From: Candidatus Latescibacterota bacterium
Lineage (GTDB): Bacteria > Latescibacterota > UBA2968 > UBA8231
Length of the DNA: 64,000 bases
NCBI GenBank assembly: GCA_965248355.1
Contig: OZ252098.1
Span: 2,720,001 to 2,784,000 of the forward strand
Direction: 5' to 3'
Each line of letters starts with the position of its first letter. The first letter of the stretch is position 1. Shown piece by piece: positions 1 to 64,000 of the stretch. The notes under the pieces were generated by a model that saw only the letters and a program-made list of their open reading frames with translations, was not told the origin of the DNA and ran no database searches. Made by a program: the position numbers and the translations under genes.

Positions 1-53
1 CTTCCCGCTGGACGCTACAGGACGACCTGCGCATCTTTGGGAAGGCTTCCGCC

Positions 54-803
54 ATGCGAACGACCCCTTCTCTGAAACCGGTTCTCTGGCTTCTCCTGGC
101 CGCCGCCTGGGCCGCTGGGACGGGCTGCGCCTCCACCGCTCCGTCCGCCGCTCCGTCCGCCGAGGGCGCAGAGAACGCCGCCGAGCTGCGGGAGAAGCTG
201 GAGGCGATGGGCCGGGATCAGCAGGCTTCCGCCGACCGCGGGCAGGACCTGGCCGACCGCCTGCAGCGAGCCGAGGAAAGCCTCGCCGCCCTCCGGGACC
301 GCGTGGCCGCTCTGGAGAGTCCCGGCGCCCCCGGCATCCCGGTCGACGCCGGCTTGAGCCCGGCGCCCAGCCCCGCCGCCAGCGCCAGCCCCGAAGCGGG
401 CCCGGCTCCCGGCGCCGAAGGGTCGATGGACGTGGCCGCCGTCTACACCAGGTCCCGGGAGCAGCACAAGGAACGCCGCTTCGACGAGGCCGTCGCCGGA
501 TTCTCCGAGATCCTGGAGCGGGCGCCGGACAGCGACCTCGCCGACAACGCCCGCTACTGGATCGGCGAGGCCCGCTACCTGCAGCGCAGGTTCCGCCAGG
601 CCCTGGCCGAGTTCACCAAGGTGCACGCCTATCCCTACACCGAGAAGGCCGACGACGCCCAGCTGATGATCGCTCGGTCCTACCTGGCCCTCGGCGAGTC
701 CGACCAGGCCATGGCGGCCTTCCGCAAGCTCCTGCAGAACTACCCCGGCAGCGAGTACGTCGACGAGTCCCGCGAGGAGCTGCGCAAGCTGGAGGGGCCG
801 TGA
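54..803 (+). CDS. ybgF: Tol-Pal-associated TPR lipoprotein CpoB/YbgF
   Basis: Signal peptide with lipobox-like GC, coiled coil, C-terminal TPR with 'LADNARYWIGE' and 'KADDAQL...YPGS' typical of YbgF. Confidence 0.8.
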   Translation: MRTTPSLKPVLWLLLAAAWAAGTGCASTAPSAAPSAEGAENAAELREKLEAMGRDQQASADRGQDLADRLQRAEESLAALRDRVAALESPGAPGIPVDAGLSPAPSPAASASPEAGPAPGAEGSMDVAAVYTRSREQHKERRFDEAVAGFSEILERAPDSDLADNARYWIGEARYLQRRFRQALAEFTKVHAYPYTEKADDAQLMIARSYLALGESDQAMAAFRKLLQNYPGSEYVDESREELRKLEGP

Positions 804-1405
804 GCCCCGCCCCCCTTCGCTTTCTGGTGCTCACCGCGGTCCTCCTCCTCCCGGCCGGCCGGGCCGGGGCCCTGGGGCCGACCAATCTCGATCTCGTCTC
901 CCGGGCGGCATCGAGGGCCGTGCAGGAGGCGGTCTCCGGCCTCGACGCGGCCGGACAGGGCGAGGGGTTCGACAGGGTGGGCATCCAGCCCGCCGCCAGG
1001 CACGACGCCAACTGGCTCTTCGAGCATCTGCTCCTCCAGGAGTTGCTCACCCGGGGTCTGGCGGTGACCGTGGACACCTCCACGGCGGCGGCGCACCTGT
1101 CCTACCGCGTCATCGAGGTCGCCGTGAGCGGACGCTCGGCGCTGTTGAGCAACACCGTCACCCGCAGATGCCGCGTCGGAGTGCAGCTGGATCTCGATCT
1201 GGGCCAGGAGCGTCTGTGGTCCGGAGAGGGGCGGGCGCTGCTGAGGGACCGCATTCCGAAGGGCGAGTTGGAGGCGCTGCAGGATTCCCGCTTCGACTTC
1301 GCCGAGACCGAGCTGGAGAAGCGAACGTGGGGCAAGTACCTAGAACCCGTCATCGTCACCTCGGTCCTCGGATCCCTGATCTACCTCTTCTACTCGAATC
1401 GCTGA
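800..1405 (+). CDS. Hypothetical exported protein with C-terminal membrane helix
   Basis: GTGA overlap with upstream gene, signal peptide, hydrophobic C-terminus 'EPVIVTSVLGSLIYLFY', high-GC3 codon usage. Confidence 0.65.
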   Translation: MSPAPLRFLVLTAVLLLPAGRAGALGPTNLDLVSRAASRAVQEAVSGLDAAGQGEGFDRVGIQPAARHDANWLFEHLLLQELLTRGLAVTVDTSTAAAHLSYRVIEVAVSGRSALLSNTVTRRCRVGVQLDLDLGQERLWSGEGRALLRDRIPKGELEALQDSRFDFAETELEKRTWGKYLEPVIVTSVLGSLIYLFYSNR

Positions 1406-2151
1406 TGTCCTCTCCCGGGCGCGCCTGGTTCCTCGTCGCGGCGGTCCTGGCCGGGTGCGCCGGCAAGACGCCGCCGCAGCTGATGGGGGCCGACTTCTAC
1501 TACGAAGAGGGGATGAAGCACTTCGAGAAGGGCCGCCATCTGCGGGCCGTGGACAGCTTCCAGCGGGTGCTGAGCAACTACCCCGGTTACGCCGAGGTCG
1601 CCGAGGCCCAGTACTACCTGGCCGAGTCCTACTTCCAACTCGAGGAGTTCGTCAGCGCCGTCTTCGAGTACGAGCGTCTCGTCGACACCTATCCCTCCAG
1701 CCCGCGGCGCGTCGAGGCCGAGTACAAGATCGGCGAGTCCCACTTCGAGCAGAGCCGCCGCGCTGATCTCGACCAGGCGGAGACCTATCAGGCCCTGGCC
1801 GCGTACCGCCGGTTCATCGAGGACAACCCCGGCAGCCCGGTGGTGGCCGACGCCAGGGGGCGCATCGCCGAATGCCGGGAACGGCTGGCCGAGAAGGACT
1901 TCCTCGCCGCCCGCCTGTACCACCGCCAGGGGCATCTGGACGCGGCGAAGATGACCTACGAGCAGATGGTCCGCGCCTACCCGGACACCGACTGGTACTG
2001 GCACGGGCTGGCCCGCCTCGGCCGCATCCACAGCCGGCAGGGACGCCCCGACGAGGCGCAGGCCCTCTGGGAGGAGGTGCTCTCGGGCTCCGGGGACGAG
2101 GACCTCCTCGAGGACGTGCGCGGGTGGATGGACGAGCAGGACGCCGAGTGA
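1405..2151 (+). CDS. bamD: Outer membrane protein assembly factor BamD
   Basis: ATG at 1405 overlaps upstream TGA; lipobox LAGC; TPR repeats; 'DLDQAET..AL..Y.RFI...P.S' and 'RLAEKDF..ARLY' BamD motifs. Confidence 0.85.
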   Translation: MSSPGRAWFLVAAVLAGCAGKTPPQLMGADFYYEEGMKHFEKGRHLRAVDSFQRVLSNYPGYAEVAEAQYYLAESYFQLEEFVSAVFEYERLVDTYPSSPRRVEAEYKIGESHFEQSRRADLDQAETYQALAAYRRFIEDNPGSPVVADARGRIAECRERLAEKDFLAARLYHRQGHLDAAKMTYEQMVRAYPDTDWYWHGLARLGRIHSRQGRPDEAQALWEEVLSGSGDEDLLEDVRGWMDEQDAE

Positions 2152-2155
2152 GGCC

Positions 2156-2740
2156 GTGGCCGAGCGTCTCGGCATCCTCGGAGGCACCTTCGACCCCGTC
2201 CACTGCGGCCACCTCCTCCTGGCGCGCTACGTCCTGGAGGCCCTCGCCCTCGATCGGGTGCTCTTCGTGCCCGCCGCCGAGCCGCCCCACAAGAGCGAGG
2301 TCCCGACCCCTCCCGGGCACCGCTGGCGGATGGTCTGCGCGGCCGTGGAGGGCCACGACCGGCTGGAGGCCAGCGACCTCGAGCTGCGGCGCCCGGGGGT
2401 CTCGTACACCGTCGACACCCTGCGCCGGCTGCGCGACGAGCGCCCCCACGACGAGCGCTTCCTCATCATCGGCGCCGACAACGTGCCGGAGCTGGACGGC
2501 TGGCACGACCCGGAGGGCATTCTCGAGCTGGCCACGGTAGTCGCCGGCACCCGGGTCGAGTCGGAGGCGCTGCCCTCCGGCGCCTTCGCGGACCGGATCG
2601 ATCGCGTGGACACCCCCGTCTTCGACATCTCCTCCACCGAGATCCGGCGCCGGGTGCGCACCGGCCGGCCGGTGCGCTGCCTGGTGCCCGAGGCCGTGGA
2701 GCGCTACATCGCCGCTCACGGGCTCTACGGAGCCCCGTGA
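2156..2740 (+). CDS. nadD: Nicotinate-nucleotide adenylyltransferase
   Basis: GILGGTFDPVHCGH, PPHK, SYTVDTL, FLIIGAD, ISSTEIR motifs. Confidence 0.95.
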   Translation: MAERLGILGGTFDPVHCGHLLLARYVLEALALDRVLFVPAAEPPHKSEVPTPPGHRWRMVCAAVEGHDRLEASDLELRRPGVSYTVDTLRRLRDERPHDERFLIIGADNVPELDGWHDPEGILELATVVAGTRVESEALPSGAFADRIDRVDTPVFDISSTEIRRRVRTGRPVRCLVPEAVERYIAAHGLYGAP

Positions 2741-3909
2741 GCGCGTCCTTCTTCACCCACCTGGAGTGCACGCGCACCGGCGCGCGCTACGACCTCGACG
2801 GCCTGCACAACCTCTCCGTGGCCGGCGCCCCCCTCTTCGCGTGCTACGACCTGGCCGCCGCCCGCGGCGCCGTGAGCCGCGAGGAGGTGTCCGGGCGGGC
2901 GCCTTCCATGTGGCGCTACCGCGAGGTCATGCCCCTGCGCCCCGGGGACGAGATCGTCACCCTCGACGAGGGCTGGACGCCCCTGCGGAGGGCCCGGCGC
3001 CTGGGAGACTGGTGCGGCTTCCGCCGCCTGTGGGTCAAGGACGAGTCCGTCAACCCCACCGGGTCCTTCAAGGCCCGGGGCCTGTCCGCCGCGGTCACCG
3101 CCGCCGCCGCCCGGGGGGCCGTGAAGGTCGCCATCCCAACGGCAGGCAACGCCGGCGGCGCCCTGGCCGCCTACGCCGCCGTGGCCGGTCTGGAGTGCCA
3201 CGTCTTCATGCCGAGGGACACGCCCGCCGCCTTCCAGGTCGAGGTGAGCGCCTGCGGCGCCCGCCTGGAGCTGGTGGACGGCCTGATCACCGACTGCGGG
3301 CGGATCGTCGGCGAGCGCCGCCAGGCCGAGGGCTGGTTCGACATGTCCACCCTGAAGGAGCCCTACCGGGTGGAGGGCAAGAAGACCATGGGCTACGAGC
3401 TGGCCGAGCAGTTCGGCTGGAGCCTGCCCGACGTCATCGTCTACCCCACCGGCGGGGGCACCGGGCTCATCGGCATGTGGAAGGCCTTCGAGGAGCTGGA
3501 GCAGCTCGGCTGGATCGAGCCGGGCCGCCGGCCGAGCATGGTCTCGGTGCAGGCCGCCGGCTGCGCCCCCATCGTGCGCGCCTTCGAGGCCGGCCACGAG
3601 TCCGCCGAGCCCTGGACCGACGCCCGCACCATCGCCTCGGGCCTGCGCGTGCCCGGCGCCGTGGCCGACTTCCTCATGCTGCGGGCCCTGCGCGAGAGCG
3701 GCGGCACCGCGGTGGCCGTCACCGACGAGGAGCTGGTCGCCTCGAGCCGGGACCTGGCGCGGCACACGGGGATCTTCCCGGCCCCGGAGGGCGGCGCCAC
3801 CCTCGCCGCCCTGCTGGCCCTCAAGGAGCGCGGCTGGCTCGGCGGCGACGAGCGCGTGGTGCTTTTCAACACCGGGTCGGGGTACAAGTACCTGGAGGCG
3901 CTGTCTTGA
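2737..3909 (+). CDS. thrC: Threonine synthase (PLP-dependent)
   Basis: KDESVNPTGSFKARG PLP lysine motif, PTAGNAG, EGKKTMG, YPTGGGTG, FNTGSGYKY. Confidence 0.9.
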   Translation: MSASFFTHLECTRTGARYDLDGLHNLSVAGAPLFACYDLAAARGAVSREEVSGRAPSMWRYREVMPLRPGDEIVTLDEGWTPLRRARRLGDWCGFRRLWVKDESVNPTGSFKARGLSAAVTAAAARGAVKVAIPTAGNAGGALAAYAAVAGLECHVFMPRDTPAAFQVEVSACGARLELVDGLITDCGRIVGERRQAEGWFDMSTLKEPYRVEGKKTMGYELAEQFGWSLPDVIVYPTGGGTGLIGMWKAFEELEQLGWIEPGRRPSMVSVQAAGCAPIVRAFEAGHESAEPWTDARTIASGLRVPGAVADFLMLRALRESGGTAVAVTDEELVASSRDLARHTGIFPAPEGGATLAALLALKERGWLGGDERVVLFNTGSGYKYLEALS

Positions 3910-3949
3910 CGATGTAGGGGGCCGGCGTACCTTCTGAACTCCGGTCCGT

Positions 3950-4026
3950 GCACCTATAGCTCAATTGGATAGAGCATCTGACTACGGATCAGAAGGTTGG
4001 GGGTTCGAGTCCTCCTGGGTGCACCA
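3950..4026 (+). tRNA. tRNA-Arg (anticodon ACG)
   Basis: Cloverleaf: acceptor GCACCTA/TGGGTGC, D-arm, anticodon arm TCTGA-CTACGGA-TCAGA, T-loop GTTCGAGTC, encoded CCA. Confidence 0.97.
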
Positions 4027-4154
4027 AACAAAAAAACGCAATCGGCCTCCCTGACCGACGCCTCCCTGCTCCGCGCCTCCTCCGGCAACGCCGCCTCGAT
4101 CTCGACTTCGTCCTGCACGACTGACCAGCAGCCCCGCCCGATCCTCTCGGCACG

Positions 4155-7742
<3,588 letters not shown>

Positions 7743-7778
7743 GTGAGCGCACGCCAACATCTGGAGGGACATTCAATT

Positions 7779-8189
7779 ATGGAGCAGAAGCAAGAGCGCC
7801 CCAACGGGAAGGACAGTGCTGATCCAGAATTGACCGAGGCGCTCTACGATCTCAGAAACGTTTGGGATGAGGCGCGTGAGGAAGGCTTCCCAGTGCCCTC
7901 CGATACAGCACTTCAGAATGCAGAAGTCTTGTTGAAGGAAGTATATGGGATTTTTCCACGCCGGTTCGAGGTTTATCCCACGCCGGACGGCGAGATTGCC
8001 ATAGACGCCCCGGGGGGGCCCGGACGATCGGTTCTGTTGCTGTGCGGATCGGAAGGGGGTGCGCTGTGTCTGGTGAATATGAGCGGAGATCATCGGCGCG
8101 CCAGGTATTCTACCACCGAGACCCTCCCCGACGGCTTTGTGCGTGAGGCATTGGACGAACTGGAACCTGAGAGCGAACAGGCGCCGTGA
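7779..8189 (+). CDS. Small acidic hypothetical protein, candidate antitoxin/immunity partner
   Basis: ATG at 7779 after GGAGG; 'FEVYPTPDGEIAID' motif; translationally coupled to next gene. Confidence 0.6.
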   Translation: MEQKQERPNGKDSADPELTEALYDLRNVWDEAREEGFPVPSDTALQNAEVLLKEVYGIFPRRFEVYPTPDGEIAIDAPGGPGRSVLLLCGSEGGALCLVNMSGDHRRARYSTTETLPDGFVREALDELEPESEQAP

Positions 8190-8605
8190 AGGTCCCAAGG
8201 GAGATTGCGTCGGAGGAAGAGCTCGGGCGGGGGGTATTCTCCAGGCGGCATGCGGAGCGCGGGAAGCGCTCCAGAGCCCCACATCACATTTTCCTCGAAA
8301 AACCAGGGACAACCGATATTTCTGTCGACCGGCTCAGCGTCGCGCCGCAGGATGAGGCCGTTGCAATCGCTGAGGACGCAGCGGTGGCCCGTGACGCCAC
8401 CTTCTACGGATGGGCCTTGGTCTCCGCCGACGAGGCGGGCAGGAATGCGCGGCAGGTGATCTCCAGTCCGGTATGTTCCAATCCGTACCATGCTGATATC
8501 GTCCTGCCGGAGGCAACTGCCGAAGATCGGGAAGAACAGAAGCGCCACGCGCAAGAACTGGCAGATGCTTCACACTGGCGCAGCCGTCCGAATTCTCCAC
8601 GATGA
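8186..8605 (+). CDS. Hypothetical protein with ADP-ribosyltransferase-like motif pattern (candidate toxin)
   Basis: EELGRG...F...ISVDR...NPYHADI pattern; coupled to both neighbours (GTGA and ATGA overlaps). Confidence 0.5.
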
Positions 8606-11600
8606 CCGTTGCCCGCAAGAAGCTCATCGAGGTAGCCCTGCCCCTCGACGCCATCAACGCCGCGTCGGCGCGGGAGAAGTCGATCCGCCACGGGCACCCG
8701 AGCACCCTGCACCTCTGGTGGGCTCGCCGGCCCCTGGCCGCGGCGCGGGCGGTGATCTTCTCCCAGATGGTGGACGATCCCTCGGCCTGCCCCGAGGAGT
8801 TCCCCACCGAGGAGGACCAGAAGCAGGAGCGCGAGCGGCTCTTCGCCCTCATCGAGAAACTGGTCCTCTGGGAGAACATCACCAACGAGGAGTTGCTGCA
8901 ACAGGCGCGGGCGGAGATCCACAGGAGCTGGCGCCGCACCTGCGCCGACAATGCCGGGCATCCACGTGTCGCCGAGCTGTTCGACCCGGACAGGCTGCCG
9001 GCCTTCCACGATCCCTTCGCAGGCGGCGGCGCCCTGCCGCTGGAGGCGCAGCGCCTGGGGCTGGAGGCCCATGCCAGCGACCTCAACCCGGTGGCGGTGC
9101 TGATCAACAAGGCGATGATCGAGATCCCGCCGAAGTTCGCCGGCCGGCCGCCGGTCAACCCGGAGGCGCGGCCCGGCGGGTCGTCGGCCAAGGCGTCCCT
9201 GATCGAGCGCGGCTGGACCGGCGCGCAGGGGCTCGCCGAGGACGTGCGCTACTACGGGCAGTGGATGCGCGACGAGGCGGAGCGGCGCATCGGACATCTG
9301 TATCCGCCCGTCGAGGTCACTGCGGAGATGGTGCGGGAGCGGCCCGACCTCAAGCAGTACCAGGGCCGCAAGCTGACGGTGATCGCCTGGCTGTGGGCGC
9401 GCACGGTGAAGAGCCCGAACCCGGCCTTCGCCGACATCGAGGTGCCGCTGGCCTCGACCTTCATGCTGTCGACGAAGCGGGGCAAGGAGGCGTACGTCGA
9501 GCCGGTGATCGAGGGGCGCGGGTACCGGTTCGCGGTGAAGGTGGGGGAGCCGCCGGATGCCGAGGCGGCAAAGGCGGGGACCAAGTTGGCACGGGGAGCG
9601 AACTTCCGTTGTCTGATGTCAGGTACACCGCTCACCGCGGGCTACATTCGGACAGAAGCACAGGCCGGGCGCATGGGCACACGGCTGATGGTGATCGTGG
9701 CAGAGGGGGATCGGGGACGTGTTTATCTCTCACCTGCCGACGGCCATGCGGCAATAGCAAGGACTGCTAAGCCGGAGTGGAAGCCTGACCTCAAAGTGAC
9801 GACGCCGTGCCATGATGTGGACCGGTTACCGATGTACGGGATGCCGACATGGGGCGACGCCTTCACCCCCCGCCAACTCGTTGCCCTGACCACCTTCTCC
9901 GACTTGGTCGCGGAAGCAATGGAGCGGGTCAAGCAGGATGCCGTCACCGGTGCGTCCAAGTATGATTGTCGCCCCCCTTACGGCGGCGAGGCCCGGTCTG
10001 CCAAGTCCGGCTCAGGAGCGGGTGCATTGGAACGAGGCGCGCCCGATACCGCCCGCATGTCCGACAATAGCCAGCCCCTGCGGGATGGGGATGCCGGAGT
10101 CCCTGACGACGGCATCCGCCTAACGGAAGGCGGCCTCGGCGCCACAGCATATGCCGATGCGGTGGGGGCGTATCTGGCGGTTGCGCTCAGTCGGCTAACC
10201 GACATATGCAACGCCCTCTGCCGATGGGAAATCACGAAAACGCAAGTGCGTAATCTCTTTGGCCGGCAAGCGATTCCAATGCTCTGGGACTTCGCTGAGA
10301 ACAACGTGTTTGGCAGCGTTGCGGGCGACTACATGGTGAGCCTCGGGAATATGGCGAAGGCCCTCGAAAAAATGCCCGCGTATGGAATTGGTGCTGTGGA
10401 CCAAGGCAGCGCTCAAACACAGGCCGTCAGCAGGGACAAACTGATCACTACGGATCCTCCATATTACGACAACATCGGCTACGCGGACCTGTCTGATTTC
10501 TTCTACGTCTGGCTGCGCCGCTCGCTCAGGCCAGTCTTCCCCTCCCTCTTTGCCACGCTTGCCGTACCGAAGGCCGAAGAACTGGTCGCAACGCCCTATC
10601 GACACGGTAGCAAGGAAGAAGCGGAGACCTTCTTTCTCGAGGGTATGACCCAAGCAATGCGCCGCCTCGCCGAACAGGCGCACGATGGCTTTCCCGTCTC
10701 CATTTACTACGCCTTCAAGCAGTCCGAGACCAAAGGTGACTCCGGGATTTCCAGCACCGGCTGGGAGACCTTCCTGGCCGCGGTGATCCAGTCAGGCTTT
10801 GCCGTCACTGGCACTTGGCCGATGCGCACTGAACTGGGCAACCGCATGGTTGGCATGGGCACCAACGCCCTCGCCTCCAGCATCGTCCTCGTCTGTCGCA
10901 ACCGCCCACAAGATGCGCCCCTGGCTACCCGCCGTGAGTTCGTCGGCGCCCTCAAGGCCGAGTTACCCTCGGCCCTCGCGCACCTGCAATCCGGCAACAT
11001 CGCCCCGGTCGATCTCGCACAGGCCGCCATCGGCCCGGGCATGGCGGTCTACACCCGCTACGCCAAGGTGCTCGACGCCCAAGGCAATCCAGTCTCCGTG
11101 CGGGACGGCTTGGCGCTGATCAACCAGACCCTCGACGAGGTCCTGACCGAGCAGGAAGGGGAGTTCGACGCCGACACCCGCTGGGCCCTGGCTTGGTTCG
11201 AGCAGCAGGGCTTCACCGCCGGGGAGTACGGCGTGGCCGAGACCCTGTCCACCGCAAAGAACACCAGCGTCGTCGGCATGGAGGAGGCGGGCATCTTGGA
11301 GTCGAAGGCCGGCGAGGTGCGGCTGCTCCGCCCCGAGGAGCTGCCCGAGGACTGGGACCCGACCGCGGACCGTAGGCTTCCCGTCTGGGAGGTCGTCCAC
11401 CACCTCGTGCGCGTCTTTGGAGTCCGGCGGCGAGACCGGAGCCGCGCGCCTCGTGAGACAACTCGGTGGCGTCGCCGACACCGCGCGCGAACTCGCCTAC
11501 CGCCTGTACACGGTCGCCGAGCGAAAGAACCGCGCCGCCGAAGCGCTGTCGTACAACGCCCTCGTCCGAAGCTGGCCGGAGATCGCTCGCTTGGCGCGAC

Positions 11601-11689
11601 AGGAGGCCCCCGCGGAGCAGGTCCGGCTGTTCGGCGATGGGGATGCTGAGGATGAGGATGAGGATGAGGATGAGGATGAGGCGGTATGA
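8602..11689 (+). CDS. DUF1156-domain adenine-specific DNA methyltransferase, with one frameshift near 11417
   Basis: [14 protein letters not shown] (DUF1156), DPFAGGG motif [10 protein letters not shown] motif IV; plausible C-terminus (ARELAYRLY...[11 protein letters not shown]) continues in another frame after the T-run at ~11416-11418. Confidence 0.85.
11642..11680 (+). repeat. GAGGAT hexamer microsatellite encoding an acidic EDEDEDEDE tail
   Basis: gatgctgaggatgaggatgaggatgaggatgaggatgag read directly. Confidence 0.85.
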
Positions 11690-11797
11690 GCATGTCCTGA
11701 ATGGGAAATTTCGATGATGCAGCGGATGGAAAGGGAAGAAGGAAGACGGTGTACGAAGCAGATGATGGAACTCACCCTCGAACCAAGGACTGACGCT

Positions 11798-13027
11798 ATG
11801 TCCCAACCAGAGAAGAAGAACCAACTCCATCTCCCGACCCTTTCTATTTCGGGCTTTCGGGGTATCAGGGCGCTTTCCATTGAGCGGTTGGGGCGGGTGA
11901 CTCTGCTGGCAGGCACGAATGGTGTCGGCAAGACGACCGTTCTGGATGCCGTGCAAGTGTACGCCAGCCGAGGTCGTCCCTCTGTAATCGGCGAATTACT
12001 GAAGAGCCGCCAAGAGATTTCGACGGCCATTAACGAAAAGGGAGAGCAGGAATTCGTCGCTGATCTTGTAGCACTCTTCAACGGCAGAAATGTCAAAGGG
12101 GAATCCTACATTTCGGTTGGACCGACACAGGAGACGAGCCAGCTCAGGATCGAGGAGACCCAATTGAGCGCGGACCAGACTTCGAAACTTGCAGGGAAGT
12201 CCATACCTGGGTCATCAGACTATACTCGAGCATTCAAGGTCAAATTTGCCCACACCGAACAGACCCTTCCGTGGGTGCTACCCACCTACGGTTCATCGGT
12301 GAGTCGAGGGATCAAAGATCAGAGTGGGAGCGCGTACCTTTACGCCCAGAGTCTGTTTGACGACGGTAAGTCCCCAAAGCGCATGAGATGTCAGCCCTTG
12401 GGTCCGGGTCTCCTAAGCAACGAGGAGATTACCAAATTGTGGGCTGGTATAGCTCTGACAGATGTTGAGGACCGGGCGGTCGATGCATTGAAGTGGATCG
12501 TCGGAAGTGAAGTGGACAGAGTGGCCGTCATTGACGAAGGTGCCCCAAAGAAAGAAGATCGTAGTAAGGGAGGATTGCAAAGAGTATGGGAGGCGGTAGT
12601 GGGTGACGTGCCCACTGACGAAGGCCATGGTCGGCGGGTGGCCATAAAGCTGCGAGGGCAGTCAGGCCGAATCCCCCTTAACAGCTTGGGTGACGGGGCA
12701 CTCCGTCTGTCAGGAATTACGTTGGCACTGGCGAACAATCAGGACGGCTTTCTGATCATCGATGAAGTCGAGAACGGTTTTCACCATTCGTTGCACCGCG
12801 AGTTCTGGCACATGGTCCTTAGTTCCGCGGAAGAAAACAACGTGCAAGTTCTGGCTACGACACACAGTTTCGACTGCATGCAGGGCTTCGCTCAGGCCTT
12901 AGGTGATTGTAGCGAGATCGAGGGGGCACTCGTGCGAATAGAGAAAGAGAATGGGGAACACCGGGCGGTCGAGTACTCGGAGCGCAATCTTCAGGCCGCC
13001 AGCGAGCATGGCATTGAGGTGAGATAG
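11798..13027 (+). CDS. ABC-type ATPase (AAA_15/AAA_21-like)
   Basis: GTNGVGKTT Walker A, LGDG signature, IIDEVENGFH Walker B/D-loop, ATTHS H-switch. Confidence 0.85.
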   Translation: MSQPEKKNQLHLPTLSISGFRGIRALSIERLGRVTLLAGTNGVGKTTVLDAVQVYASRGRPSVIGELLKSRQEISTAINEKGEQEFVADLVALFNGRNVKGESYISVGPTQETSQLRIEETQLSADQTSKLAGKSIPGSSDYTRAFKVKFAHTEQTLPWVLPTYGSSVSRGIKDQSGSAYLYAQSLFDDGKSPKRMRCQPLGPGLLSNEEITKLWAGIALTDVEDRAVDALKWIVGSEVDRVAVIDEGAPKKEDRSKGGLQRVWEAVVGDVPTDEGHGRRVAIKLRGQSGRIPLNSLGDGALRLSGITLALANNQDGFLIIDEVENGFHHSLHREFWHMVLSSAEENNVQVLATTHSFDCMQGFAQALGDCSEIEGALVRIEKENGEHRAVEYSERNLQAASEHGIEVR

Positions 13028-13029
13028 CT

Positions 13030-13667
13030 ATGGACGGCAAGGAGCGCGTACTTCTTGTGGAGGGGCAGGACGACAAGCATGTGGTATTGAACTATTGTAG
13101 GCGTCATGCGGGAATGCCAAAGTTCTGCATTTCGGAGAAGGAGGATGAGGCAGGTATGGGGGGGATAGATGTGCTTCTCGAAGATCTGGGCGCCGAGATC
13201 CTGGTTCCAGGCCGCAAGGCCATAGGTGTCCTCGTGGATGCAGACAGGGATCTGGCTGCCCGGTGGATGGCAGTCTCGCAGAGACTTCGTGAGGAGGGAA
13301 TTGAGGTGCCTGGAAGTCCAGAGCCCAGTGGTACTCTGATACAGGAAACTGGCAACAGCCCGCGCGTGGGTATCTGGCTTATGCCCGACAATAGTTCATC
13401 CGGTGAACTTGAGGATTTCGTCTCCGCGATGATCCCCGAGGACGACCCGATTTGGCCCTTGGCTGAAAGCTATGTCGATGGCATCCCAAAGGAACATCGG
13501 AAGTTCACAACAAAGAAGATTCGTCGGGCAAAGGTTCATGCCTGGTTGGCGACAAGAAGGAAACCCAAGCAAATGGGGGCGGCCATCGGCGCTGGGATTT
13601 GTGCGTACGAGGTTCACTCAGCGAGGGATTTGGCAATTGGCTGAAGCAACTATTCTCGTTGGAGTGA
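13030..13667 (+). CDS. DUF3226-like TOPRIM-fold protein, frameshift near 13595
   Basis: LLVEGQDD, VDAD, GIWLMPDN...GELEDF, KAKVHAWLA-type motif; one added G restores the end GDL...FGNWLKQLFSLE* at 13667. Confidence 0.75.
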
Positions 13668-13906
13668 CCGTGTGCACATCGAGCAGATTGAGAGCAAGAA
13701 CTACCGCTCGTATCAAGCAAACCCGCGTTCCGACCCCGCGGATGACTGTGGTTGTCGGAGCATGGCTTTGGAAGTCCACCGTGTGCGGCCTATTCTCCTT
13801 ACGTCATGGAGGGCCTAACGGAGACCGCCGACACCGCGGGCCGTTGCGACCTCCGGAAACTGTGAGCGCAGGGAAGAGGAGACCGATTAGAGTCCTTGGA
13901 GATAGA

Positions 13907-14830
13907 GTGAACCCTGCAGAACAAATCGCCGAGATCACATGGGAAAGGATCAAACAGTCGCGCGACGTGAGAGTCAGGTTGGGCGAGGAGACCCTTAGCG
14001 ACCTACTCATTCTGGATTTCGTACGTCTGATGGGGAATCGTACCAAGCTATTTCAAAGCACCAAGATTCAGGAGGCGAGGCGAGGTACGGATCTGGAGAT
14101 CCGGATTCACAAGGGTGGCAATCGTGCCATCGCGATTGTCGTGCAAGCCAAGAAACTGTATCCATCGCAGAGGTATGATGATCTCAACGCCAAGGTGAAA
14201 TCGTCCCGCTGCTTTCAGATAGATGTACTTGAACGGTATGCCCGGAGTATGTGCGCCATCCCACTATACCTTCTGTACAACTACGTGGATCTCCCCGACC
14301 TGCAATCACACTGGCATTGCTGTAAGCCCCTCGATCAAAGACAACTGGGTTGTACCCTGGTGCCGAGCTGGAACATCCGCCGGGCGATTGAAACTCACGG
14401 ATGTAGGAAGTTCGACTGGATTCATGAATCGTCGGCTGCATTGCCTTGGCGGTGCCTTTTTGACTGCCCGCAGGGCCGTGAGTACCGATTACTACCCTCG
14501 GCTGAGCGCAGCCTGTCGATATTTCTTGGCAAGTTCCTTGCACAAGCGGATGAGACGCAGGACTATGATCTGGTCCGCTCGGGCAATGAGCAAACCTATG
14601 ACTGGGTACGGTTTGAACCGGTTGATGGTGGCGGGCCGGATTGGCTGTGGTCCCGGGATGATGCAACGCTATCGGATGATGATGTTCGGAGACTACAGCA
14701 GGAGATACGACGAGGGGAGAGATCGCTCAGGCCTTGGGAGGGTTCTGACTCAAAGGTGCGGCGCGGGCGAAGTGCTTCGCCCTCGTCTGTTCCCCGTCAT
14801 TCTCTATTGGTCAAGGAGGAGGCAGAGTGA
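13907..14830 (+). CDS. DUF6615-like PD-(D/E)xK nuclease-fold protein
   Basis: GTG at 13907 after GGAGA; GEETLSD, E.RRGTDLE, VVQAKKL, PLYLLYN motifs. Confidence 0.65.
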   Translation: MNPAEQIAEITWERIKQSRDVRVRLGEETLSDLLILDFVRLMGNRTKLFQSTKIQEARRGTDLEIRIHKGGNRAIAIVVQAKKLYPSQRYDDLNAKVKSSRCFQIDVLERYARSMCAIPLYLLYNYVDLPDLQSHWHCCKPLDQRQLGCTLVPSWNIRRAIETHGCRKFDWIHESSAALPWRCLFDCPQGREYRLLPSAERSLSIFLGKFLAQADETQDYDLVRSGNEQTYDWVRFEPVDGGGPDWLWSRDDATLSDDDVRRLQQEIRRGERSLRPWEGSDSKVRRGRSASPSSVPRHSLLVKEEAE

Positions 14831-16053
14831 CGGATACGGACCTCTCCCGCAGGCTCCGCCTCGGTGAGGACTCCGTCTTGGAGTTCAAGCGTGTCCTGCT
14901 GTCCGGCAGCCGCGTCACCAGCCCGAATCGGAACGAGTTCGCCGACGAACTTGCCGCCTTCGCCAACGGCCGTGGCGGGACCTGCGTCCTTGGGGTGGAC
15001 GACGATACCCACGAGGTTCTGGGTATCGGCTTCGAATCCCTGGATGCAGTCGAGACCTGGGTCCGCGAAATCTGCAACGACTCGGTAACGCCCGCCCTCG
15101 ACGCGGACATCCTGAAGCTTGAACTGCCCGACGCCGCGGGGGGGCTGCTCCCGGTCCTGCGCATCGATGTGCCGCGCAGCCTCTTCGTCCACCGGAGTCC
15201 GGGCGGATACTTCCGCAGGATCGGCAGTTCGAAGCGCGAGATGTCCCCCGAGGTGCTGGCGCGGCTCTTCCAGGAGCGCAGCCAGAGCCGCATGATCCGC
15301 TTCGATGAATCGCCGGTACCCCGCACCGGGCCGGGCGATCTCGACTTTGCCCTGACGCGCCGGTTCCTTCGGGAGGATTCCCCGGAGAGCCTCGATGAGG
15401 AGGCGGCGCGCAAGCTTGGTCTGGTCGCGGATGACGAGAACGGGGAGGCGCGCCTCACTCTTGCCGGCGTCCTCCTTTGTACGCGGGAGCCGCGACGGTG
15501 GCTTCCCCACGCCTGCATACAGGCCGTCAGCTACGCGGGTGAGCGCACCGACGCTGACTATCAGACCGACGCCCGCGACATCGGGGGGCCGCTGGACGAG
15601 CAGGTTGCAGACGCACTGCACTTCGTGCAGCGGAACATGCTCGTGCGGGCGACCAAGACCACGGCCCGGATCGAGCGCCCGCAGTTCAGCGAGCGGGCTG
15701 TCTTCGAGGCCTTGGTGAACGCCGTGGCTCACCGCGACTACTCGGTGGCGGAAGCGCGGATCCGCCTGCATCTGTTCGGAGACCGCCTCGAGCTCTACGT
15801 TCCCGGTGCCCTGGCGAATACGCTCGCGCCGGACAGCCTGCACCTGCGGCAGGCCAGCCGCAACGAACTCATCGTCTCCCTGTTGGCTCGCTGCCGCGCC
15901 CCGGAGGGACTCGGACGGACGCACCTGATGGACCGGCGCGGCGACGGCGTGCCGATCATCCGGGATGAGTGCCGACGGCTTTCGGGGAGCCTCCCCGAGT
16001 ACAGCCTGATCGACGACAGCGAGCTGCGGTTGGTGATCCAGGCGGCGGCCTAG
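14827..16053 (+). CDS. Schlafen/AlbA_2 domain plus HATPase_c_4-type ATP-binding protein
   Basis: GEDSVLEFK, AFANGRGG..VLGVDD, EALVNAVAHRDY, RN..I...L, MDRRGDGV. Confidence 0.85.
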   Translation: MTDTDLSRRLRLGEDSVLEFKRVLLSGSRVTSPNRNEFADELAAFANGRGGTCVLGVDDDTHEVLGIGFESLDAVETWVREICNDSVTPALDADILKLELPDAAGGLLPVLRIDVPRSLFVHRSPGGYFRRIGSSKREMSPEVLARLFQERSQSRMIRFDESPVPRTGPGDLDFALTRRFLREDSPESLDEEAARKLGLVADDENGEARLTLAGVLLCTREPRRWLPHACIQAVSYAGERTDADYQTDARDIGGPLDEQVADALHFVQRNMLVRATKTTARIERPQFSERAVFEALVNAVAHRDYSVAEARIRLHLFGDRLELYVPGALANTLAPDSLHLRQASRNELIVSLLARCRAPEGLGRTHLMDRRGDGVPIIRDECRRLSGSLPEYSLIDDSELRLVIQAAA

Positions 16054-16055
16054 AC

Positions 16056-16751
16056 GTGCATGACTTGAAGCGAATCGTCTGTCTGGCCAACTCCCGGAAG
16101 CTGGCGGGGCGGTGTATCGCCGGCCGGGAGTGCATCGAGGGTCAGGGGGCCGGCCCTTGGATCCGGCCTGTGAGCGCGCGCGAGAACCAGGAAGTGTCCG
16201 AGTACGAGCGTCAGTACGAGGACGGCAGCGATCCCCGGGTCCTCGACGTCATCGACGTCCCGGTCCTGGCGCCGCAGCCGCCGCAGCCGCCGCAGGAATA
16301 TCAGACGGAGAACTGGTTGCTCGATCCCGGCTTCTACTGGGAGAAGGCCGGCGTCTTCCCGCGGCGTGAGATGCCCGAGCTGCTGGATCCCGTCGCCCCG
16401 CTATGGATTGACAGCCAGAGCACCTACCACGGTCTGAACGACAGGATCTGGCTCGAATCGGCGGACTCGGTATCCGATTCATTGAGACTGATCCATGTCG
16501 AGCGGCTGAGCCTTGAGGTATTCAAGCCCGGTGAAGCCTTCGGAAATTCCAAGCGCCGCGTACAGGGTCAATTCACCCACAGGAGTACGAAGTATGGACT
16601 CTGGGTCACCGATCCCAGATACGAACGGGAGTACCTGGCAAAGCTGGATGGCACCTATGAGATCGGTGAATGCTATCTCACGATCAGCCTGGGGGAACCA
16701 TTCGAGGGGTGGTGCTACAAGCTGATCGCTGCGATCATTCGGGCGGAATAG
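16056..16751 (+). CDS. Dual OB-fold domain protein
   Basis: KRIVCLANSRKLAGRCIAG, WIRPVS, QTENW, VTDP, LTISLGEPF..WCYKLIAAII; adjacent to DUF488 genes. Confidence 0.75.
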   Translation: MHDLKRIVCLANSRKLAGRCIAGRECIEGQGAGPWIRPVSARENQEVSEYERQYEDGSDPRVLDVIDVPVLAPQPPQPPQEYQTENWLLDPGFYWEKAGVFPRREMPELLDPVAPLWIDSQSTYHGLNDRIWLESADSVSDSLRLIHVERLSLEVFKPGEAFGNSKRRVQGQFTHRSTKYGLWVTDPRYEREYLAKLDGTYEIGECYLTISLGEPFEGWCYKLIAAIIRAE

Positions 16752-16761
16752 CGGGAACCTC

Positions 16762-17397
16762 ATGAGCGCCGCCCGCCATCCCGTTCTCACCATCGGCCAT
16801 TCCAACCACGCCCTGGACACCTTCATCGCGCTCCTGCAACGGCACGGCGTCACGGCCCTGGCCGATGTCCGTTCGGCGCCCTACAGCCGCTTCCATTCCC
16901 AGTTCAACCGGGAATCGTTGGCCGGAAGTCTGGAGAGAGAGGGGATCGAGTACGTCCATCTGGGTCAGGCCCTGGGTGGCCGCTCCGACGACCCTGCCTG
17001 CTACGAGGACGGGCGCGTCCGCTATGACCGTGTCGCGGGAACGGAGACGTTCCGGCAGGGCCTGGCGCGCGTGGTTCAGGGCGCCGACGATCACCGCATC
17101 GCGCTCCTGTGCGCGGAACGGGAGCCTCTCGAATGCCACCGCACCCTCCTCGTGGCCCGGGCCTTGCACGAGCGCGGCATCAAGGTCGCCCATATCCACG
17201 CCGATGGGAGGCTGGAGTCCCACGACGAGGCGATGGAGCGGTTGCTTCAACTCTTCAATCTGGATCCGGACGGGGATCTGTTCCGTTCGGCGCAACCACG
17301 GGAAGAGCTGGTCGCCGAGGCCATCGCGCTGCAGGCGAGACGCGTCGCCTTTGTGGACAGGAACCTGGCCGCCGCTTCGGGGGAATCGAACCCATGA
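16762..17397 (+). CDS. DUF488 family protein
   Basis: TIGHSNH, LADVRSAPYSR, LGGR, LLCAEREPLECHR. Confidence 0.9.
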   Translation: MSAARHPVLTIGHSNHALDTFIALLQRHGVTALADVRSAPYSRFHSQFNRESLAGSLEREGIEYVHLGQALGGRSDDPACYEDGRVRYDRVAGTETFRQGLARVVQGADDHRIALLCAEREPLECHRTLLVARALHERGIKVAHIHADGRLESHDEAMERLLQLFNLDPDGDLFRSAQPREELVAEAIALQARRVAFVDRNLAAASGESNP

Positions 17398-17831
17398 AGG
17401 TCTCCACCATCGGCTTCACCAGGAAGCCGGCCTCTCGGTTCTTCGACTTGCTGCGCGGGTCGGGCGCCAGGCGCGTCGTCGACGTGCGGCTCAACAATGG
17501 GTCGCAACTGGCCGGCTTCGCCAAGAAGGAGGACCTCGCCTTCTTTCTCGGGGAGTTGTGCGGGATGGAGTACGTTCACCTGCCCGCGCTGGCGCCGACG
17601 AAGGAGATGCTGGACGACTACAAGAAGCGGAAGGGAGACTGGAAGACCTATGAGGACCGCTTCCTCGCCCTCATGAGCCAGCGGCGGATCGAGGAGACGG
17701 TCCCCAGGGAGATCGTCGCCGACGGCTGCCTGTTGTGCAGCGAGGACAAGCCGCACCACTGCCACCGCCGGCTGGTTGCCGAATACCTGAAGCAGCATTG
17801 GGGCGAAGTGGAGATCGTCCATCTCGGATAG
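17394..17831 (+). CDS. DUF488 family protein (second, short type)
   Basis: ATG at 17394 overlapping upstream stop; TIGFT, DVRLNN.SQLAGFAK, LLCSEDKPHHCHRRLVAEYL. Confidence 0.9.
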   Translation: MKVSTIGFTRKPASRFFDLLRGSGARRVVDVRLNNGSQLAGFAKKEDLAFFLGELCGMEYVHLPALAPTKEMLDDYKKRKGDWKTYEDRFLALMSQRRIEETVPREIVADGCLLCSEDKPHHCHRRLVAEYLKQHWGEVEIVHLG

Positions 17832-17838
17832 GAAAGCC

Positions 17839-19017
17839 ATGCGAATTGAGCAGATCGAAATCCGGAATTACCGCGCCTTCCGCGACGTGAGGCTGACCAA
17901 CCTGCCGTCATTGACCGTAATCGTTGGAGCCAACGGCTCGGGCAAGTCGACACTCTTCGACGTGTTCTCCTTTCTGAAGGACGCGCTGGCCCAGAATGTC
18001 GCCACTGCCGTGGCGCGCCGCGGCGGCTTCCGCGAGTTGACCAGCCGCGGTGAGAAGGGGCCGGTGGGAATCACAGTCAAATTTCGGGAGAGCGGCGGGC
18101 GCCTGGCTTCGTACATACTTGAAGTGGCGTGCGACGAGAACCGGGTCGTCGTTGCCCGAGAAGTCTTGCGCTATCGCAGAGGCAAGGGGGCAGGTCGCCC
18201 CTGGCATTTCGTCGACTTCTCTCGTGGAAGGGGAACGGCGATCACGAATGAGTCTGTCTATGGTCAGGAAGGGGCAGTCGAGGAGCGGGAAGAATACGAG
18301 CTTGACGATCCAAGCATTCTGGCGATCAAGGGCTTGGGTCAGTTCCGCGAGTTTCGAGTCGTCTCGGAGTTTCGCGGGCTCATCGAGAACTGGCACGTCT
18401 CCAACTTCCACATCACCGATGCGCGGCCGATCGCCGAAGCCGGTTATGCCGAACACCTGTCCACCCGGGGAGACAACGTCGCACAGGTGGCCCAATACCT
18501 CTACGAGAACCATGCCGACCGTTTCGAGCGCGTGCTGGAGGCCATGAGGCGGCGCGTCCCCGGCGTGAGCGGCGTTGAACCCAGACCGACGGAGGACGGA
18601 CGTCTCGTCTTGCGCTTTCGGGACGGCAGCTTCAAGGACCCCTTCATCGCCCGCGATGTCTCGGACGGCACGATCAAGATGTTCGCCTACCTGGTGTTGC
18701 TGTACGATCCCAAGCCCCATCCCCTGCTGGCGGTGGAGGAGCCCGAAAATCAGCTCTATCCCGAATTGCTGGCAGAGTTGGCGGAGGAGTTTCGGGACTA
18801 TGCCCGGCGCGGGGGTCAGGTCTTCGTCTCGACGCACTCGCCCGACTTTCTGAACGGGTTGGGGCTGGAAGAGATCTACTGGCTGATCAAGAAGGATGGC
18901 TTCACCACCGTGCGGCGGGCGTCCGACAGCGAGTTGCTGGGCGGCCTCGTGGCAGAGGGAGACCTGCCGGGCGCCCTCTGGAAACAAGGGCTCTTCGAGG
19001 GCGTTGGATTCCGATGA
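17839..19017 (+). CDS. ABC-type ATPase (AAA_21-like)
   Basis: GANGSGKST, VSDGT signature, VEEPENQL, VSTHS. Confidence 0.9.
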   Translation: MRIEQIEIRNYRAFRDVRLTNLPSLTVIVGANGSGKSTLFDVFSFLKDALAQNVATAVARRGGFRELTSRGEKGPVGITVKFRESGGRLASYILEVACDENRVVVAREVLRYRRGKGAGRPWHFVDFSRGRGTAITNESVYGQEGAVEEREEYELDDPSILAIKGLGQFREFRVVSEFRGLIENWHVSNFHITDARPIAEAGYAEHLSTRGDNVAQVAQYLYENHADRFERVLEAMRRRVPGVSGVEPRPTEDGRLVLRFRDGSFKDPFIARDVSDGTIKMFAYLVLLYDPKPHPLLAVEEPENQLYPELLAELAEEFRDYARRGGQVFVSTHSPDFLNGLGLEEIYWLIKKDGFTTVRRASDSELLGGLVAEGDLPGALWKQGLFEGVGFR

Positions 19018-19587
19018 GCCGAATCGTGTTCCTGCTGGAGGAAGACTCGATGAAGGTCCTGCTGGAAGGCTTGTTGCCGAGGTTGTTTCCGGGACTGTCT
19101 TTTTCTGTGCCTGTCTCACGAGGGCAAGCAGGACTTGGAGAAGAGCATCCCGCGCAAACTGAAGGCTTGGCGCGAGCCTGGGGTGCGTTTCGTCGTGGTG
19201 CGGGATCAGGACGGCGGGGACTGCCGGCGGGTGAAGGCACGCCTTGTCCAACTGTGCCGGAGGACGAGGCGGCGGGACGTGCTTGTCCGGGTGGTCTGTC
19301 GGGAGTTGGAAGCGTGGTACGTCGGCGAGCCGGATGCCCTCGCGCGGGCTTTCCCTGAAGTACGGCAAAGCGCGCTGCGAGAGCTGGTCCGCAGCCGGTA
19401 CCTGAACCCCGATGTTGTCGTACGGCCTTCCGATGCCATTGCCAAGGTGATCCCGGGGTTCCAGAAGAGGTCCGGCGCGAGACGCATGGCTGAGGTTCTA
19501 TCGCGCAACAACCGCTCGCGCAGCTTTCAGGTGTTCGTCGAAGGAATCGAAGGTCTGTACACCTCCACGCAAACCGCGATTGGATAG
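19014..19587 (+). CDS. DUF4276-like TOPRIM-fold protein, frameshift in T-run at ~19100-19104
   Basis: IVFLLEEDSM in one frame; HEGKQDLEKSIPRKL, VRDQD, ELEAWY, NRSRSFQ in the next frame. Confidence 0.8.
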
Positions 19588-19592
19588 CGACG

Positions 19593-22500
19593 ATGGCCAT
19601 GACCAACCACGAGCGCGTCGGCAAGGCGATGGAGTGGCTTCGCCAAGGACTGGCGCCGTTCGTCGAACGTGAGCTGAACGACAAGGTCAAGTCCAACACG
19701 ATCCACATGGATGTCCTTCGGCGCGTTGAGACCGACAAGCCGTTCCGCAAGTGGGACGCGGCGGCTCTCCTCAAGCTGATGTGGGACACGTGGAACGAGG
19801 TCTTCCGCGACACCCTCGGCCCCGCGGAGCGCAGCCTGGTGTCGGAGTTGCGGGACTGGCGTAACAAGTGGGCGCACCAGGAGCGCCTCTCCAGTGACGA
19901 CGCTGACCGCGCCCTCGACTCGGTGGAGCGGCTGCTGACCGCGGTCTCGGCGCCGCAGGCGGCCGAAGCGGCCAAGCTGAAGCTGGAGTTGCGCCGCCTG
20001 GTGATCGACGAGCAGGTGCGCGGCGAGCAGCGCCGGGTCGCCGGCGGACTGGTCGAGGCGGTGAGCGAGGGCGGGTTGAAACCGTGGCGCGAGGTGATCA
20101 CGCCCCACGCCGACGTGGCCAGCGGCCGATACCAGCAGGCGGAGTTCGCCGCGGACCTGTGGCAGGTGAAGCTGGGCGAGGGCGCGGAGGAGTACCGCGA
20201 CCCCGGGGAGTTCTTCCGGCGCACCTTCCTGACCGGGAGCCTCCGGGGGTTGCTGGCCGGGGCCGCCCGGCGCCTCGCCGGCCAGGGCGGCGATCCCGTG
20301 GTGCAGTTGCAAACCAACTTCGGCGGCGGCAAGACGCACTCCATGCTGGCCCTGTATCACCTGTTCTCCGGGATCCCGGCGCGGGAGCTGTCCGGCATGG
20401 ACGAGGTGCTGGGGGAGGCGGGTGTCGACATCCCCCAGGAGATCCGGCGCGTGGTGCTGGTTGGCAACCGCATCTCGCCGGGGAACCCGGTGACCAAGGA
20501 TGACGGGACAGAGGTGCGCACCTTGTGGGGTGAGCTGGCCTGGCAGCTCGGCGGCCGGCAGGCCTTCGAGCGGGTGCGGGCCGACGACGAGCGGGCCACC
20601 AGCCCCGGCGACGCCCTGCGGGAGCTGCTCAACGAGCACGGCCCCTGCTTGGTGCTGATCGACGAGTGGGTCTCCTACGCGCGCCAACTGCACGACGGCG
20701 CCGACCTGCCGGCGGGCAGCTTCGAGACCCAGTTCACCTTCGCCCAGGCGCTGACCGAGTCGGTGAAGGTGACGGGCAACTGTCTGCTGGTGATCTCGCT
20801 GCCGGCATCCGACACCTCCGACTCGGGGTCCCCCCACACCGAGGCGGACGATGCCGAGGTGGGGGGGCTTCGGGGGCGCGGCGCCCTGGACCGGCTGCGC
20901 AACGTGCTGGGCCGGGTCGACGCGCCGTGGAAGCCGGCCAGCGCCGAGGAGAGCTTCGAGATCGTGCGCCGGCGGCTGTTCGAGCCTCTGGCCGGGGGAG
21001 ACGCCTTCAAGCATCGCGATCTGACGGCCCGCGCCTTCGGGGAGCTGTACCGGCAACAGCGGGTGGAGTTTCCCGCCGAGTGCCGAACCGCCGATTACGA
21101 GCGCCGCCTCCAGGCCGCCTACCCCATCCATCCCGAGATCTTCGATCGCCTCTACACGGACTGGTCCTCCCTCGCCCGGTTCCAGCGCACCCGCGGCGTG
21201 CTGCGGCTCATGGCGGCGGTGATCCACAGCCTGTGGGAGCGGGGGGACCGCAATCCGCTGCTGCTGCCCTCCACCATCCCCATCGACGACGACCGCGTGC
21301 GCAACGAGTTGACCCGCTACCTGTCCGACAACTGGACGCCGGTCATCGACAAGGACGTGGACGGCCCGGGCTCCCTGCCGGTGGCCATCGACGGGAGGGC
21401 GCCCAACCTCGGCAAGCTCTCGGCCACGAGGCGGGTGGCGCGCACCGTCTACCTCGGCTCCGCCCCCATGACCGCGGCAGCCCACCGCGGGATCGACGAC
21501 GGCCGGGTCAAGCTCGGCTGCGTCATGCCGGGGGAATCCCCGGCCGTCTTCGGCGACGCCCTGCGCCGGCTGGCCGCGGAGGCCACCTACCTCTACCAGG
21601 ACGGCCCCCGGCAGTGGTACTCCACGCAGCCCACGGTGACCAAGCTGGCGGAGGACCGCGCCGAGCAGATGGCGCGCAACCCCGACGCCGTGGCCATGGA
21701 GCTGGAGGAGCGGCTGAAGAAGGACCTGCGCGCCTCCGGGGACTTCGGGCGCATCCACGCCCTTCCCAGCTCGGGCGCGGACGTGCCGGACGACCTCGAC
21801 GCCCGGTTGGTGGTGCTCTCGGCGGAGCACCCCTGTTCCCGGGAGCCTGACAATGCGGCGGAGGTCGCTGCCCGGGAGATCCTGGAGACTCGCGGCAACA
21901 CGCCCCGGCTGTTCCGCAACACGTTGATGTTCCTGGCGGTGGACCGGGTGCGCTATCAGGACCTGGACGAGGCCCTGCGCCGGTACCTGGCGTGGGATTC
22001 GATCCTGGAGGAGAAGGAGGAGCTGAACCTGGACCCGCATCAGACCCGCCAGGCCCAGACACAGTTGAAGGCGGCCGACGACGCGGTCACCGCGCGAGTG
22101 CCGGAGGCTTACCAGTGGCTGCTGGTGCCGGGGCAGGAGAAGCCCGACTCCGCCGTCGCTTGGCAGGCCATCCGTCTGTCCGGGGCGGGCCCCCTGGCGG
22201 AACGGGCGAGCCGGCGGCTGCGCAACGAGGAGTTGCTGGTCACGGGCCTCGGGCCGACGATCCTGCGCAAGCACCTCGACGACGTGCCCCTGTGGCGCGG
22301 CGAGCACGTGGAGGTGCGGCAGCTCGTGGACGACTTCGGCCGTTACCTGTACCTGCCCCGCCTCGGTGGGCCCCAGGTGCTGATGCGCGCGATCCAGGAC
22401 GGCGTGGCCCAGCTCACTTGGGCAACGGACGCCTTCGCCCTCGGCGAGAGCTATGACGAGTCGGCGGGTAGGTACCCCGGCCTGCGGGGGGGCCGTACGG

Positions 22501-22913
22501 TCGAGGTCTTACCCGAGAGCGCAGAGCTGGTCGTGAAGCCGGAGGTGGCCCGCCGGCAACTGGACGCGGAGACGAAGCCTCCGGCCCCGACATCGGAACC
22601 TGTGCCGACTCCCGGCGGTGAGGGGGACTCGCAAGCAGATGAGGATCCGACCAAGCCACCGGCTCCCCCGGAGAAGAAGGCGCGGCGCTATCACGGCACC
22701 GTGACCCTGGACACCGGGCGCGTGGGGCGCGACGCCGGCCGCATTGCCGAGGAGGTGGTGGCCCACCTCTCCGGGTTGGTGGGCGCCCAGGTGACGGTTA
22801 CCCTGGAGATCGATGCCGAGATCCCGGAAGGCGCGCCGAACCACGTGGTGCGCACGGTGACCGAGAACAGCCGCACGCTGAAGTTCGAGAACCATGAGTT
22901 CGAGGAGTCGTGA
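19593..22913 (+). CDS. Swt1-like HEPN plus DUF499 AAA+ ATPase
   Basis: N-terminal RNKWAH (Rx4H); LKPWREVITPH.DV, EFAADL, QTNFGGGKTH, VLIDEW, AYPIHPE, FQRTRGVLRLMA. Confidence 0.9.
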   Translation: MAMTNHERVGKAMEWLRQGLAPFVERELNDKVKSNTIHMDVLRRVETDKPFRKWDAAALLKLMWDTWNEVFRDTLGPAERSLVSELRDWRNKWAHQERLSSDDADRALDSVERLLTAVSAPQAAEAAKLKLELRRLVIDEQVRGEQRRVAGGLVEAVSEGGLKPWREVITPHADVASGRYQQAEFAADLWQVKLGEGAEEYRDPGEFFRRTFLTGSLRGLLAGAARRLAGQGGDPVVQLQTNFGGGKTHSMLALYHLFSGIPARELSGMDEVLGEAGVDIPQEIRRVVLVGNRISPGNPVTKDDGTEVRTLWGELAWQLGGRQAFERVRADDERATSPGDALRELLNEHGPCLVLIDEWVSYARQLHDGADLPAGSFETQFTFAQALTESVKVTGNCLLVISLPASDTSDSGSPHTEADDAEVGGLRGRGALDRLRNVLGRVDAPWKPASAEESFEIVRRRLFEPLAGGDAFKHRDLTARAFGELYRQQRVEFPAECRTADYERRLQAAYPIHPEIFDRLYTDWSSLARFQRTRGVLRLMAAVIHSLWERGDRNPLLLPSTIPIDDDRVRNELTRYLSDNWTPVIDKDVDGPGSLPVAIDGRAPNLGKLSATRRVARTVYLGSAPMTAAAHRGIDDGRVKLGCVMPGESPAVFGDALRRLAAEATYLYQDGPRQWYSTQPTVTKLAEDRAEQMARNPDAVAMELEERLKKDLRASGDFGRIHALPSSGADVPDDLDARLVVLSAEHPCSREPDNAAEVAAREILETRGNTPRLFRNTLMFLAVDRVRYQDLDEALRRYLAWDSILEEKEELNLDPHQTRQAQTQLKAADDAVTARVPEAYQWLLVPGQEKPDSAVAWQAIRLSGAGPLAERASRRLRNEELLVTGLGPTILRKHLDDVPLWRGEHVEVRQLVDDFGRYLYLPRLGGPQVLMRAIQDGVAQLTWATDAFALGESYDESAGRYPGLRGGRTVEVLPESAELVVKPEVARRQLDAETKPPAPTSEPVPTPGGEGDSQADEDPTKPPAPPEKKARRYHGTVTLDTGRVGRDAGRIAEEVVAHLSGLVGAQVTVTLEIDAEIPEGAPNHVVRTVTENSRTLKFENHEFEES

Positions 22914-23062
22914 GTACGGATACCCCAAGCTGGCGGCCCCGTCTATTGGTCTGAACACTTGGTCTCGGGGATGTTGCCTCGGTTGTCGAGGAAAAGCGCC
23001 GGAGGGGGCTGGTCGCTGTCGATGCGGGTCCCGCTCGCAGACACAGCGAGGGACCATGCAGG

Positions 23063-23171
23063 ACCCAGGAGGACTCGAACATATTCCCTAAATGATTGAT
23101 TTATTGTGATTTAGGACTCCGTTGTTGGGTCCTTACCCACGAGATTGCCCACCCTGGAGAGGGGACCCCCC
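23063..23171 (-). repeat. 109-bp inverted repeat, left copy (att arm plus 18 bp of tRNA core, inverted)
   Basis: Reverse complement of 26080-26188 with 2 mismatches. Confidence 0.95.
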
Positions 23172-23297
23172 TATTTGCTCCTCGAAGGCGCCGGGGTCGC
23201 GCGGCCTCGGAGGGGAAGGGTGGATGCTCCACTCGCCGAGCCCGCGCACCCCTGCACCCCGTTGACACGGAACCCCCTTAGCGATCAAACGTCTCTA

Positions 23298-23448
23298 TGG
23301 AGCCGGGCTCCTATTCCCTTCCGGCGTTGTGATCGCCCCTCCGGGTCTTCTCCTCCCGGGGGGGGCGGTCTTTTTGGGAAGGTGCCGGGTTTCGCGGTGG
23401 TTGTGTGCGGCAAGGGCCCGGCTCCAGCGAGGAGCCGGGGAACCCCGG
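23298..23448 (+). promoter_or_regulatory. Structured leader with intrinsic terminator-like hairpin and alternative stems
   Basis: TTGACA at 23262; 13-bp stem 23298-23310/23414-23426; hairpin 23331-23370 followed by TTTTT; competing hairpin 23417-23439. Confidence 0.5.
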
Positions 23449-23469
23449 AGAGGGGAAAAGCGCGATCCG

Positions 23470-23685
23470 ATGACCGAAACCGAGAGGCGCCGAGCGACCG
23501 AAACCGAGAGGCGCCGAGCGACGGCCCAGGCCCACAGTGACGGCCTGGCCGTCGAGTGTTCCGTCTGTGGCGCCCGCCCCGGCGCCCCGTGCGTGGCTAC
23601 CCGGTGGAGCGACAACGGCCGCCAGGTTCACCGCTTCCGCCGCTACGAGAACCATGCGCAGCGACTTCCCGGTTCCTTGCGATAA
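23470..23685 (+). CDS. Small phage-type zinc-finger protein
   Basis: CSVCGARPGAPC...H..R; purine-rich RBS upstream; 24-bp tandem duplication at the 5' end. Confidence 0.55.
   Translation: MTETERRRATETERRRATAQAHSDGLAVECSVCGARPGAPCVATRWSDNGRQVHRFRRYENHAQRLPGSLR
23472..23522 (+). repeat. Perfect 24-bp tandem repeat (GACCGAAACCGAGAGGCGCCGAGC x2)
   Basis: Read directly; encodes TETERRRA twice. Confidence 0.9.
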
Positions 23686-23717
23686 CGGCGACTATCGAGA
23701 CTGCGACGGCGGCGCCG

Positions 23718-24326
23718 TCAGTGCCCGCCGCAGGCGGATTCGTTCACGCGCAGGTACTCGACAACAAAGCGGTCCATGTGCTCGGACACGCCTTGCAGGA
23801 TGAAACTCGCGTCACCTCCGCCGTGCGTTCCGGCGGCCCCGGCGTGCCAGGTCTGAGCCCGCCCGACTATATCCAACGCCTCGTCATGCAGCCATTTGTT
23901 GTATCCGATGCCGATTGAGAACGCGGACCCTACAACGTTGACGTTGACATACAGGTCGTGGTCCGCTTCCGCGTCGTACAGCCGCGCGGCCCGCAACCGG
24001 CTTTCCGCCGCCGTCTGGATGCGTTCCCTCGTCAACCCGATCTCCTCCGCGTCTTCGGGCAGGAATTCAACGATCAGATCCAACGGCCGGCACGCGCTCC
24101 AGAGTTCGAAGCAGCCGCGGCTCGTAGATGGGTCGTCGGGGTCCACGCATGGACGCTGCCACTCGATCGTGCTCCGGACAGAGTTCAACAAGGCTTCCAA
24201 GCCGCCGGCGGGCGGCGGAACGGGCTTCTCGGCCGGGGGCGTCTCTCCGGCCAGCCGCCCGTCGAAGCAGAGCACAACCAAGAGGGCCCCAGCCCATACG
24301 AGAGCAAAGCGGATCTTGGTGGTCAT
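23718..24326 (-). CDS. Secreted hypothetical protein
   Basis: GGAGG RBS, N-terminal signal peptide, globular C-terminal domain with cysteines. Confidence 0.7.
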   Translation of the reverse strand: MTTKIRFALVWAGALLVVLCFDGRLAGETPPAEKPVPPPAGGLEALLNSVRSTIEWQRPCVDPDDPSTSRGCFELWSACRPLDLIVEFLPEDAEEIGLTRERIQTAAESRLRAARLYDAEADHDLYVNVNVVGSAFSIGIGYNKWLHDEALDIVGRAQTWHAGAAGTHGGGDASFILQGVSEHMDRFVVEYLRVNESACGGH

Positions 24327-24399
24327 TTCGGCCTCCGTTTCGTGGGGGGAGAGGCCGGGAAGGTTAAGGGCTCCGCCGTCTGACGGCCACGGTCAGGGT

Positions 24400-25404
24400 T
24401 CAGCTCAGGCCGGCCACGCCGCGGGCGTCGCCAAGGGGCATCCCGGCGGCCTGCAGGTCCTTCACCACGCGGGCGCGCTGCGCCAGGCTGTCCGGCGTCT
24501 CTATCTGGTTCCAGTCAAGGCGGACCTCGCGCTCCAGCTTCGCCTCCAGCTCTTCGCGGATGGCGTCCCCGATAGCCTCCAGGTGCAGCACCCGCCACCG
24601 GCGCGTTGTTTCCCGCGTGTTGCTGCCGGTGCTGCCGTGCACTAGCTCGGACAGAACCCCGCAGGCGGCCAACACGTCGGTCTGGACGGCCTCCCGCAGT
24701 GCTACCAGGGGCGCGGTAGGGGCCGGGCCCAGGTTTTCCAGTGGGTGGCCTCCGGTGCCCGTTTGCCCGCCGACTACATGCGGACTCACAATCACCATTC
24801 CGCCTTCCTCAAGGCGCTTCTGAAATTGCTCCATTTGCAGGCTTGTCAGGTCCGGCAGGCTCGCCACCTTGCCGACGGGGATACCGGCCTCGCGCTCCAG
24901 GGCCTTCTCGATCCGGCCGGCCAGGGCGGACGTGCCACTGGCGACGGCCCAGGGCGCGCGGCCTTTCCAGGGTTGCGAAGCGGCGGCGTTGAGGCGGACA
25001 TGTACGACACCTTCAGCGGGGTAGCGCCGGGTCACGGTCGCGGAGGGCGCCGTCAGCTCGGCCTTGTAATGCCACGTCTCGGGAACAGGGCCACCGGTCA
25101 CGTCCCAGGAAGCGGCCGGCAGCAACACGGGGCGGCCGGTGTCGGGGTCAATCTCGATGGCGGCCAGGAACTCGCCACGGTCAACGAGGCTGCGGCCGAT
25201 CAATCCCCGGAGGCTCGCGGGGAAAGCGAATCCCTGCGCCTCGATGGTCGCGGCCACCAGGGCGCGCTCGTACAGCAGGCCGGCAATCGATACCGCGGCT
25301 ACGGCGCCGGCGTCCACGGCCCGGGTCCCGGCGAGGGCCTCCAGCTCGGCGACTCGAAGGGTGGAGTATCCGGTAGCGGCTGCGCGCTGGCGGAAGGGCC
25401 ACAC
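24400..25404 (-). CDS. Phage portal protein (HK97-like, divergent)
   Basis: L.DRGEFLA.I, VVHVRL....PWKGRAP, VLAACGV..EL patterns; directly downstream of a prohead protease. Confidence 0.7.
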   Translation of the reverse strand: MWPFRQRAAATGYSTLRVAELEALAGTRAVDAGAVAAVSIAGLLYERALVAATIEAQGFAFPASLRGLIGRSLVDRGEFLAAIEIDPDTGRPVLLPAASWDVTGGPVPETWHYKAELTAPSATVTRRYPAEGVVHVRLNAAASQPWKGRAPWAVASGTSALAGRIEKALEREAGIPVGKVASLPDLTSLQMEQFQKRLEEGGMVIVSPHVVGGQTGTGGHPLENLGPAPTAPLVALREAVQTDVLAACGVLSELVHGSTGSNTRETTRRWRVLHLEAIGDAIREELEAKLEREVRLDWNQIETPDSLAQRARVVKDLQAAGMPLGDARGVAGLS

Positions 25405-25908
25405 TTACAGAATCTCCAGGGGCAGACCAACGTCCTCAGCAGGGCGTTGGTCGCGGGCCTCGACGGTCGCGGACGGGTAGGCCGGCCGATCCACTACGCC
25501 GATACCCACAAGCTCGGCGGCGGTCACGACCTCGACGCCTTGCGGGTCCATGTAGCCGTCCCGGACGTAGAACTCGGCAGACATGCCCCGAAGCACGCCA
25601 GCTTTCACCAGGGCCAGGGTGTCGTCGGCCTCGCGGGTCTGTGGCAAGGTGGCGCTCACCGTCAGGGCCTCGCCGCTGTCCCGCAGCTCCAGGCCGGCCC
25701 CGCTACGGGCCAGCGGGCGGGCGCGGTCGTGCTGGACGTTCAGGATGGCGTCCACGTTGGACAGATCCCCGAAGGCTCCCGGGTCGATCCGTTCCCCGCG
25801 GCCCGGGGCGACCTCGCCGTAGGCCACAAGGGTTCCCTCCAGGGTGCGGCCGTCGCCTTCCTGGCGCAGGGTCAGGGCCACATACCTGTAGCGTTTCTCT
25901 GGAGACAC
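25405..25908 (-). CDS. HK97-family prohead (capsid maturation) protease
   Basis: ERIDPGAF, QHD (catalytic His), G.LRGMSAEF (catalytic Ser), VVDRPAYPSA. Confidence 0.88.
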   Translation of the reverse strand: MSPEKRYRYVALTLRQEGDGRTLEGTLVAYGEVAPGRGERIDPGAFGDLSNVDAILNVQHDRARPLARSGAGLELRDSGEALTVSATLPQTREADDTLALVKAGVLRGMSAEFYVRDGYMDPQGVEVVTAAELVGIGVVDRPAYPSATVEARDQRPAEDVGLPLEIL

Positions 25909-25978
25909 GTCGTGTTCCCCCTTCTCTCGCAGTACGTTGAGGCCGGCCCAGGGGAGCGGTTCCCCCGGGCCTTCCTCA

Positions 25979-26080
25979 TCAGGCCAGTTTCAGGTCCCGC
26001 AGGGTGAAGCTCGCCGCGTCCACGACCTTGAAGGCGGCCAGCAAGGCCGCGGTCAGGTGTACTTGACCTTCGGCCGCTTG
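25979..26080 (-). pseudogene. C-terminal fragment of a probable major capsid gene, cut at the inverted repeat
   Basis: Reads QAAEGQVHLTAALLAAFKVVDAASFTLRDLKLA* with coding-like codon usage; followed by a hairpin, then the protease gene. Confidence 0.4.
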
Positions 26081-26194
26081 GGGGGTCCCCTCTCCAGGGT
26101 GGGCAATCTCGTGGGTAAGGACCCAACAACGGAGTCCTAAATCACAAGAAATCAATCATTTAGGGAATGTGTTCGAGTCCTCCTGGGTGCACCA
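26080..26194 (+). repeat. Right inverted-repeat copy / attR: arm repeats, IHF site and 24-bp tRNA core
   Basis: GTGGGCAA/GTGGGTAA tandem at ~26099-26118; AATCAATCATTTA (WATCAANNNNTTR) at 26150-26162; core at 26171-26194. Confidence 0.9.
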
Positions 26195-26278
26195 CTTTCG
26201 CCGCCGTACATGCAAGGGGTTGCGGGACACATCTTCTCTCGCAACCCCTTCGTCGTGACGGTCTTCCAAGGTGACCGC

Positions 26279-28198
26279 ATGCCCGCTGATCCCAACGAAT
26301 CCTCCCCCCCGCCGCTGACCGGCACCCCGCCCGAACGGCTGGTGCGGGACTTCGCGAGCCGGGGGATCGTCCTGCTGTCCCCCGAGAGCCTCGGCATCCC
26401 CCCCGAGATCCACCAGCGGATCTACGAGCAGGAGAAACAGGCCTCCCAGGCCGGGGAGCCCGTGACTCCGGCCAGCATCCCCGAGATCCTGGAGCTGCTC
26501 AACGCCCCGGGCCTCGTGCGGGCCTGCGACCGGCTCCTGGGCGAAAACTGGGCCGTCGTTCCCTTCAGCCACAACGCCACCTTCGCCAGCGGCGGGCGGG
26601 ACCAGCACTGGCACAAGGACGACAACGCGCCCTACAACGGCCGCAAGCTGCGCCACCACCAGGCGGTGCAGGTGGAGATGCTCTACTACCCGCAGGTCGT
26701 GGCTCCGGAGATGGGGCCCACGGCCACGGTGCCCTACTCCCACTACTGGACCTTTGACCACGAGGAGAACCACGACAACTTCGCCGGCGCCGATCACCTC
26801 GACTTCGACTACCACCTCAGCGGCATGGAGGGGCAGGCCGTGAGCGGCCCCGACTCCAAGTACGATCCCGAGGAGATCCGCCGGGGCCGCACCGCCCACG
26901 ACCGGCGCATGCGGGAGGCGGTGACCGACACGGGGTGGCCCCTGGTGCGGTCCTTCGAGGCGGCGCCGCTGGCGGCGGGCAGCGTCGTGCTCTACTCCCA
27001 CAACACCTTCCACCGAGGCAACCACCGCCGCGACGACTGGCGCACCTGGCCCGACCGGCCCCGCTTCATGTGGCGCTTCTGGCTCTACCGGACCACCGAC
27101 GCGCCTGCCGACTCGGACGGACCCGAGGTCGACTGGAGGGAGCCCGGCACCGACCCGATGACCGGCATCGATCTGTCCGGGGCGGACGACGATGTCACCG
27201 CTGTCTGGCGCTACCACCATCACTGGATGCGGACGGGGCGGCCGCCGCCGCCGCGGCCCGAAGCCGCCGCCCTTTCGCCGCCGGCGCGGGAGCGGGAGGC
27301 CGAGCTTCTGTTCGCGCGGCTGCACGCCCGGCACGAGGCCGCCGAGCCGGTCCGCGTCGGCGCCGCCTACCAGCTCGCCTCCATGGGGGACACGGCCCTG
27401 GCGGTGCGGCTTCTGGGCGAGGCCCTCCGCGATCACCGGGAGAGCGTGCGCCGGGCCGCCACCTACGGCCTGATCACGGTTGGAGAAGAGGCGGCCGGGG
27501 CCTTTCTCGAGGCCGCGGCTTCGCCCGTCAAGTGGGTCCGCAAGGCGGGAGTCCACGGCCTGGGCGACGCCGCCCCCCTCACCGGAGAGGTCCTGGAAGC
27601 CGTGACCGCGCGCCTCCACGAGGACCCGTCGGTGTACGTCCGCGCCGTCGCCGCCGGCGCCCTGGGCTGCCTCGGCCGCCGGGCCGCGGCCACGGGAACC
27701 GGTCGCGAGCGGATCCCGGACTGCTTCCGCGCCCTCCTGCGGAGCCTGGACCGGGAGGAGAACCGGCTGGCCATGGACCGGGCCCAGAACCGGAGCATCA
27801 AGATGGTGCGGCCCACCGACGACAGCGACATCTGCGAAGGCGGCGGCGTCGACTTCGGCCTGGAGCGGTTCGCGCCGGTGCGCTCCGCCGTGCGCGAGAA
27901 CGCCCTGTGGTCGATGGTCATCCTCTGCTCCCACGGGGCCGCCGCCGCGGGCGACGCCCTGGAGCCGGCGATCCGGACCCTGAAGGAGGTGGTCCGGACC
28001 GACGAGAACGTCATCTCCTTGGGCTACGCCATGGACGCCCTGGGCCGCCTCGCCCACCTGGGTCCGCAGGATCCGGCGGAGGCGGAGATCCCGGCCCTCG
28101 CCGATCTGAGGGCGGAGTTGCGGGCCGTCCTCGACCAGTCTCCCGTGCACTGCTGGGAGTCCCTGGTGCGAGGCGGGCTGAGCTTTACGCCGGACTGA
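26279..28198 (+). CDS. PhyH-family 2OG-Fe(II) dioxygenase fused to HEAT repeats
   Basis: QHWHKD, GPTATVPYSH, FHRG; C-terminal HEAT-like repeats (SVRRAATYGL, WVRKAGVHGLG, YVRAVAAGALG). Confidence 0.75.
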   Translation: MPADPNESSPPPLTGTPPERLVRDFASRGIVLLSPESLGIPPEIHQRIYEQEKQASQAGEPVTPASIPEILELLNAPGLVRACDRLLGENWAVVPFSHNATFASGGRDQHWHKDDNAPYNGRKLRHHQAVQVEMLYYPQVVAPEMGPTATVPYSHYWTFDHEENHDNFAGADHLDFDYHLSGMEGQAVSGPDSKYDPEEIRRGRTAHDRRMREAVTDTGWPLVRSFEAAPLAAGSVVLYSHNTFHRGNHRRDDWRTWPDRPRFMWRFWLYRTTDAPADSDGPEVDWREPGTDPMTGIDLSGADDDVTAVWRYHHHWMRTGRPPPPRPEAAALSPPAREREAELLFARLHARHEAAEPVRVGAAYQLASMGDTALAVRLLGEALRDHRESVRRAATYGLITVGEEAAGAFLEAAASPVKWVRKAGVHGLGDAAPLTGEVLEAVTARLHEDPSVYVRAVAAGALGCLGRRAAATGTGRERIPDCFRALLRSLDREENRLAMDRAQNRSIKMVRPTDDSDICEGGGVDFGLERFAPVRSAVRENALWSMVILCSHGAAAAGDALEPAIRTLKEVVRTDENVISLGYAMDALGRLAHLGPQDPAEAEIPALADLRAELRAVLDQSPVHCWESLVRGGLSFTPD

Positions 28199-28240
28199 TC
28201 CGAGGAGGGCCGCCGCGGCCATCACCAGGAAGGGACGCCG

Positions 28241-29296
28241 ATGCCCATCGATCTGCTGACGACGGACCAGATCTCCCGCTTTAAGCGGGATGGATACCTG
28301 GTCCTGCCGGGCGTGCTCGACCCGCGGCTCTGCCGCCGGGCGCGGGACCAGATGTGGGAGGTCGCCGGGGAGCACCTGCCGCGCATGAAGCGGGACGATC
28401 CGGCCACCTGGGGCCCGGTCACCGAGGAGGAGAACGCCCGCCTGGCGGAGGGCCGGCCCGAGGGAGGCGGAGATCCCTACTTCAGCGGCAGCGGCCACCG
28501 GTTCTATGTGCGCAACGGCGCCGAGGAGCTGCTCCTCGACCTGGCGCCCCGGGCGTTGTGGCAGGTGGCCGAGCAGCTACTCGGACAGGGCACGGTGGTG
28601 TGGCCCGCCGGGCTTGACGCCTCGGGCGGTGCCACGGGCCCCGCCTTCATGTGCGACGACGCCGTGGGCGGGCTGGTCTCCCACGTGGGCCACGCCATGG
28701 GCTATCCGCCGGAGGGGACCTTCCGCACCGAGCCGGCCCTGCGGCTGCCCGCCAGCGGCCCGGTGTGGCTCAACGGACAGGGCACGCGCGGACTCTACTG
28801 CACCCTGCCCGGCAGCCCGCCCCAGGCGCCCGGGTACCCGGGGGCCCATTCCGACGGCGCCTGTTACGGCCGCTTCCGGGTGCAGGTGTCGGCCTACATC
28901 GACGACCTGCCCCCCGGCTGCGGCGGCTTCACCGTGTGGCCCGGCAGCCACGCCAGGATCTGGACGGAGCAGTGGGAGGCCTTCCGCGGCGGCGAGAAGC
29001 ACACCGACAAGAGCCGGGCCGTGCGCCGCGCCGGCGGCTACAGCGACCCGGTCATCACGCGGATCAAGGACGACACCGAGCCCGTCGACTGCCACGGCCC
29101 GGCGGGCACCGTGGTCCTGTGGCACACCAAGATCCTGCACATGGCGGGCCTCAACACCTCCACCGACGTCATCCGCCAGGCGACGATCTACGGGTTCCTC
29201 AAGACGCCGGCCGCCGTGCCCGACCCGCTGGTGGTGGACGCCACGGACGGCGGCATCTGGCGGGACTGGTCGGCCGAGGTGCGCGGCGCCGCCTAG
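28241..29296 (+). CDS. Phytanoyl-CoA dioxygenase (PhyH) family protein
   Basis: FKRDGYLVLPGV, AHSD, GGFTVWPGSH, LWHTKILH. Confidence 0.85.
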   Translation: MPIDLLTTDQISRFKRDGYLVLPGVLDPRLCRRARDQMWEVAGEHLPRMKRDDPATWGPVTEEENARLAEGRPEGGGDPYFSGSGHRFYVRNGAEELLLDLAPRALWQVAEQLLGQGTVVWPAGLDASGGATGPAFMCDDAVGGLVSHVGHAMGYPPEGTFRTEPALRLPASGPVWLNGQGTRGLYCTLPGSPPQAPGYPGAHSDGACYGRFRVQVSAYIDDLPPGCGGFTVWPGSHARIWTEQWEAFRGGEKHTDKSRAVRRAGGYSDPVITRIKDDTEPVDCHGPAGTVVLWHTKILHMAGLNTSTDVIRQATIYGFLKTPAAVPDPLVVDATDGGIWRDWSAEVRGAA

Positions 29297-29306
29297 CCGG
29301 CGGACC

Positions 29307-30083
29307 TCACTCGGCGGCGGCCTCGTCCACCCCCGGCAGCAGGGCGTACCGCACCCAGCCGAACTCGGGATCGATCTCCAGGGCCTTCTCGAAGGCGGCC
29401 CTCGCCGGCTCGCGCTCGTCCCGGTCGAGGTGGGCCAGACCGATCCAGGCGTAGACCTCGCCGTGCCCCCACACCGGCTGCAGGGGATCGGCCGGCATCT
29501 GCCCGGCGAAGAGCGCGGCGGCCCTCCGGAACCCCTCCATGGCCCTCTCCTTGTTCCCGCCGAACATGCGGGGGGTGTTGAAGTCGGCCAGGGCCGCGGC
29601 CAGCACCACGCGGGGGTTGTCCGGAGCGAGCCGTTCGGCCTTCTCGAGGGCTCGTTTCGCCCTGGGGCCCAGGACGATGCCCTTCACGGGACTCAGCCCC
29701 ATCTGCCGCCCGTAGACGCTGTTGAGCAGCGCGTAGGCCTCGGCCGCATCCGCGTCGAGTTTGATGACCTGCTTCAGGTTCTTCACCGCGCTGTCCAGGT
29801 GCGACGAGGCCCGGTCCTTCGAGGCCTTGTCCCGGGCGAGGAGGTGGTTGGCAATGCGGTAGTCGGCCAGGGCCGCGTAGTAGTGGCCCCAGGCGGCCCG
29901 CCGGGTGTCGGAGGAGGCTCGCTCGAAGGCCGCCCGGGCGGTCATCAGGAGGTCCAGATCTCCTCGATTCATCCCCGCCCGCAGGTCCGCCCTTCCCATG
30001 GCGATCAGGCTGTCGGCGGGCTGGGAGAGGCACGCGGCCGGCAGAGAAAGGGCGAGGGCGAGCAGCAGCGGAAGGTGTCTCAT
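29307..30083 (-). CDS. Exported TPR protein
   Basis: Start MRHLPLLLALAL at 30083 (signal peptide); TPRs; 'LAPDNPR...TPRMFGGNK'. Confidence 0.8.
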   Translation of the reverse strand: MRHLPLLLALALSLPAACLSQPADSLIAMGRADLRAGMNRGDLDLLMTARAAFERASSDTRRAAWGHYYAALADYRIANHLLARDKASKDRASSHLDSAVKNLKQVIKLDADAAEAYALLNSVYGRQMGLSPVKGIVLGPRAKRALEKAERLAPDNPRVVLAAALADFNTPRMFGGNKERAMEGFRRAAALFAGQMPADPLQPVWGHGEVYAWIGLAHLDRDEREPARAAFEKALEIDPEFGWVRYALLPGVDEAAAE

Positions 30084-30100
30084 GGCATTCCTCCGGTCGA

Positions 30101-32371
30101 TCAACGGTTGAAGGTGACAAGGACGCCGAAGTAGACGGATCGTCGGAAGCGGGTGGTCCGCGGCCGGCGCTCGCTGTAGTCGAGGCTGTAGTCGTAGTCG
30201 AGGACGTTGGCGCGGTTGAGCAGGTTGCTCACGGCGAGGAAGAACACGGCCTGGTGTCCCGTCCCGAAGGGCCGCAGGTAGCTCAGGCTCCCGTCCAGCC
30301 GCCGGAAGGCGGGCAGGCGCTCCGAGCCGACGGGGCCCTGCACCGGCAGGTAGTAGCCTCCCCCCTCCGCCGGCACCGCATCGATCACCGGGGTCACCGG
30401 ACGGCCGGAGGCGTGCTTCAGGGTGAGACCGCCGCTGAGGCCGCCCGCCAGCCGCACCTTCCCCACCAGCGTCAGGTTGTGGGTGATGTCGAAGGGCGAA
30501 GGGGCCTGCTCGTAGCGCACCTCCCGGCCCAGGTGCCGCGGCTGCAGCCGCCGCGATTTCAGCAGGCTGTACGCCGCCCAGCCGCTCAGGCGGGTCCGCA
30601 GGAAGCCGCCGCGCTTGAGGAACAGGTCCAGCCCGGAGGCCCGGCCGCTGCCGCCGTTGGTGTGGTTGAGACGGGGGTCGTGGAGCACCAGGTCGCGGTA
30701 GGGCTTGTGATAGGCCTCCACCCGCATCATCAGCTCCCGGCGCTCGTGGGTCAGGCCCGCGACCCAGTGCTGGGCCCGCTGGGGTCCCAGGTCCGGGTTG
30801 CCGCTCGCGGGGTTGTACTCCGGGGGAGAGGGGAACTGGTGGTAGATCCCCCAGCCCAGGCGCAGGTCCGTGCCGGGCGTGAAGGACCAGCGCGCGGAGA
30901 GACGCGGGTCGACGACCAGGCGGCCGGCCCGATCGTGGTGATCGGCGCGGACCCCGGCATTGACGGCGACGGCGTGGGCGGGCTTGAGATCGACCTCGAC
31001 GTAGGCGCCGGTGCGCCGGGCGCGGTAGGTGTGGTCCAGCTCGAAGACCTCGGCCTCCGGATCGAGGATGTCTCCCCGCTTGGGAACCGTGCCCCGGAAG
31101 CGGTTGTCCATCCGCTCCATCTCGCCGCCGAAGCGCAGCCAGGCCCGGTCGCCGAGGGCGCCCTCCAGATCGGCCCGGAGCTTGGTGGTGAGGTCGGCGG
31201 GCTCCAGGTCGAGGTTGCCCAGCTGCCGGCGCGCCTCGTAGCGGTTGAGGGAGGCGCTGCTGCGGATGAGCCAGCCGTCGTGGACGTGGGTCCACTGCAG
31301 GTTGTGGAGCCCGCTGGAGGTGCGGTTCCGGTAGAAGCCTTCGAAGGAGGGTTCCTCGACGCGCACGCCCAGGCGGTCGCCGGTGGCGAAGCTGAAGAGC
31401 TTGAGACGTCCCACGGGGGAGTACTGGTAGACGAGGTTGAGGTTGCCGTCGTGGGACCGGGGATAGGTCTCGAAGGCGCCCCCGTGACCGTTGACGCGGA
31501 AGAGGAGATCGGTGAGGCTGAGGTTGCCCGAGAGACGCAGGCCGAGGACGGCGGGAACGACCGGCGCGTCGACCCCCAGGGAGAGGGCCGCCAGGCCGAG
31601 GTTGAGGGTGGAGCGGCGCTGGGCGGGCCGGTCCTGGCTCTCCATGGCCAGCACCGCCGAGAGGGCGTTGCCATAGCGGGCCGGGAAGCCGCCCGTGGAG
31701 AACACGGTCCCCTTCGTCATGAAGGGGGGGATCGTGCCGAAGACGCCTCCGGTGGGCGACTCGTGCCGGTAGGGATGGACGACGGTGGCCTGGTCGAGCA
31801 GGACCAGGGTCTCGCTCACGTCGCCGCCGCGCACGAAGAGGCCGGCGCCGTCGTCCACCATGGCGGCGCCGGGGAAGGTCTTGAGAGCCCGGAAGACGTC
31901 GGCGGCGGCCCCGGGCGTGGTGACCACGTCCAGGGGGGAGAGGGTGACGGTCTCCTGCTCCCCGGTGGACCAGGTGCTGGCCGTGACCGCGGTCTCTCCG
32001 AGCTCGATGAGGACCCGTCGCAGCACCAGGCGGACGACGGCGGTATCCCCCGGGGCCAGGTGCAGGGTGCGCCGCGCCGGCTCATAGCCGATGAAGGAGG
32101 CGAGGAGCTGGCCCTCGCCCAGGTGCCGGGTGGCGAAGCCGAAACGGCCGTCCCGCCCGGTGGCGGCGCCGTCGGTGGTGCCGGCGATCTGCACGTTGGC
32201 GAAGGCGACGGGCTCTCCCGCTCCGTCCACGACCTCTCCCTGCACGACGGCCAGGTCCTGGGCGTGGACGGCGGCGGCGAGGCAGGCTCCGCCGAGGAGG
32301 GCGGTGAGCAGCCGGGGCGAGTGGCTTCTCTCCCCCGGAGACCGAGGCACCGCCTTCCCTCCCTGCATCAT
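30101..32371 (-). CDS. TonB-dependent receptor with N-terminal carboxypeptidase-regulatory-like domain
   Basis: GEPVAFANV, ASFIGY, plug motif LFVRGG, GGFPARYGNALS, beta-barrel ending in F. Confidence 0.9.
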   Translation of the reverse strand: MMQGGKAVPRSPGERSHSPRLLTALLGGACLAAAVHAQDLAVVQGEVVDGAGEPVAFANVQIAGTTDGAATGRDGRFGFATRHLGEGQLLASFIGYEPARRTLHLAPGDTAVVRLVLRRVLIELGETAVTASTWSTGEQETVTLSPLDVVTTPGAAADVFRALKTFPGAAMVDDGAGLFVRGGDVSETLVLLDQATVVHPYRHESPTGGVFGTIPPFMTKGTVFSTGGFPARYGNALSAVLAMESQDRPAQRRSTLNLGLAALSLGVDAPVVPAVLGLRLSGNLSLTDLLFRVNGHGGAFETYPRSHDGNLNLVYQYSPVGRLKLFSFATGDRLGVRVEEPSFEGFYRNRTSSGLHNLQWTHVHDGWLIRSSASLNRYEARRQLGNLDLEPADLTTKLRADLEGALGDRAWLRFGGEMERMDNRFRGTVPKRGDILDPEAEVFELDHTYRARRTGAYVEVDLKPAHAVAVNAGVRADHHDRAGRLVVDPRLSARWSFTPGTDLRLGWGIYHQFPSPPEYNPASGNPDLGPQRAQHWVAGLTHERRELMMRVEAYHKPYRDLVLHDPRLNHTNGGSGRASGLDLFLKRGGFLRTRLSGWAAYSLLKSRRLQPRHLGREVRYEQAPSPFDITHNLTLVGKVRLAGGLSGGLTLKHASGRPVTPVIDAVPAEGGGYYLPVQGPVGSERLPAFRRLDGSLSYLRPFGTGHQAVFFLAVSNLLNRANVLDYDYSLDYSERRPRTTRFRRSVYFGVLVTFNR

Positions 32372-32378
32372 CAGAGCC

Positions 32379-32711
32379 TCAGAGCCTCGCGCCGCGGATC
32401 ACCGTCTGCAGGGCCTCGAGGTGGCTCCGCAGGGCCCCGGCGCCCTTGTCGGTGAGGCGGTACCACGTGACCGGCTTGCGGTTCTCGAAGCGCTTGGAGA
32501 CGTCCAGGTAGCCCGCGTCCTCCAGCTTGCGCAGATGCGCCCCCATGTTGCCGTCCGTCTCCTTCAGGTGCCGCTTCAGGCTGGTGAAGGTCATGGCCTC
32601 CACGTCGGCCAGCAGCACGCAGGCCCCGAGCCGGCTGCGGTGCTCCAGCAGCTTGTCCAGCCGGACCAGCCCCTCGGAGGTGACCTCAGCCGGCTGTGAC
32701 GGCTTCTTCAT
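32379..32711 (-). CDS. Winged-helix transcriptional regulator (ArsR-like/HTH_34)
   Basis: LDKLLEHRSRL, TDGNMGAHLRKLEDAGY, KP.TWYRLT.KG. Confidence 0.88.
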   Translation of the reverse strand: MKKPSQPAEVTSEGLVRLDKLLEHRSRLGACVLLADVEAMTFTSLKRHLKETDGNMGAHLRKLEDAGYLDVSKRFENRKPVTWYRLTDKGAGALRSHLEALQTVIRGARL

Positions 32712-33270
32712 CCTTCGGCTTCATCCACAGGGCGCTGGCCACGAGAGCCGCGGAGGTGGCCAGGCCCACGGTGGTCCAGGGCCAGGGCTGGATGTGGTCG
32801 ACGGCGGCCGCCCCGCAGATGAGCAGGACCCCCGGCCAGAGGGTGCGCCGGTCCAGGTGCAGGCCGCCCAGGAAGAACACGGCGCCGGAGAGGAGGGCGA
32901 AGAGCTGGGCGATGACCCAGCCGTCCAACCGGTGAGCGACGGCGATGGAGATCACCGCCACGCCGCCGAAGAAGATGGTGCCCCAGTGCAGGGCGTGGCG
33001 GGCGCCCAGGCCCGGCCGGCGGAACCCCCGTTTTCTGTCCTCCCGAACGCCGAGGCCGAGGCTGATGAGGAAACCAGCCACCGGGGCGGTCATCCAGAAC
33101 AGGGGGGCGTACTCCATGGCGAAGTCGTTCAGGGCGTATCCGACGCTGAGGATCACCGCCCACAGGATGATGATGGCCAGCGAGCGGTATTCGCCCTTCT
33201 CCCGCTGCTCCACCGCCTGGCGGACGAAGGACACGTCCTCTTCGAGCTTCTGGGTCACTTCGGGGTCCAT
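32686..33270 (-). CDS. Integral membrane protein (about 6 TM)
   Basis: Multiple hydrophobic helices; GGAG RBS; first gene of the operon. Confidence 0.8.
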   Translation of the reverse strand: MDPEVTQKLEEDVSFVRQAVEQREKGEYRSLAIIILWAVILSVGYALNDFAMEYAPLFWMTAPVAGFLISLGLGVREDRKRGFRRPGLGARHALHWGTIFFGGVAVISIAVAHRLDGWVIAQLFALLSGAVFFLGGLHLDRRTLWPGVLLICGAAAVDHIQPWPWTTVGLATSAALVASALWMKPKDEEAVTAG

Positions 33271-33324
33271 GGGAGTCTCCTTGCGCGGCGCTCCACCGCG
33301 AGAAACGGGGGGGGCGATTGAGTT

Positions 33325-33364
33325 AGAGTACTCTGAAAAATAGAGTTAATGAGGCTCATGTCAA
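33325..33364 (-). promoter_or_regulatory. Sigma70-like promoter with overlapping palindromic operator
   Basis: Minus-strand TTGACA (33364-33359), 16 nt, TATTTT; inverted repeat ACTCT-N7-AGAGT at 33330-33346. Confidence 0.55.
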
Positions 33365-33446
33365 CCCTTATTTTTCCAGGGATTTCCCTGGGTCGGGAGA
33401 CCATCGGGGGGATCTCACATGACCACCCTCACACCGGGAGGATCTC

Positions 33447-33959
33447 ATGTCCAATACATCAGTACGGATACCGGCGCTGGCGATTCTCGCGCTGCTGCTG
33501 TCCGTGAACGCGGGTCTGGCCCTGCCTGTGCCGCCCGAGACGGTGGTGGCCGAGCCATTCACCCCGGAGGGGGATCAGGGCGACCAGAGCGGCTTCGTCC
33601 TGCTGACCTGGGATGCGGTGGAGGGAGCGGACGGCTACCGGATCTACCGCGAGATACAGGTCAGTGTGGGCCTCGATGAACAGGGCAACGTGGTTGAGCT
33701 GGATACCCCCAGGTATGCCCTCGTGCCGTGGGGCCGCATCGACCCTCAGCCTGGGGAGTCTGTCGTCAGGGCCGTCGTCGCCATGCTCGACGGGGATACG
33801 AACACCCTGTGGGCGGTCACGACGGTGCAGAATACCGATGATGGACCGGTGGAGTCCGAGCCCCGCTACTTCCAGGTGCAGGTGGAGGGGGTCGGGACGG
33901 GGGTGCAGGCGCGCAGTTGGGGGGATTTGAAACAGTTGCCGAGGAAAGGTGCAAGATGA
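33447..33959 (+). CDS. Secreted protein, FN3-like strands, C-terminal 'TGVQARSWGDLK' tail
   Basis: Signal peptide; LTWDAVEGADGYRIYR; terminal SWG motif. Confidence 0.7.
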   Translation: MSNTSVRIPALAILALLLSVNAGLALPVPPETVVAEPFTPEGDQGDQSGFVLLTWDAVEGADGYRIYREIQVSVGLDEQGNVVELDTPRYALVPWGRIDPQPGESVVRAVVAMLDGDTNTLWAVTTVQNTDDGPVESEPRYFQVQVEGVGTGVQARSWGDLKQLPRKGAR

Positions 33960-34597
33960 CGGAACAGCCCGCTCCGTACCCCGTCCGGTTCTCGATCGAC
34001 TACCCCGAGTCCAGCCGGAGACTCACGGCCTTTTTCAGGCTCGTCCTGGCGATCCCGATCCTCATCCTCCTCAGCCTGGTGAGCGGGGCCGCCCCCACCG
34101 GGGATACGACCGAATACCAGGGGATGACCCTCCTCGTCGCAGGCGGGCTGTTGTGGCTCCCCCCGATGCTGATGATCCTGTTCCGCCGGAAGTACCCGCG
34201 CTGGTGGTTCGACTGGAACCTGGAGCTGCTCCGCTTCGTGACCCGAGTCGAGGCCTACCTGATGCTGCTGCGCGACGACTACCCCTCCACCGACGAGCGG
34301 CAGGGGGTCCACATCGACGTCCCATACCCGGACGTGGAAGGCGAGTTGAACCGGTTCCTGCCGCTGGTCAAGTGGATCCTGGCGATCCCGCACTACATCG
34401 TCCTGGCGATCATCGGAAGCCTGGCTTTCCTGGTGACCATCATCGCCTGGTTCGCGATCCTGATCGTCGGCCGCTACCCGCGGGAGCTGTTCCTGTTCGT
34501 GGAAGGGACGCTGCGCTGGGGCATGCGGGTCACGGCCTACGCCTTCCTGCTCACCACCGACAGGTACCCGCCCTTCCGCTTCGGCTCCGATCCCTGA
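33956..34597 (+). CDS. DUF4389 membrane protein
   Basis: Two repeats 'RLVLAIP...YPRW...D.YP' and 'KWILAIPHY...GRYP...TDRYPPF'. Confidence 0.85.
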   Translation: MTEQPAPYPVRFSIDYPESSRRLTAFFRLVLAIPILILLSLVSGAAPTGDTTEYQGMTLLVAGGLLWLPPMLMILFRRKYPRWWFDWNLELLRFVTRVEAYLMLLRDDYPSTDERQGVHIDVPYPDVEGELNRFLPLVKWILAIPHYIVLAIIGSLAFLVTIIAWFAILIVGRYPRELFLFVEGTLRWGMRVTAYAFLLTTDRYPPFRFGSDP

Positions 34598-34599
34598 CG

Positions 34600-34617
34600 A
34601 GGCCCCGAGTGGGGCCT
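34600..34617. terminator. GC hairpin after the DUF4389 gene
   Basis: AGGCCCC-GAGT-GGGGCCT; no clear U-tract. Confidence 0.4.
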
Positions 34618-34634
34618 GAATTCATACTTCGTAC

Positions 34635-34986
34635 ATGCGATTCCATGAATTCGTCGAGGATCAGGTGCTTTCCCCGACGCTTGTCGCCGAGGCTCTTCGT
34701 ACCACCAAATCGGAGATCGCCGGCACACTGGGTCTCACAAAAGAGGCGTTTACACGCGCATCATGGGTCAGGGCGCGCAAGACCCAGGTCCGTCTGCGGC
34801 AGATGCTGGAGATCCTGAATCGCGTCGAGGATGCGACCGGATCGCCACTCGCCGCCTATGCCTGGTTCCGCGCCGCACCGCTGCCCGGCTTCGGGGGCAC
34901 CACGCCGAATCAGTTGCCTGCGCGAAGGCAGGGCCGACCACATGCATGCCTATCTCGACCGGATCATGACCGGCGGCTTTGCCTGA
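34635..34986 (+). pseudogene. Xre/MbcA/ParS-type antitoxin, frameshifted near 34917, no toxin partner
   Basis: AYAWFRAAPLPGFGGTTP.QL; removing one C gives LREGRADHMHAYLDRIMTGGFA*. Confidence 0.8.
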
Positions 34987-35116
34987 GTGACCTTGGATCT
35001 GCCTGGCGCACCATCCCCAGTCGTACCTCACACCCTGTCCAACCAGAACGCCTGTCGCCACTGGGACGCATCACCTCAGTGTTTGTCGGATTGCACCCTA
35101 ACTGGCGAGACGCACG

Positions 35117-36022
35117 ATGGAGTACCCGCGCTTTCGCGACTACGTTACTGAACTCAAACGGGGCGAGGTGTACGGAATTTTCGTCGACGACACTGGCTCT
35201 CCCGGCATCCAAGGCGCGCCGGCGAATTTCCATCCCGAACGCAAGACGTGGGTCGCAGTAGTCATTCCGCCATGGCAAATCGGCGAAATGATGGAACAAT
35301 TGCCGTCGGCGTTGGACGAACTCCACAAGACTGTGGGAGCAGATGAACTCCACTTTACGGAGATCTACTCAGGTAAGAAGGAATTCAAGAACGTAGATCT
35401 TCAGGTACGGCTTGGTTTATTCGAGTTCATGTCCTTCATATTCTCCGCCTACAACTTTCCTATTATTGTCCAGACGTTTGATCCTAAGACTCTTGCCGAC
35501 GTTCGATCGCGAAGTAAGGGGCGACTCCCTGAAGCGATTCCACCCCTTCGACCTCACTCAGTGCAACGACTTGGCGTTGTTCTATCTTCTCCTCAGACTT
35601 CGGTTCTACATGCAGGACACTACAACGTTCCCTAGCACAAAAGCACGCGTTTTTGTCGATCAAGGCTTCAAGAAAAACGGAATCGCAATCCGAATCCACC
35701 ATTTGATGACGCATTTGCGGACGGCCAGATCTGTTTCGCGCAATCATCGAGTATACTCCCAATTCAACTCGCCGACTTTGCTGCGTTTTCGTTGAATCGT
35801 ATCCAGTTGATTGCTGGCAAGGAGCAACGCAGTTCTCTTGACTTGCGACTGCTTGACATTCTGTCATCTATTGCGTTCAACTACGTTAACCTTGAACAGA
35901 AGGCCGCACCTGTGGATCAACCAGGGCCATTTCTTACCCTTTCGGACACTCGTCCACATGGGCCACCTCAACCCATTGCTACCAGAAAGGACCGATGCCA
36001 TGAGTGTGATTCGGGCGAATGA
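35117..36022 (+). pseudogene. DUF3800-family protein with two compensating frameshifts
   Basis: IFVDDTG, ELHF, FVDQG, IQLADFAAF motifs spread over shifted frames (~35545 and ~35697). Confidence 0.7.
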
Positions 36023-36340
36023 CCTGTTTAGGATTGAGGATGCACGCCTTTACAAATTCCATGCAGCTAGGTGGAATAGGATAGAAATGCCCCTAGATGT
36101 ATTTGTCCGCAGTAATGAGGAATGGTTTGGGTGGAACACCTGGCGGAATCCACGAAATGAGTTCAACCGACAATACATTTTCTCGCTGATGGACTTCTAT
36201 CACGACCACAATACCTGGCTGTTTGGTGGCATCTTTGAAGTAGTGGGTCGAGGGACAGAGGTCAATAGTCACAGCTACCGGATTGAAGAGGTCCAAGACT
36301 ACCGCCCATATGTTGGTAGACTCAAGAGTGGGTTGAAAAA

Positions 36341-37765
36341 GGGCAAGTCCCATTTTCAGTTGAAACGTAGCCCAGGCTCGAGTGGATGAGTCAGCCCGTC
36401 ATCGCGAGCTGTTTGAGGCCGAGTTCGGCTTGGAGCGCTTGTCGGAGCATCGGCAGGTGGTGGTAACCGTTGATCCGGCGCAGGCGAGGTTCGATGTCGA
36501 GCAACGCCGTGGCGACCCAGCGGTGACGCTGCGACGAGTTGGTCCAGCGCCGCACGTTGTGCGTCAACTGCTCCAGGAGACTGTTGACGTTCTCGATACA
36601 GTTGGTGGTACGGAAGGAGGCCTTCAGCATCGGCATCAGGCCCAGGCGGTGGAGCGTGAGGGTTTCTTCCTGGCCTTCCTCCAAGCTGCGCAGGGCCGAC
36701 TGGTTCATCAACTGCAACCCCGGTTTCAGCGCCTCCAGGGCGGCTTGGGCCTCCTCGTACGTCGAGTGCCCATACGCCGCTTCCAGCTTTCGACGAACGC
36801 CGGCCTGCTCGCTCTTGGGCAGGTACGAGACCACGTTCTGGCGCTTGTGATACTGGCATCGCTGCACGCAGGCATGGCCTTGAAGCACCGACCGCACCGC
36901 CTTGTACAGGCCCTTGCCTCCATCGATCACCACGAGCAGCCCGGCTTCGTATTGCAGGCCCCGCTCGACCAGCTCCGCCAGGAAGCGGCGACAGACGCGC
37001 TCGTTCTCGGTGGCCGCCTGCACGAAACCCAGAGGGATCTTGTGTCCTTCCACAGTGACGCCCAGGGCGATGAGGATTTCCTCGTCGGCGAAGCTCTTGC
37101 CGTCCAGAAACAGCGCCACCAGGTCGTAGCCTTCCAAGGATCGCTGCTGGAATTCGGCCAGCTTGCGCGCCGTGCCTTTCACATACCGGCGAGAGACCGA
37201 GGAACGGGACAGACCGAAGGCTTGCGGGACGGTCTCGGCGCAGGCCTCGTAGTTGCGCGTGGCCAGGCCCTTCAGCACCCGCAACAACAGCCCCTGATCC
37301 ATCTGCCTCGGCGTCTGCAGGGCCTGGTAGGCCTCCAGCGGGACCTCGGTGCCGCGGACCACATCGCGCACGCGCGGCACCTCGACCGGCAGTTTCTGAT
37401 CGCCCAGGTACACCGACCCGGCCTGCGCTCCCCAGCGGCGCAACGGCTGATCCGGCCCCTTGCGCTGATACCGAGGTCCGGCCAGGGCCTCCACGCCCCG
37501 TCGCAGCTCCTCCCCAACCGCCTGCAGCCCCAGGGGGATCAGCAGCTGGATGATCTCGATGCGAGTCTCCAGATCGTCCATCGACGCGGTGGCTTGGCGG
37601 TTCACGGGGCCGATGGTCACGGTCCGTTTGACGCCCCTTTTCCGTGCTTGTAGCTTGCTCATGGCAGGCTCCTTGGGTTACCGAATACGAGGCTTCTTGG
37701 CGATTTCTCGTATCAAACGTAACGATGGGAGCCTGTGTTATTTCAACTAAGATCGGGACAATGCC
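36341..37765 (-). mobile_element. IS256-family insertion sequence
   Basis: Imperfect 25-bp terminal inverted repeats ending AGTTGAAA; 8-bp TSD TTGAAAAA at 36333-36340 and 37766-37773. Confidence 0.92.
36391..37662 (-). CDS. IS256 (Mutator) family DDE transposase
   Basis: VEVPRVR, LFLDG, VIDGGKGL, QRCQYHK, RTTNCIENVNS. Confidence 0.93.
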   Translation of the reverse strand: MSKLQARKRGVKRTVTIGPVNRQATASMDDLETRIEIIQLLIPLGLQAVGEELRRGVEALAGPRYQRKGPDQPLRRWGAQAGSVYLGDQKLPVEVPRVRDVVRGTEVPLEAYQALQTPRQMDQGLLLRVLKGLATRNYEACAETVPQAFGLSRSSVSRRYVKGTARKLAEFQQRSLEGYDLVALFLDGKSFADEEILIALGVTVEGHKIPLGFVQAATENERVCRRFLAELVERGLQYEAGLLVVIDGGKGLYKAVRSVLQGHACVQRCQYHKRQNVVSYLPKSEQAGVRRKLEAAYGHSTYEEAQAALEALKPGLQLMNQSALRSLEEGQEETLTLHRLGLMPMLKASFRTTNCIENVNSLLEQLTHNVRRWTNSSQRHRWVATALLDIEPRLRRINGYHHLPMLRQALQAELGLKQLAMTG

Positions 37766-38353
37766 TTGAAAAAGCCGCCTAGGGGTAGGGCCTTTCGATT
37801 GGAAAAGTACATAAAGGACATGGTGGTCTCTGAAATCCTACAGCGACCGTATTCCGGGGAGGCCTTTCCAGGATATGAGTGCATCAATCATGATTTCTCC
37901 TCACTTCGCACGGTGTTCGAGACAGAGAGACCAGATTGGAAGGCGGCCCTCCAGAATGTGAAAGGCGTCTATGTGATAACTGATAGGGCCAACGGAAAGA
38001 GGTATGTGGGCTCGGCATACGGTGATTCTGGCATCTGGGCACGATGGAGTTGCTACATCGGTACAGGACATGGTTGGAATGATGAACTGACGACGTTGAT
38101 AGGGCAGAAGGGCGAAGCATACGCCGTGAAGAACTTCCAGATGTCGCTGCTCGAATATCGGCCGATGAAGACGGATGACAGTGCTATCCTCGAGAGGGAG
38201 GGATTCTGGAAAGAGGTGATGATCTCAAGAGGGAAGTATGGCTACAACAAGAACTAGACGCAGCCAACAAGGTAGTGAGCAGGACGTGCCGAGGAACACA
38301 CTATTGCTCTGGGTAGGCAGGAACCGAACCCGGACGTGGTATAGCTCCCGCCC

Positions 38354-40915
38354 CTACTCCCGCGCCTCCGGGAACTGCTCGTACAGCAGATTGAAGGCCG
38401 CCGGCGTTCCGCACACGTACAGGGCGTCCGCGTCGGACAGCGCCGACGGCGGGATATCCAGCTGCACCTCGCCCCCCCTCTCGACGGCGACCACCGAGCA
38501 GCCGGTGCGCTCGCGGATGCGGGCCTCGACGGGACGGCCGCCGAAGCGCCGGGCGGGCATCTTCACCAGCTTGATGCGCGGCTGGTGCGAGATCGCCTCG
38601 CCGAGGACGTGGTGGGCGAGGATCTGTCCGGCCACCTGGCTCACCGAGAGGGCGAAGTCGGCGCCGGCCTGCTGGATGCGTCCCACGTTCTCCACCAGTG
38701 ACACGGCGGCGATGAGGGGCACCTCGGGGGCGTAGTCGCGCACGACTGTCGTGGCCAGCAGCGTGGCGCTGTCGGTCTCGTGGGACAGGCTCACGGCGCG
38801 GGCCCCGGCGATGGGGGTGCGCTCGAGCACGTCCCGGTCGAGGATGTCGCCGGCCAGGTCCACCCCCTCGCCGCCGGCCGGGTCGACGACGAAGGTCGGC
38901 TCGCCGGCGCTGCGCAGGATCTCCACCAGCTTCGCCCGCACGTCGCCCGAACCCACGACGACCAGCGGCCCCTCCTCGGTGATGGGCCGCACCCAGTCGT
39001 CGAGGCGGCGGATGCTCTCCGGCGAGCCGGCGGCCACCAGGATCGATCCCGGCTGCAGGGTCTCGTCGGCTGCCGGGGGCGAGTGCAGGGAGTCATCCTT
39101 CCACTGGCCGACGATCTGGGCGCCGGTGCGGGATCTCAGCTCGCTGCCGGCCAGGGTCTGCCCTGCGAGGGGACTGGCGTCGTGCACCCGGATCTCGGCC
39201 ACCTCCAGCAGGTGGCCCAGGGGCTCGACGCCGGCCACGCGGGGGCCGATGCGGGCGCTGGCGCGCACGGCGAGGACGGCGGCCAGGGCGTGGTTCGGGG
39301 TGAAGGCGGCGCTGGCCCCGGCCAGCGTCATCGCCGCCCGCCGGGTGGGCTCGTCGATCAGGGCGACGATGGGGCCCCGGAACCCCTGCTCGCGGGCCCC
39401 CAGGGAGAACAGGGCGTTGCGGTCGTCCTCGCCGTTGGCCACCAGGGCCTGAGCCCCGGCCAGCCGCCGCAGGTCCAGCTCCTCCTCGGCCAGCGAGGCG
39501 TGCACGACCCGGTCTCCCCGCGCCAGCAGCCGGCGGGCCACGGCCTCGTCCTCCTCGACCACCACCGCCGGGCGCCCGCGGCTCTGCAGCTCCTTGATCA
39601 GGCCCTCCACCTCGGGGCCGTACCCGTAGATGACGACGCCTCCCTCCACGTCGGGCAGGCGGCGCGGCAGCTGGCCGGTGAAGCGCTCCTCAACCAGAGG
39701 GTCGCGGAACTTGTCGATCTGGAAGACGCCGCGGGTGGCGTCCTGCTGGCGCGCGGCCCGGCCCTGGAGGAGCACGGCGCAGCCCTTGAGAGCCATGGGG
39801 GTGAACAGGTTGAGCAGGAAGGCGGTGAAGATGAGGGTGGTGAACACGGCCTGGTCGATGGCGCCCCGGCTCAGGGCCAGCGCGGCGAGGATGAAGGCCA
39901 TCTCGGCGCGGCCGCACATGCCCACGCCCACGGTGAGGGCCTCGCGGAAGGGCAGGCCCATGCGCAGGGCCATGCCCCCGGCGCCGAGGATCTGGCCGGC
40001 GATGATGAGGCTGGTGAGCAGGAGGATGAACCCCACCTGCGAGGCGCTGATGTCGAAGGTGATGGAGAACCCGAGGGAGATGAAGAAGATCGGCCCCAGG
40101 AAGGAGTAGGCGATGCCGTAGGCGCGGTCGTTGACGACACGCACCAGGTTGGGGTGGGCCACCTTCTCCTCGAAGAACAGGCCCGCCAGGTAGGCGCCGA
40201 GGATCATGTGCAGGCCGATGGCCTCGGCGAAGAGGCCGGCCCCGAAGGCGGTGACCAGGACGAAGGTGAAGCCCTTGCCGCCCTCGGAGCGGAAGGGCAG
40301 GCGCAGGCGGGGATAGACCCAGGTGGCCAGCCCCAGGCTGGCGGCGAAGAAGCCCACCACCTTGCCCAGGTTGACGAGGATGGCCATGGGCTCGAAGGTG
40401 CCGCCCGTGAGCAGGCCGATGACGAGGCCGAAGAACACCATCGTCAGCAGGTTGTCGAGGACGCAGCTGGCGATGACGACGCGGGCCACGCGGGTGTTGG
40501 CCAGGCCCAGGTCGCGCAGGCTCTTGAGGGTGATGACCACGGCCGTGGCCGCCATCGTCAGGCCCACGAAGGTGGCGCCCACGTAGTCGAGGCCGAAGGC
40601 CAGGGCCAGGCCGAAGGCGACGCCGAAGGGAACGATGGCCCCCACCACGGCCACGCCCATGGAGCGTTTGAGGGCGTCGAAGAACTCGTTCGGCTGGGTC
40701 TCCACGCCGGCGTGGAACATGAGGAAGAAGATGCCGATCTCGGCCAGCAGCTGGATGGCCTCGCCGGGCTCGATCAGCCCGAGCACCGCCGGCCCCAGGA
40801 CGACGCCGACGATCAGCTCCCCCATCACCGTGGGCAGCCCGAGGGGGCGCAGGGTGACGGCCACCAGCCAGATGCCGGCCAGCAGAATCAGCAGATCGGA
40901 GGCGATGTCGTGCAT
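38354..40915 (-). CDS. Cation:proton antiporter (CPA2) fused to tandem TrkA_N/TrkA_C (RCK) domains
   Basis: GELIVGVVLGP, GIFFLMFHAGVET, ILGAYLAGL, PIFFISLG, RAE; GYGPEV and GSGDV Rossmann motifs, each followed by a TrkA_C-like segment. Confidence 0.85.
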   Translation of the reverse strand: MHDIASDLLILLAGIWLVAVTLRPLGLPTVMGELIVGVVLGPAVLGLIEPGEAIQLLAEIGIFFLMFHAGVETQPNEFFDALKRSMGVAVVGAIVPFGVAFGLALAFGLDYVGATFVGLTMAATAVVITLKSLRDLGLANTRVARVVIASCVLDNLLTMVFFGLVIGLLTGGTFEPMAILVNLGKVVGFFAASLGLATWVYPRLRLPFRSEGGKGFTFVLVTAFGAGLFAEAIGLHMILGAYLAGLFFEEKVAHPNLVRVVNDRAYGIAYSFLGPIFFISLGFSITFDISASQVGFILLLTSLIIAGQILGAGGMALRMGLPFREALTVGVGMCGRAEMAFILAALALSRGAIDQAVFTTLIFTAFLLNLFTPMALKGCAVLLQGRAARQQDATRGVFQIDKFRDPLVEERFTGQLPRRLPDVEGGVVIYGYGPEVEGLIKELQSRGRPAVVVEEDEAVARRLLARGDRVVHASLAEEELDLRRLAGAQALVANGEDDRNALFSLGAREQGFRGPIVALIDEPTRRAAMTLAGASAAFTPNHALAAVLAVRASARIGPRVAGVEPLGHLLEVAEIRVHDASPLAGQTLAGSELRSRTGAQIVGQWKDDSLHSPPAADETLQPGSILVAAGSPESIRRLDDWVRPITEEGPLVVVGSGDVRAKLVEILRSAGEPTFVVDPAGGEGVDLAGDILDRDVLERTPIAGARAVSLSHETDSATLLATTVVRDYAPEVPLIAAVSLVENVGRIQQAGADFALSVSQVAGQILAHHVLGEAISHQPRIKLVKMPARRFGGRPVEARIRERTGCSVVAVERGGEVQLDIPPSALSDADALYVCGTPAAFNLLYEQFPEARE

Positions 40916-40923
40916 GCCGGGTG

Positions 40924-42018
40924 CTACCGGAACCAGTCGTAGTTCAGGCCGAGGGAGCGGTCCGCCAGGGGCAGGTCCACGCGCTGCCCGCCGCGGGCCG
41001 AGGACAGCTTGAGGGCGATCTCCACCTCCAGGGCCGCGGCCACCCGCCGGCCCGAGTTCTTGGGCTCGTCCAGGCGGCCGGCGATGCAGTCCATGACGTC
41101 GTTGAGGGAGTAGATCCCGCCGTAGGGCGGCACGAACTGCGGCTTCGGCCACGGCATGGGCGTGCGCCGAACGCCGTCGTCCACCTCCACGTCCTGCGTC
41201 CGCCGCCAGCCCTCCACGAAGTCGAACCACATCTCGCCGCGGCCGCCGGTGAGCCGCACCCCGGGGGCGCCCCGGCGGAAGTGCACGGTGAGGCCGTCCT
41301 CGCAGACCATCAGCCCCTGGCCGGTGAACTCGTCGCTGCCCGACGCGCGTCTCGGCTGGTCGCCGGTGCCGGTCACCCAGGCGGGGCGGCTGTCCAGGAA
41401 GTAGGACCAGTTCTGGTGCTGGGCGCCGGGACCGGAGGCCTCGATGGAGATCAGCTCGCCCAGGGCCCCGTCCCGCAGCAGCTGGCGGGCTCGCTCGAAG
41501 GAGGGATGGGTGGTGGTGATGGAGCCGCAGCTCAGGGGCGCGGCGGCGGCGGCGCAGACGCTCACCATGCGGTCCGCCTCCTCCAGGGTGTGGGCCATGG
41601 GCTTCTCGGTGAAGATGCCCTTCGCCCCGCACTCGACGGCCAGGCAGGTGAGGTCGGCCCGGTGCTTGGTGTTGGTGGCGATGGCGACGATGTCGGGCCG
41701 CTCGGCGCGCAGCATCTCCCCGGCATCGGTGTAGAGGGCGTGCACGTCGTAGCGCTCGGAGAACGCCCGCAGGCGCTTGCGGTCGCGCTCGGCGGCGGCC
41801 ACCAGCTCGATCTCGGGCCGGTCGTGCAGGGCCTCGGCGTAGGAGGTGGGCAGGCCCTCGGTGCCGGGGTGGGTGTGGTGGTGGAACCGCCGGTGCAGGT
41901 CCAGCTCCGGCGTCGGGCGGTCGATGTCGTCGACGTTCCAGGTGCCCATGCGCTGGGCCAGGTCGTAGAGCATGCCCATCCAGCCCAGTCCGATGATGGC
42001 GCCGCGATACTCGGTCAT
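40924..42018 (-). CDS. Gfo/Idh/MocA family oxidoreductase
   Basis: IIGLGWMG, RPDIVAIAT, IFTEKPMA. Confidence 0.9.
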   Translation of the reverse strand: MTEYRGAIIGLGWMGMLYDLAQRMGTWNVDDIDRPTPELDLHRRFHHHTHPGTEGLPTSYAEALHDRPEIELVAAAERDRKRLRAFSERYDVHALYTDAGEMLRAERPDIVAIATNTKHRADLTCLAVECGAKGIFTEKPMAHTLEEADRMVSVCAAAAAPLSCGSITTTHPSFERARQLLRDGALGELISIEASGPGAQHQNWSYFLDSRPAWVTGTGDQPRRASGSDEFTGQGLMVCEDGLTVHFRRGAPGVRLTGGRGEMWFDFVEGWRRTQDVEVDDGVRRTPMPWPKPQFVPPYGGIYSLNDVMDCIAGRLDEPKNSGRRVAAALEVEIALKLSSARGGQRVDLPLADRSLGLNYDWFR

Positions 42019-42497
42019 TTCTTCTCCTCTGCCTCCGGAAGGCTCAGGCGCGCCGCGATGCGCATCTCCGCCAGACCGAAGCGGCCCTGGTCGGGAGTGG
42101 TGCGCACCACGAAGGCGCCCTCTTCCAAGCGGGTCTGGCCAGCGGCGAAGACCACCGGCTGGCCGAAGGGGATGAACCAGTCGATCAGGAAGCCGCCGTC
42201 GTCGAAGAAACGCAGATCGTAGCGCATCTGCAGCGGTTCGTCCGAGGTGTTGCGGAACTCGATGCGGAAGGGCCCCTCCACCTCCACGTCGTTCTCGTTC
42301 CCGGTGGGCAGCTGGGCGGCGGGGAACCAGCGGGCCGAGTCCACGACCACGGCCTGGAGCAGGCCCGGCGGCGCCGACTCGATCTGCAGGACGGTCCGCA
42401 GGTCCTCCGGGTCCCGCCAGCGCAGGGGGTCCTCGGCGTCGCCGCAGCCCCACGCCCACATCCCCAGGGCCACCGCCGTCAAGGCCGCCGGCCTCAC
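42015..42497 (-). CDS. Putative lipoprotein (beta-sandwich, YcfL/FxLYD-like)
   Basis: Lipobox AWGC; FRNTSDEPLQMRYDLRFFDDGGF; coupled to both neighbours. Confidence 0.6.
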   Translation of the reverse strand: MRPAALTAVALGMWAWGCGDAEDPLRWRDPEDLRTVLQIESAPPGLLQAVVVDSARWFPAAQLPTGNENDVEVEGPFRIEFRNTSDEPLQMRYDLRFFDDGGFLIDWFIPFGQPVVFAAGQTRLEEGAFVVRTTPDQGRFGLAEMRIAARLSLPEAEEKK

Positions 42498-43471
42498 CGG
42501 CCCGCCTCCGTGCTCTCCCGCTTGCGCAGCCGCGCCACGAAGAACCCCTCTCGCGTCTCGTCCGGGGCCAGGCGCGCGCAGCACCCCACGTCGGGGTGAA
42601 AGGCCCGTCCCTCCCACTCCTGCAGGACCGGCGCCGTGAAGGGCTCCGGCAGGTCGAGGGCCTCCACCTCCAGGGCCTCTCCGAAGCGCTCGAGCAGACC
42701 GTCGACGATGGCCTCGTTCTCCTCCGGCCCCAGGGTGCAGGTGCAGTACACGAGGACGCCGCCGGCCTTGAGGGACCGCACCGCGGAGATCGCCAGGTTC
42801 TTCTGCTTGCGGGCCATGTCGCGGATCTTCTTCGGCCCCCAGTAGCGGTAGCTGGCCGGGTCGCCGGCGCGGAAGCGGCCTTCGGAAGTGCACGGCGCGT
42901 CGAGGAGCACCCGGTCGAAGCGTTCCGGCACTTTGCGCCCCACGCCGCCGCCGTCGGCCAGGTAGGTCTGGGCGATGGTCACGCCGCAGCGCTCCAGGTT
43001 GCGCCGCAGGCGGTGGAAGCGGGCCTTCACCGACTCCACCGCGGCGATGCGTCCGCGGTTGTCCATGCGCCCGGCGATCTGCACGGTCTTGCCGCCCGGC
43101 GCTGCCGCGAGGTCCAGGACTTCCTCTCCCGGCCGCGGATCGAGCAGCAGGACGGGCACCATGCTCGAGGGATTCTGCAAGTAGACCCGCCCCTCGCGCG
43201 CGGCCCCGCTGTCGACGAGGGCGCGGCGCTGGGCCGAGGGCGCCACCCACGCCCCGGGGGGCCACTCCAGAAGCTGCGGGGTGATCCCCTCCCGACTCAG
43301 CTCGGCCACGGCCTCCTCCTCGGAGGCCTTCAGCGTGTTGACGCGGAAGGCCGCGCCCGGCGCGGACCGCACGGAGCGGCGCCAGCCGTCGACGCGCGGG
43401 GCGGGCCACAGCCGCTCCACGCGGGAGAGGAACTCGGCCGGCAGACCGGCTTCGAGGTTGCATTCGCTCAT
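42494..43471 (-). CDS. RsmB/NOP (RsmF-like) RNA m5C methyltransferase
   Basis: FRVNTLK, YLQNPSSM, LDLAAAPGGKT, LLDAPCTSEG, VYCTCT..PEENE. Confidence 0.92.
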   Translation of the reverse strand: MSECNLEAGLPAEFLSRVERLWPAPRVDGWRRSVRSAPGAAFRVNTLKASEEEAVAELSREGITPQLLEWPPGAWVAPSAQRRALVDSGAAREGRVYLQNPSSMVPVLLLDPRPGEEVLDLAAAPGGKTVQIAGRMDNRGRIAAVESVKARFHRLRRNLERCGVTIAQTYLADGGGVGRKVPERFDRVLLDAPCTSEGRFRAGDPASYRYWGPKKIRDMARKQKNLAISAVRSLKAGGVLVYCTCTLGPEENEAIVDGLLERFGEALEVEALDLPEPFTAPVLQEWEGRAFHPDVGCCARLAPDETREGFFVARLRKRESTEAGR

Positions 43472-43765
43472 GACTCGGGGAAGCGCCGCCGTATATGTAC
43501 CGCCGCCGCCGGCTGTCCGCCAACCGGCTGGATCCGGCCACGGAGGGTACAAGGCCACCGGCAGAGCCGCCGGCCGCGGGGCCCGCCAACCCGACGGGGC
43601 CGGCCGCGGAGGGAGCTCGGCCACCGGCAGGGCTCGTCGGCCGCGGGACGGGGTTGCCACTGTGCCGCCGGCCGACGTATCCCATAGGCTTGGCCGGAAC
43701 GCCCGGGCGCCTCGGGCATCCCGTCCTGCAAGACTCGCATCCCCCGTACCCTGGAGCACATCGAA

Positions 43766-45637
43766 ATGACACGAACGTCCGCCGGCCTCGTACCGGTCCT
43801 GATCACCGCCCTGGCCGCCCTCGCCTCCGCCGAGAACGCCGACCGTCCGCGCATCACCGTCGAGCCGGTCAACCCGTGGACCCACCTGGACCTGCGCAAC
43901 GATCCCGACCACTTCCAGTTCGCCATCGTCACCGACCGCACCGGGGGGCATCGGGAGGGCGTCTTCGCCGATGCCATGGGCAAGCTGAACCTGCTGCAGC
44001 CCGAGTTCGTCATGAGCGTGGGCGACCTGATCGAGGGCTACACCGAGGACCGGGAAACCCTCGACGCCGAGTGGGACGAGTTCGACGGCTTCCTCGACGT
44101 CCTCGACATGCCCTTCTTCTACCTGCCGGGCAATCACGACATCTCCAACGAGGTCATGGCCGACGTCTGGAGCGAACGCTTCGGCCGCGCCTACTACTCC
44201 TTCGTGTACCGGGACGTGCTCTTCGTCGGCCTCAACTCCGAGGACGGGGAACCGGGCAACGTGGGGCCCGGGCAGCGCGACTGGCTGGCCGGCGTGCTCG
44301 GCGAGCACCGCGACGTGCGCTGGACCCTGGTCTTCGTGCACAAGCCCCTGTGGAACTACGTGGACGGGGGAGAGCTGCGGGACACGGGCTGGGCCGAAGT
44401 GGAGGAGCTGCTCCGAGGCCGCCGCCACACGGTCTTCGCCGGCCACTTCCACCGCTACACCAAGCACGTGCGCAACGACAGCCGCTACTTCGTGCTGGCC
44501 ACCACCGGCGGCGGCAGCTCCCTGGCCGGGCCCCTCTACGGTCAGTTCGACCACGTCGTCTGGGTGACCATGACCGACGACGGCCCGAGGATCGCCAACC
44601 TCATGCTCGACGGCATCTGGGACGAGGACATCCGCACCGAGGAGATGGCGCGCCTCGTGGGCCCCCTGATCTCGGGCGGCGCTGTCGTCGTCGAGCCGAT
44701 CCTGGGGCGCTCGAAGCGCTTCGGCGGCGGCGTCACCTCCATCCGCCTCACCAACGACGCCGACGTGCCGCTGCGCATCTCGGCCCGCTTCGCCGAGCAC
44801 GCGCTGCTGCTCCCGTCGCCGGCCTCCATCGACCGGGAGCTGCCCCCGAACTCGGTGGAGCGGATCGATCTCGAGATCTCCACGGAGCGGGAGCGGTCCG
44901 TGGACGAGCTGTCGCCGCTGCAGCTGCAGTGGCAGGCCGAGTACGTGCAGGACGAGCTCGAGATCCCGGCGGTGGACGGCAGCGCCCCCATGGTGGTGAG
45001 CCGCATCTACGAGCTGCCCCGCCGGACCGCCGCACCCGTGGTCGTCGACGGCGACCTCAGCGACTGGGACCAGCTCGCCTTCCACGTGCCGGAACCGGCC
45101 GAGATCGACGTCGACGCGGATTCCTGGACCGGCCCCGACGACTGCTCCTGGCGCTTCGGCGTCGAGTACGACGACGAGAACCTCTACGTGGCGGTGGAGG
45201 TCACCGACGAGCGCCGCATCTACCTCGGCGCCAACGCCTGGTCCCAGGACGGCCTGGAGCTGCGCGTCGACGGCCGTTCCGACCCGGAGCGCTCCCGCGG
45301 ACGCGACGCCAGCCGCTCCGTGGAGGAACGCGTCTTCGTCGCCATCAGTCCGGGCGAGCGGTTGGAGGAGATGGTCCTGGTGGCGCCGGAGGAGCTGGAC
45401 TCCCTCGGGGTGCAGGCCGTCGGCATCCCCACGCCGGCTGGCCACGCCTACGAGGTCTCCATCCCCCTGGCCTATATCGAGCACCGCCAGGGCAGGGATT
45501 GGCGCCGGCTGCGGCTCAACATCGCCGTGGACGACTTCGACGAGGAGACCGGCCCCCTGGCCCAGTTGTGGTGGCAGCCCGACTGGCGCGATGCGACGAA
45601 CTTCCCCGGCTCCGGGACCTTCGAGCGCGAGCCGTGA
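43766..45637 (+). CDS. Exported metallophosphoesterase with C-terminal CBM9-like domain
   Basis: D.T, VGDL, PGNHD, H.P, AGHFH; VDGDLSDW...YDDENLYVAVEVTD...DGLEL. Confidence 0.85.
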   Translation: MTRTSAGLVPVLITALAALASAENADRPRITVEPVNPWTHLDLRNDPDHFQFAIVTDRTGGHREGVFADAMGKLNLLQPEFVMSVGDLIEGYTEDRETLDAEWDEFDGFLDVLDMPFFYLPGNHDISNEVMADVWSERFGRAYYSFVYRDVLFVGLNSEDGEPGNVGPGQRDWLAGVLGEHRDVRWTLVFVHKPLWNYVDGGELRDTGWAEVEELLRGRRHTVFAGHFHRYTKHVRNDSRYFVLATTGGGSSLAGPLYGQFDHVVWVTMTDDGPRIANLMLDGIWDEDIRTEEMARLVGPLISGGAVVVEPILGRSKRFGGGVTSIRLTNDADVPLRISARFAEHALLLPSPASIDRELPPNSVERIDLEISTERERSVDELSPLQLQWQAEYVQDELEIPAVDGSAPMVVSRIYELPRRTAAPVVVDGDLSDWDQLAFHVPEPAEIDVDADSWTGPDDCSWRFGVEYDDENLYVAVEVTDERRIYLGANAWSQDGLELRVDGRSDPERSRGRDASRSVEERVFVAISPGERLEEMVLVAPEELDSLGVQAVGIPTPAGHAYEVSIPLAYIEHRQGRDWRRLRLNIAVDDFDEETGPLAQLWWQPDWRDATNFPGSGTFEREP

Positions 45638-45706
45638 AGGCGCCGGACTCCGCGGACGGCCCCCCCTCGGGGTCCCCGGCGCCTGCTGAGCCCAGGGACC
45701 GCGCGC

Positions 45707-47347
45707 TCAGTGGAAGTCCTGGTACCTCTTCAGCACCAGCATCAGGATCCCCTGCATCACCAGCGCCAGGCCGAGGAGGCGGCTCCCTTCGCCGGGCCGG
45801 CGGCCGAGATGGAGGGCCGCGCACAGAGCGGCCAGAGGCAGGGCGAAGATCCACAGGCGCGCGCTCTCCCCGGCCGTGGACCCCAGGGCCGCCAGCCCCC
45901 CCAGCAGGCACAGCAAGCTCACTCCCGGCGCGCCGCCCCCGCGGCGCCGCAACTCCGCCGCGCACAGCAGGACCAGCGGAGGGCCGCTCCAGAGGGCGAA
46001 CTCCACCAGGTTGAGGGCTCCGAAGTAGAGGCGGTTCCCCGGGCTCCAGTCGACGGCCTTCGCGACCTCGTGGATGGCCACGGCCTGGACGAAGCGGTGT
46101 CCGGCGTCGTAGCCGCACAGCGCCATTCCCACCCAGGCGCCCGCGAACCCGGCCGCCGCCCAGGCCGCCGCGGAGACCGGCGCCGGGGGGGCCGGGTCCG
46201 ACCGCCGCATCGCCCAGGCCAGGGCCGGAGGCACCACCGCCAGGGGCGCCAGGGCGAAGGAGACCCAGGTGGCCAGGTAGAAGGCGATCCCGGTGAGCAA
46301 GGCGGACCGGTGGCCGCCCTCCTGCAGGGCGCGCACGGCCAGGTAGAGGAAGGCCGTGCCCAGCAGCGGATGCAGGTAGTGGTCGGCATGCATGCCGATG
46401 AGGACGACGCTCGGAGCGAGCACGTAGAGCAGGGCCGCCGTGAGGGCGCCGCGGTCGTCGGTGAACCGCAGGGCCAGGGCGTACAGGGGGATCACGGCGG
46501 CATACGCCAGCAGGGGCAGGACCAGGGCGGCGAAGGTGGCCAGCCGCTGCAGAGGGTTGTCGGGCAGCCCGGGGAAGGCCCGCCCGAGGCGCTCCACGAC
46601 TCCGAGAAAGACCTGGAGGCCCGGCGGCTTGGTGGCGTGGAAGAAGGGGGACAGCTCGCCGTCGGCCAGCAGCTCGTCGTACCGCGTCAGCACCCGCCAC
46701 AGGCTCGGCTGCTCGACGGCGGCGCGGGCGAAGACGCCGTGCCCGGAGTCGGTGAACCGGCTCCGCAGGACGTCCAGGCCGCGCCCCTCCATGAGCGCCA
46801 GCCCGTGGTGGAGGCAGGCCCCCCAGACGACGATGAGCACCACGTTCCAGCGGCGGCGCCCCGGGGCCCGCAGAACGACCGCCGCCACGGCCGCGGTGCC
46901 GGCGGCCAGCGGCGCCCAGAGCCAGACCCACGGCAGCGCCGTGGTGTGCAGCGGCCAGAACCATCCAGGCAGGGCCTCGAAGACCGGCGCCCCGAGCAGG
47001 TAGATCCCGCAGACGAAGGCGGTGGACAGCACCATGCCGCCCGCCAGCGGCCGGTTCCAGGGGGCGCGCAGGCGAGGGGCGAGCCACATCCAGGCGCCGG
47101 CCGCCGGTCCGCTGGCCAGCAGCAGCAGGGCCCCACGCAGGACCAGGGCGTCGGCGCGGCCCAGGTGGTACTCCACCGGATGGATGGACTGTCCGGTGAT
47201 GATCTCGTTGAGCAGCCCCACCGGCATGCGCTGCTCGTACATGGCCAGCACGATCCGCTCGCCGAAGAGGGCGTGGAGCGCCATCCCGGCCGCGGCCGCA
47301 GCGGGGCCGGCCAAGGAGAGCAGGAGTGCGCCTTGAGGGAATGCCAC
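45707..47347 (-). CDS. Polytopic membrane protein, possibly GT-C-type glycosyltransferase
   Basis: Many TM helices; HATKPPG loop; E..RLW motif. Confidence 0.6.
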   Translation of the reverse strand: MAFPQGALLLSLAGPAAAAAGMALHALFGERIVLAMYEQRMPVGLLNEIITGQSIHPVEYHLGRADALVLRGALLLLASGPAAGAWMWLAPRLRAPWNRPLAGGMVLSTAFVCGIYLLGAPVFEALPGWFWPLHTTALPWVWLWAPLAAGTAAVAAVVLRAPGRRRWNVVLIVVWGACLHHGLALMEGRGLDVLRSRFTDSGHGVFARAAVEQPSLWRVLTRYDELLADGELSPFFHATKPPGLQVFLGVVERLGRAFPGLPDNPLQRLATFAALVLPLLAYAAVIPLYALALRFTDDRGALTAALLYVLAPSVVLIGMHADHYLHPLLGTAFLYLAVRALQEGGHRSALLTGIAFYLATWVSFALAPLAVVPPALAWAMRRSDPAPPAPVSAAAWAAAGFAGAWVGMALCGYDAGHRFVQAVAIHEVAKAVDWSPGNRLYFGALNLVEFALWSGPPLVLLCAAELRRRGGGAPGVSLLCLLGGLAALGSTAGESARLWIFALPLAALCAALHLGRRPGEGSRLLGLALVMQGILMLVLKRYQDFH

Positions 47348-47596
47348 GATACCGGTGTCCGGTGAACCTTCCGCGGCCTGAGACTAACCTCGCGGGGACC
47401 CCGCGAAAAGCGGTTGACGGGGAAGGACCCAACGGTTGGTGTTCGGCGGGGTCCTGTGTCCGCTATCGGACACTGTCGTCCGAGGCCGGCCATGTGCGGC
47501 CCCCTTTCCTCCGGGGCGCCAAGGGAGGAGAAGGACTGGCACGGGGATTGCAGTAAGGCATGGCGACCACTCACCCCTCAAGCAGAGGAGGACGCC

Positions 47597-47713
47597 ATGA
47601 ACAGGATTCAATTCGTCAGAGAGATCGCCGTCCCCGCGGCCATCGTCTTCTGCTACGCCGGACTCTCCGCCTTCTCCCACTACGCCACCGTCATGCTGGC
47701 GCGCACCACCTGA
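47597..47713 (+). CDS. Small hydrophobic peptide (38 aa)
   Basis: Strong GAGGAGG RBS, ATG, single hydrophobic stretch. Confidence 0.4.
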   Translation: MNRIQFVREIAVPAAIVFCYAGLSAFSHYATVMLARTT

Positions 47714-48052
47714 GGCGGCGAACCAGCCCCTCGTTCGCTCCCGGGCCGTCCGCCTGTCCCCCGCAGGCCGGCGGCCCGGTTTGTCTCGATCAAGACCCCC
47801 GAACAGCACCCTGCCCATGTCCGGCGATGCCTGAGGTCTGGCTCCGCTCTCGAGCGGAAGACCGCCCGCGGGTCCCATCGATGGATGCGCTGGTCAGGCT
47901 TCCAGCTTGGCGGGCGGGCGGCCATGGCAAGGAGACTCGTGCAAGATGTGCCTTGCCCGTGCAGAATCAGCATCTGGGCCGGGTCCCGGGGATGGGTTAG
48001 GATTGTCAAATGGATCCGGGCAGCCGTTCAAACTTGAGAGAGGAGCCTCGAC

Positions 48053-48178
48053 ATGCAGTCCAGAGGGAGGATCATTTTCACGGGCAACTTCTGGGAGTAC
48101 TTCATCCAGTCCCTGGGCCTGCTCGTGCTGCCCTACTGGACGTACTGGCAGTTCAAGTACTTCTTCGCGAACATGTAG
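48053..48178 (+). pseudogene. Degraded small membrane protein (DUF898/DUF6693-like)
   Basis: AGGAG RBS; MQSRGRIIFTGNFWEYFIQSLGLLVLPYWTYWQFKYFFANM* followed by in-frame IEIEIE. Confidence 0.45.
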
Positions 48179-48336
48179 ATCGAGATCGAGATCGAGAGTG
48201 CAGGAGGCACTTAGGGCGGCTCCCCCGTCGCTGCGGGTCGGCTTCAGTCTCCCCGGCTGACCAGCGCCGTTGTGCGGCTGTGCGCCACCCGAGGTTGCAC
48301 CTCCGTCGAGGCGGCCGGATTCCGCCGGATGGCCCC

Positions 48337-49098
48337 GGTTACCTGGTGATCGAGGCCGTGCTCACCACCGAGGAAGTGGCCGCCGCCAACGCGGCCATCG
48401 AGCACCACGTGGATCTCGTGGAAAGGCGCGAGCCGGGCCTGGCCCAAGGGGCCGAGCACTTGGTCGCCCGGACGGGCCGCGGCGAGCTGCAACAGAACCC
48501 CCTGACCTTCGAGCGTCCCTGGTGCGAGCCCTTCCGGCGCATGCTGACCCACCCCCGGGTCGTCGACATCTTCAACGAGATCCTGGGAACGGGCTTCCGC
48601 CTCGATCACGGCCCGGGCCTGATCCAGATGGACGACGAGACCGAGGGCCACCGCCTTCACGGCGGCATGACCTTCGACCCGAGCCAGTACCACGGCTTTA
48701 CCCACGGCCGCATGCACTGCGGGCTGTGCGTGGCGGCCTGGCAGTTGACCGACATGCGGCCGGGGGACGGCGGCTTCGCCTGCATCCCCGGCAGCCACAA
48801 GGCCAACTACCGCCCGCCCCAGAAAATGCTGAAGCTGGACGAGGACTGGGGCTGTGTGGAGCAGGTGGCCGCTCCGGCCGGGTCAGTGGTGATCTTCAAC
48901 GAGGCCCTGGTCCACGGCACCCTGCCGTGGGGCCCCGCCGACCGCATGCGCCGTTCGATCCTCTTCAAGTACTCCCCCGGCTTCATGTCCTGGGGAAACC
49001 CCCACGGGGAGTGCCCGATCGCCGACCCGACGCCCGAGGAAGAGGCGATCTACCAGGACCCCCGGCGCACGGGCCGCACGGCGCTGGGGCAGGGATAG
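48337..49098 (+). pseudogene. PhyH-family dioxygenase lacking a recognisable 5' end
   Basis: GYLVIEAVL, RLDH, LHGG, GGFACIPGSHK, EALVHGT; no start or RBS just upstream of GYLV. Confidence 0.7.
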
Positions 49099-49214
49099 CA
49101 GGCAAGGTGCGGACGGCATAACTGAGGCCAATACAAGGGGTTAGGCCGAAGTCCGTCCTGGCTACCTCGATTGCGATTGCCCACCCGAAGACATAGCTTG
49201 CTCCGTCTGACTCC

Positions 49215-49547
49215 ATGAAGTTGCCCAACGGGACCAATGCGACGATACCAGCCGGGAAAGTCGTGCAATACCTGCTTTCCGATGTACATGCCGTAGGTCG
49301 AGCGAAGGCGAGGTTCTTCCGTGGTGTGGGTTACCGACAGGAGGATCCGTCCGTCCTCGAAGCTGACTTGGCAAGCATCGCCCGTAATGAGCAGGTCTCC
49401 GAAATCCTGCAGACACATCATGGTACCAAGTTTGTGGTGGATGGTCGTGTGAGAACCCCATCGGGATCGAGTGTTCGGATAAGGACCGTCTGGATCGTTG
49501 AGCGTGGCTCAGCTCGACCTCGTCTGGTGACAGCTTATCCAGCCTGA
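49215..49547 (+). CDS. DUF6883-like protein (putative toxin)
   Basis: K...YLL...H.VGRAKARFF..VGY, GTKF, TVWIV.....PRLVTAYP. Confidence 0.75.
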   Translation: MKLPNGTNATIPAGKVVQYLLSDVHAVGRAKARFFRGVGYRQEDPSVLEADLASIARNEQVSEILQTHHGTKFVVDGRVRTPSGSSVRIRTVWIVERGSARPRLVTAYPA

Positions 49548-49562
49548 TCACGGAGGACGAAG

Positions 49563-49796
49563 ATGACTGAATTGGATTTGGTAGTTCTCGAAGGGCCCAT
49601 CGTAGAGCACGGTCTGGTGGCCGGAGACGTGGGCACGGTGGTGCATAGATATGCGGACGATAAGGCGTCGGAGGTGGAGTTCGTGGATACCCAGGGCACG
49701 ACCATCGCGGTTCTGACCTTGGATGATTCTGCAGTGCGTCCTCCCATGGCGGGTGAGATTCTGCACGTCAGGGATGTATCGCCCGCGGCATCCTGA
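49563..49796 (+). CDS. DUF4926-like protein (putative antitoxin/immunity)
   Basis: ELDLVVL...GL.AGDVGTVVH....EVEF...G.TIA. Confidence 0.8.
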   Translation: MTELDLVVLEGPIVEHGLVAGDVGTVVHRYADDKASEVEFVDTQGTTIAVLTLDDSAVRPPMAGEILHVRDVSPAAS

Positions 49797-50045
49797 CTCT
49801 GATGACCAGCTCTGGAGAGGGCAATCTCGCGAATCAGGAAGGTGGGCCGTGCGAATCGCATGGCTCAGGAGATCCCGGACCATGAGCCGTCGTTCGGAAA
49901 GCGCGAGCAAGACTTCCCCAGTACGTCCGAGTCCAGGCGGCCATCGCCTACAGCCGTTTGGGACTGGCAATTGGGGCGTACCGTCCCGGAGCCGAGATTG
50001 AGGACGACGGGGCCCTGCCAGAATGCCCCATGCATTGGAGATGAT

Positions 50046-51008
50046 ATGCTGCTCGACGATCTGACAGGCGTTATCGAATTGCTGCGCGAGCGTATTCAGT
50101 CACATGGCGACGCTTTGCGGGAAAACGAGACGCGCACCCGGATGGCGCTCGTGGACCCCCTGTTGCAAGCCCTGGGCTGGGACGTATCTGACCCCGCGGT
50201 GGTGACACCGGAATACAAGGTGAGCGGCGGGTGGGCCGACTATGCGTTGCTGCGGTCAGACGGGCCACCAGCGGCCACGGTGGAGGCCAAGAAGCTGGGG
50301 GAGCCGCTGGCTGCCCACCAGATGCAGATGTTGAACTACGCCAACGCGTCGGGCATTGACTTCGCCGCGCTCACTGACGGCGACCACTGGGAACTGTACG
50401 ATGTCTTCCGGCGGGGCACGCTGGAGGAGAGGCGCATGCTGGATGTATCCATCGCCAGGGAGCCGGTACACGAGGTCGCCCTCAAGCTGCTGCTGCTCTG
50501 GCGGCGCAACCTGACCTCAGGCGAGCCTGTGCAAGCCGGCCAGCCGATTGGCCTCGAGGCACCAGCACCGAAGACAAAGGCGGGAGAAGACGAGAAGCGT
50601 ACTGCGCCCCGATCCGAATCGCCGGATTGGGTGCCGCTCTTCAGCTATGAGAAGTCCGATTATGCAGGCTCGCGTAGCAAGCCGACGGCGATCCGATTCT
50701 GGGACGGGAGCGTACGCAGAGTGGGACACTGGTACGAAGTGTTGACTGTTACGGTCGAGAAGCTCTATTCGGCGAAGATGCTGACCGACGGTGATACTCC
50801 GATACTGTCGAGGAATGCAAGCAATTACCTGGTCAATACCGAGCCAGTGCACCCGACCGGCGAACAATTCAGCGCATCGAGGAGAATCGATGGGACGCCC
50901 TTGTTTGTCTTTATACATGGTAACCAGGTAACCCTGAGACAAAGAACACGGCGGCTGTTGAGGTTACACGGCCCGAAATCTCCCGAGGTCCACCTTCAAG
51001 TAGAGTAG
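50046..51008 (+). CDS. Type I restriction HsdR N-terminal-like nuclease with C-terminal domain
   Basis: NETRTR..LVDPLL.ALGWD, ADYAL, VEAKKL, Q..NYA, LTDG..W. Confidence 0.8.
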   Translation: MLLDDLTGVIELLRERIQSHGDALRENETRTRMALVDPLLQALGWDVSDPAVVTPEYKVSGGWADYALLRSDGPPAATVEAKKLGEPLAAHQMQMLNYANASGIDFAALTDGDHWELYDVFRRGTLEERRMLDVSIAREPVHEVALKLLLLWRRNLTSGEPVQAGQPIGLEAPAPKTKAGEDEKRTAPRSESPDWVPLFSYEKSDYAGSRSKPTAIRFWDGSVRRVGHWYEVLTVTVEKLYSAKMLTDGDTPILSRNASNYLVNTEPVHPTGEQFSASRRIDGTPLFVFIHGNQVTLRQRTRRLLRLHGPKSPEVHLQVE

Positions 51009-51081
51009 CAGCTCCAGGGATGATCATCACAGCGACCTCAATTTGGGCACGACCCAGACTGACGATGCTACGGGAGGCACG

Positions 51082-51750
51082 ATGAAGAGGCATGTCGGCA
51101 GCAATTTCGATGAGTTCCTCAGCGACGAGGACCTTCTCAGCGAAGCCGAGGCAACGGCCGTGAAACGCGTCACTGACGACAAGCTGTCCAAGTCGGCGAT
51201 GGCCAAGGGCATGCAAACCAGCGTGGACAACGGCCTCGCATCCGGGGAGCCTCCGGCAGGAACCGCCGAGGATCGGGTCTTCGACCTCACCGCGCGGGTG
51301 GGCTGGACCAACCGCTTCGTGTGGGGGTTGCTCGCCCTGGTGTTCACCGCCAATGGCCTGGTGAACCTGGCCCGCTGGAACAACACCGACTCCGGCGGGA
51401 CTCAGCTCCTGGTGCTCGGGCTGGTCTACCTCTCCTTGGGCGTGCTGGTGCTGCCGGGCAGCCTCCTCTTCAGGCGGCTGAACAAGCTTGTCCTCGGCTT
51501 TTCGCAGGAGGAGCTGGTGATCCAGCGGGGGCTGTTCGTGCGGCAGCGGGTGCCCTGGGACTCCCTTGCCGGGATCACCCTGAGCCTCATGACCGCCGAG
51601 TTCGTCTCCCGCGAGGGCCCCTCCCGGGTGATCCAGTTCGGAATGCTCGGATACGCCGACAACCAGGAAATCAAGCCCCAAGTCTTCCAGACGATCCGGG
51701 ACTTCGCGCAGGCGAAGGGGATCCCCGTCATCGAGGATGGGGCCGCCTGA
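51082..51750 (+). CDS. Chimeric ORF: XRE/HigA-like antitoxin N-terminal remnant joined to a 2-TM protein
   Basis: HVGSNFDEFL...A.A.KRV...SKSAMAK.MQTS, then TM helices with host-like codon usage. Confidence 0.55.
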   Translation: MKRHVGSNFDEFLSDEDLLSEAEATAVKRVTDDKLSKSAMAKGMQTSVDNGLASGEPPAGTAEDRVFDLTARVGWTNRFVWGLLALVFTANGLVNLARWNNTDSGGTQLLVLGLVYLSLGVLVLPGSLLFRRLNKLVLGFSQEELVIQRGLFVRQRVPWDSLAGITLSLMTAEFVSREGPSRVIQFGMLGYADNQEIKPQVFQTIRDFAQAKGIPVIEDGAA

Positions 51751-51917
51751 CGGCGGCGCCCTCCCGGCGCGCGTCCACCCGAGGCACCTCCCGGCGGATC
51801 AGCCGATGCGGCCGCGCCCGGCGGAACTCGTGGGCGTCGGCCGGCTCCCGCTTCAGCCGCAGCTGGCGGCACCGCCCCCGGCGCTGAGATTGCCTCCCGG
51901 GCGGACCAGCCGCACCG

Positions 51918-52694
51918 CTACAGATCCAGCTCCCGCCGAGCCTCCGCCATCAGCTGGCAGGCGGCGGCCAGGAAGGGCTCGTCGCCCCCTACCAGCAGGG
52001 CCTGGAATCCATCCTCCACCGCCTTCTGCAGCGACTCCGGATCGAAGGACCGCCGATAGATCCCCAGGCCCGCGGGCTTGCCCGCCGCCGCCGCCGCGGC
52101 CGCCACCTTGGCCTGGGCCGCCTGGAAGGCCTCGCTCTCGAACTCGAAGGGCACGTCCAGGCTGTAGGAGAGGTCGACCGGGCCGATGACGGGGAAGTCG
52201 ACGCCGTCCACGGCGAGGATGGCCTCGATGTTGTCCACGGCGGCGGCTGACTCGATGATGGGGATGAAGCTCACCAAGTCGTCGATCTCCTCGAGGTACT
52301 CGCCTGTCTGGAGTCCGTAGCCGCCGGCGCGGTGGGGGCCGAAGCTGCGTATCCCCCGGGGCGGGTAGCGGCAGGCCAGGGCGCCGAACTCCGCATCCTG
52401 CGGGGTCTCGACGAAGGCGGCCATGATGCCCAGGGCCCCCATGTCGAGGTAGAGGCGGATCTGCTCCTCGTCGACCCGCGGCAGACGCACGACCGGCGTG
52501 GCCGGGGTGTTGCCGATGGCCTGGAGCTGGGCCTGGATGCCCTCCGGCGTCTGGGGCGCGTGCTCGGAGTCGATGACGAGCCAGTCGAACCCGGCGTGGC
52601 CGAACATCTCGGCGATGGCGGGCGATCCGAAGCGCAGCTGGGCGCCCACCGCCGCCCGCCCCTCCGCGAGGCGTTCCTTCAGGCGGCAGTTCAC
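51918..52694 (-). CDS. HpcH/HpaI aldolase family protein
   Basis: GFDWLVIDSEH, LDMGA.G, RYPPRGIRS, IIES, IGPVDLS. Confidence 0.92.
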   Translation of the reverse strand: MNCRLKERLAEGRAAVGAQLRFGSPAIAEMFGHAGFDWLVIDSEHAPQTPEGIQAQLQAIGNTPATPVVRLPRVDEEQIRLYLDMGALGIMAAFVETPQDAEFGALACRYPPRGIRSFGPHRAGGYGLQTGEYLEEIDDLVSFIPIIESAAAVDNIEAILAVDGVDFPVIGPVDLSYSLDVPFEFESEAFQAAQAKVAAAAAAAGKPAGLGIYRRSFDPESLQKAVEDGFQALLVGGDEPFLAAACQLMAEARRELDL

Positions 52695-53674
52695 GACTCG
52701 TCCCCGCCGTCGATGCGGTAGAGGGGCTCCAGGCCGGCGGCGACGCGGTCGACGTTGCCGGCGGCGCAGGCCGCCCGCTTGCGGGAGGTCTCGGCGGTGA
52801 CGCCCGCGACGTGGGGGGTGGCCACGACGTTGGGCAGGGCGTACACGGGATCGCCGGGGTCCGGCGGCTCCTTCCCGAAGACGTCCAGGCCGGCGCCCCC
52901 GAGTCGGCCGGCGAGCAGCGCTTCCGACAGGGCCTCCTCGTCCACCAGGGCGCCGCGGGCGACGTTGATCAGGCAGGCCGAGGGCTTCATCAGGGCGAGC
53001 CTCCGGGCGTCGATCAGGTGCCGGGTGCTCTCGTTCAGGTGCAGGTGCAGGGACAGGTAGTCGCTGCCCGCCACCACCTCGTCGAGCCGGTCGTCGCCGA
53101 GGACGAACTCCGCGCCCAGCTCCTCGAGCACCTCTTCCTCGATGGGGCGCACGTTCACTCCCACCACTCGCAGGCCGAAGGGCCGGGCCCGCCGCGCCAG
53201 CTCCTGGCCGCTGGCCCCGAAGCCGATGATGCCCAGGGTGCGGCCCTCCAGCTCGTGGGCCAGCGGCTGGTACAGCTCGCCCTCGCGGAACCGGCGCTCG
53301 CTCTCACGGTAGCGCCGCGCCAGCATGAGGATCAGCATCATGGCCAGCTCGGCCAGGGCCGTGGCGCTGAAGGGGCCGGGAGTGTTGGCCACGGGGATCC
53401 CCTTCGACTTGACGTACTCCAGGTCGAAGTGGTCGAACCCCGTGCCCAGGATCTGCCACAGCCGCGCCGAGACGGCGGCGTCCATCATCGCCCGCGTGCT
53501 GGCGCTGCCGCCCTGGTCGAGTATTGCCTCGACGCCGGCGAACTGCTCTTCCAGCGGACGGCCGGGGTCGAGCACGGCCAGGTCGTGGCGGCCGCCCACG
53601 GCTGCGATCACGTCGGTGCCCCAGGGCTCCAACATGCTCTCCGTGGGGAGCAGCAGGACCTTCAAACGTCTCAT
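52691..53674 (-). CDS. D-isomer-specific 2-hydroxyacid dehydrogenase
   Basis: LGIIGFGASG, LMKPSACLINVARG, GAGLDVF..EP, TPHVAG. Confidence 0.92.
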   Translation of the reverse strand: MRRLKVLLLPTESMLEPWGTDVIAAVGGRHDLAVLDPGRPLEEQFAGVEAILDQGGSASTRAMMDAAVSARLWQILGTGFDHFDLEYVKSKGIPVANTPGPFSATALAELAMMLILMLARRYRESERRFREGELYQPLAHELEGRTLGIIGFGASGQELARRARPFGLRVVGVNVRPIEEEVLEELGAEFVLGDDRLDEVVAGSDYLSLHLHLNESTRHLIDARRLALMKPSACLINVARGALVDEEALSEALLAGRLGGAGLDVFGKEPPDPGDPVYALPNVVATPHVAGVTAETSRKRAACAAGNVDRVAAGLEPLYRIDGGDES

Positions 53675-53925
53675 GGCTCAATCTCCACGGGCGCCGCGGC
53701 GCCGTGCTCCTCGTTCAGTGTGTGGGCGAGATGACGGGGGTCCATCCCCACCTCCGGTGAGTGGTCGAGGCCAACTCGGTCCTCCCGGGCCGAGGCCTGC
53801 CGGCACGCTGCCGGGGCCGCGGGGAAGGCCTGCCGGCTCCAGCGCTGCAAGGTAAGAAAACAAGGGCCGGCCGGGCGCCGTCACCTCCCTTGACCGGAGC
53901 CCGCACGCCCCTGATCCTTCACCTC

Positions 53926-54393
53926 ATGATCATGCCTCAGGACCCCTCCGGCGAGCAGCCCCGGGCCAAGGTGAAGAAGGGCATCACCTTCGGCGCCTTC
54001 GACCTCTTCCACGCCGGCCACGTGCTCATGCTGCAGGAGGCCAAGACCGTCTGCGACCACCTGATCGTCTGCATCCAGACCGACCCCACCATCGACCGGC
54101 CCGGGAAGAACAAGCCGATCCAGAGCATCGTCGAACGCCAGATCCAGGTGTCGGCCTGCAAGTACGTGGACGAGATCATCGTCTACGACACCGAGGACGA
54201 CGTCGTCGAAATCCTGCGCTCCGTCGACTGGGACGTCCGCATCCTGGGTGACGAGTACCGGGACACGGACTTCACCGGCCGCGCGGAGTCTGTCGACCGC
54301 TGCTACTTCAACACCCGGCCCCACACCTTCTCCAGCTCCGAGCTGCGGCTGCGAGTCGCCCGCGAGACGAAGGATCCGGAGGACAAGGATTGA
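53926..54393 (+). CDS. Cytidylyltransferase (TagD-like)
   Basis: TFGAFDLFHAGH, ER...V.ACKYVDE, SSSELR. Confidence 0.85.
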   Translation: MIMPQDPSGEQPRAKVKKGITFGAFDLFHAGHVLMLQEAKTVCDHLIVCIQTDPTIDRPGKNKPIQSIVERQIQVSACKYVDEIIVYDTEDDVVEILRSVDWDVRILGDEYRDTDFTGRAESVDRCYFNTRPHTFSSSELRLRVARETKDPEDKD

Positions 54394-54406
54394 GGCGGAC
54401 CTCGAG

Positions 54407-56014
54407 TCAGTGCAGGAGCGTCAGCTTGCGGCTCTCCTGCACGCCGTCGACGGAGAGCACGAGGAAATACGTGCCCGAGGCCTGGAACCGGCCCTCCTGA
54501 TCGCGGCCGTCCCAGACATACTGGTAGTCCCCCGCCGGCCGCTCGGCCTCCGCGGCCAGCACCCGCACCCGTTGCCCCAACTCGTCGTAGATGTGCACCG
54601 AGACGTTGGCCGATTGGTCCAGGTGGAAGGCGAGGGTGACCGCGGCATTGGAGGGATTCGGATAGAGCCGCAGGGAGGGAGGTCCCCCTTCCGGGCGGCT
54701 CGGTGTGGAGTTCTGCTCGACCGTCCCGATGCTCGTGGGCACCGCGGGCTCGCCGACGCCGCAGATGCGGCGCAGGAAGGAGAACGTGCCTCCGTCCCAC
54801 AAATGGCCCGACGGCGGATACATTGCGACGAGGAGATCGCCCTCCGGCGTAAGTAGCACGAGAAAGGGTTCCCAGATCGGGGCGTCCAGGGCCGGCCCGC
54901 CGTCGCCCATCTGGTCTCGACAGGTGTGCCCGGACAGCCGCTTTCCGGTTGCCACTTGTTTCTCCAAGGCAGCACAGCCGCTGATGTACAGGTAATTTCT
55001 CCCGTCCCCCGCGATCGTTTCGAGGATTCCGTCGGCGCCCACGCGGTGAATGCGGCCGTATCCGAGATTGGCGATATACAGGACTCCCCGGGCATCGATG
55101 ACGAAGTCCAAGACATAGAGAGGCGCCTCGGTGGCCGGCCTGCCATTGGCGGCATACTCCGGGGTGTAGTGGATAGAGCTATGGATCTCGTCGCCCCAGT
55201 CCGATCCGGCGACGATCTCGAGGGTGCCGTCGTCAGAGCGCCGAAAGATCTTTCGACCGTTTGAGAAGTACAGTCTCCCTTGAGCATCCAGCCGCAAGGC
55301 CCCTGCCCAACGCGTCACCAGCAGCCGGGAGATGACTCCCTGCGCATCGATGCGCTGGATGCCTCCCATCCCGCCGACGAGCAGCTGGCCCCCGGGATCG
55401 AAGAGCAGCGAAGAGAAGGGACCGGACTCGACCCGGGCGGCAAAGGTGGTCACTTGCCCGTCCGCTTCGAGCCGGGCGATGCGGGCCTCCGTCCTGAGGG
55501 TTCCTCGGCGGTTGACATAGTCGACGAAGTAGAGCCGGCCCTGCCGGTCGAAGGCCATCGGCCCCGGGGCAATGCGCGCCTCCAGGGCCGCCACCGTGTC
55601 CTGTAGAACGTTGGTCTCTCGTAGCAGGGGGTCCCGCCAGGTATAGGCGTCGTCTTCTTGGGTGGAGTATTGGGGCACGCCAACGATGCGGGTGGCGCTG
55701 CCATCGGCTTCGAGACGGTATATGATCGTCTGGTCGGCCACATGGACGCGCCCCTGCGGACCCAAGGCCAGGGCCTGCGGATAGTAGCTGCGGTAGTCCG
55801 GGGCGGCCACCAGGTCCACACCGCCCCCTACGCTCAGGTACTCCGACGGGTAGATCTTGTAGTCGCGGAAGGCGGCGATGTAGTCGCCGCCTTCCGGGGC
55901 GGTCACCGTGGTGATGGTCCCGGGTGGGCCGCAGGGCGGCAGGGCCCACCCAAGGGACCCCGGGCCCAGTGACCCGAGAACGAGGACAACACAGTACCGA
56001 TGCCTGGCGGCCAT
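54407..56014 (-). CDS. Secreted NHL-repeat beta-propeller with C-terminal FlgD-Ig/T9SS-like domain
   Basis: NHL repeats, GDGGPALDA; YPNPSN...IYDELGQRVRVL...WDGRD...ASGTYF. Confidence 0.85.
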   Translation of the reverse strand: MAARHRYCVVLVLGSLGPGSLGWALPPCGPPGTITTVTAPEGGDYIAAFRDYKIYPSEYLSVGGGVDLVAAPDYRSYYPQALALGPQGRVHVADQTIIYRLEADGSATRIVGVPQYSTQEDDAYTWRDPLLRETNVLQDTVAALEARIAPGPMAFDRQGRLYFVDYVNRRGTLRTEARIARLEADGQVTTFAARVESGPFSSLLFDPGGQLLVGGMGGIQRIDAQGVISRLLVTRWAGALRLDAQGRLYFSNGRKIFRRSDDGTLEIVAGSDWGDEIHSSIHYTPEYAANGRPATEAPLYVLDFVIDARGVLYIANLGYGRIHRVGADGILETIAGDGRNYLYISGCAALEKQVATGKRLSGHTCRDQMGDGGPALDAPIWEPFLVLLTPEGDLLVAMYPPSGHLWDGGTFSFLRRICGVGEPAVPTSIGTVEQNSTPSRPEGGPPSLRLYPNPSNAAVTLAFHLDQSANVSVHIYDELGQRVRVLAAEAERPAGDYQYVWDGRDQEGRFQASGTYFLVLSVDGVQESRKLTLLH

Positions 56015-56022
56015 GGCCCCCC

Positions 56023-56373
56023 TCAGTCGAGGATCTCCTCCACCCGTTCCGCCGGCCGGGCGATCACCGCCCGGTCCCCGCGCACACAGATGGGCCGGTT
56101 CATCACCCCCGGATGCTCCAGCAGCAACCCCACGAGGGCGTCGGCCGTGCCATAGTCGTCCAGGTCGAGGTCGAGGTCCTCGAAGGCCCCCGGATGGATC
56201 ATCTCCCGGGGGTCGCAGCCGAGCAGCTCCAGGAACCGTCTCAACTGCGCCTCGTCCGGCGGGTCGTGCAAGTACTCGACGACGTCGAACTCGACGCCTC
56301 GGGCGCGCAGGATCTGAAGCGCGCCCCTCGACTTGCTTCAGCCGGGGTTGTGGTAGAGGGTGATCTTGTCCAC
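56023..56373 (-). CDS. arsC: ArsC-family (glutaredoxin-type) arsenate reductase, probable selenoprotein (in-frame TGA at 56338-56340)
   Basis: GTG start with GAGGAG RBS; ITLYHNPG-TGA-SKSRGAL matches HNPxCSxSR; downstream VEYL..P, HP..MNRPI, IARP intact; hairpin right after TGA. Confidence 0.85.
56299..56331 (-). promoter_or_regulatory. Candidate bacterial SECIS hairpin
   Basis: mRNA UCGAGGGGCGCG-CUUCA-GAUCC-UG-CGCGCCCGA starting 6 nt after UGA; apical loop can begin with G about 23 nt after UGA. Confidence 0.65.
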
Positions 56374-56387
56374 GGCGGTTCTCCTCT

Positions 56388-57776
56388 CTATTCGAAGAGC
56401 AGCACCCCGAAGCGGTCGGGGCGGTGGGCGTTCCCGTAGGTCGGCACCCACTGGCCGTACTCCGAGGCGTTGCCGATGCGCACGCGGGCCACGTTGAAGC
56501 CCCACTCCACGCCCGGCGCGACGGGGCCCTCCTCCAGCTGCGCCACCGGGATCGCCGCCTCGACGACCCAGAAGGTGTCGGCCACGGCGGTGCCCACCTC
56601 GATGGCGCCGTTCCAGGACGGTCCCGGCCGGCCGGGACCGTGGTGGCTGTCCCGGATGGTGCCGAGGGTGTTGATGATGAAATGGTGGAAGGACTGGCTG
56701 TCGCGGTTGGTGTCGATGAAGAGCTCCAGGCAGTCGTCGGCGTGGACGTCGCCGTCCCGCTCCGTCTCCGCGGCGGCCAGGTTCGCCGTGTTCGCCTCGT
56801 AGGCCTTCACGGCGACGAAGAGGGTGTCGGCGCGATAGCCGATCCAGGCCTCCGAGCGGCCCTCGGCCCGCCGCGCCGTGAGCCGCCAGATGCACTGGTA
56901 GAACTCGGTCAGGGGCTGCACCGGCCGCCACGCCGGCTCGTCGAGGAGACCATCAATGCGCGGGCTCTCCTTCAATTCGGGCACGCGCGCCACCATGCCG
57001 AGGCGCTCCAGGTACTCCCGGCCTCGCTCCTCGTCGCCGTTGGCGTAGAACAGCCGTCCCAGCTTCTGGTGGATGTTGAGGCTCCCCGGCGCCAGCTCCA
57101 GCGCCGAGCGCAGCAGTTCCTCGGCGCCGGCCGCGTCGGCGGCCAGGAAGAGCTTTTCCGCCTCCCCGGCCAGGTCCTCGGCCAGCACCTCCAGCCACTC
57201 CCGGGCCGCGATACGCAGATCCTCCGGCGGACCGGCGGCGATCAGGTCCTGCAGCACGGCGGCGAAGCTCTCCTTCTGGGCCGCATCCAGCAGGTCGGGG
57301 TCCACCCGCGTGCCCCAGTCGTCGTGCCAGTCGGAGGCCATGAACTCGAGGGCGGCCAGGATCTCCCCCTTCATGGCCGGATCGGTCTCGGCCTCGAAGC
57401 GCGCCAGCAGGGGGGGCACGGCCTCGGGCCGCCGCAGGTTGCCGAGGGCGCGGGCCACGCCGGCGCGCACCCGGGGCTCCGGGTCCTCCAGGCCGGCCAC
57501 GAGGCTGGCGAAGATGCGGCCGTCGGCCTCGCGCAGGTAGAGCCGGTAGAGGGACTCGGCCAGGTCGACGCGGGCCCGCGCCGGCAGGGAGCGGTCCTCG
57601 AAGGCGGCGATCAGCGGATCGACGGCGGTGCCCCTGGCCATGTTCAGGGCCAGCCGCGCCTCCTCGAGATCGCCGCCGCCCTCGACGATGGTGTCGATGT
57701 GGCGCTGCACGGGGTCGCCGCAGGCCGCCAGACAGGCGAGGGCGCCGGCCAGGATGAGGGGGCGCGTCCCGATCAT
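56388..57776 (-). CDS. Lipoprotein with HEAT/TPR repeats and CBM9-like C-terminal domain
   Basis: Lipobox LAAC; LEDPEPRVRAGVARALG; PRIDGLLDEPAW...DDCLELFID...WVVEAAIP...WGFNVAR. Confidence 0.8.
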   Translation of the reverse strand: MIGTRPLILAGALACLAACGDPVQRHIDTIVEGGGDLEEARLALNMARGTAVDPLIAAFEDRSLPARARVDLAESLYRLYLREADGRIFASLVAGLEDPEPRVRAGVARALGNLRRPEAVPPLLARFEAETDPAMKGEILAALEFMASDWHDDWGTRVDPDLLDAAQKESFAAVLQDLIAAGPPEDLRIAAREWLEVLAEDLAGEAEKLFLAADAAGAEELLRSALELAPGSLNIHQKLGRLFYANGDEERGREYLERLGMVARVPELKESPRIDGLLDEPAWRPVQPLTEFYQCIWRLTARRAEGRSEAWIGYRADTLFVAVKAYEANTANLAAAETERDGDVHADDCLELFIDTNRDSQSFHHFIINTLGTIRDSHHGPGRPGPSWNGAIEVGTAVADTFWVVEAAIPVAQLEEGPVAPGVEWGFNVARVRIGNASEYGQWVPTYGNAHRPDRFGVLLFE

Positions 57777-59155
57777 TTGATGTCGTAACGCAGGAAGGAG
57801 AGGTAGGCGGCCATGAAGAACAGGACGGTCCAGGCGGCCAGCAGCATCACGTCGGGCAGGACCGCGGCCAGGCGTTCCGCCACGGGCGCGGGCCGGTAGA
57901 TCCAGCGCGGACGGCCGCTGAGATCGTGCCGCTCCCCCATGCGCTGCTCGGCCCAGGCGCGGCTGTAGAGCTCGGTCACGTAGACCGTCAGGCGGCGGCG
58001 GTACTCGGGCAGGCTCTGCCGGAAGCGGCGGTCCTCGGTGAGGCCGGCCCCGGCCAGCTCGGTGGCGGCGTAGGCGAAGGAGGAGAAGGGGGAGAGGCGC
58101 GACAGGTTCCGGGCCACCGACACCTGGGCGGCCAGCTCGTTGGCGTAGCGGCCCTCGATCCGGCCCTCGTCGTCGATCCTCTGCAACACCCGCTTCTGCC
58201 AGCGCAGGTTCCACATGGCGCCCCAGCGGCCGTCGTCCCCCCAGCGCTCGATCTCGGGGTTCTTCTCATGGAACTCGTCCAACTCCTCGTCGAAGGCCTC
58301 GCCGGCGGCCTCGTCGCTGGCCGCCTTCTCCTCCTCCACCTCCACGAAGTTGCGCAGGGGCACCGCCTCGGCCGCCAGGTAGGGCGCCGCGTTGGGGACC
58401 ACCAGGATCATCAGCACCCAGACCATGAGCAGGACGGTGATCGACGTCGAGGTCAGATGCGTGCGGGCCGAGACCAGGATCCCCATCCCGTAGACGGCGG
58501 CCAGGTAGAGCAGGCCCACGGCGACCAGCAGCACCAGGGCGGTCCAGTCCTGCTCGCCCAGCTCGACGCCGGGAATCACCATGACCACCACGAGGGCGGC
58601 GGTCACGGCCAGCAGGAAGGGCGCCGTCAGGGCCAGGTAGCCGCCGAGCCACTTGGCCAGCAGCACCAGGTCCCGGGGCGCCGAGTACGACATGAGCAGC
58701 TTCAGAGTGCCCGACTCCTTCTCGCCCGAGACGGCGTCGTAGCCGAAGGCGAGGGCCAGCAGGCTCATGACCACGCCGATGAAGAACAGCATGTCCACGG
58801 GCGGGAAGAGGTACGACACCGGGTTGACCTCGTGCTCGGCCTCGAAGATCGGCTGCCGCTCATGGGTGATCCGGGCCGAGACGACCAGCCTCGGGTCGAT
58901 GCCGCGCACGAAGATCCGCATCGGGCTCAGGGGCTTGTCGATGACGACGCCGTCGTCCCAGATGTCGCCGCTCTCCTCGAGCTCGTTGTCGTGCATCACC
59001 ACGTTCGTGCGGTAGTCGGCCAGGGCTTCCTTGTAGTCGCGGGTCAGCACCACGGCGCTGGACAGGGTGATCACCAGGCAGATGATGCAGGCCATGGCGA
59101 AGCGCAGGCTCAACAGCTGCTCCAGCAGCTCCTTGCGGATCAGGTGGGCGAGCAC
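57773..59155 (-). CDS. ABC-2 type transporter permease
   Basis: LIRKE, YDAVSGEKESGTLKLLMS..PR...LLAKWLG, FLRYD. Confidence 0.88.
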   Translation of the reverse strand: MLAHLIRKELLEQLLSLRFAMACIICLVITLSSAVVLTRDYKEALADYRTNVVMHDNELEESGDIWDDGVVIDKPLSPMRIFVRGIDPRLVVSARITHERQPIFEAEHEVNPVSYLFPPVDMLFFIGVVMSLLALAFGYDAVSGEKESGTLKLLMSYSAPRDLVLLAKWLGGYLALTAPFLLAVTAALVVVMVIPGVELGEQDWTALVLLVAVGLLYLAAVYGMGILVSARTHLTSTSITVLLMVWVLMILVVPNAAPYLAAEAVPLRNFVEVEEEKAASDEAAGEAFDEELDEFHEKNPEIERWGDDGRWGAMWNLRWQKRVLQRIDDEGRIEGRYANELAAQVSVARNLSRLSPFSSFAYAATELAGAGLTEDRRFRQSLPEYRRRLTVYVTELYSRAWAEQRMGERHDLSGRPRWIYRPAPVAERLAAVLPDVMLLAAWTVLFFMAAYLSFLRYDIK

Positions 59156-59162
59156 GGCGTCC

Positions 59163-60551
59163 TCAGGTCACGTCGTAGCGCAGGAAGAACAGGTAGGAGA
59201 GCAGGAAGAACAGGACGTTGAAGACCGCCAGCAGCAGCACGTCGAAGAGCACGGCGTCCACCACGGCGTCCAGACGCGCCTGCTCCATCCGCAGCGCCGG
59301 CCACTGGTCGACCTGCAGCCAGCCGTCGTCGGGCATGTCGCCATTGTTGTCGTGGTATTCCTCGTCCCATTCCCGCCAGTGCTCGGAGAACTCCTCGCCG
59401 TAGCGCCGGACCGCGGTGTTGAAGGCGGTGAACAGGTCCACCCCCGTGCCGGACAGGTCGCTGGCGGCCAGCACGAAACTGGCCGACGGAGAGGCCCGGG
59501 CCAGGTTGCGGCTCAGGTCCACCTGCCGGCGCAGCCGGTCCCGGTAGTACTGGTCGATCCTGTCCTTGCGCGCCTGTCCCTGCCTCTCGATCTCGTCGGT
59601 CATCTCCTCGGCCTGGCGGCCGTAGCCGAGCATGTTCCGGCCCACCCGCTGCACGCCGATCTCGGTCTCGCGGTCCACGGCGGCCTTCTCGGCCTCGATC
59701 TTCTGCAGCGTCGGCACCGCCACGGCCAGACGGGCCGCCACCGGGGCCAGGTTGGGGATGACGAGGATCCAGCAGATCCACACGAAGAGGGAGACGAGGA
59801 GCGCCGTCGACGCCTTGTGGGTGAGGGTGGAGATGAGCATGCCGAGGGCGAAGAACACGGAGACGTAGAGCAGGGAGACCCCGGCGATCCACAGGAACCG
59901 CGACAGGAAGTCGGCGTCGACCTGCACGCTGCCGGTGAGGACCACGTAGGTGAAGGCGGCGAAGAGGGCCGCCGCCAGCGGCACCGCGAGGGAGAGGTAG
60001 CCGCCGATCCACTTGCCGAGCAGCACCAGGTCCCGGGGCACGCGGTTGGCCAGCAGGATCTTCAGGGTGCCCCGCTCCTTCTCGCCGCAGACGGCGTCGA
60101 AGACGAAGAGCAGGGCCAGCAGGGAGATGACGATGTTGGCGATGTAGGCGTAGTCGGGAGAGGCGAAGAGCCGGAAGAGGGGGTTCCGGTAGCGGTCGTC
60201 GTCGACCGGGGCCACGTGCCACAAGGAGACGTTGACCTGCGTCGGCAGCCGGTCCTCCAGGCCCTTGACGAAGACGCTCATGGGCCGGGGGGCGCGGTCG
60301 CCGTAGAACCCGCTGCCCCCGAAGAGGATGTCGTGGAGGGCCTCGTCGGGCTCCTCGGCCTCCTGCACGGAGCGGACCTGCTCGTGGTGCCGGGCGGAGC
60401 TGACCTCGTGCAGGCGCAGGGCCCGCTCGTAGCCGCGGGTCATGGTGAAGACGCTCACCAGGGTGAGCACGAAGAACAGGACGAAGGTCACGGCGAAGCG
60501 CAGGCTCAGGACGCCGAGGACGATCTCCTTGCGGATCAGGGACAGCAGCAT
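59163..60551 (-). CDS. ABC-2 type transporter permease (paralog)
   Basis: LIRKE, FDAVCGEKERGTLKILLAN.VPR..LLGKWIG, FLRYD. Confidence 0.88.
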   Translation of the reverse strand: MLLSLIRKEIVLGVLSLRFAVTFVLFFVLTLVSVFTMTRGYERALRLHEVSSARHHEQVRSVQEAEEPDEALHDILFGGSGFYGDRAPRPMSVFVKGLEDRLPTQVNVSLWHVAPVDDDRYRNPLFRLFASPDYAYIANIVISLLALLFVFDAVCGEKERGTLKILLANRVPRDLVLLGKWIGGYLSLAVPLAAALFAAFTYVVLTGSVQVDADFLSRFLWIAGVSLLYVSVFFALGMLISTLTHKASTALLVSLFVWICWILVIPNLAPVAARLAVAVPTLQKIEAEKAAVDRETEIGVQRVGRNMLGYGRQAEEMTDEIERQGQARKDRIDQYYRDRLRRQVDLSRNLARASPSASFVLAASDLSGTGVDLFTAFNTAVRRYGEEFSEHWREWDEEYHDNNGDMPDDGWLQVDQWPALRMEQARLDAVVDAVLFDVLLLAVFNVLFFLLSYLFFLRYDVT

Positions 60552-60612
60552 GAGAATGAGGGGGGACCCGGGCGCGGTGGAGGTGGGCGGCCAAGTTAAG
60601 GGCGGGGGTGGA

Positions 60613-61008
60613 TCACCTCCAGTCCTCGATCTTCAGGCCGTCGACCCGGCCGAACTCCCTTGTGTTGCTGGTGACGACGGTCAATCCCCGGGAGAGGGCT
60701 ACGGCGGCGATCTGGGTGTCCCGTTCGCTGATCGGTTGTCCGCTCTCCTCGAGCCGGGCGCGCACGGTGGCGTACCTCCGCGTGGCGGCCTCGTCGAAGG
60801 GATGCAGCTCCAGTTGCGACAGGATGCGGGCGATTCGCTCACGGCGTTCTCCCTTTCTCGAGGGGGACTTCTCGATGCCGCAGAGGATCTCCGCGAGAGT
60901 GATGGAGGACAGGGCCAGCTCGGAGGGCGGGTGACTGCGCAGGCGCCCGAGGATCCGGGCTTCACCCCGCATCCAGTAGCTGACGATGTTCGTGTCGAGG
61001 AGGTACAT
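60613..61008 (-). CDS. vapC: PIN-domain toxin VapC
   Basis: YLLDTN, LAE, D.QIAA.A, VTSN.REF.RV.GL.IEDW. Confidence 0.92.
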   Translation of the reverse strand: MYLLDTNIVSYWMRGEARILGRLRSHPPSELALSSITLAEILCGIEKSPSRKGERRERIARILSQLELHPFDEAATRRYATVRARLEESGQPISERDTQIAAVALSRGLTVVTSNTREFGRVDGLKIEDWR

Positions 61009-61247
61009 CAGTTCGTGTCATCCAGGTCGACGGACGATGTGGGCAGTGGAGACGGCACCTCAAAGTCCGGATCCGGGGCGAATGTGTCCCAGAACCCGGC
61101 GGGCCACCGTGTCTGCTCCAGCGGTTCGAGGATGACCCGGTCTCCCTCCCTGGAAATGCGGACCTCCGTACCCCGGAAGCGGAACTCCTTGGGCAGCCGG
61201 ACGGCCTGGGAACGTCCGTTGAGGAACAACTTGGCGGTTGTGGCCAT
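61008..61247 (-). CDS. vapB: AbrB-type antitoxin VapB
   Basis: AKLFLNGRSQAVRLPKEFRF; coupled to vapC. Confidence 0.92.
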   Translation of the reverse strand: MATTAKLFLNGRSQAVRLPKEFRFRGTEVRISREGDRVILEPLEQTRWPAGFWDTFAPDPDFEVPSPLPTSSVDLDDTN

Positions 61248-61260
61248 GTGGCCTCCTGGT

Positions 61261-61283
61261 GAGATATATCAGTATATATTCTC
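61261..61283. promoter_or_regulatory. Palindromic operator upstream of vapB
   Basis: GAG-ATATAT-CAGT-ATATAT-TCTC inverted repeat. Confidence 0.5.
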
Positions 61284-61319
61284 GATCTTCCGGGATCAAT
61301 CCCGCCCTGAAGGGGAGAC

Positions 61320-61908
61320 CTGAACGAAAATCGTATCATCGACCGGGGACGCTCCTACCAGGGGCGCGGGGCGGTCCGCGATCTGGGGCGCACCGAGGGC
61401 GGGGCCCTGGTCGCCTGGGTGCAGGGAAGCCGGCCCTATGCCACCCGGGTGCGCATCAAGGGCCGGAAGAACCTGGAATCCGAATGCACCTGTCCCTACT
61501 GGACGACCTGCAAGCACGCCGTGGCCGTGGTGCTGGAATACTCGGAAAGCATCAAGGCGGGGATCGAGGTCGGCCGGGTCGAGGAGGACGAGGAGCATGG
61601 GGCGCGCTCCGGGCGTCCGGCATCCAGGAAAACCGGAACGGCGTCTCTGCGCACCTACCCATCCGGACCGCGCGATCGGCATCTGGAAGAAGGTGGCGGA
61701 GAGCCAGATCGCCCGGGTCCAGGCGAGTGGCTACGAGGCCGCGGTTCCCTACTTGCGAAAGGTGAAGACCGCCTTCACCCGGTCCGGCCGCAAGCAGGAG
61801 TGGGAGGGCTACCTGGCTTCCCTGCGGGAGCGGAACCGCCGCCGGCCGCGGTGCCTGGAGATCCTGGGCCGGCTGGAGAGTGGGCGCCGGCGGATCATCG
61901 ACGGCTGA
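61320..61908 (+). pseudogene. SWIM zinc-finger protein remnant (5'-truncated, internally deleted)
   Basis: RGRSY...V.G...Y, CTCPYWTTCKHAVA; C-terminal part (YEAA..YL.K...RRRP) in another frame. Confidence 0.75.
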
Positions 61909-61979
61909 GGCCGGCGACTCGACGGGTCATGCCGACGAGATCCTCACCCTCTGGCAATCTCAGCGCCCGAAGGGGCGCG

Positions 61980-63401
61980 ATGGCCGGGCGCGATGGCCTT
62001 TCGCCGCGGCGCCGCCGCCTTCCGGGAGGGGCGGGGAGTGCCCTGCCCGCCCTCCTCCTGCTCGCCGCGCTGGCCGGCTGCAGCGATCCCGGCGGCCCCA
62101 CGGGTCCCGGATCCCGGCCGGCGGGGATGGAGGTGATCTCCGGCGCCGCTCAGCGGGCCCTGCCGGGCCGTGCCCTGGCCAGGGCGGTCGTCGTCCGGGT
62201 GGTGGACGCGGAGGGACGGGCCGTTGCCGGTGTGACCGTGTCCTTCGCCCCGGCCGCCGGCCACGGCGAGACGGACCCGGCCTCGGCCGCCACCGATGCC
62301 GGCGGGCGGGCGGCCTCCACGTGGACCCTCGGCGCCGGCCTCGGCGTGCAGACCCTCCGGGTCTCGGCGGCGGACACCGTCGTCTCGGTGGACGCCGAGG
62401 CCGTCGATCTCGAGAGCGAGCTGGACGCCCTCTTCGCGCCGGCAACCGCTTCGGAGGTGGAGGCCGTGCGCTCCGACTGGTCCGGCCGCGACGTCTCGGC
62501 CCGCGGGGTGACGGTCGAGCTCGTCGAGGGCTTCAACCTGGGCGGCAAGGCGTGCACCCTGCGGATCCTCTCGCACGAGGTGGCGGGGGTCCGCCACTTC
62601 GGCGCCGTCATCGTGCCCGACGGGTCGGCCGCCGGGAGCCGGCCCCTGCTCGTCTACCTGCACGGCGGCGACAGCGGCGTGTCGCTGGACGAACTCCAGA
62701 TCATCGCCTTCGCCCTCGGTCCGCTGGTGGACCGCTTCGTCTACGTGGTCCCCTCCTTCCGGGGGGAGCCCTTGGTCCACGACGGCCGCAGTTGGACCTC
62801 CGACGGCCCGGCAAGTCCCTGGGACCATGACGTGGACGACACCCTGGCGCTGGTGAACGCCGCCTTCGAGTCGACGCCGGCGGCCCGCTCCGGGGGCTTC
62901 GTCGTCGTCGGCGGCAGCCGGGGGGCGGGGGTGGCGCTGCTGGCCGGGATCCGCGACGAGCGCATCGAGCGCATCATCGCCCTCTTCGGCCCCACGGACT
63001 TCTTCGACGACTGGGTCCGCGAGATCGTCCACGAGGCGGCCACGGGGCGGCCCCGCGACCTGACGGCGGTGGCCCACCTCGACTCCACCGTCATCGCGCC
63101 CTACATCCGCGGGGAGATGCCCCTGCCGGAGGCGCGCCTGGAGATCGTCCGCCGCTCCGCCGTGCTCTTCGCCGAGGACCTGCCCCCCGTCCAGCTTCAT
63201 CACGGCACCGCCGACGAGATCGTCTCCGTGAGCCAGGCCGAGTCCCTGGTGAGGACCATGGACGCCCTCGGGCGGACGCCGCCCGGCTTCGAGGCCTTCA
63301 TCTACGCCGGAGGCGGGCACTCCACTCTCTCCCTCCCGGGCCTCATCCCGCGGGCGGCGGAGTTCCTCAGGGACTGGTTCGACGCCCTCCCGAGTCGATG
63401 A
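61980..63401 (+). CDS. Lipoprotein with Ig-like (Big_1) domain and alpha/beta hydrolase
   Basis: Lipobox LAGC; V.V.D..G..V.GVTVSF, TDAGG.A...WTLG; YLHGG, GGSRG nucleophile, HGTADEIV, GGH. Confidence 0.8.
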   Translation: MAGRDGLSPRRRRLPGGAGSALPALLLLAALAGCSDPGGPTGPGSRPAGMEVISGAAQRALPGRALARAVVVRVVDAEGRAVAGVTVSFAPAAGHGETDPASAATDAGGRAASTWTLGAGLGVQTLRVSAADTVVSVDAEAVDLESELDALFAPATASEVEAVRSDWSGRDVSARGVTVELVEGFNLGGKACTLRILSHEVAGVRHFGAVIVPDGSAAGSRPLLVYLHGGDSGVSLDELQIIAFALGPLVDRFVYVVPSFRGEPLVHDGRSWTSDGPASPWDHDVDDTLALVNAAFESTPAARSGGFVVVGGSRGAGVALLAGIRDERIERIIALFGPTDFFDDWVREIVHEAATGRPRDLTAVAHLDSTVIAPYIRGEMPLPEARLEIVRRSAVLFAEDLPPVQLHHGTADEIVSVSQAESLVRTMDALGRTPPGFEAFIYAGGGHSTLSLPGLIPRAAEFLRDWFDALPSR

Positions 63402-63423
63402 TCCGGCGCCAGCCGGCCCCCCG

Positions 63424-64000
63424 ATGACGGCGCCTCCCCAGGGAGACCGACAGAACGCGCGGGACCTGCAGGGGATCCCGGTGCGGGGCATCCTGATCGG
63501 GGCCGTGCTGTCCCTGGTGCTCAACGTCTGCGATACCTACGCGACGAACTCGATCCAGGGGTCGTACCTGACCCTCAACTTCAGCACCCCGGCCGCCCTC
63601 TTCTTCTTCTTCTTCCTCGTCCTGGCCAGCGGCGCCGTCGGCCTCCTTCATCGATGGCTGGCGCTGACCCGGGCCGAGCTGATCACGATCTACGTCATGC
63701 TGGTGGTGGCCTGCTGCATCCCCGGCATGGGCTTCACCCAGTTCATCATCCCCTGCCTCCTCGGGTCGACCTACTACGCCACGCCCGAGAACAACTGGGA
63801 TGACCTCTACAATCAATACATCCCCCAATGGATGATCCCCCGCGGCGAGAACGTGGCCCGCTACTTCTTCGAGGGGATGCCCGAGGGAGCCTCGATCCCA
63901 TGGGGAGCCTGGGTCGTGCCTCTGAGCCTGTGGTTCGGCTTCTTCCTCGCCCTCGGCTTTGCCATGATCTGCGCCATGGTCATCCTGCGCAGGCAGTGGG
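63424..64000 (+). CDS. DUF6785-like polytopic membrane protein (runs off the window)
   Basis: L...ELITIYVM, YYATPENNW, FFEG....IPWGAW..PL..W, ILRRQW. Confidence 0.7.
   Translation, partial: MTAPPQGDRQNARDLQGIPVRGILIGAVLSLVLNVCDTYATNSIQGSYLTLNFSTPAALFFFFFLVLASGAVGLLHRWLALTRAELITIYVMLVVACCIPGMGFTQFIIPCLLGSTYYATPENNWDDLYNQYIPQWMIPRGENVARYFFEGMPEGASIPWGAWVVPLSLWFGFFLALGFAMICAMVILRRQW

Follow-up and report, generated by a model that had tools for sequence, protein, structure and literature searches.

A tRNA-Arg attR half-site present twice, in inverted orientation, around a head-gene fragment in a Candidatus Latescibacterota genome

The locus and its gene content

The window (the whole stretch of 64,000 nucleotides that was analysed) contains a tRNA-Arg(ACG) gene followed by a defence island, a short spacer, a 3.1-kb cassette and a conserved chromosomal gene (Table 1). 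The island includes the genes HmaA (4155–7742), HmaB (8602–11649) and HmaC (19593–22913), and is interrupted by nested PDC-M38, Schlafen-AlbA_2, PDC-M45 and HEC-01 genes. Homology to relatives ends at the HmaC stop codon, and no homologue of the spacer was found in the relatives. The cassette is enclosed by two inverted arms of 109 nt each, separated by 2908 nt, for which a repeat search confirmed the complementarity described in an earlier note on this DNA (107/109, 98%); the runner-up inverted pair within positions 21000–28500 measures 30 nt at 73%.

Table 1. Features of the locus, with positions in the window.
Feature	Position	Strand	Remarks
tRNA-Arg(ACG)	3950..4026	+	ARAGORN; last 24 bp (4003-4026) form the attL/attB core
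Defence island, 18.9 kb	4027..22913	+	Pfam, PADLOC; no integrase; not present at the G006 empty site
Spacer, 149 bp	22914..23062	.	3' of HmaC, hairpin at its end; right end is junction J1
Left arm	23063..23171	-	Inverted copy of the attR half-site; tRNA core 23063-23080 (18 bp), putative IHF site 23089-23101, octamers 23133-23140 and 23145-23152
Unique non-coding stretch	23172..23469	.	Inside the left arm; weak terminator-like hairpin 23345-23375; homologous to the 4.22-Mb paralogue from about 23348-23383 onward
Phage-type zinc-finger protein, 71 aa	23470..23685	+	PF24623 E=1.6e-4 (sub-cut-off) and PHROG matches; paralogue clears the cut-off
202-aa protein	23718..24326	-	N-terminal hydrophobic signal-like segment; no family match; DNA 90% identical to paralogue
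Portal protein, 334 aa	24400..25404	-	Identified via homologues: 60%-identical paralogue matches PF04860
Prohead serine protease (S78), 167 aa	25405..25908	-	PF04586 E=1.3e-17; phrog_80, phrog_2263
Major capsid gene remnant, C-terminal, ~33 codons	25979..26079	-	Gene truncated precisely at junction J3, the right arm's inner edge
Right arm	26080..26188	+	P-type arm of attR; octamers 26099-26106 and 26111-26118, putative IHF site 26150-26162, first 18 bp of the core
attR core	26171..26194	+	Repeats the tRNA-Arg 3' end directly and exactly over 24 bp; native chromosomal flank follows
Flank gene, PhyH-like with HEAT repeats	26210..28198	+	Chromosomal; Pfam; conserved beside the tRNA in G006, G007 and G002

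Six cassette ORFs were scanned against Pfam and PHROGs, and family matches were obtained solely for the zinc-finger protein and the S78 protease. The gene of the former contains a 24-bp tandem duplication (23472–23519). The portal protein itself gave no direct Pfam match, while PF04860 is matched in 7 of the 11 homologous clusters, with an E-value of 1.9e-18 for the relative in genome G088. The capsid remnant was recognized with a profile of five capsid homologues (E=4e-4, next best 4.5), the alignment beginning at the first codon outside the arm. Since the capsid gene breaks off precisely where this arm starts, at least the inner edge of the right arm is a rearrangement breakpoint rather than the end of an element. 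The cassette ORFs encode no recombinase or transposase domains detectable with Pfam or PHROGs, which bears out the earlier note on this point. Within positions 22800–26400 nothing exceeds the Rfam thresholds (the top match, ar14, scores 22 bits, the gathering score being 58.8), a promoter scan returned 0 sites, and terminator-like matches number four, versus 2.4 expected.

Judged from its sequence, the interior is a 2.9-kb fragment of a tail-less phage-like head-gene element. TerL is absent from the cassette and the capsid set is incomplete; moreover, neither an integrase nor a regulator or replication gene was found in it, and with a capsid gene truncated at the right arm this content does not sustain the earlier description of the cassette as satellite-like. 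Capsid-forming phage satellites (cf-PICIs) are small elements with their own head genes (TerL, capsid, protease and portal) and no tail genes. The cassette resembles these in its own head genes without tail genes, and a related unit of ~10.5 kb occurs in genome G095; unlike a cf-PICI, the cassette is only 3.1 kb long and lacks an integrase, a regulator, a replication gene and an intact capsid gene.

A paralogous remnant, 60–90% identical, is located at genome position 4216594–4224940 (4.22 Mb). It comprises genes for the zinc-finger protein, a 305-aa ORF, a TerL split by an IS630 element, capsid, protease, portal and a 198-aa protein. No inverted or direct repeats bound this paralogue, the similarity of ~9 bp at its ends being too short for interpretation, and no further TerL, capsid or 305-aa fragment was found elsewhere in the genome. 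A TerL-capsid-protease-portal module is also present in G088, and the G095 units, which are tandem or circular, include TerL, capsid and portal. Nine same-genus genomes gave only short or weak matches to cassette DNA, and the species representatives are without the cassette. Loci homologous to the portal gene could not be confirmed in genome, viral or metagenome contig collections, and with the portal protein as query, tblastn found no match among 50,697 phage records.

The arms and the tRNA-Arg attachment site

The 3' end of the tRNA-Arg gene is repeated directly and exactly at the right end of the cassette (24/24), a match that arose in 0 of 100 shuffles. In the same-genus genome G006 (locus L004) the tRNA is contiguous with the right flank, at 88–93% identity, and thus provides the empty site. 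On the basis of the 24-bp core that repeats the tRNA end and of this empty site, the right arm is to be regarded as a genuine attR, as the earlier note had proposed. The cores of the whole 22-kb island are in direct orientation, and attL is without an arm-type motif. No second tRNA core was found in the stretches searched of the G007 and G002 islands, with up to four mismatches allowed. At the left arm an inverted core match (23057–23080) has three mismatches, all within the last six bases, and was likewise obtained in 0 of 100 shuffles; the left copy hence breaks off within the core, as noted before, after 18 contiguous bases.

Pairwise alignment of the two arms reveals two mismatches, at 23082/26169 and 23103/26148, an identical inner stretch of 68 bp, and an abrupt end of the similarity on both sides. 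Pairs of the octamer GTGGGYAA are confined to the arms (starts 26099/26111 and 23133/23145), and the paired motif occurs nowhere else in the genome. The IHF consensus, which we take to be WATCAANNNNTTR, has two matches in the 64-kb window, one per arm, versus 0.09 expected for the consensus thus assumed. In addition, the arms are AT-rich, with 53% G+C overall and 40% in the middle, against ~70% for the genome. The presence in both arms of a tRNA core, an IHF-consensus site and paired arm-type octamers, all three of which had been pointed out earlier, supports their assignment as att-type DNA. An exact search with a 22-mer from the arm returned 0 matches in three public collections of genomes, viral sequences and metagenome contigs. 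A MITE, an IS or another TIR-bounded transposon was considered and rejected: there are only two copies, no partner with the same ends, and no target-site duplication, the flanks ...CATGCAGG and GCACCACT... having no direct repeat in common. Nothing supports a reading as a telomere-resolvase product or linear element.

The earlier note had invoked an integrase acting in trans, to be traced by counting arm copies and searching for the cognate enzyme. The 5.5-Mb genome contains two arm copies, both at this locus; the arm sequence was found in 0 of 60 relatives, and neither the genome nor these relatives yielded a further cassette bounded by such arms. No integrase is linked to the arms. Scans with Pfam and PHROGs of the island and cassette ORFs (4027–26170) gave no recombinase genes, and no cognate or phage-type integrase was found in the genome. 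The three genome-wide matches to PF00589 are a XerD-like protein, a XerC-like protein beside topA and a divergent protein of 319 aa, all of them distant, as is the single large serine recombinase, so that none of them is a candidate for the proposed role.

Comparison between strains

To compare strains, Logan contigs (k=31) from public runs were used, leaving out the low-share run X2 and coverage gaps. The contigs of runs X3 and X5, which show 0 differences and possibly represent the source sample, extend across each of the four junctions by more than 31 nt to either side. In the identical-strain runs the arm-specific mismatches lie on the contigs of their own flanks, an observation that is uninformative on flipping within the inner 68 bp. 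For diverged strains from other studies, junctions J2, J3 and J4 are covered by contigs of X7 and J3 by contigs of X1. Inverted repeats are known to cause mis-assemblies, and the junction support consists of k-mer contigs; nevertheless, the recurrence of the same junctions in contigs of diverged strains and of the X3 and X5 runs, together with the placement of the arm-specific mismatches, makes it barely conceivable that the arrangement is a mis-join or a collapsed or flipped repeat in the single-contig assembly, an objection which the earlier note had raised.

Between the strains, the cassette differs at 13 of 2969 positions in X7 and at 2 of 1572 in X1 (0.13–0.44%), whereas the flanks of the same strains differ by 3–10%. 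Protein identities are 98–100% for the cassette versus 93–97% for HmaC and the flank gene, and on the right side the jump in divergence is located at the arm. The low divergence of the cassette relative to the flanks indicates that the structure is young. This agrees with the recent origin of the repeat suggested previously, the arms being 98% alike and the cassette several-fold less diverged than either flank. In X1 one contig crosses the entire right arm unbroken, and another departs from the cassette at 23167, its next 106 letters having no match in the window; as far as these contigs indicate, the X1 strain may be without the left arm. The cassette proteins also occur in other assemblies, among them a second complete genome of about 5.57 Mb. 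In four assemblies HmaC and the flank gene apparently share a contig, with no cassette protein in the 90% clusters, which is to be taken as a lead only.

The low divergence of cassette and arms, with the right-hand jump at the arm, also fits a recent lateral spread as a unit. The cassette could be a non-autonomous module with att ends that continues to pass from strain to strain. The integrase of a helper element, absent from this genome, would recognize the P-type arms and cores and insert or exchange the 3.1 kb at the tRNA-Arg core. The divergence figures, the intact IHF-consensus and octamer motifs of both arms and, as a lead, the four apparently cassette-free assemblies are in line with such movement, as is the precedent of CIMEs, decayed elements that retain att sites and can be moved in cis by incoming elements (PMC5704250). 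Several observations make this explanation unlikely. An inverted pair of att sites permits inversion but not excision, the left core is without its last six bases, and the capsid gene is cut at the arm, so that the arms are not the native ends of an element. A second site and a second cassette were not found in the genome, the 60 relatives or, for the 22-mer, the three collections, and no cognate integrase was found in the genome; furthermore, a young insertion allele spread by ordinary homologous recombination in a recombining population would also be expected to show low divergence. It is quite improbable that the cassette is at present a live non-autonomous module with inward-facing attR-type ends, exchanged or flipped as a 3.1-kb unit at the tRNA-Arg core by the integrase of a circulating helper, although this would explain the near-identical cassette amid flanks that have diverged by 3–10%, as well as the four intact small genes.

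Flipping of the 2.9-kb interior between the arms, by RecA over the 68-bp stretch or by an integrase in trans, would change the strand that is read through from the HmaC operon. The arms, 109-bp inverted repeats with 68 bp in perfect identity, would suit such a segment, and the k=31 contig graph is compatible with either orientation across the identical stretch. Tyrosine integrases can moreover invert DNA between inverted tRNA-derived att sites: Int-pTN3 of Thermococcus does so in vitro, and HK022 Int inverts DNA between attP and a secondary site (PMC5495485). The locus shares with these systems the inverted tRNA-derived att sequences on one chromosome. It differs in that those systems have an active integrase and no arm duplication (PMC5495485), whereas here neither an integrase nor a second orientation was seen. 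With regard to site-specific switches in general, the flanking inverted repeats are present and a dedicated recombinase in or beside the segment is absent. Strand-changing joints number 0 in four runs, which weighs little as contigs drop rare variants, and in the identical-strain runs the arm-specific mismatches stay with their own flanks, again uninformative within the inner 68 bp. With no adjacent recombinase, no phage-type integrase in the genome and no promoter-like site in 22800–26400, an invertible segment is very unlikely.

Possible origin of the inverted arms

The locus is probably a break-and-rejoin scar, functionless now, in which an attR half-site has been duplicated in inverted orientation. 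A small tail-less TerL-capsid-protease-portal element would have integrated into tRNA-Arg(ACG), giving a normal attR at 26080–26194 with a P-type arm and the 24-bp core. The site would be an insertion hotspot, at which the 18.9-kb defence island now also lies between the tRNA and the remnant. The integrase and most element genes would have been lost, and a break-and-rejoin event, or a short series of these, would have copied the attR half-site (91 bp of arm and 18 bp of core) in inverted orientation across the last ~2.9 kb, cutting the capsid gene. In the simplest form the terminal segment would have been inverted, with fill-in and end joining at a 109-bp staggered end, while the remainder of the element was lost; alternatively, a second copy may have integrated in inverted orientation and then suffered a deletion, yielding the same picture. 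The order and the kind of the breaks are those that we infer. End-joining repair is plausible, since a Ku homologue is encoded in the genome. The only remaining activity would be a conceivable rare flipping of the RecA type over the 68-bp identical stretch. The suggestion in the earlier note of a one-off rearrangement comes near to the scar proposed here, although the structure is common to several diverged strains.

Some features fit a scar less easily. Any concrete path would involve some three steps, namely integration, inverted duplication and deletion. The portal, protease, 202-aa and zinc-finger ORFs are intact here and in the paralogue, contrary to what is expected of long decay, and the possible state of X1 without a left arm is neither predicted nor explained by a scar. 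In addition, the repeat stops, on its outer side, 6 bp short of the end of the 24-bp core, which could indicate the action of an integrase instead of a random break. An integrase might have made the left junction if another copy of the same element entered a secondary site directly past HmaC in inverted orientation, and a single deletion then removed everything from the capsid gene of this copy up to a point 91 bp short of the resident core. The left copy would then stop within the core as observed, its last six positions matching at 3/6, like those of secondary sites whose identity to the overlap is partial; on its inner side the repeat would simply end where the deletion ended, requiring no special cause, and the cassette would represent a single native end of the element, colinear throughout. 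However, a block of 24-bp identity starting from the T-loop suggests a crossover at the inner end of the core and not at base 18, and with a crossover at the T-loop a secondary-site junction would share only ~7 bp with the tRNA. As the genome has no surviving trace of a reciprocal junction or second element, and the possible arm-less state of X1 does not fit, such a history is rather improbable.

The proposed scar shows similarities with grounded prophages and CIME-type remnants at tRNA hotspots, including a tRNA 3' end that recurs, as a direct 24-bp repeat, at the distal border of the island, the loss of integration genes, the accretion of islands on the tRNA side and the empty site in a relative. 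Unlike CIMEs, which keep attL and attR in direct orientation, the locus has the same attR half-site twice, inverted, around the remnant, and an attL without arm-type sites. A parallel for the duplication itself is found in Drosophila, where inversions carry at their ends inverted duplications, 46 bp to 1.9 kb long, that arise from staggered breaks (PMC1885836). Here too a short non-repetitive sequence, of 109 bp, is present at both ends of a segment, inverted and near-identical; the Drosophila case is eukaryotic (PMC1885836), whereas the inversion at the present locus is deduced and accompanied by a deletion at one junction.

If the locus is indeed a scar, it is a clean natural example, from a bacterium, of a decaying integrated element whose border carries an inverted duplicate of an att half-site. 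It would also call for caution in the use of island and prophage finders that take tRNA fragments as boundaries, since an inverted tRNA fragment would mark a rearrangement and not the end of an element. Were the cassette a live module instead, it would represent integrase-dependent DNA organised in a new way, with its ends inverted rather than direct. The locus furthermore suggests that the bacterial family concerned harbours a little-known family of tail-less TerL-capsid-protease-portal modules.

Inverted arms and their head-module interior

The two arms bounding the cassette are 109 nt long, 98% complementary and separated by 2908 nt in the repeat search; the runner-up inverted pair within the surrounding 7.5 kb extends over just 30 nt at 73%. 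Alignment places the only two mismatches at 23082/26169 and 23103/26148, so that the inner 68 bp are identical between the arms, and the similarity stops sharply at either end. The final 24 bases of tRNA-Arg(ACG), the sole tRNA gene of the window, are repeated exactly at the right arm and in inverted orientation, with three mismatches, all within the last six bases, at the left arm; none of 100 shuffled controls gave any match. Each arm contains two GTGGGYAA octamers 12 bp apart, and a scan of the whole genome finds this paired motif in these two arms only. In addition, each arm has one match to the IHF consensus; these are the only two matches in 64 kb, against 0.09 expected. The G+C content is 53% in the arms and 40% in the middle, compared with ~70% for the genome. 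The repeat, tRNA core, IHF site and octamers described in the earlier note were all borne out by the repeat search, alignment and motif scans.

Features of the tRNA-Arg locus, from left to right (window positions)
Feature	Position	Strand	Remarks
tRNA-Arg(ACG)	3950-4026
HmaA	4155-7742		PADLOC E=0
HmaB	8602-11649		PADLOC E=0
HEC-01-like ATPase pair	17838-19588
HmaC	19593-22913		PADLOC E=0
tRNA-Arg end, inverted	23057-23080
Left arm	23063-23171
Non-coding DNA			~300 bp, leftmost in interior
Phage-type zinc-finger gene		+	71 aa
202-aa protein gene		-	signal-like N-terminus, no family match
Portal gene		-	334 aa
S78 prohead protease gene		-	167 aa
Major capsid gene remnant		-	last ~33 codons, rightmost in interior
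Right arm	26080-26188
tRNA-Arg end, exact repeat	26171-26194

The description of the cassette as satellite-like was not borne out, as the interior is a fragment of a head module. The portal assignment is supported by a protein 60% identical and matching PF04860 in another remnant belonging to this head-module family, hereafter the paralogue (genome 4216594-4224940; L018:11594-19940), by PF04860 in homologous clusters, and by the PF04860 match (E=1.9e-18) of a relative in genome G088. The capsid remnant is the sole match (E=4e-4; next best 4.5) of a five-homologue profile run against all open stretches of at least 20 residues, in six frames, over 22900-26300. Its alignment starts with the codon immediately outside the right arm, whose inner edge is therefore a breakpoint within the gene and not a natural element end. 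The zinc-finger gene starts with a perfect 24-bp tandem duplication (23472-23519, MTETERRRA repeated), which is single-copy in the paralogue and contains three base differences in the public sequencing run X1.

The paralogue comprises genes for a zinc finger, a 305-aa ORF, TerL (interrupted by an IS630-type transposase), a 365-aa capsid, the protease, the portal and a 198-aa protein; no bounding inverted repeats were found around it, nor further TerL, capsid or 305-aa fragments elsewhere in the genome. At the DNA level it matches the cassette at 83% identity in the zinc finger, 90% in the 202-aa gene and 68% in protease and portal, which suggests a recent exchange of the 202/198-aa gene alone. 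The zinc-finger and 202-aa genes abut in the cassette (23688-23694) and form the two outermost ends of the paralogue, so that the two are circular permutations of one map, a relation that pieces of a circular or concatemeric element would be expected to show. Among 76 genomes from the order, relatives of the portal were found in only 5, the present one included. G088 carries an isolated TerL-capsid-protease-portal module surrounded by host genes (L047:10850-15599), while three contigs of G095 (C12, C9 and C6; L042-L046) hold tandem units of ~10.5 kb in three variants, with TerL, HNH, capsid, an 870-aa ORF, a 141-aa ORF, portal and endolysin. The G095 units, in which no replication gene was recognised, are probably circular and may represent a family of small capsid-forming elements or satellites. 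Neither tail nor integrase genes were found in the paralogue, the G088 module or the G095 units.

Copies of the arm and other strains

The genome contains two copies of the arm, both at the present locus. The arm query gave matches in 10 of 61 genomes, the arm portion being matched in its own genome only; in the 60 related genomes the arm is absent, and the matches comprise the tRNA end alone, plus flank in the same-genus genome G006. A 22-mer of the arm had no exact match in genome, viral and metagenome collections. A transposon was rejected, as there is no target duplication and only two copies exist. The integrase acting in trans that the earlier note proposed has no candidate in this genome, which encodes three PF00589 proteins (one XerD-like, one XerC-like directly after topA, and a divergent 319-aa protein at 1.06 Mb) and one serine recombinase at 0.99 Mb. 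The latter, a large protein of 789 aa (983906-986275; L055:1906-4275), has a tRNA-Met gene (987453-987529) ~1 kb away and may mark another integrated element.

Public runs were compared as Logan k-mer contigs (k=31). X3 and X5 are identical to the window, with 0 differences, and possibly derive from the same sample as the assembly; their contigs 22857-23133, 23142-23444, 24346-26109 and 26118-26626 cover all four junctions and break nowhere but in the identical 68 bp shared by the arms, which a k=31 graph cannot bridge. X7, from another study, represents a strain that has diverged: a single contig covering 23142-26109 has 13 differences in 2969 (0.44%), whereas the flank contigs show 37/527 and 18/585 differences on the left and 18/469 and 41/944 on the right, where the contig begins within the arm at 26157. 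X1, from a third study, covers 24617-26188 with 2 differences in 1572, against 33/345 and 17/198 in its flank contigs. One X1 contig passes through the entire right arm without a break; another departs from the cassette at 23167 and continues for 106 letters without a match in the window, and the X1 strain may be without the left arm.

The concern that the structure is an assembly artefact can be set aside: the junctions recur in contigs of X3, X5, X7 and X1 and, since these include diverged strains, the structure is not private to this genome either. The low divergence of the cassette relative to its flanks implies that it is several-fold younger than its surroundings. In protein clusters, identity is 98-100% for portal, protease and the 202-aa protein in assemblies where it is 94-97% for HmaC and 93-97% for the flank protein. 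As a lead only, four assemblies seem to have a contig that holds both HmaC and the flank gene, with no cassette protein in 90% clusters.

The tRNA-Arg hotspot and its defence island

The window corresponds to positions 2720001-2784000 of a single 5.5-Mb contig. In G006 the tRNA gene adjoins DNA equivalent to window 26171 onward (identities 93% and 88%), and all of 4027-26170 is therefore inserted DNA; judged from the sequence, the right arm is a genuine attR. No arm motifs were found in the stretch directly after the tRNA gene. The same-genus genomes G007 and G002 contain other small islands (4.8 and 2.7 kb, respectively) at the same site, which identifies tRNA-Arg as an insertion hotspot; no second core was found in either.

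The first 18.9 kb past the tRNA (4027-22913) form a defence island, in whose ORFs domain scans found no integrase. Within the Hma system, HmaB is separated from HmaC by an ~8-kb stretch of lower G+C content with PDC-M38A/B, DUF6615, Schlafen-AlbA_2, PDC-M45A/B and HEC-01 genes, so that 4155-22913 is a defence island nested in a defence operon. HmaC has a Swt1-like HEPN domain at its N-terminus. The HEC-01-like pair is 77% identical to that of the G007 island (L049:4003-5749), and part of the island content thus predates, or was exchanged between, these species.

Origin of the inverted arms

The structure is probably a break-and-rejoin scar, because one inner arm edge cuts the capsid gene, the remainder of the element is missing, there is no recombinase and the arm is unique. 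A small head-module element would have integrated at tRNA-Arg, the right arm and core being its native attR and the left arm an inverted copy of the attR half-site (91 bp of arm and 18 bp of core). Inversion of a terminal segment, with fill-in of a staggered end followed by end-joining, would place one copy of the staggered stretch at either end, the two facing in opposite directions; the N-terminal part of the capsid gene, together with all that lay beyond it, would have been lost during or after this event. Inverted duplications of 46 bp to 1.9 kb are reported to flank 17 of 29 Drosophila inversions (PMC1885836). A Ku homologue is present in the genome. Alternatively, a secondary site after HmaC may have received a second, inverted copy of the element, and a single deletion would then have followed. 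Such a path explains why the repeat ends inside the core, but fits poorly if the crossover occurred in the T-loop, where the 24-bp identity block presumably places it. Either path takes about three steps.

Two readings other than a scar remain in contention because the cassette has diverged little, divergence changes abruptly at the right arm, and the small genes are intact. Continuing exchange of the module by means of an integrase supplied from outside appears unlikely: two inverted att sites allow inversion but not excision, the left core is incomplete, and a young insertion spread by ordinary homologous recombination would yield the same divergence pattern. Flipping of the interior between the arms, which we consider quite improbable, has precedents in the integrase-driven inversion between inverted tRNA-derived sites by Int-pTN3 and by HK022 Int with a secondary site (PMC5495485). 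Here, however, no integrase and no promoter-like site were found, and no strand-changing joint is listed among the run contigs, which cannot settle orientation or rare forms. RecA-type flipping across the 68 bp is possible, without obvious consequence.

A limited literature search found no prophage remnant enclosed by inverted duplicates of an attR half-site, a thin basis for regarding such a case as new to print. The closest named kind is the CIME as described in PMC5704250, from which the present locus differs in the inverted orientation of the two sites enclosing the remnant. The site is not a demonstrated switch; the locus resembles an integrated element that has decayed at a tRNA hotspot where islands have accreted.
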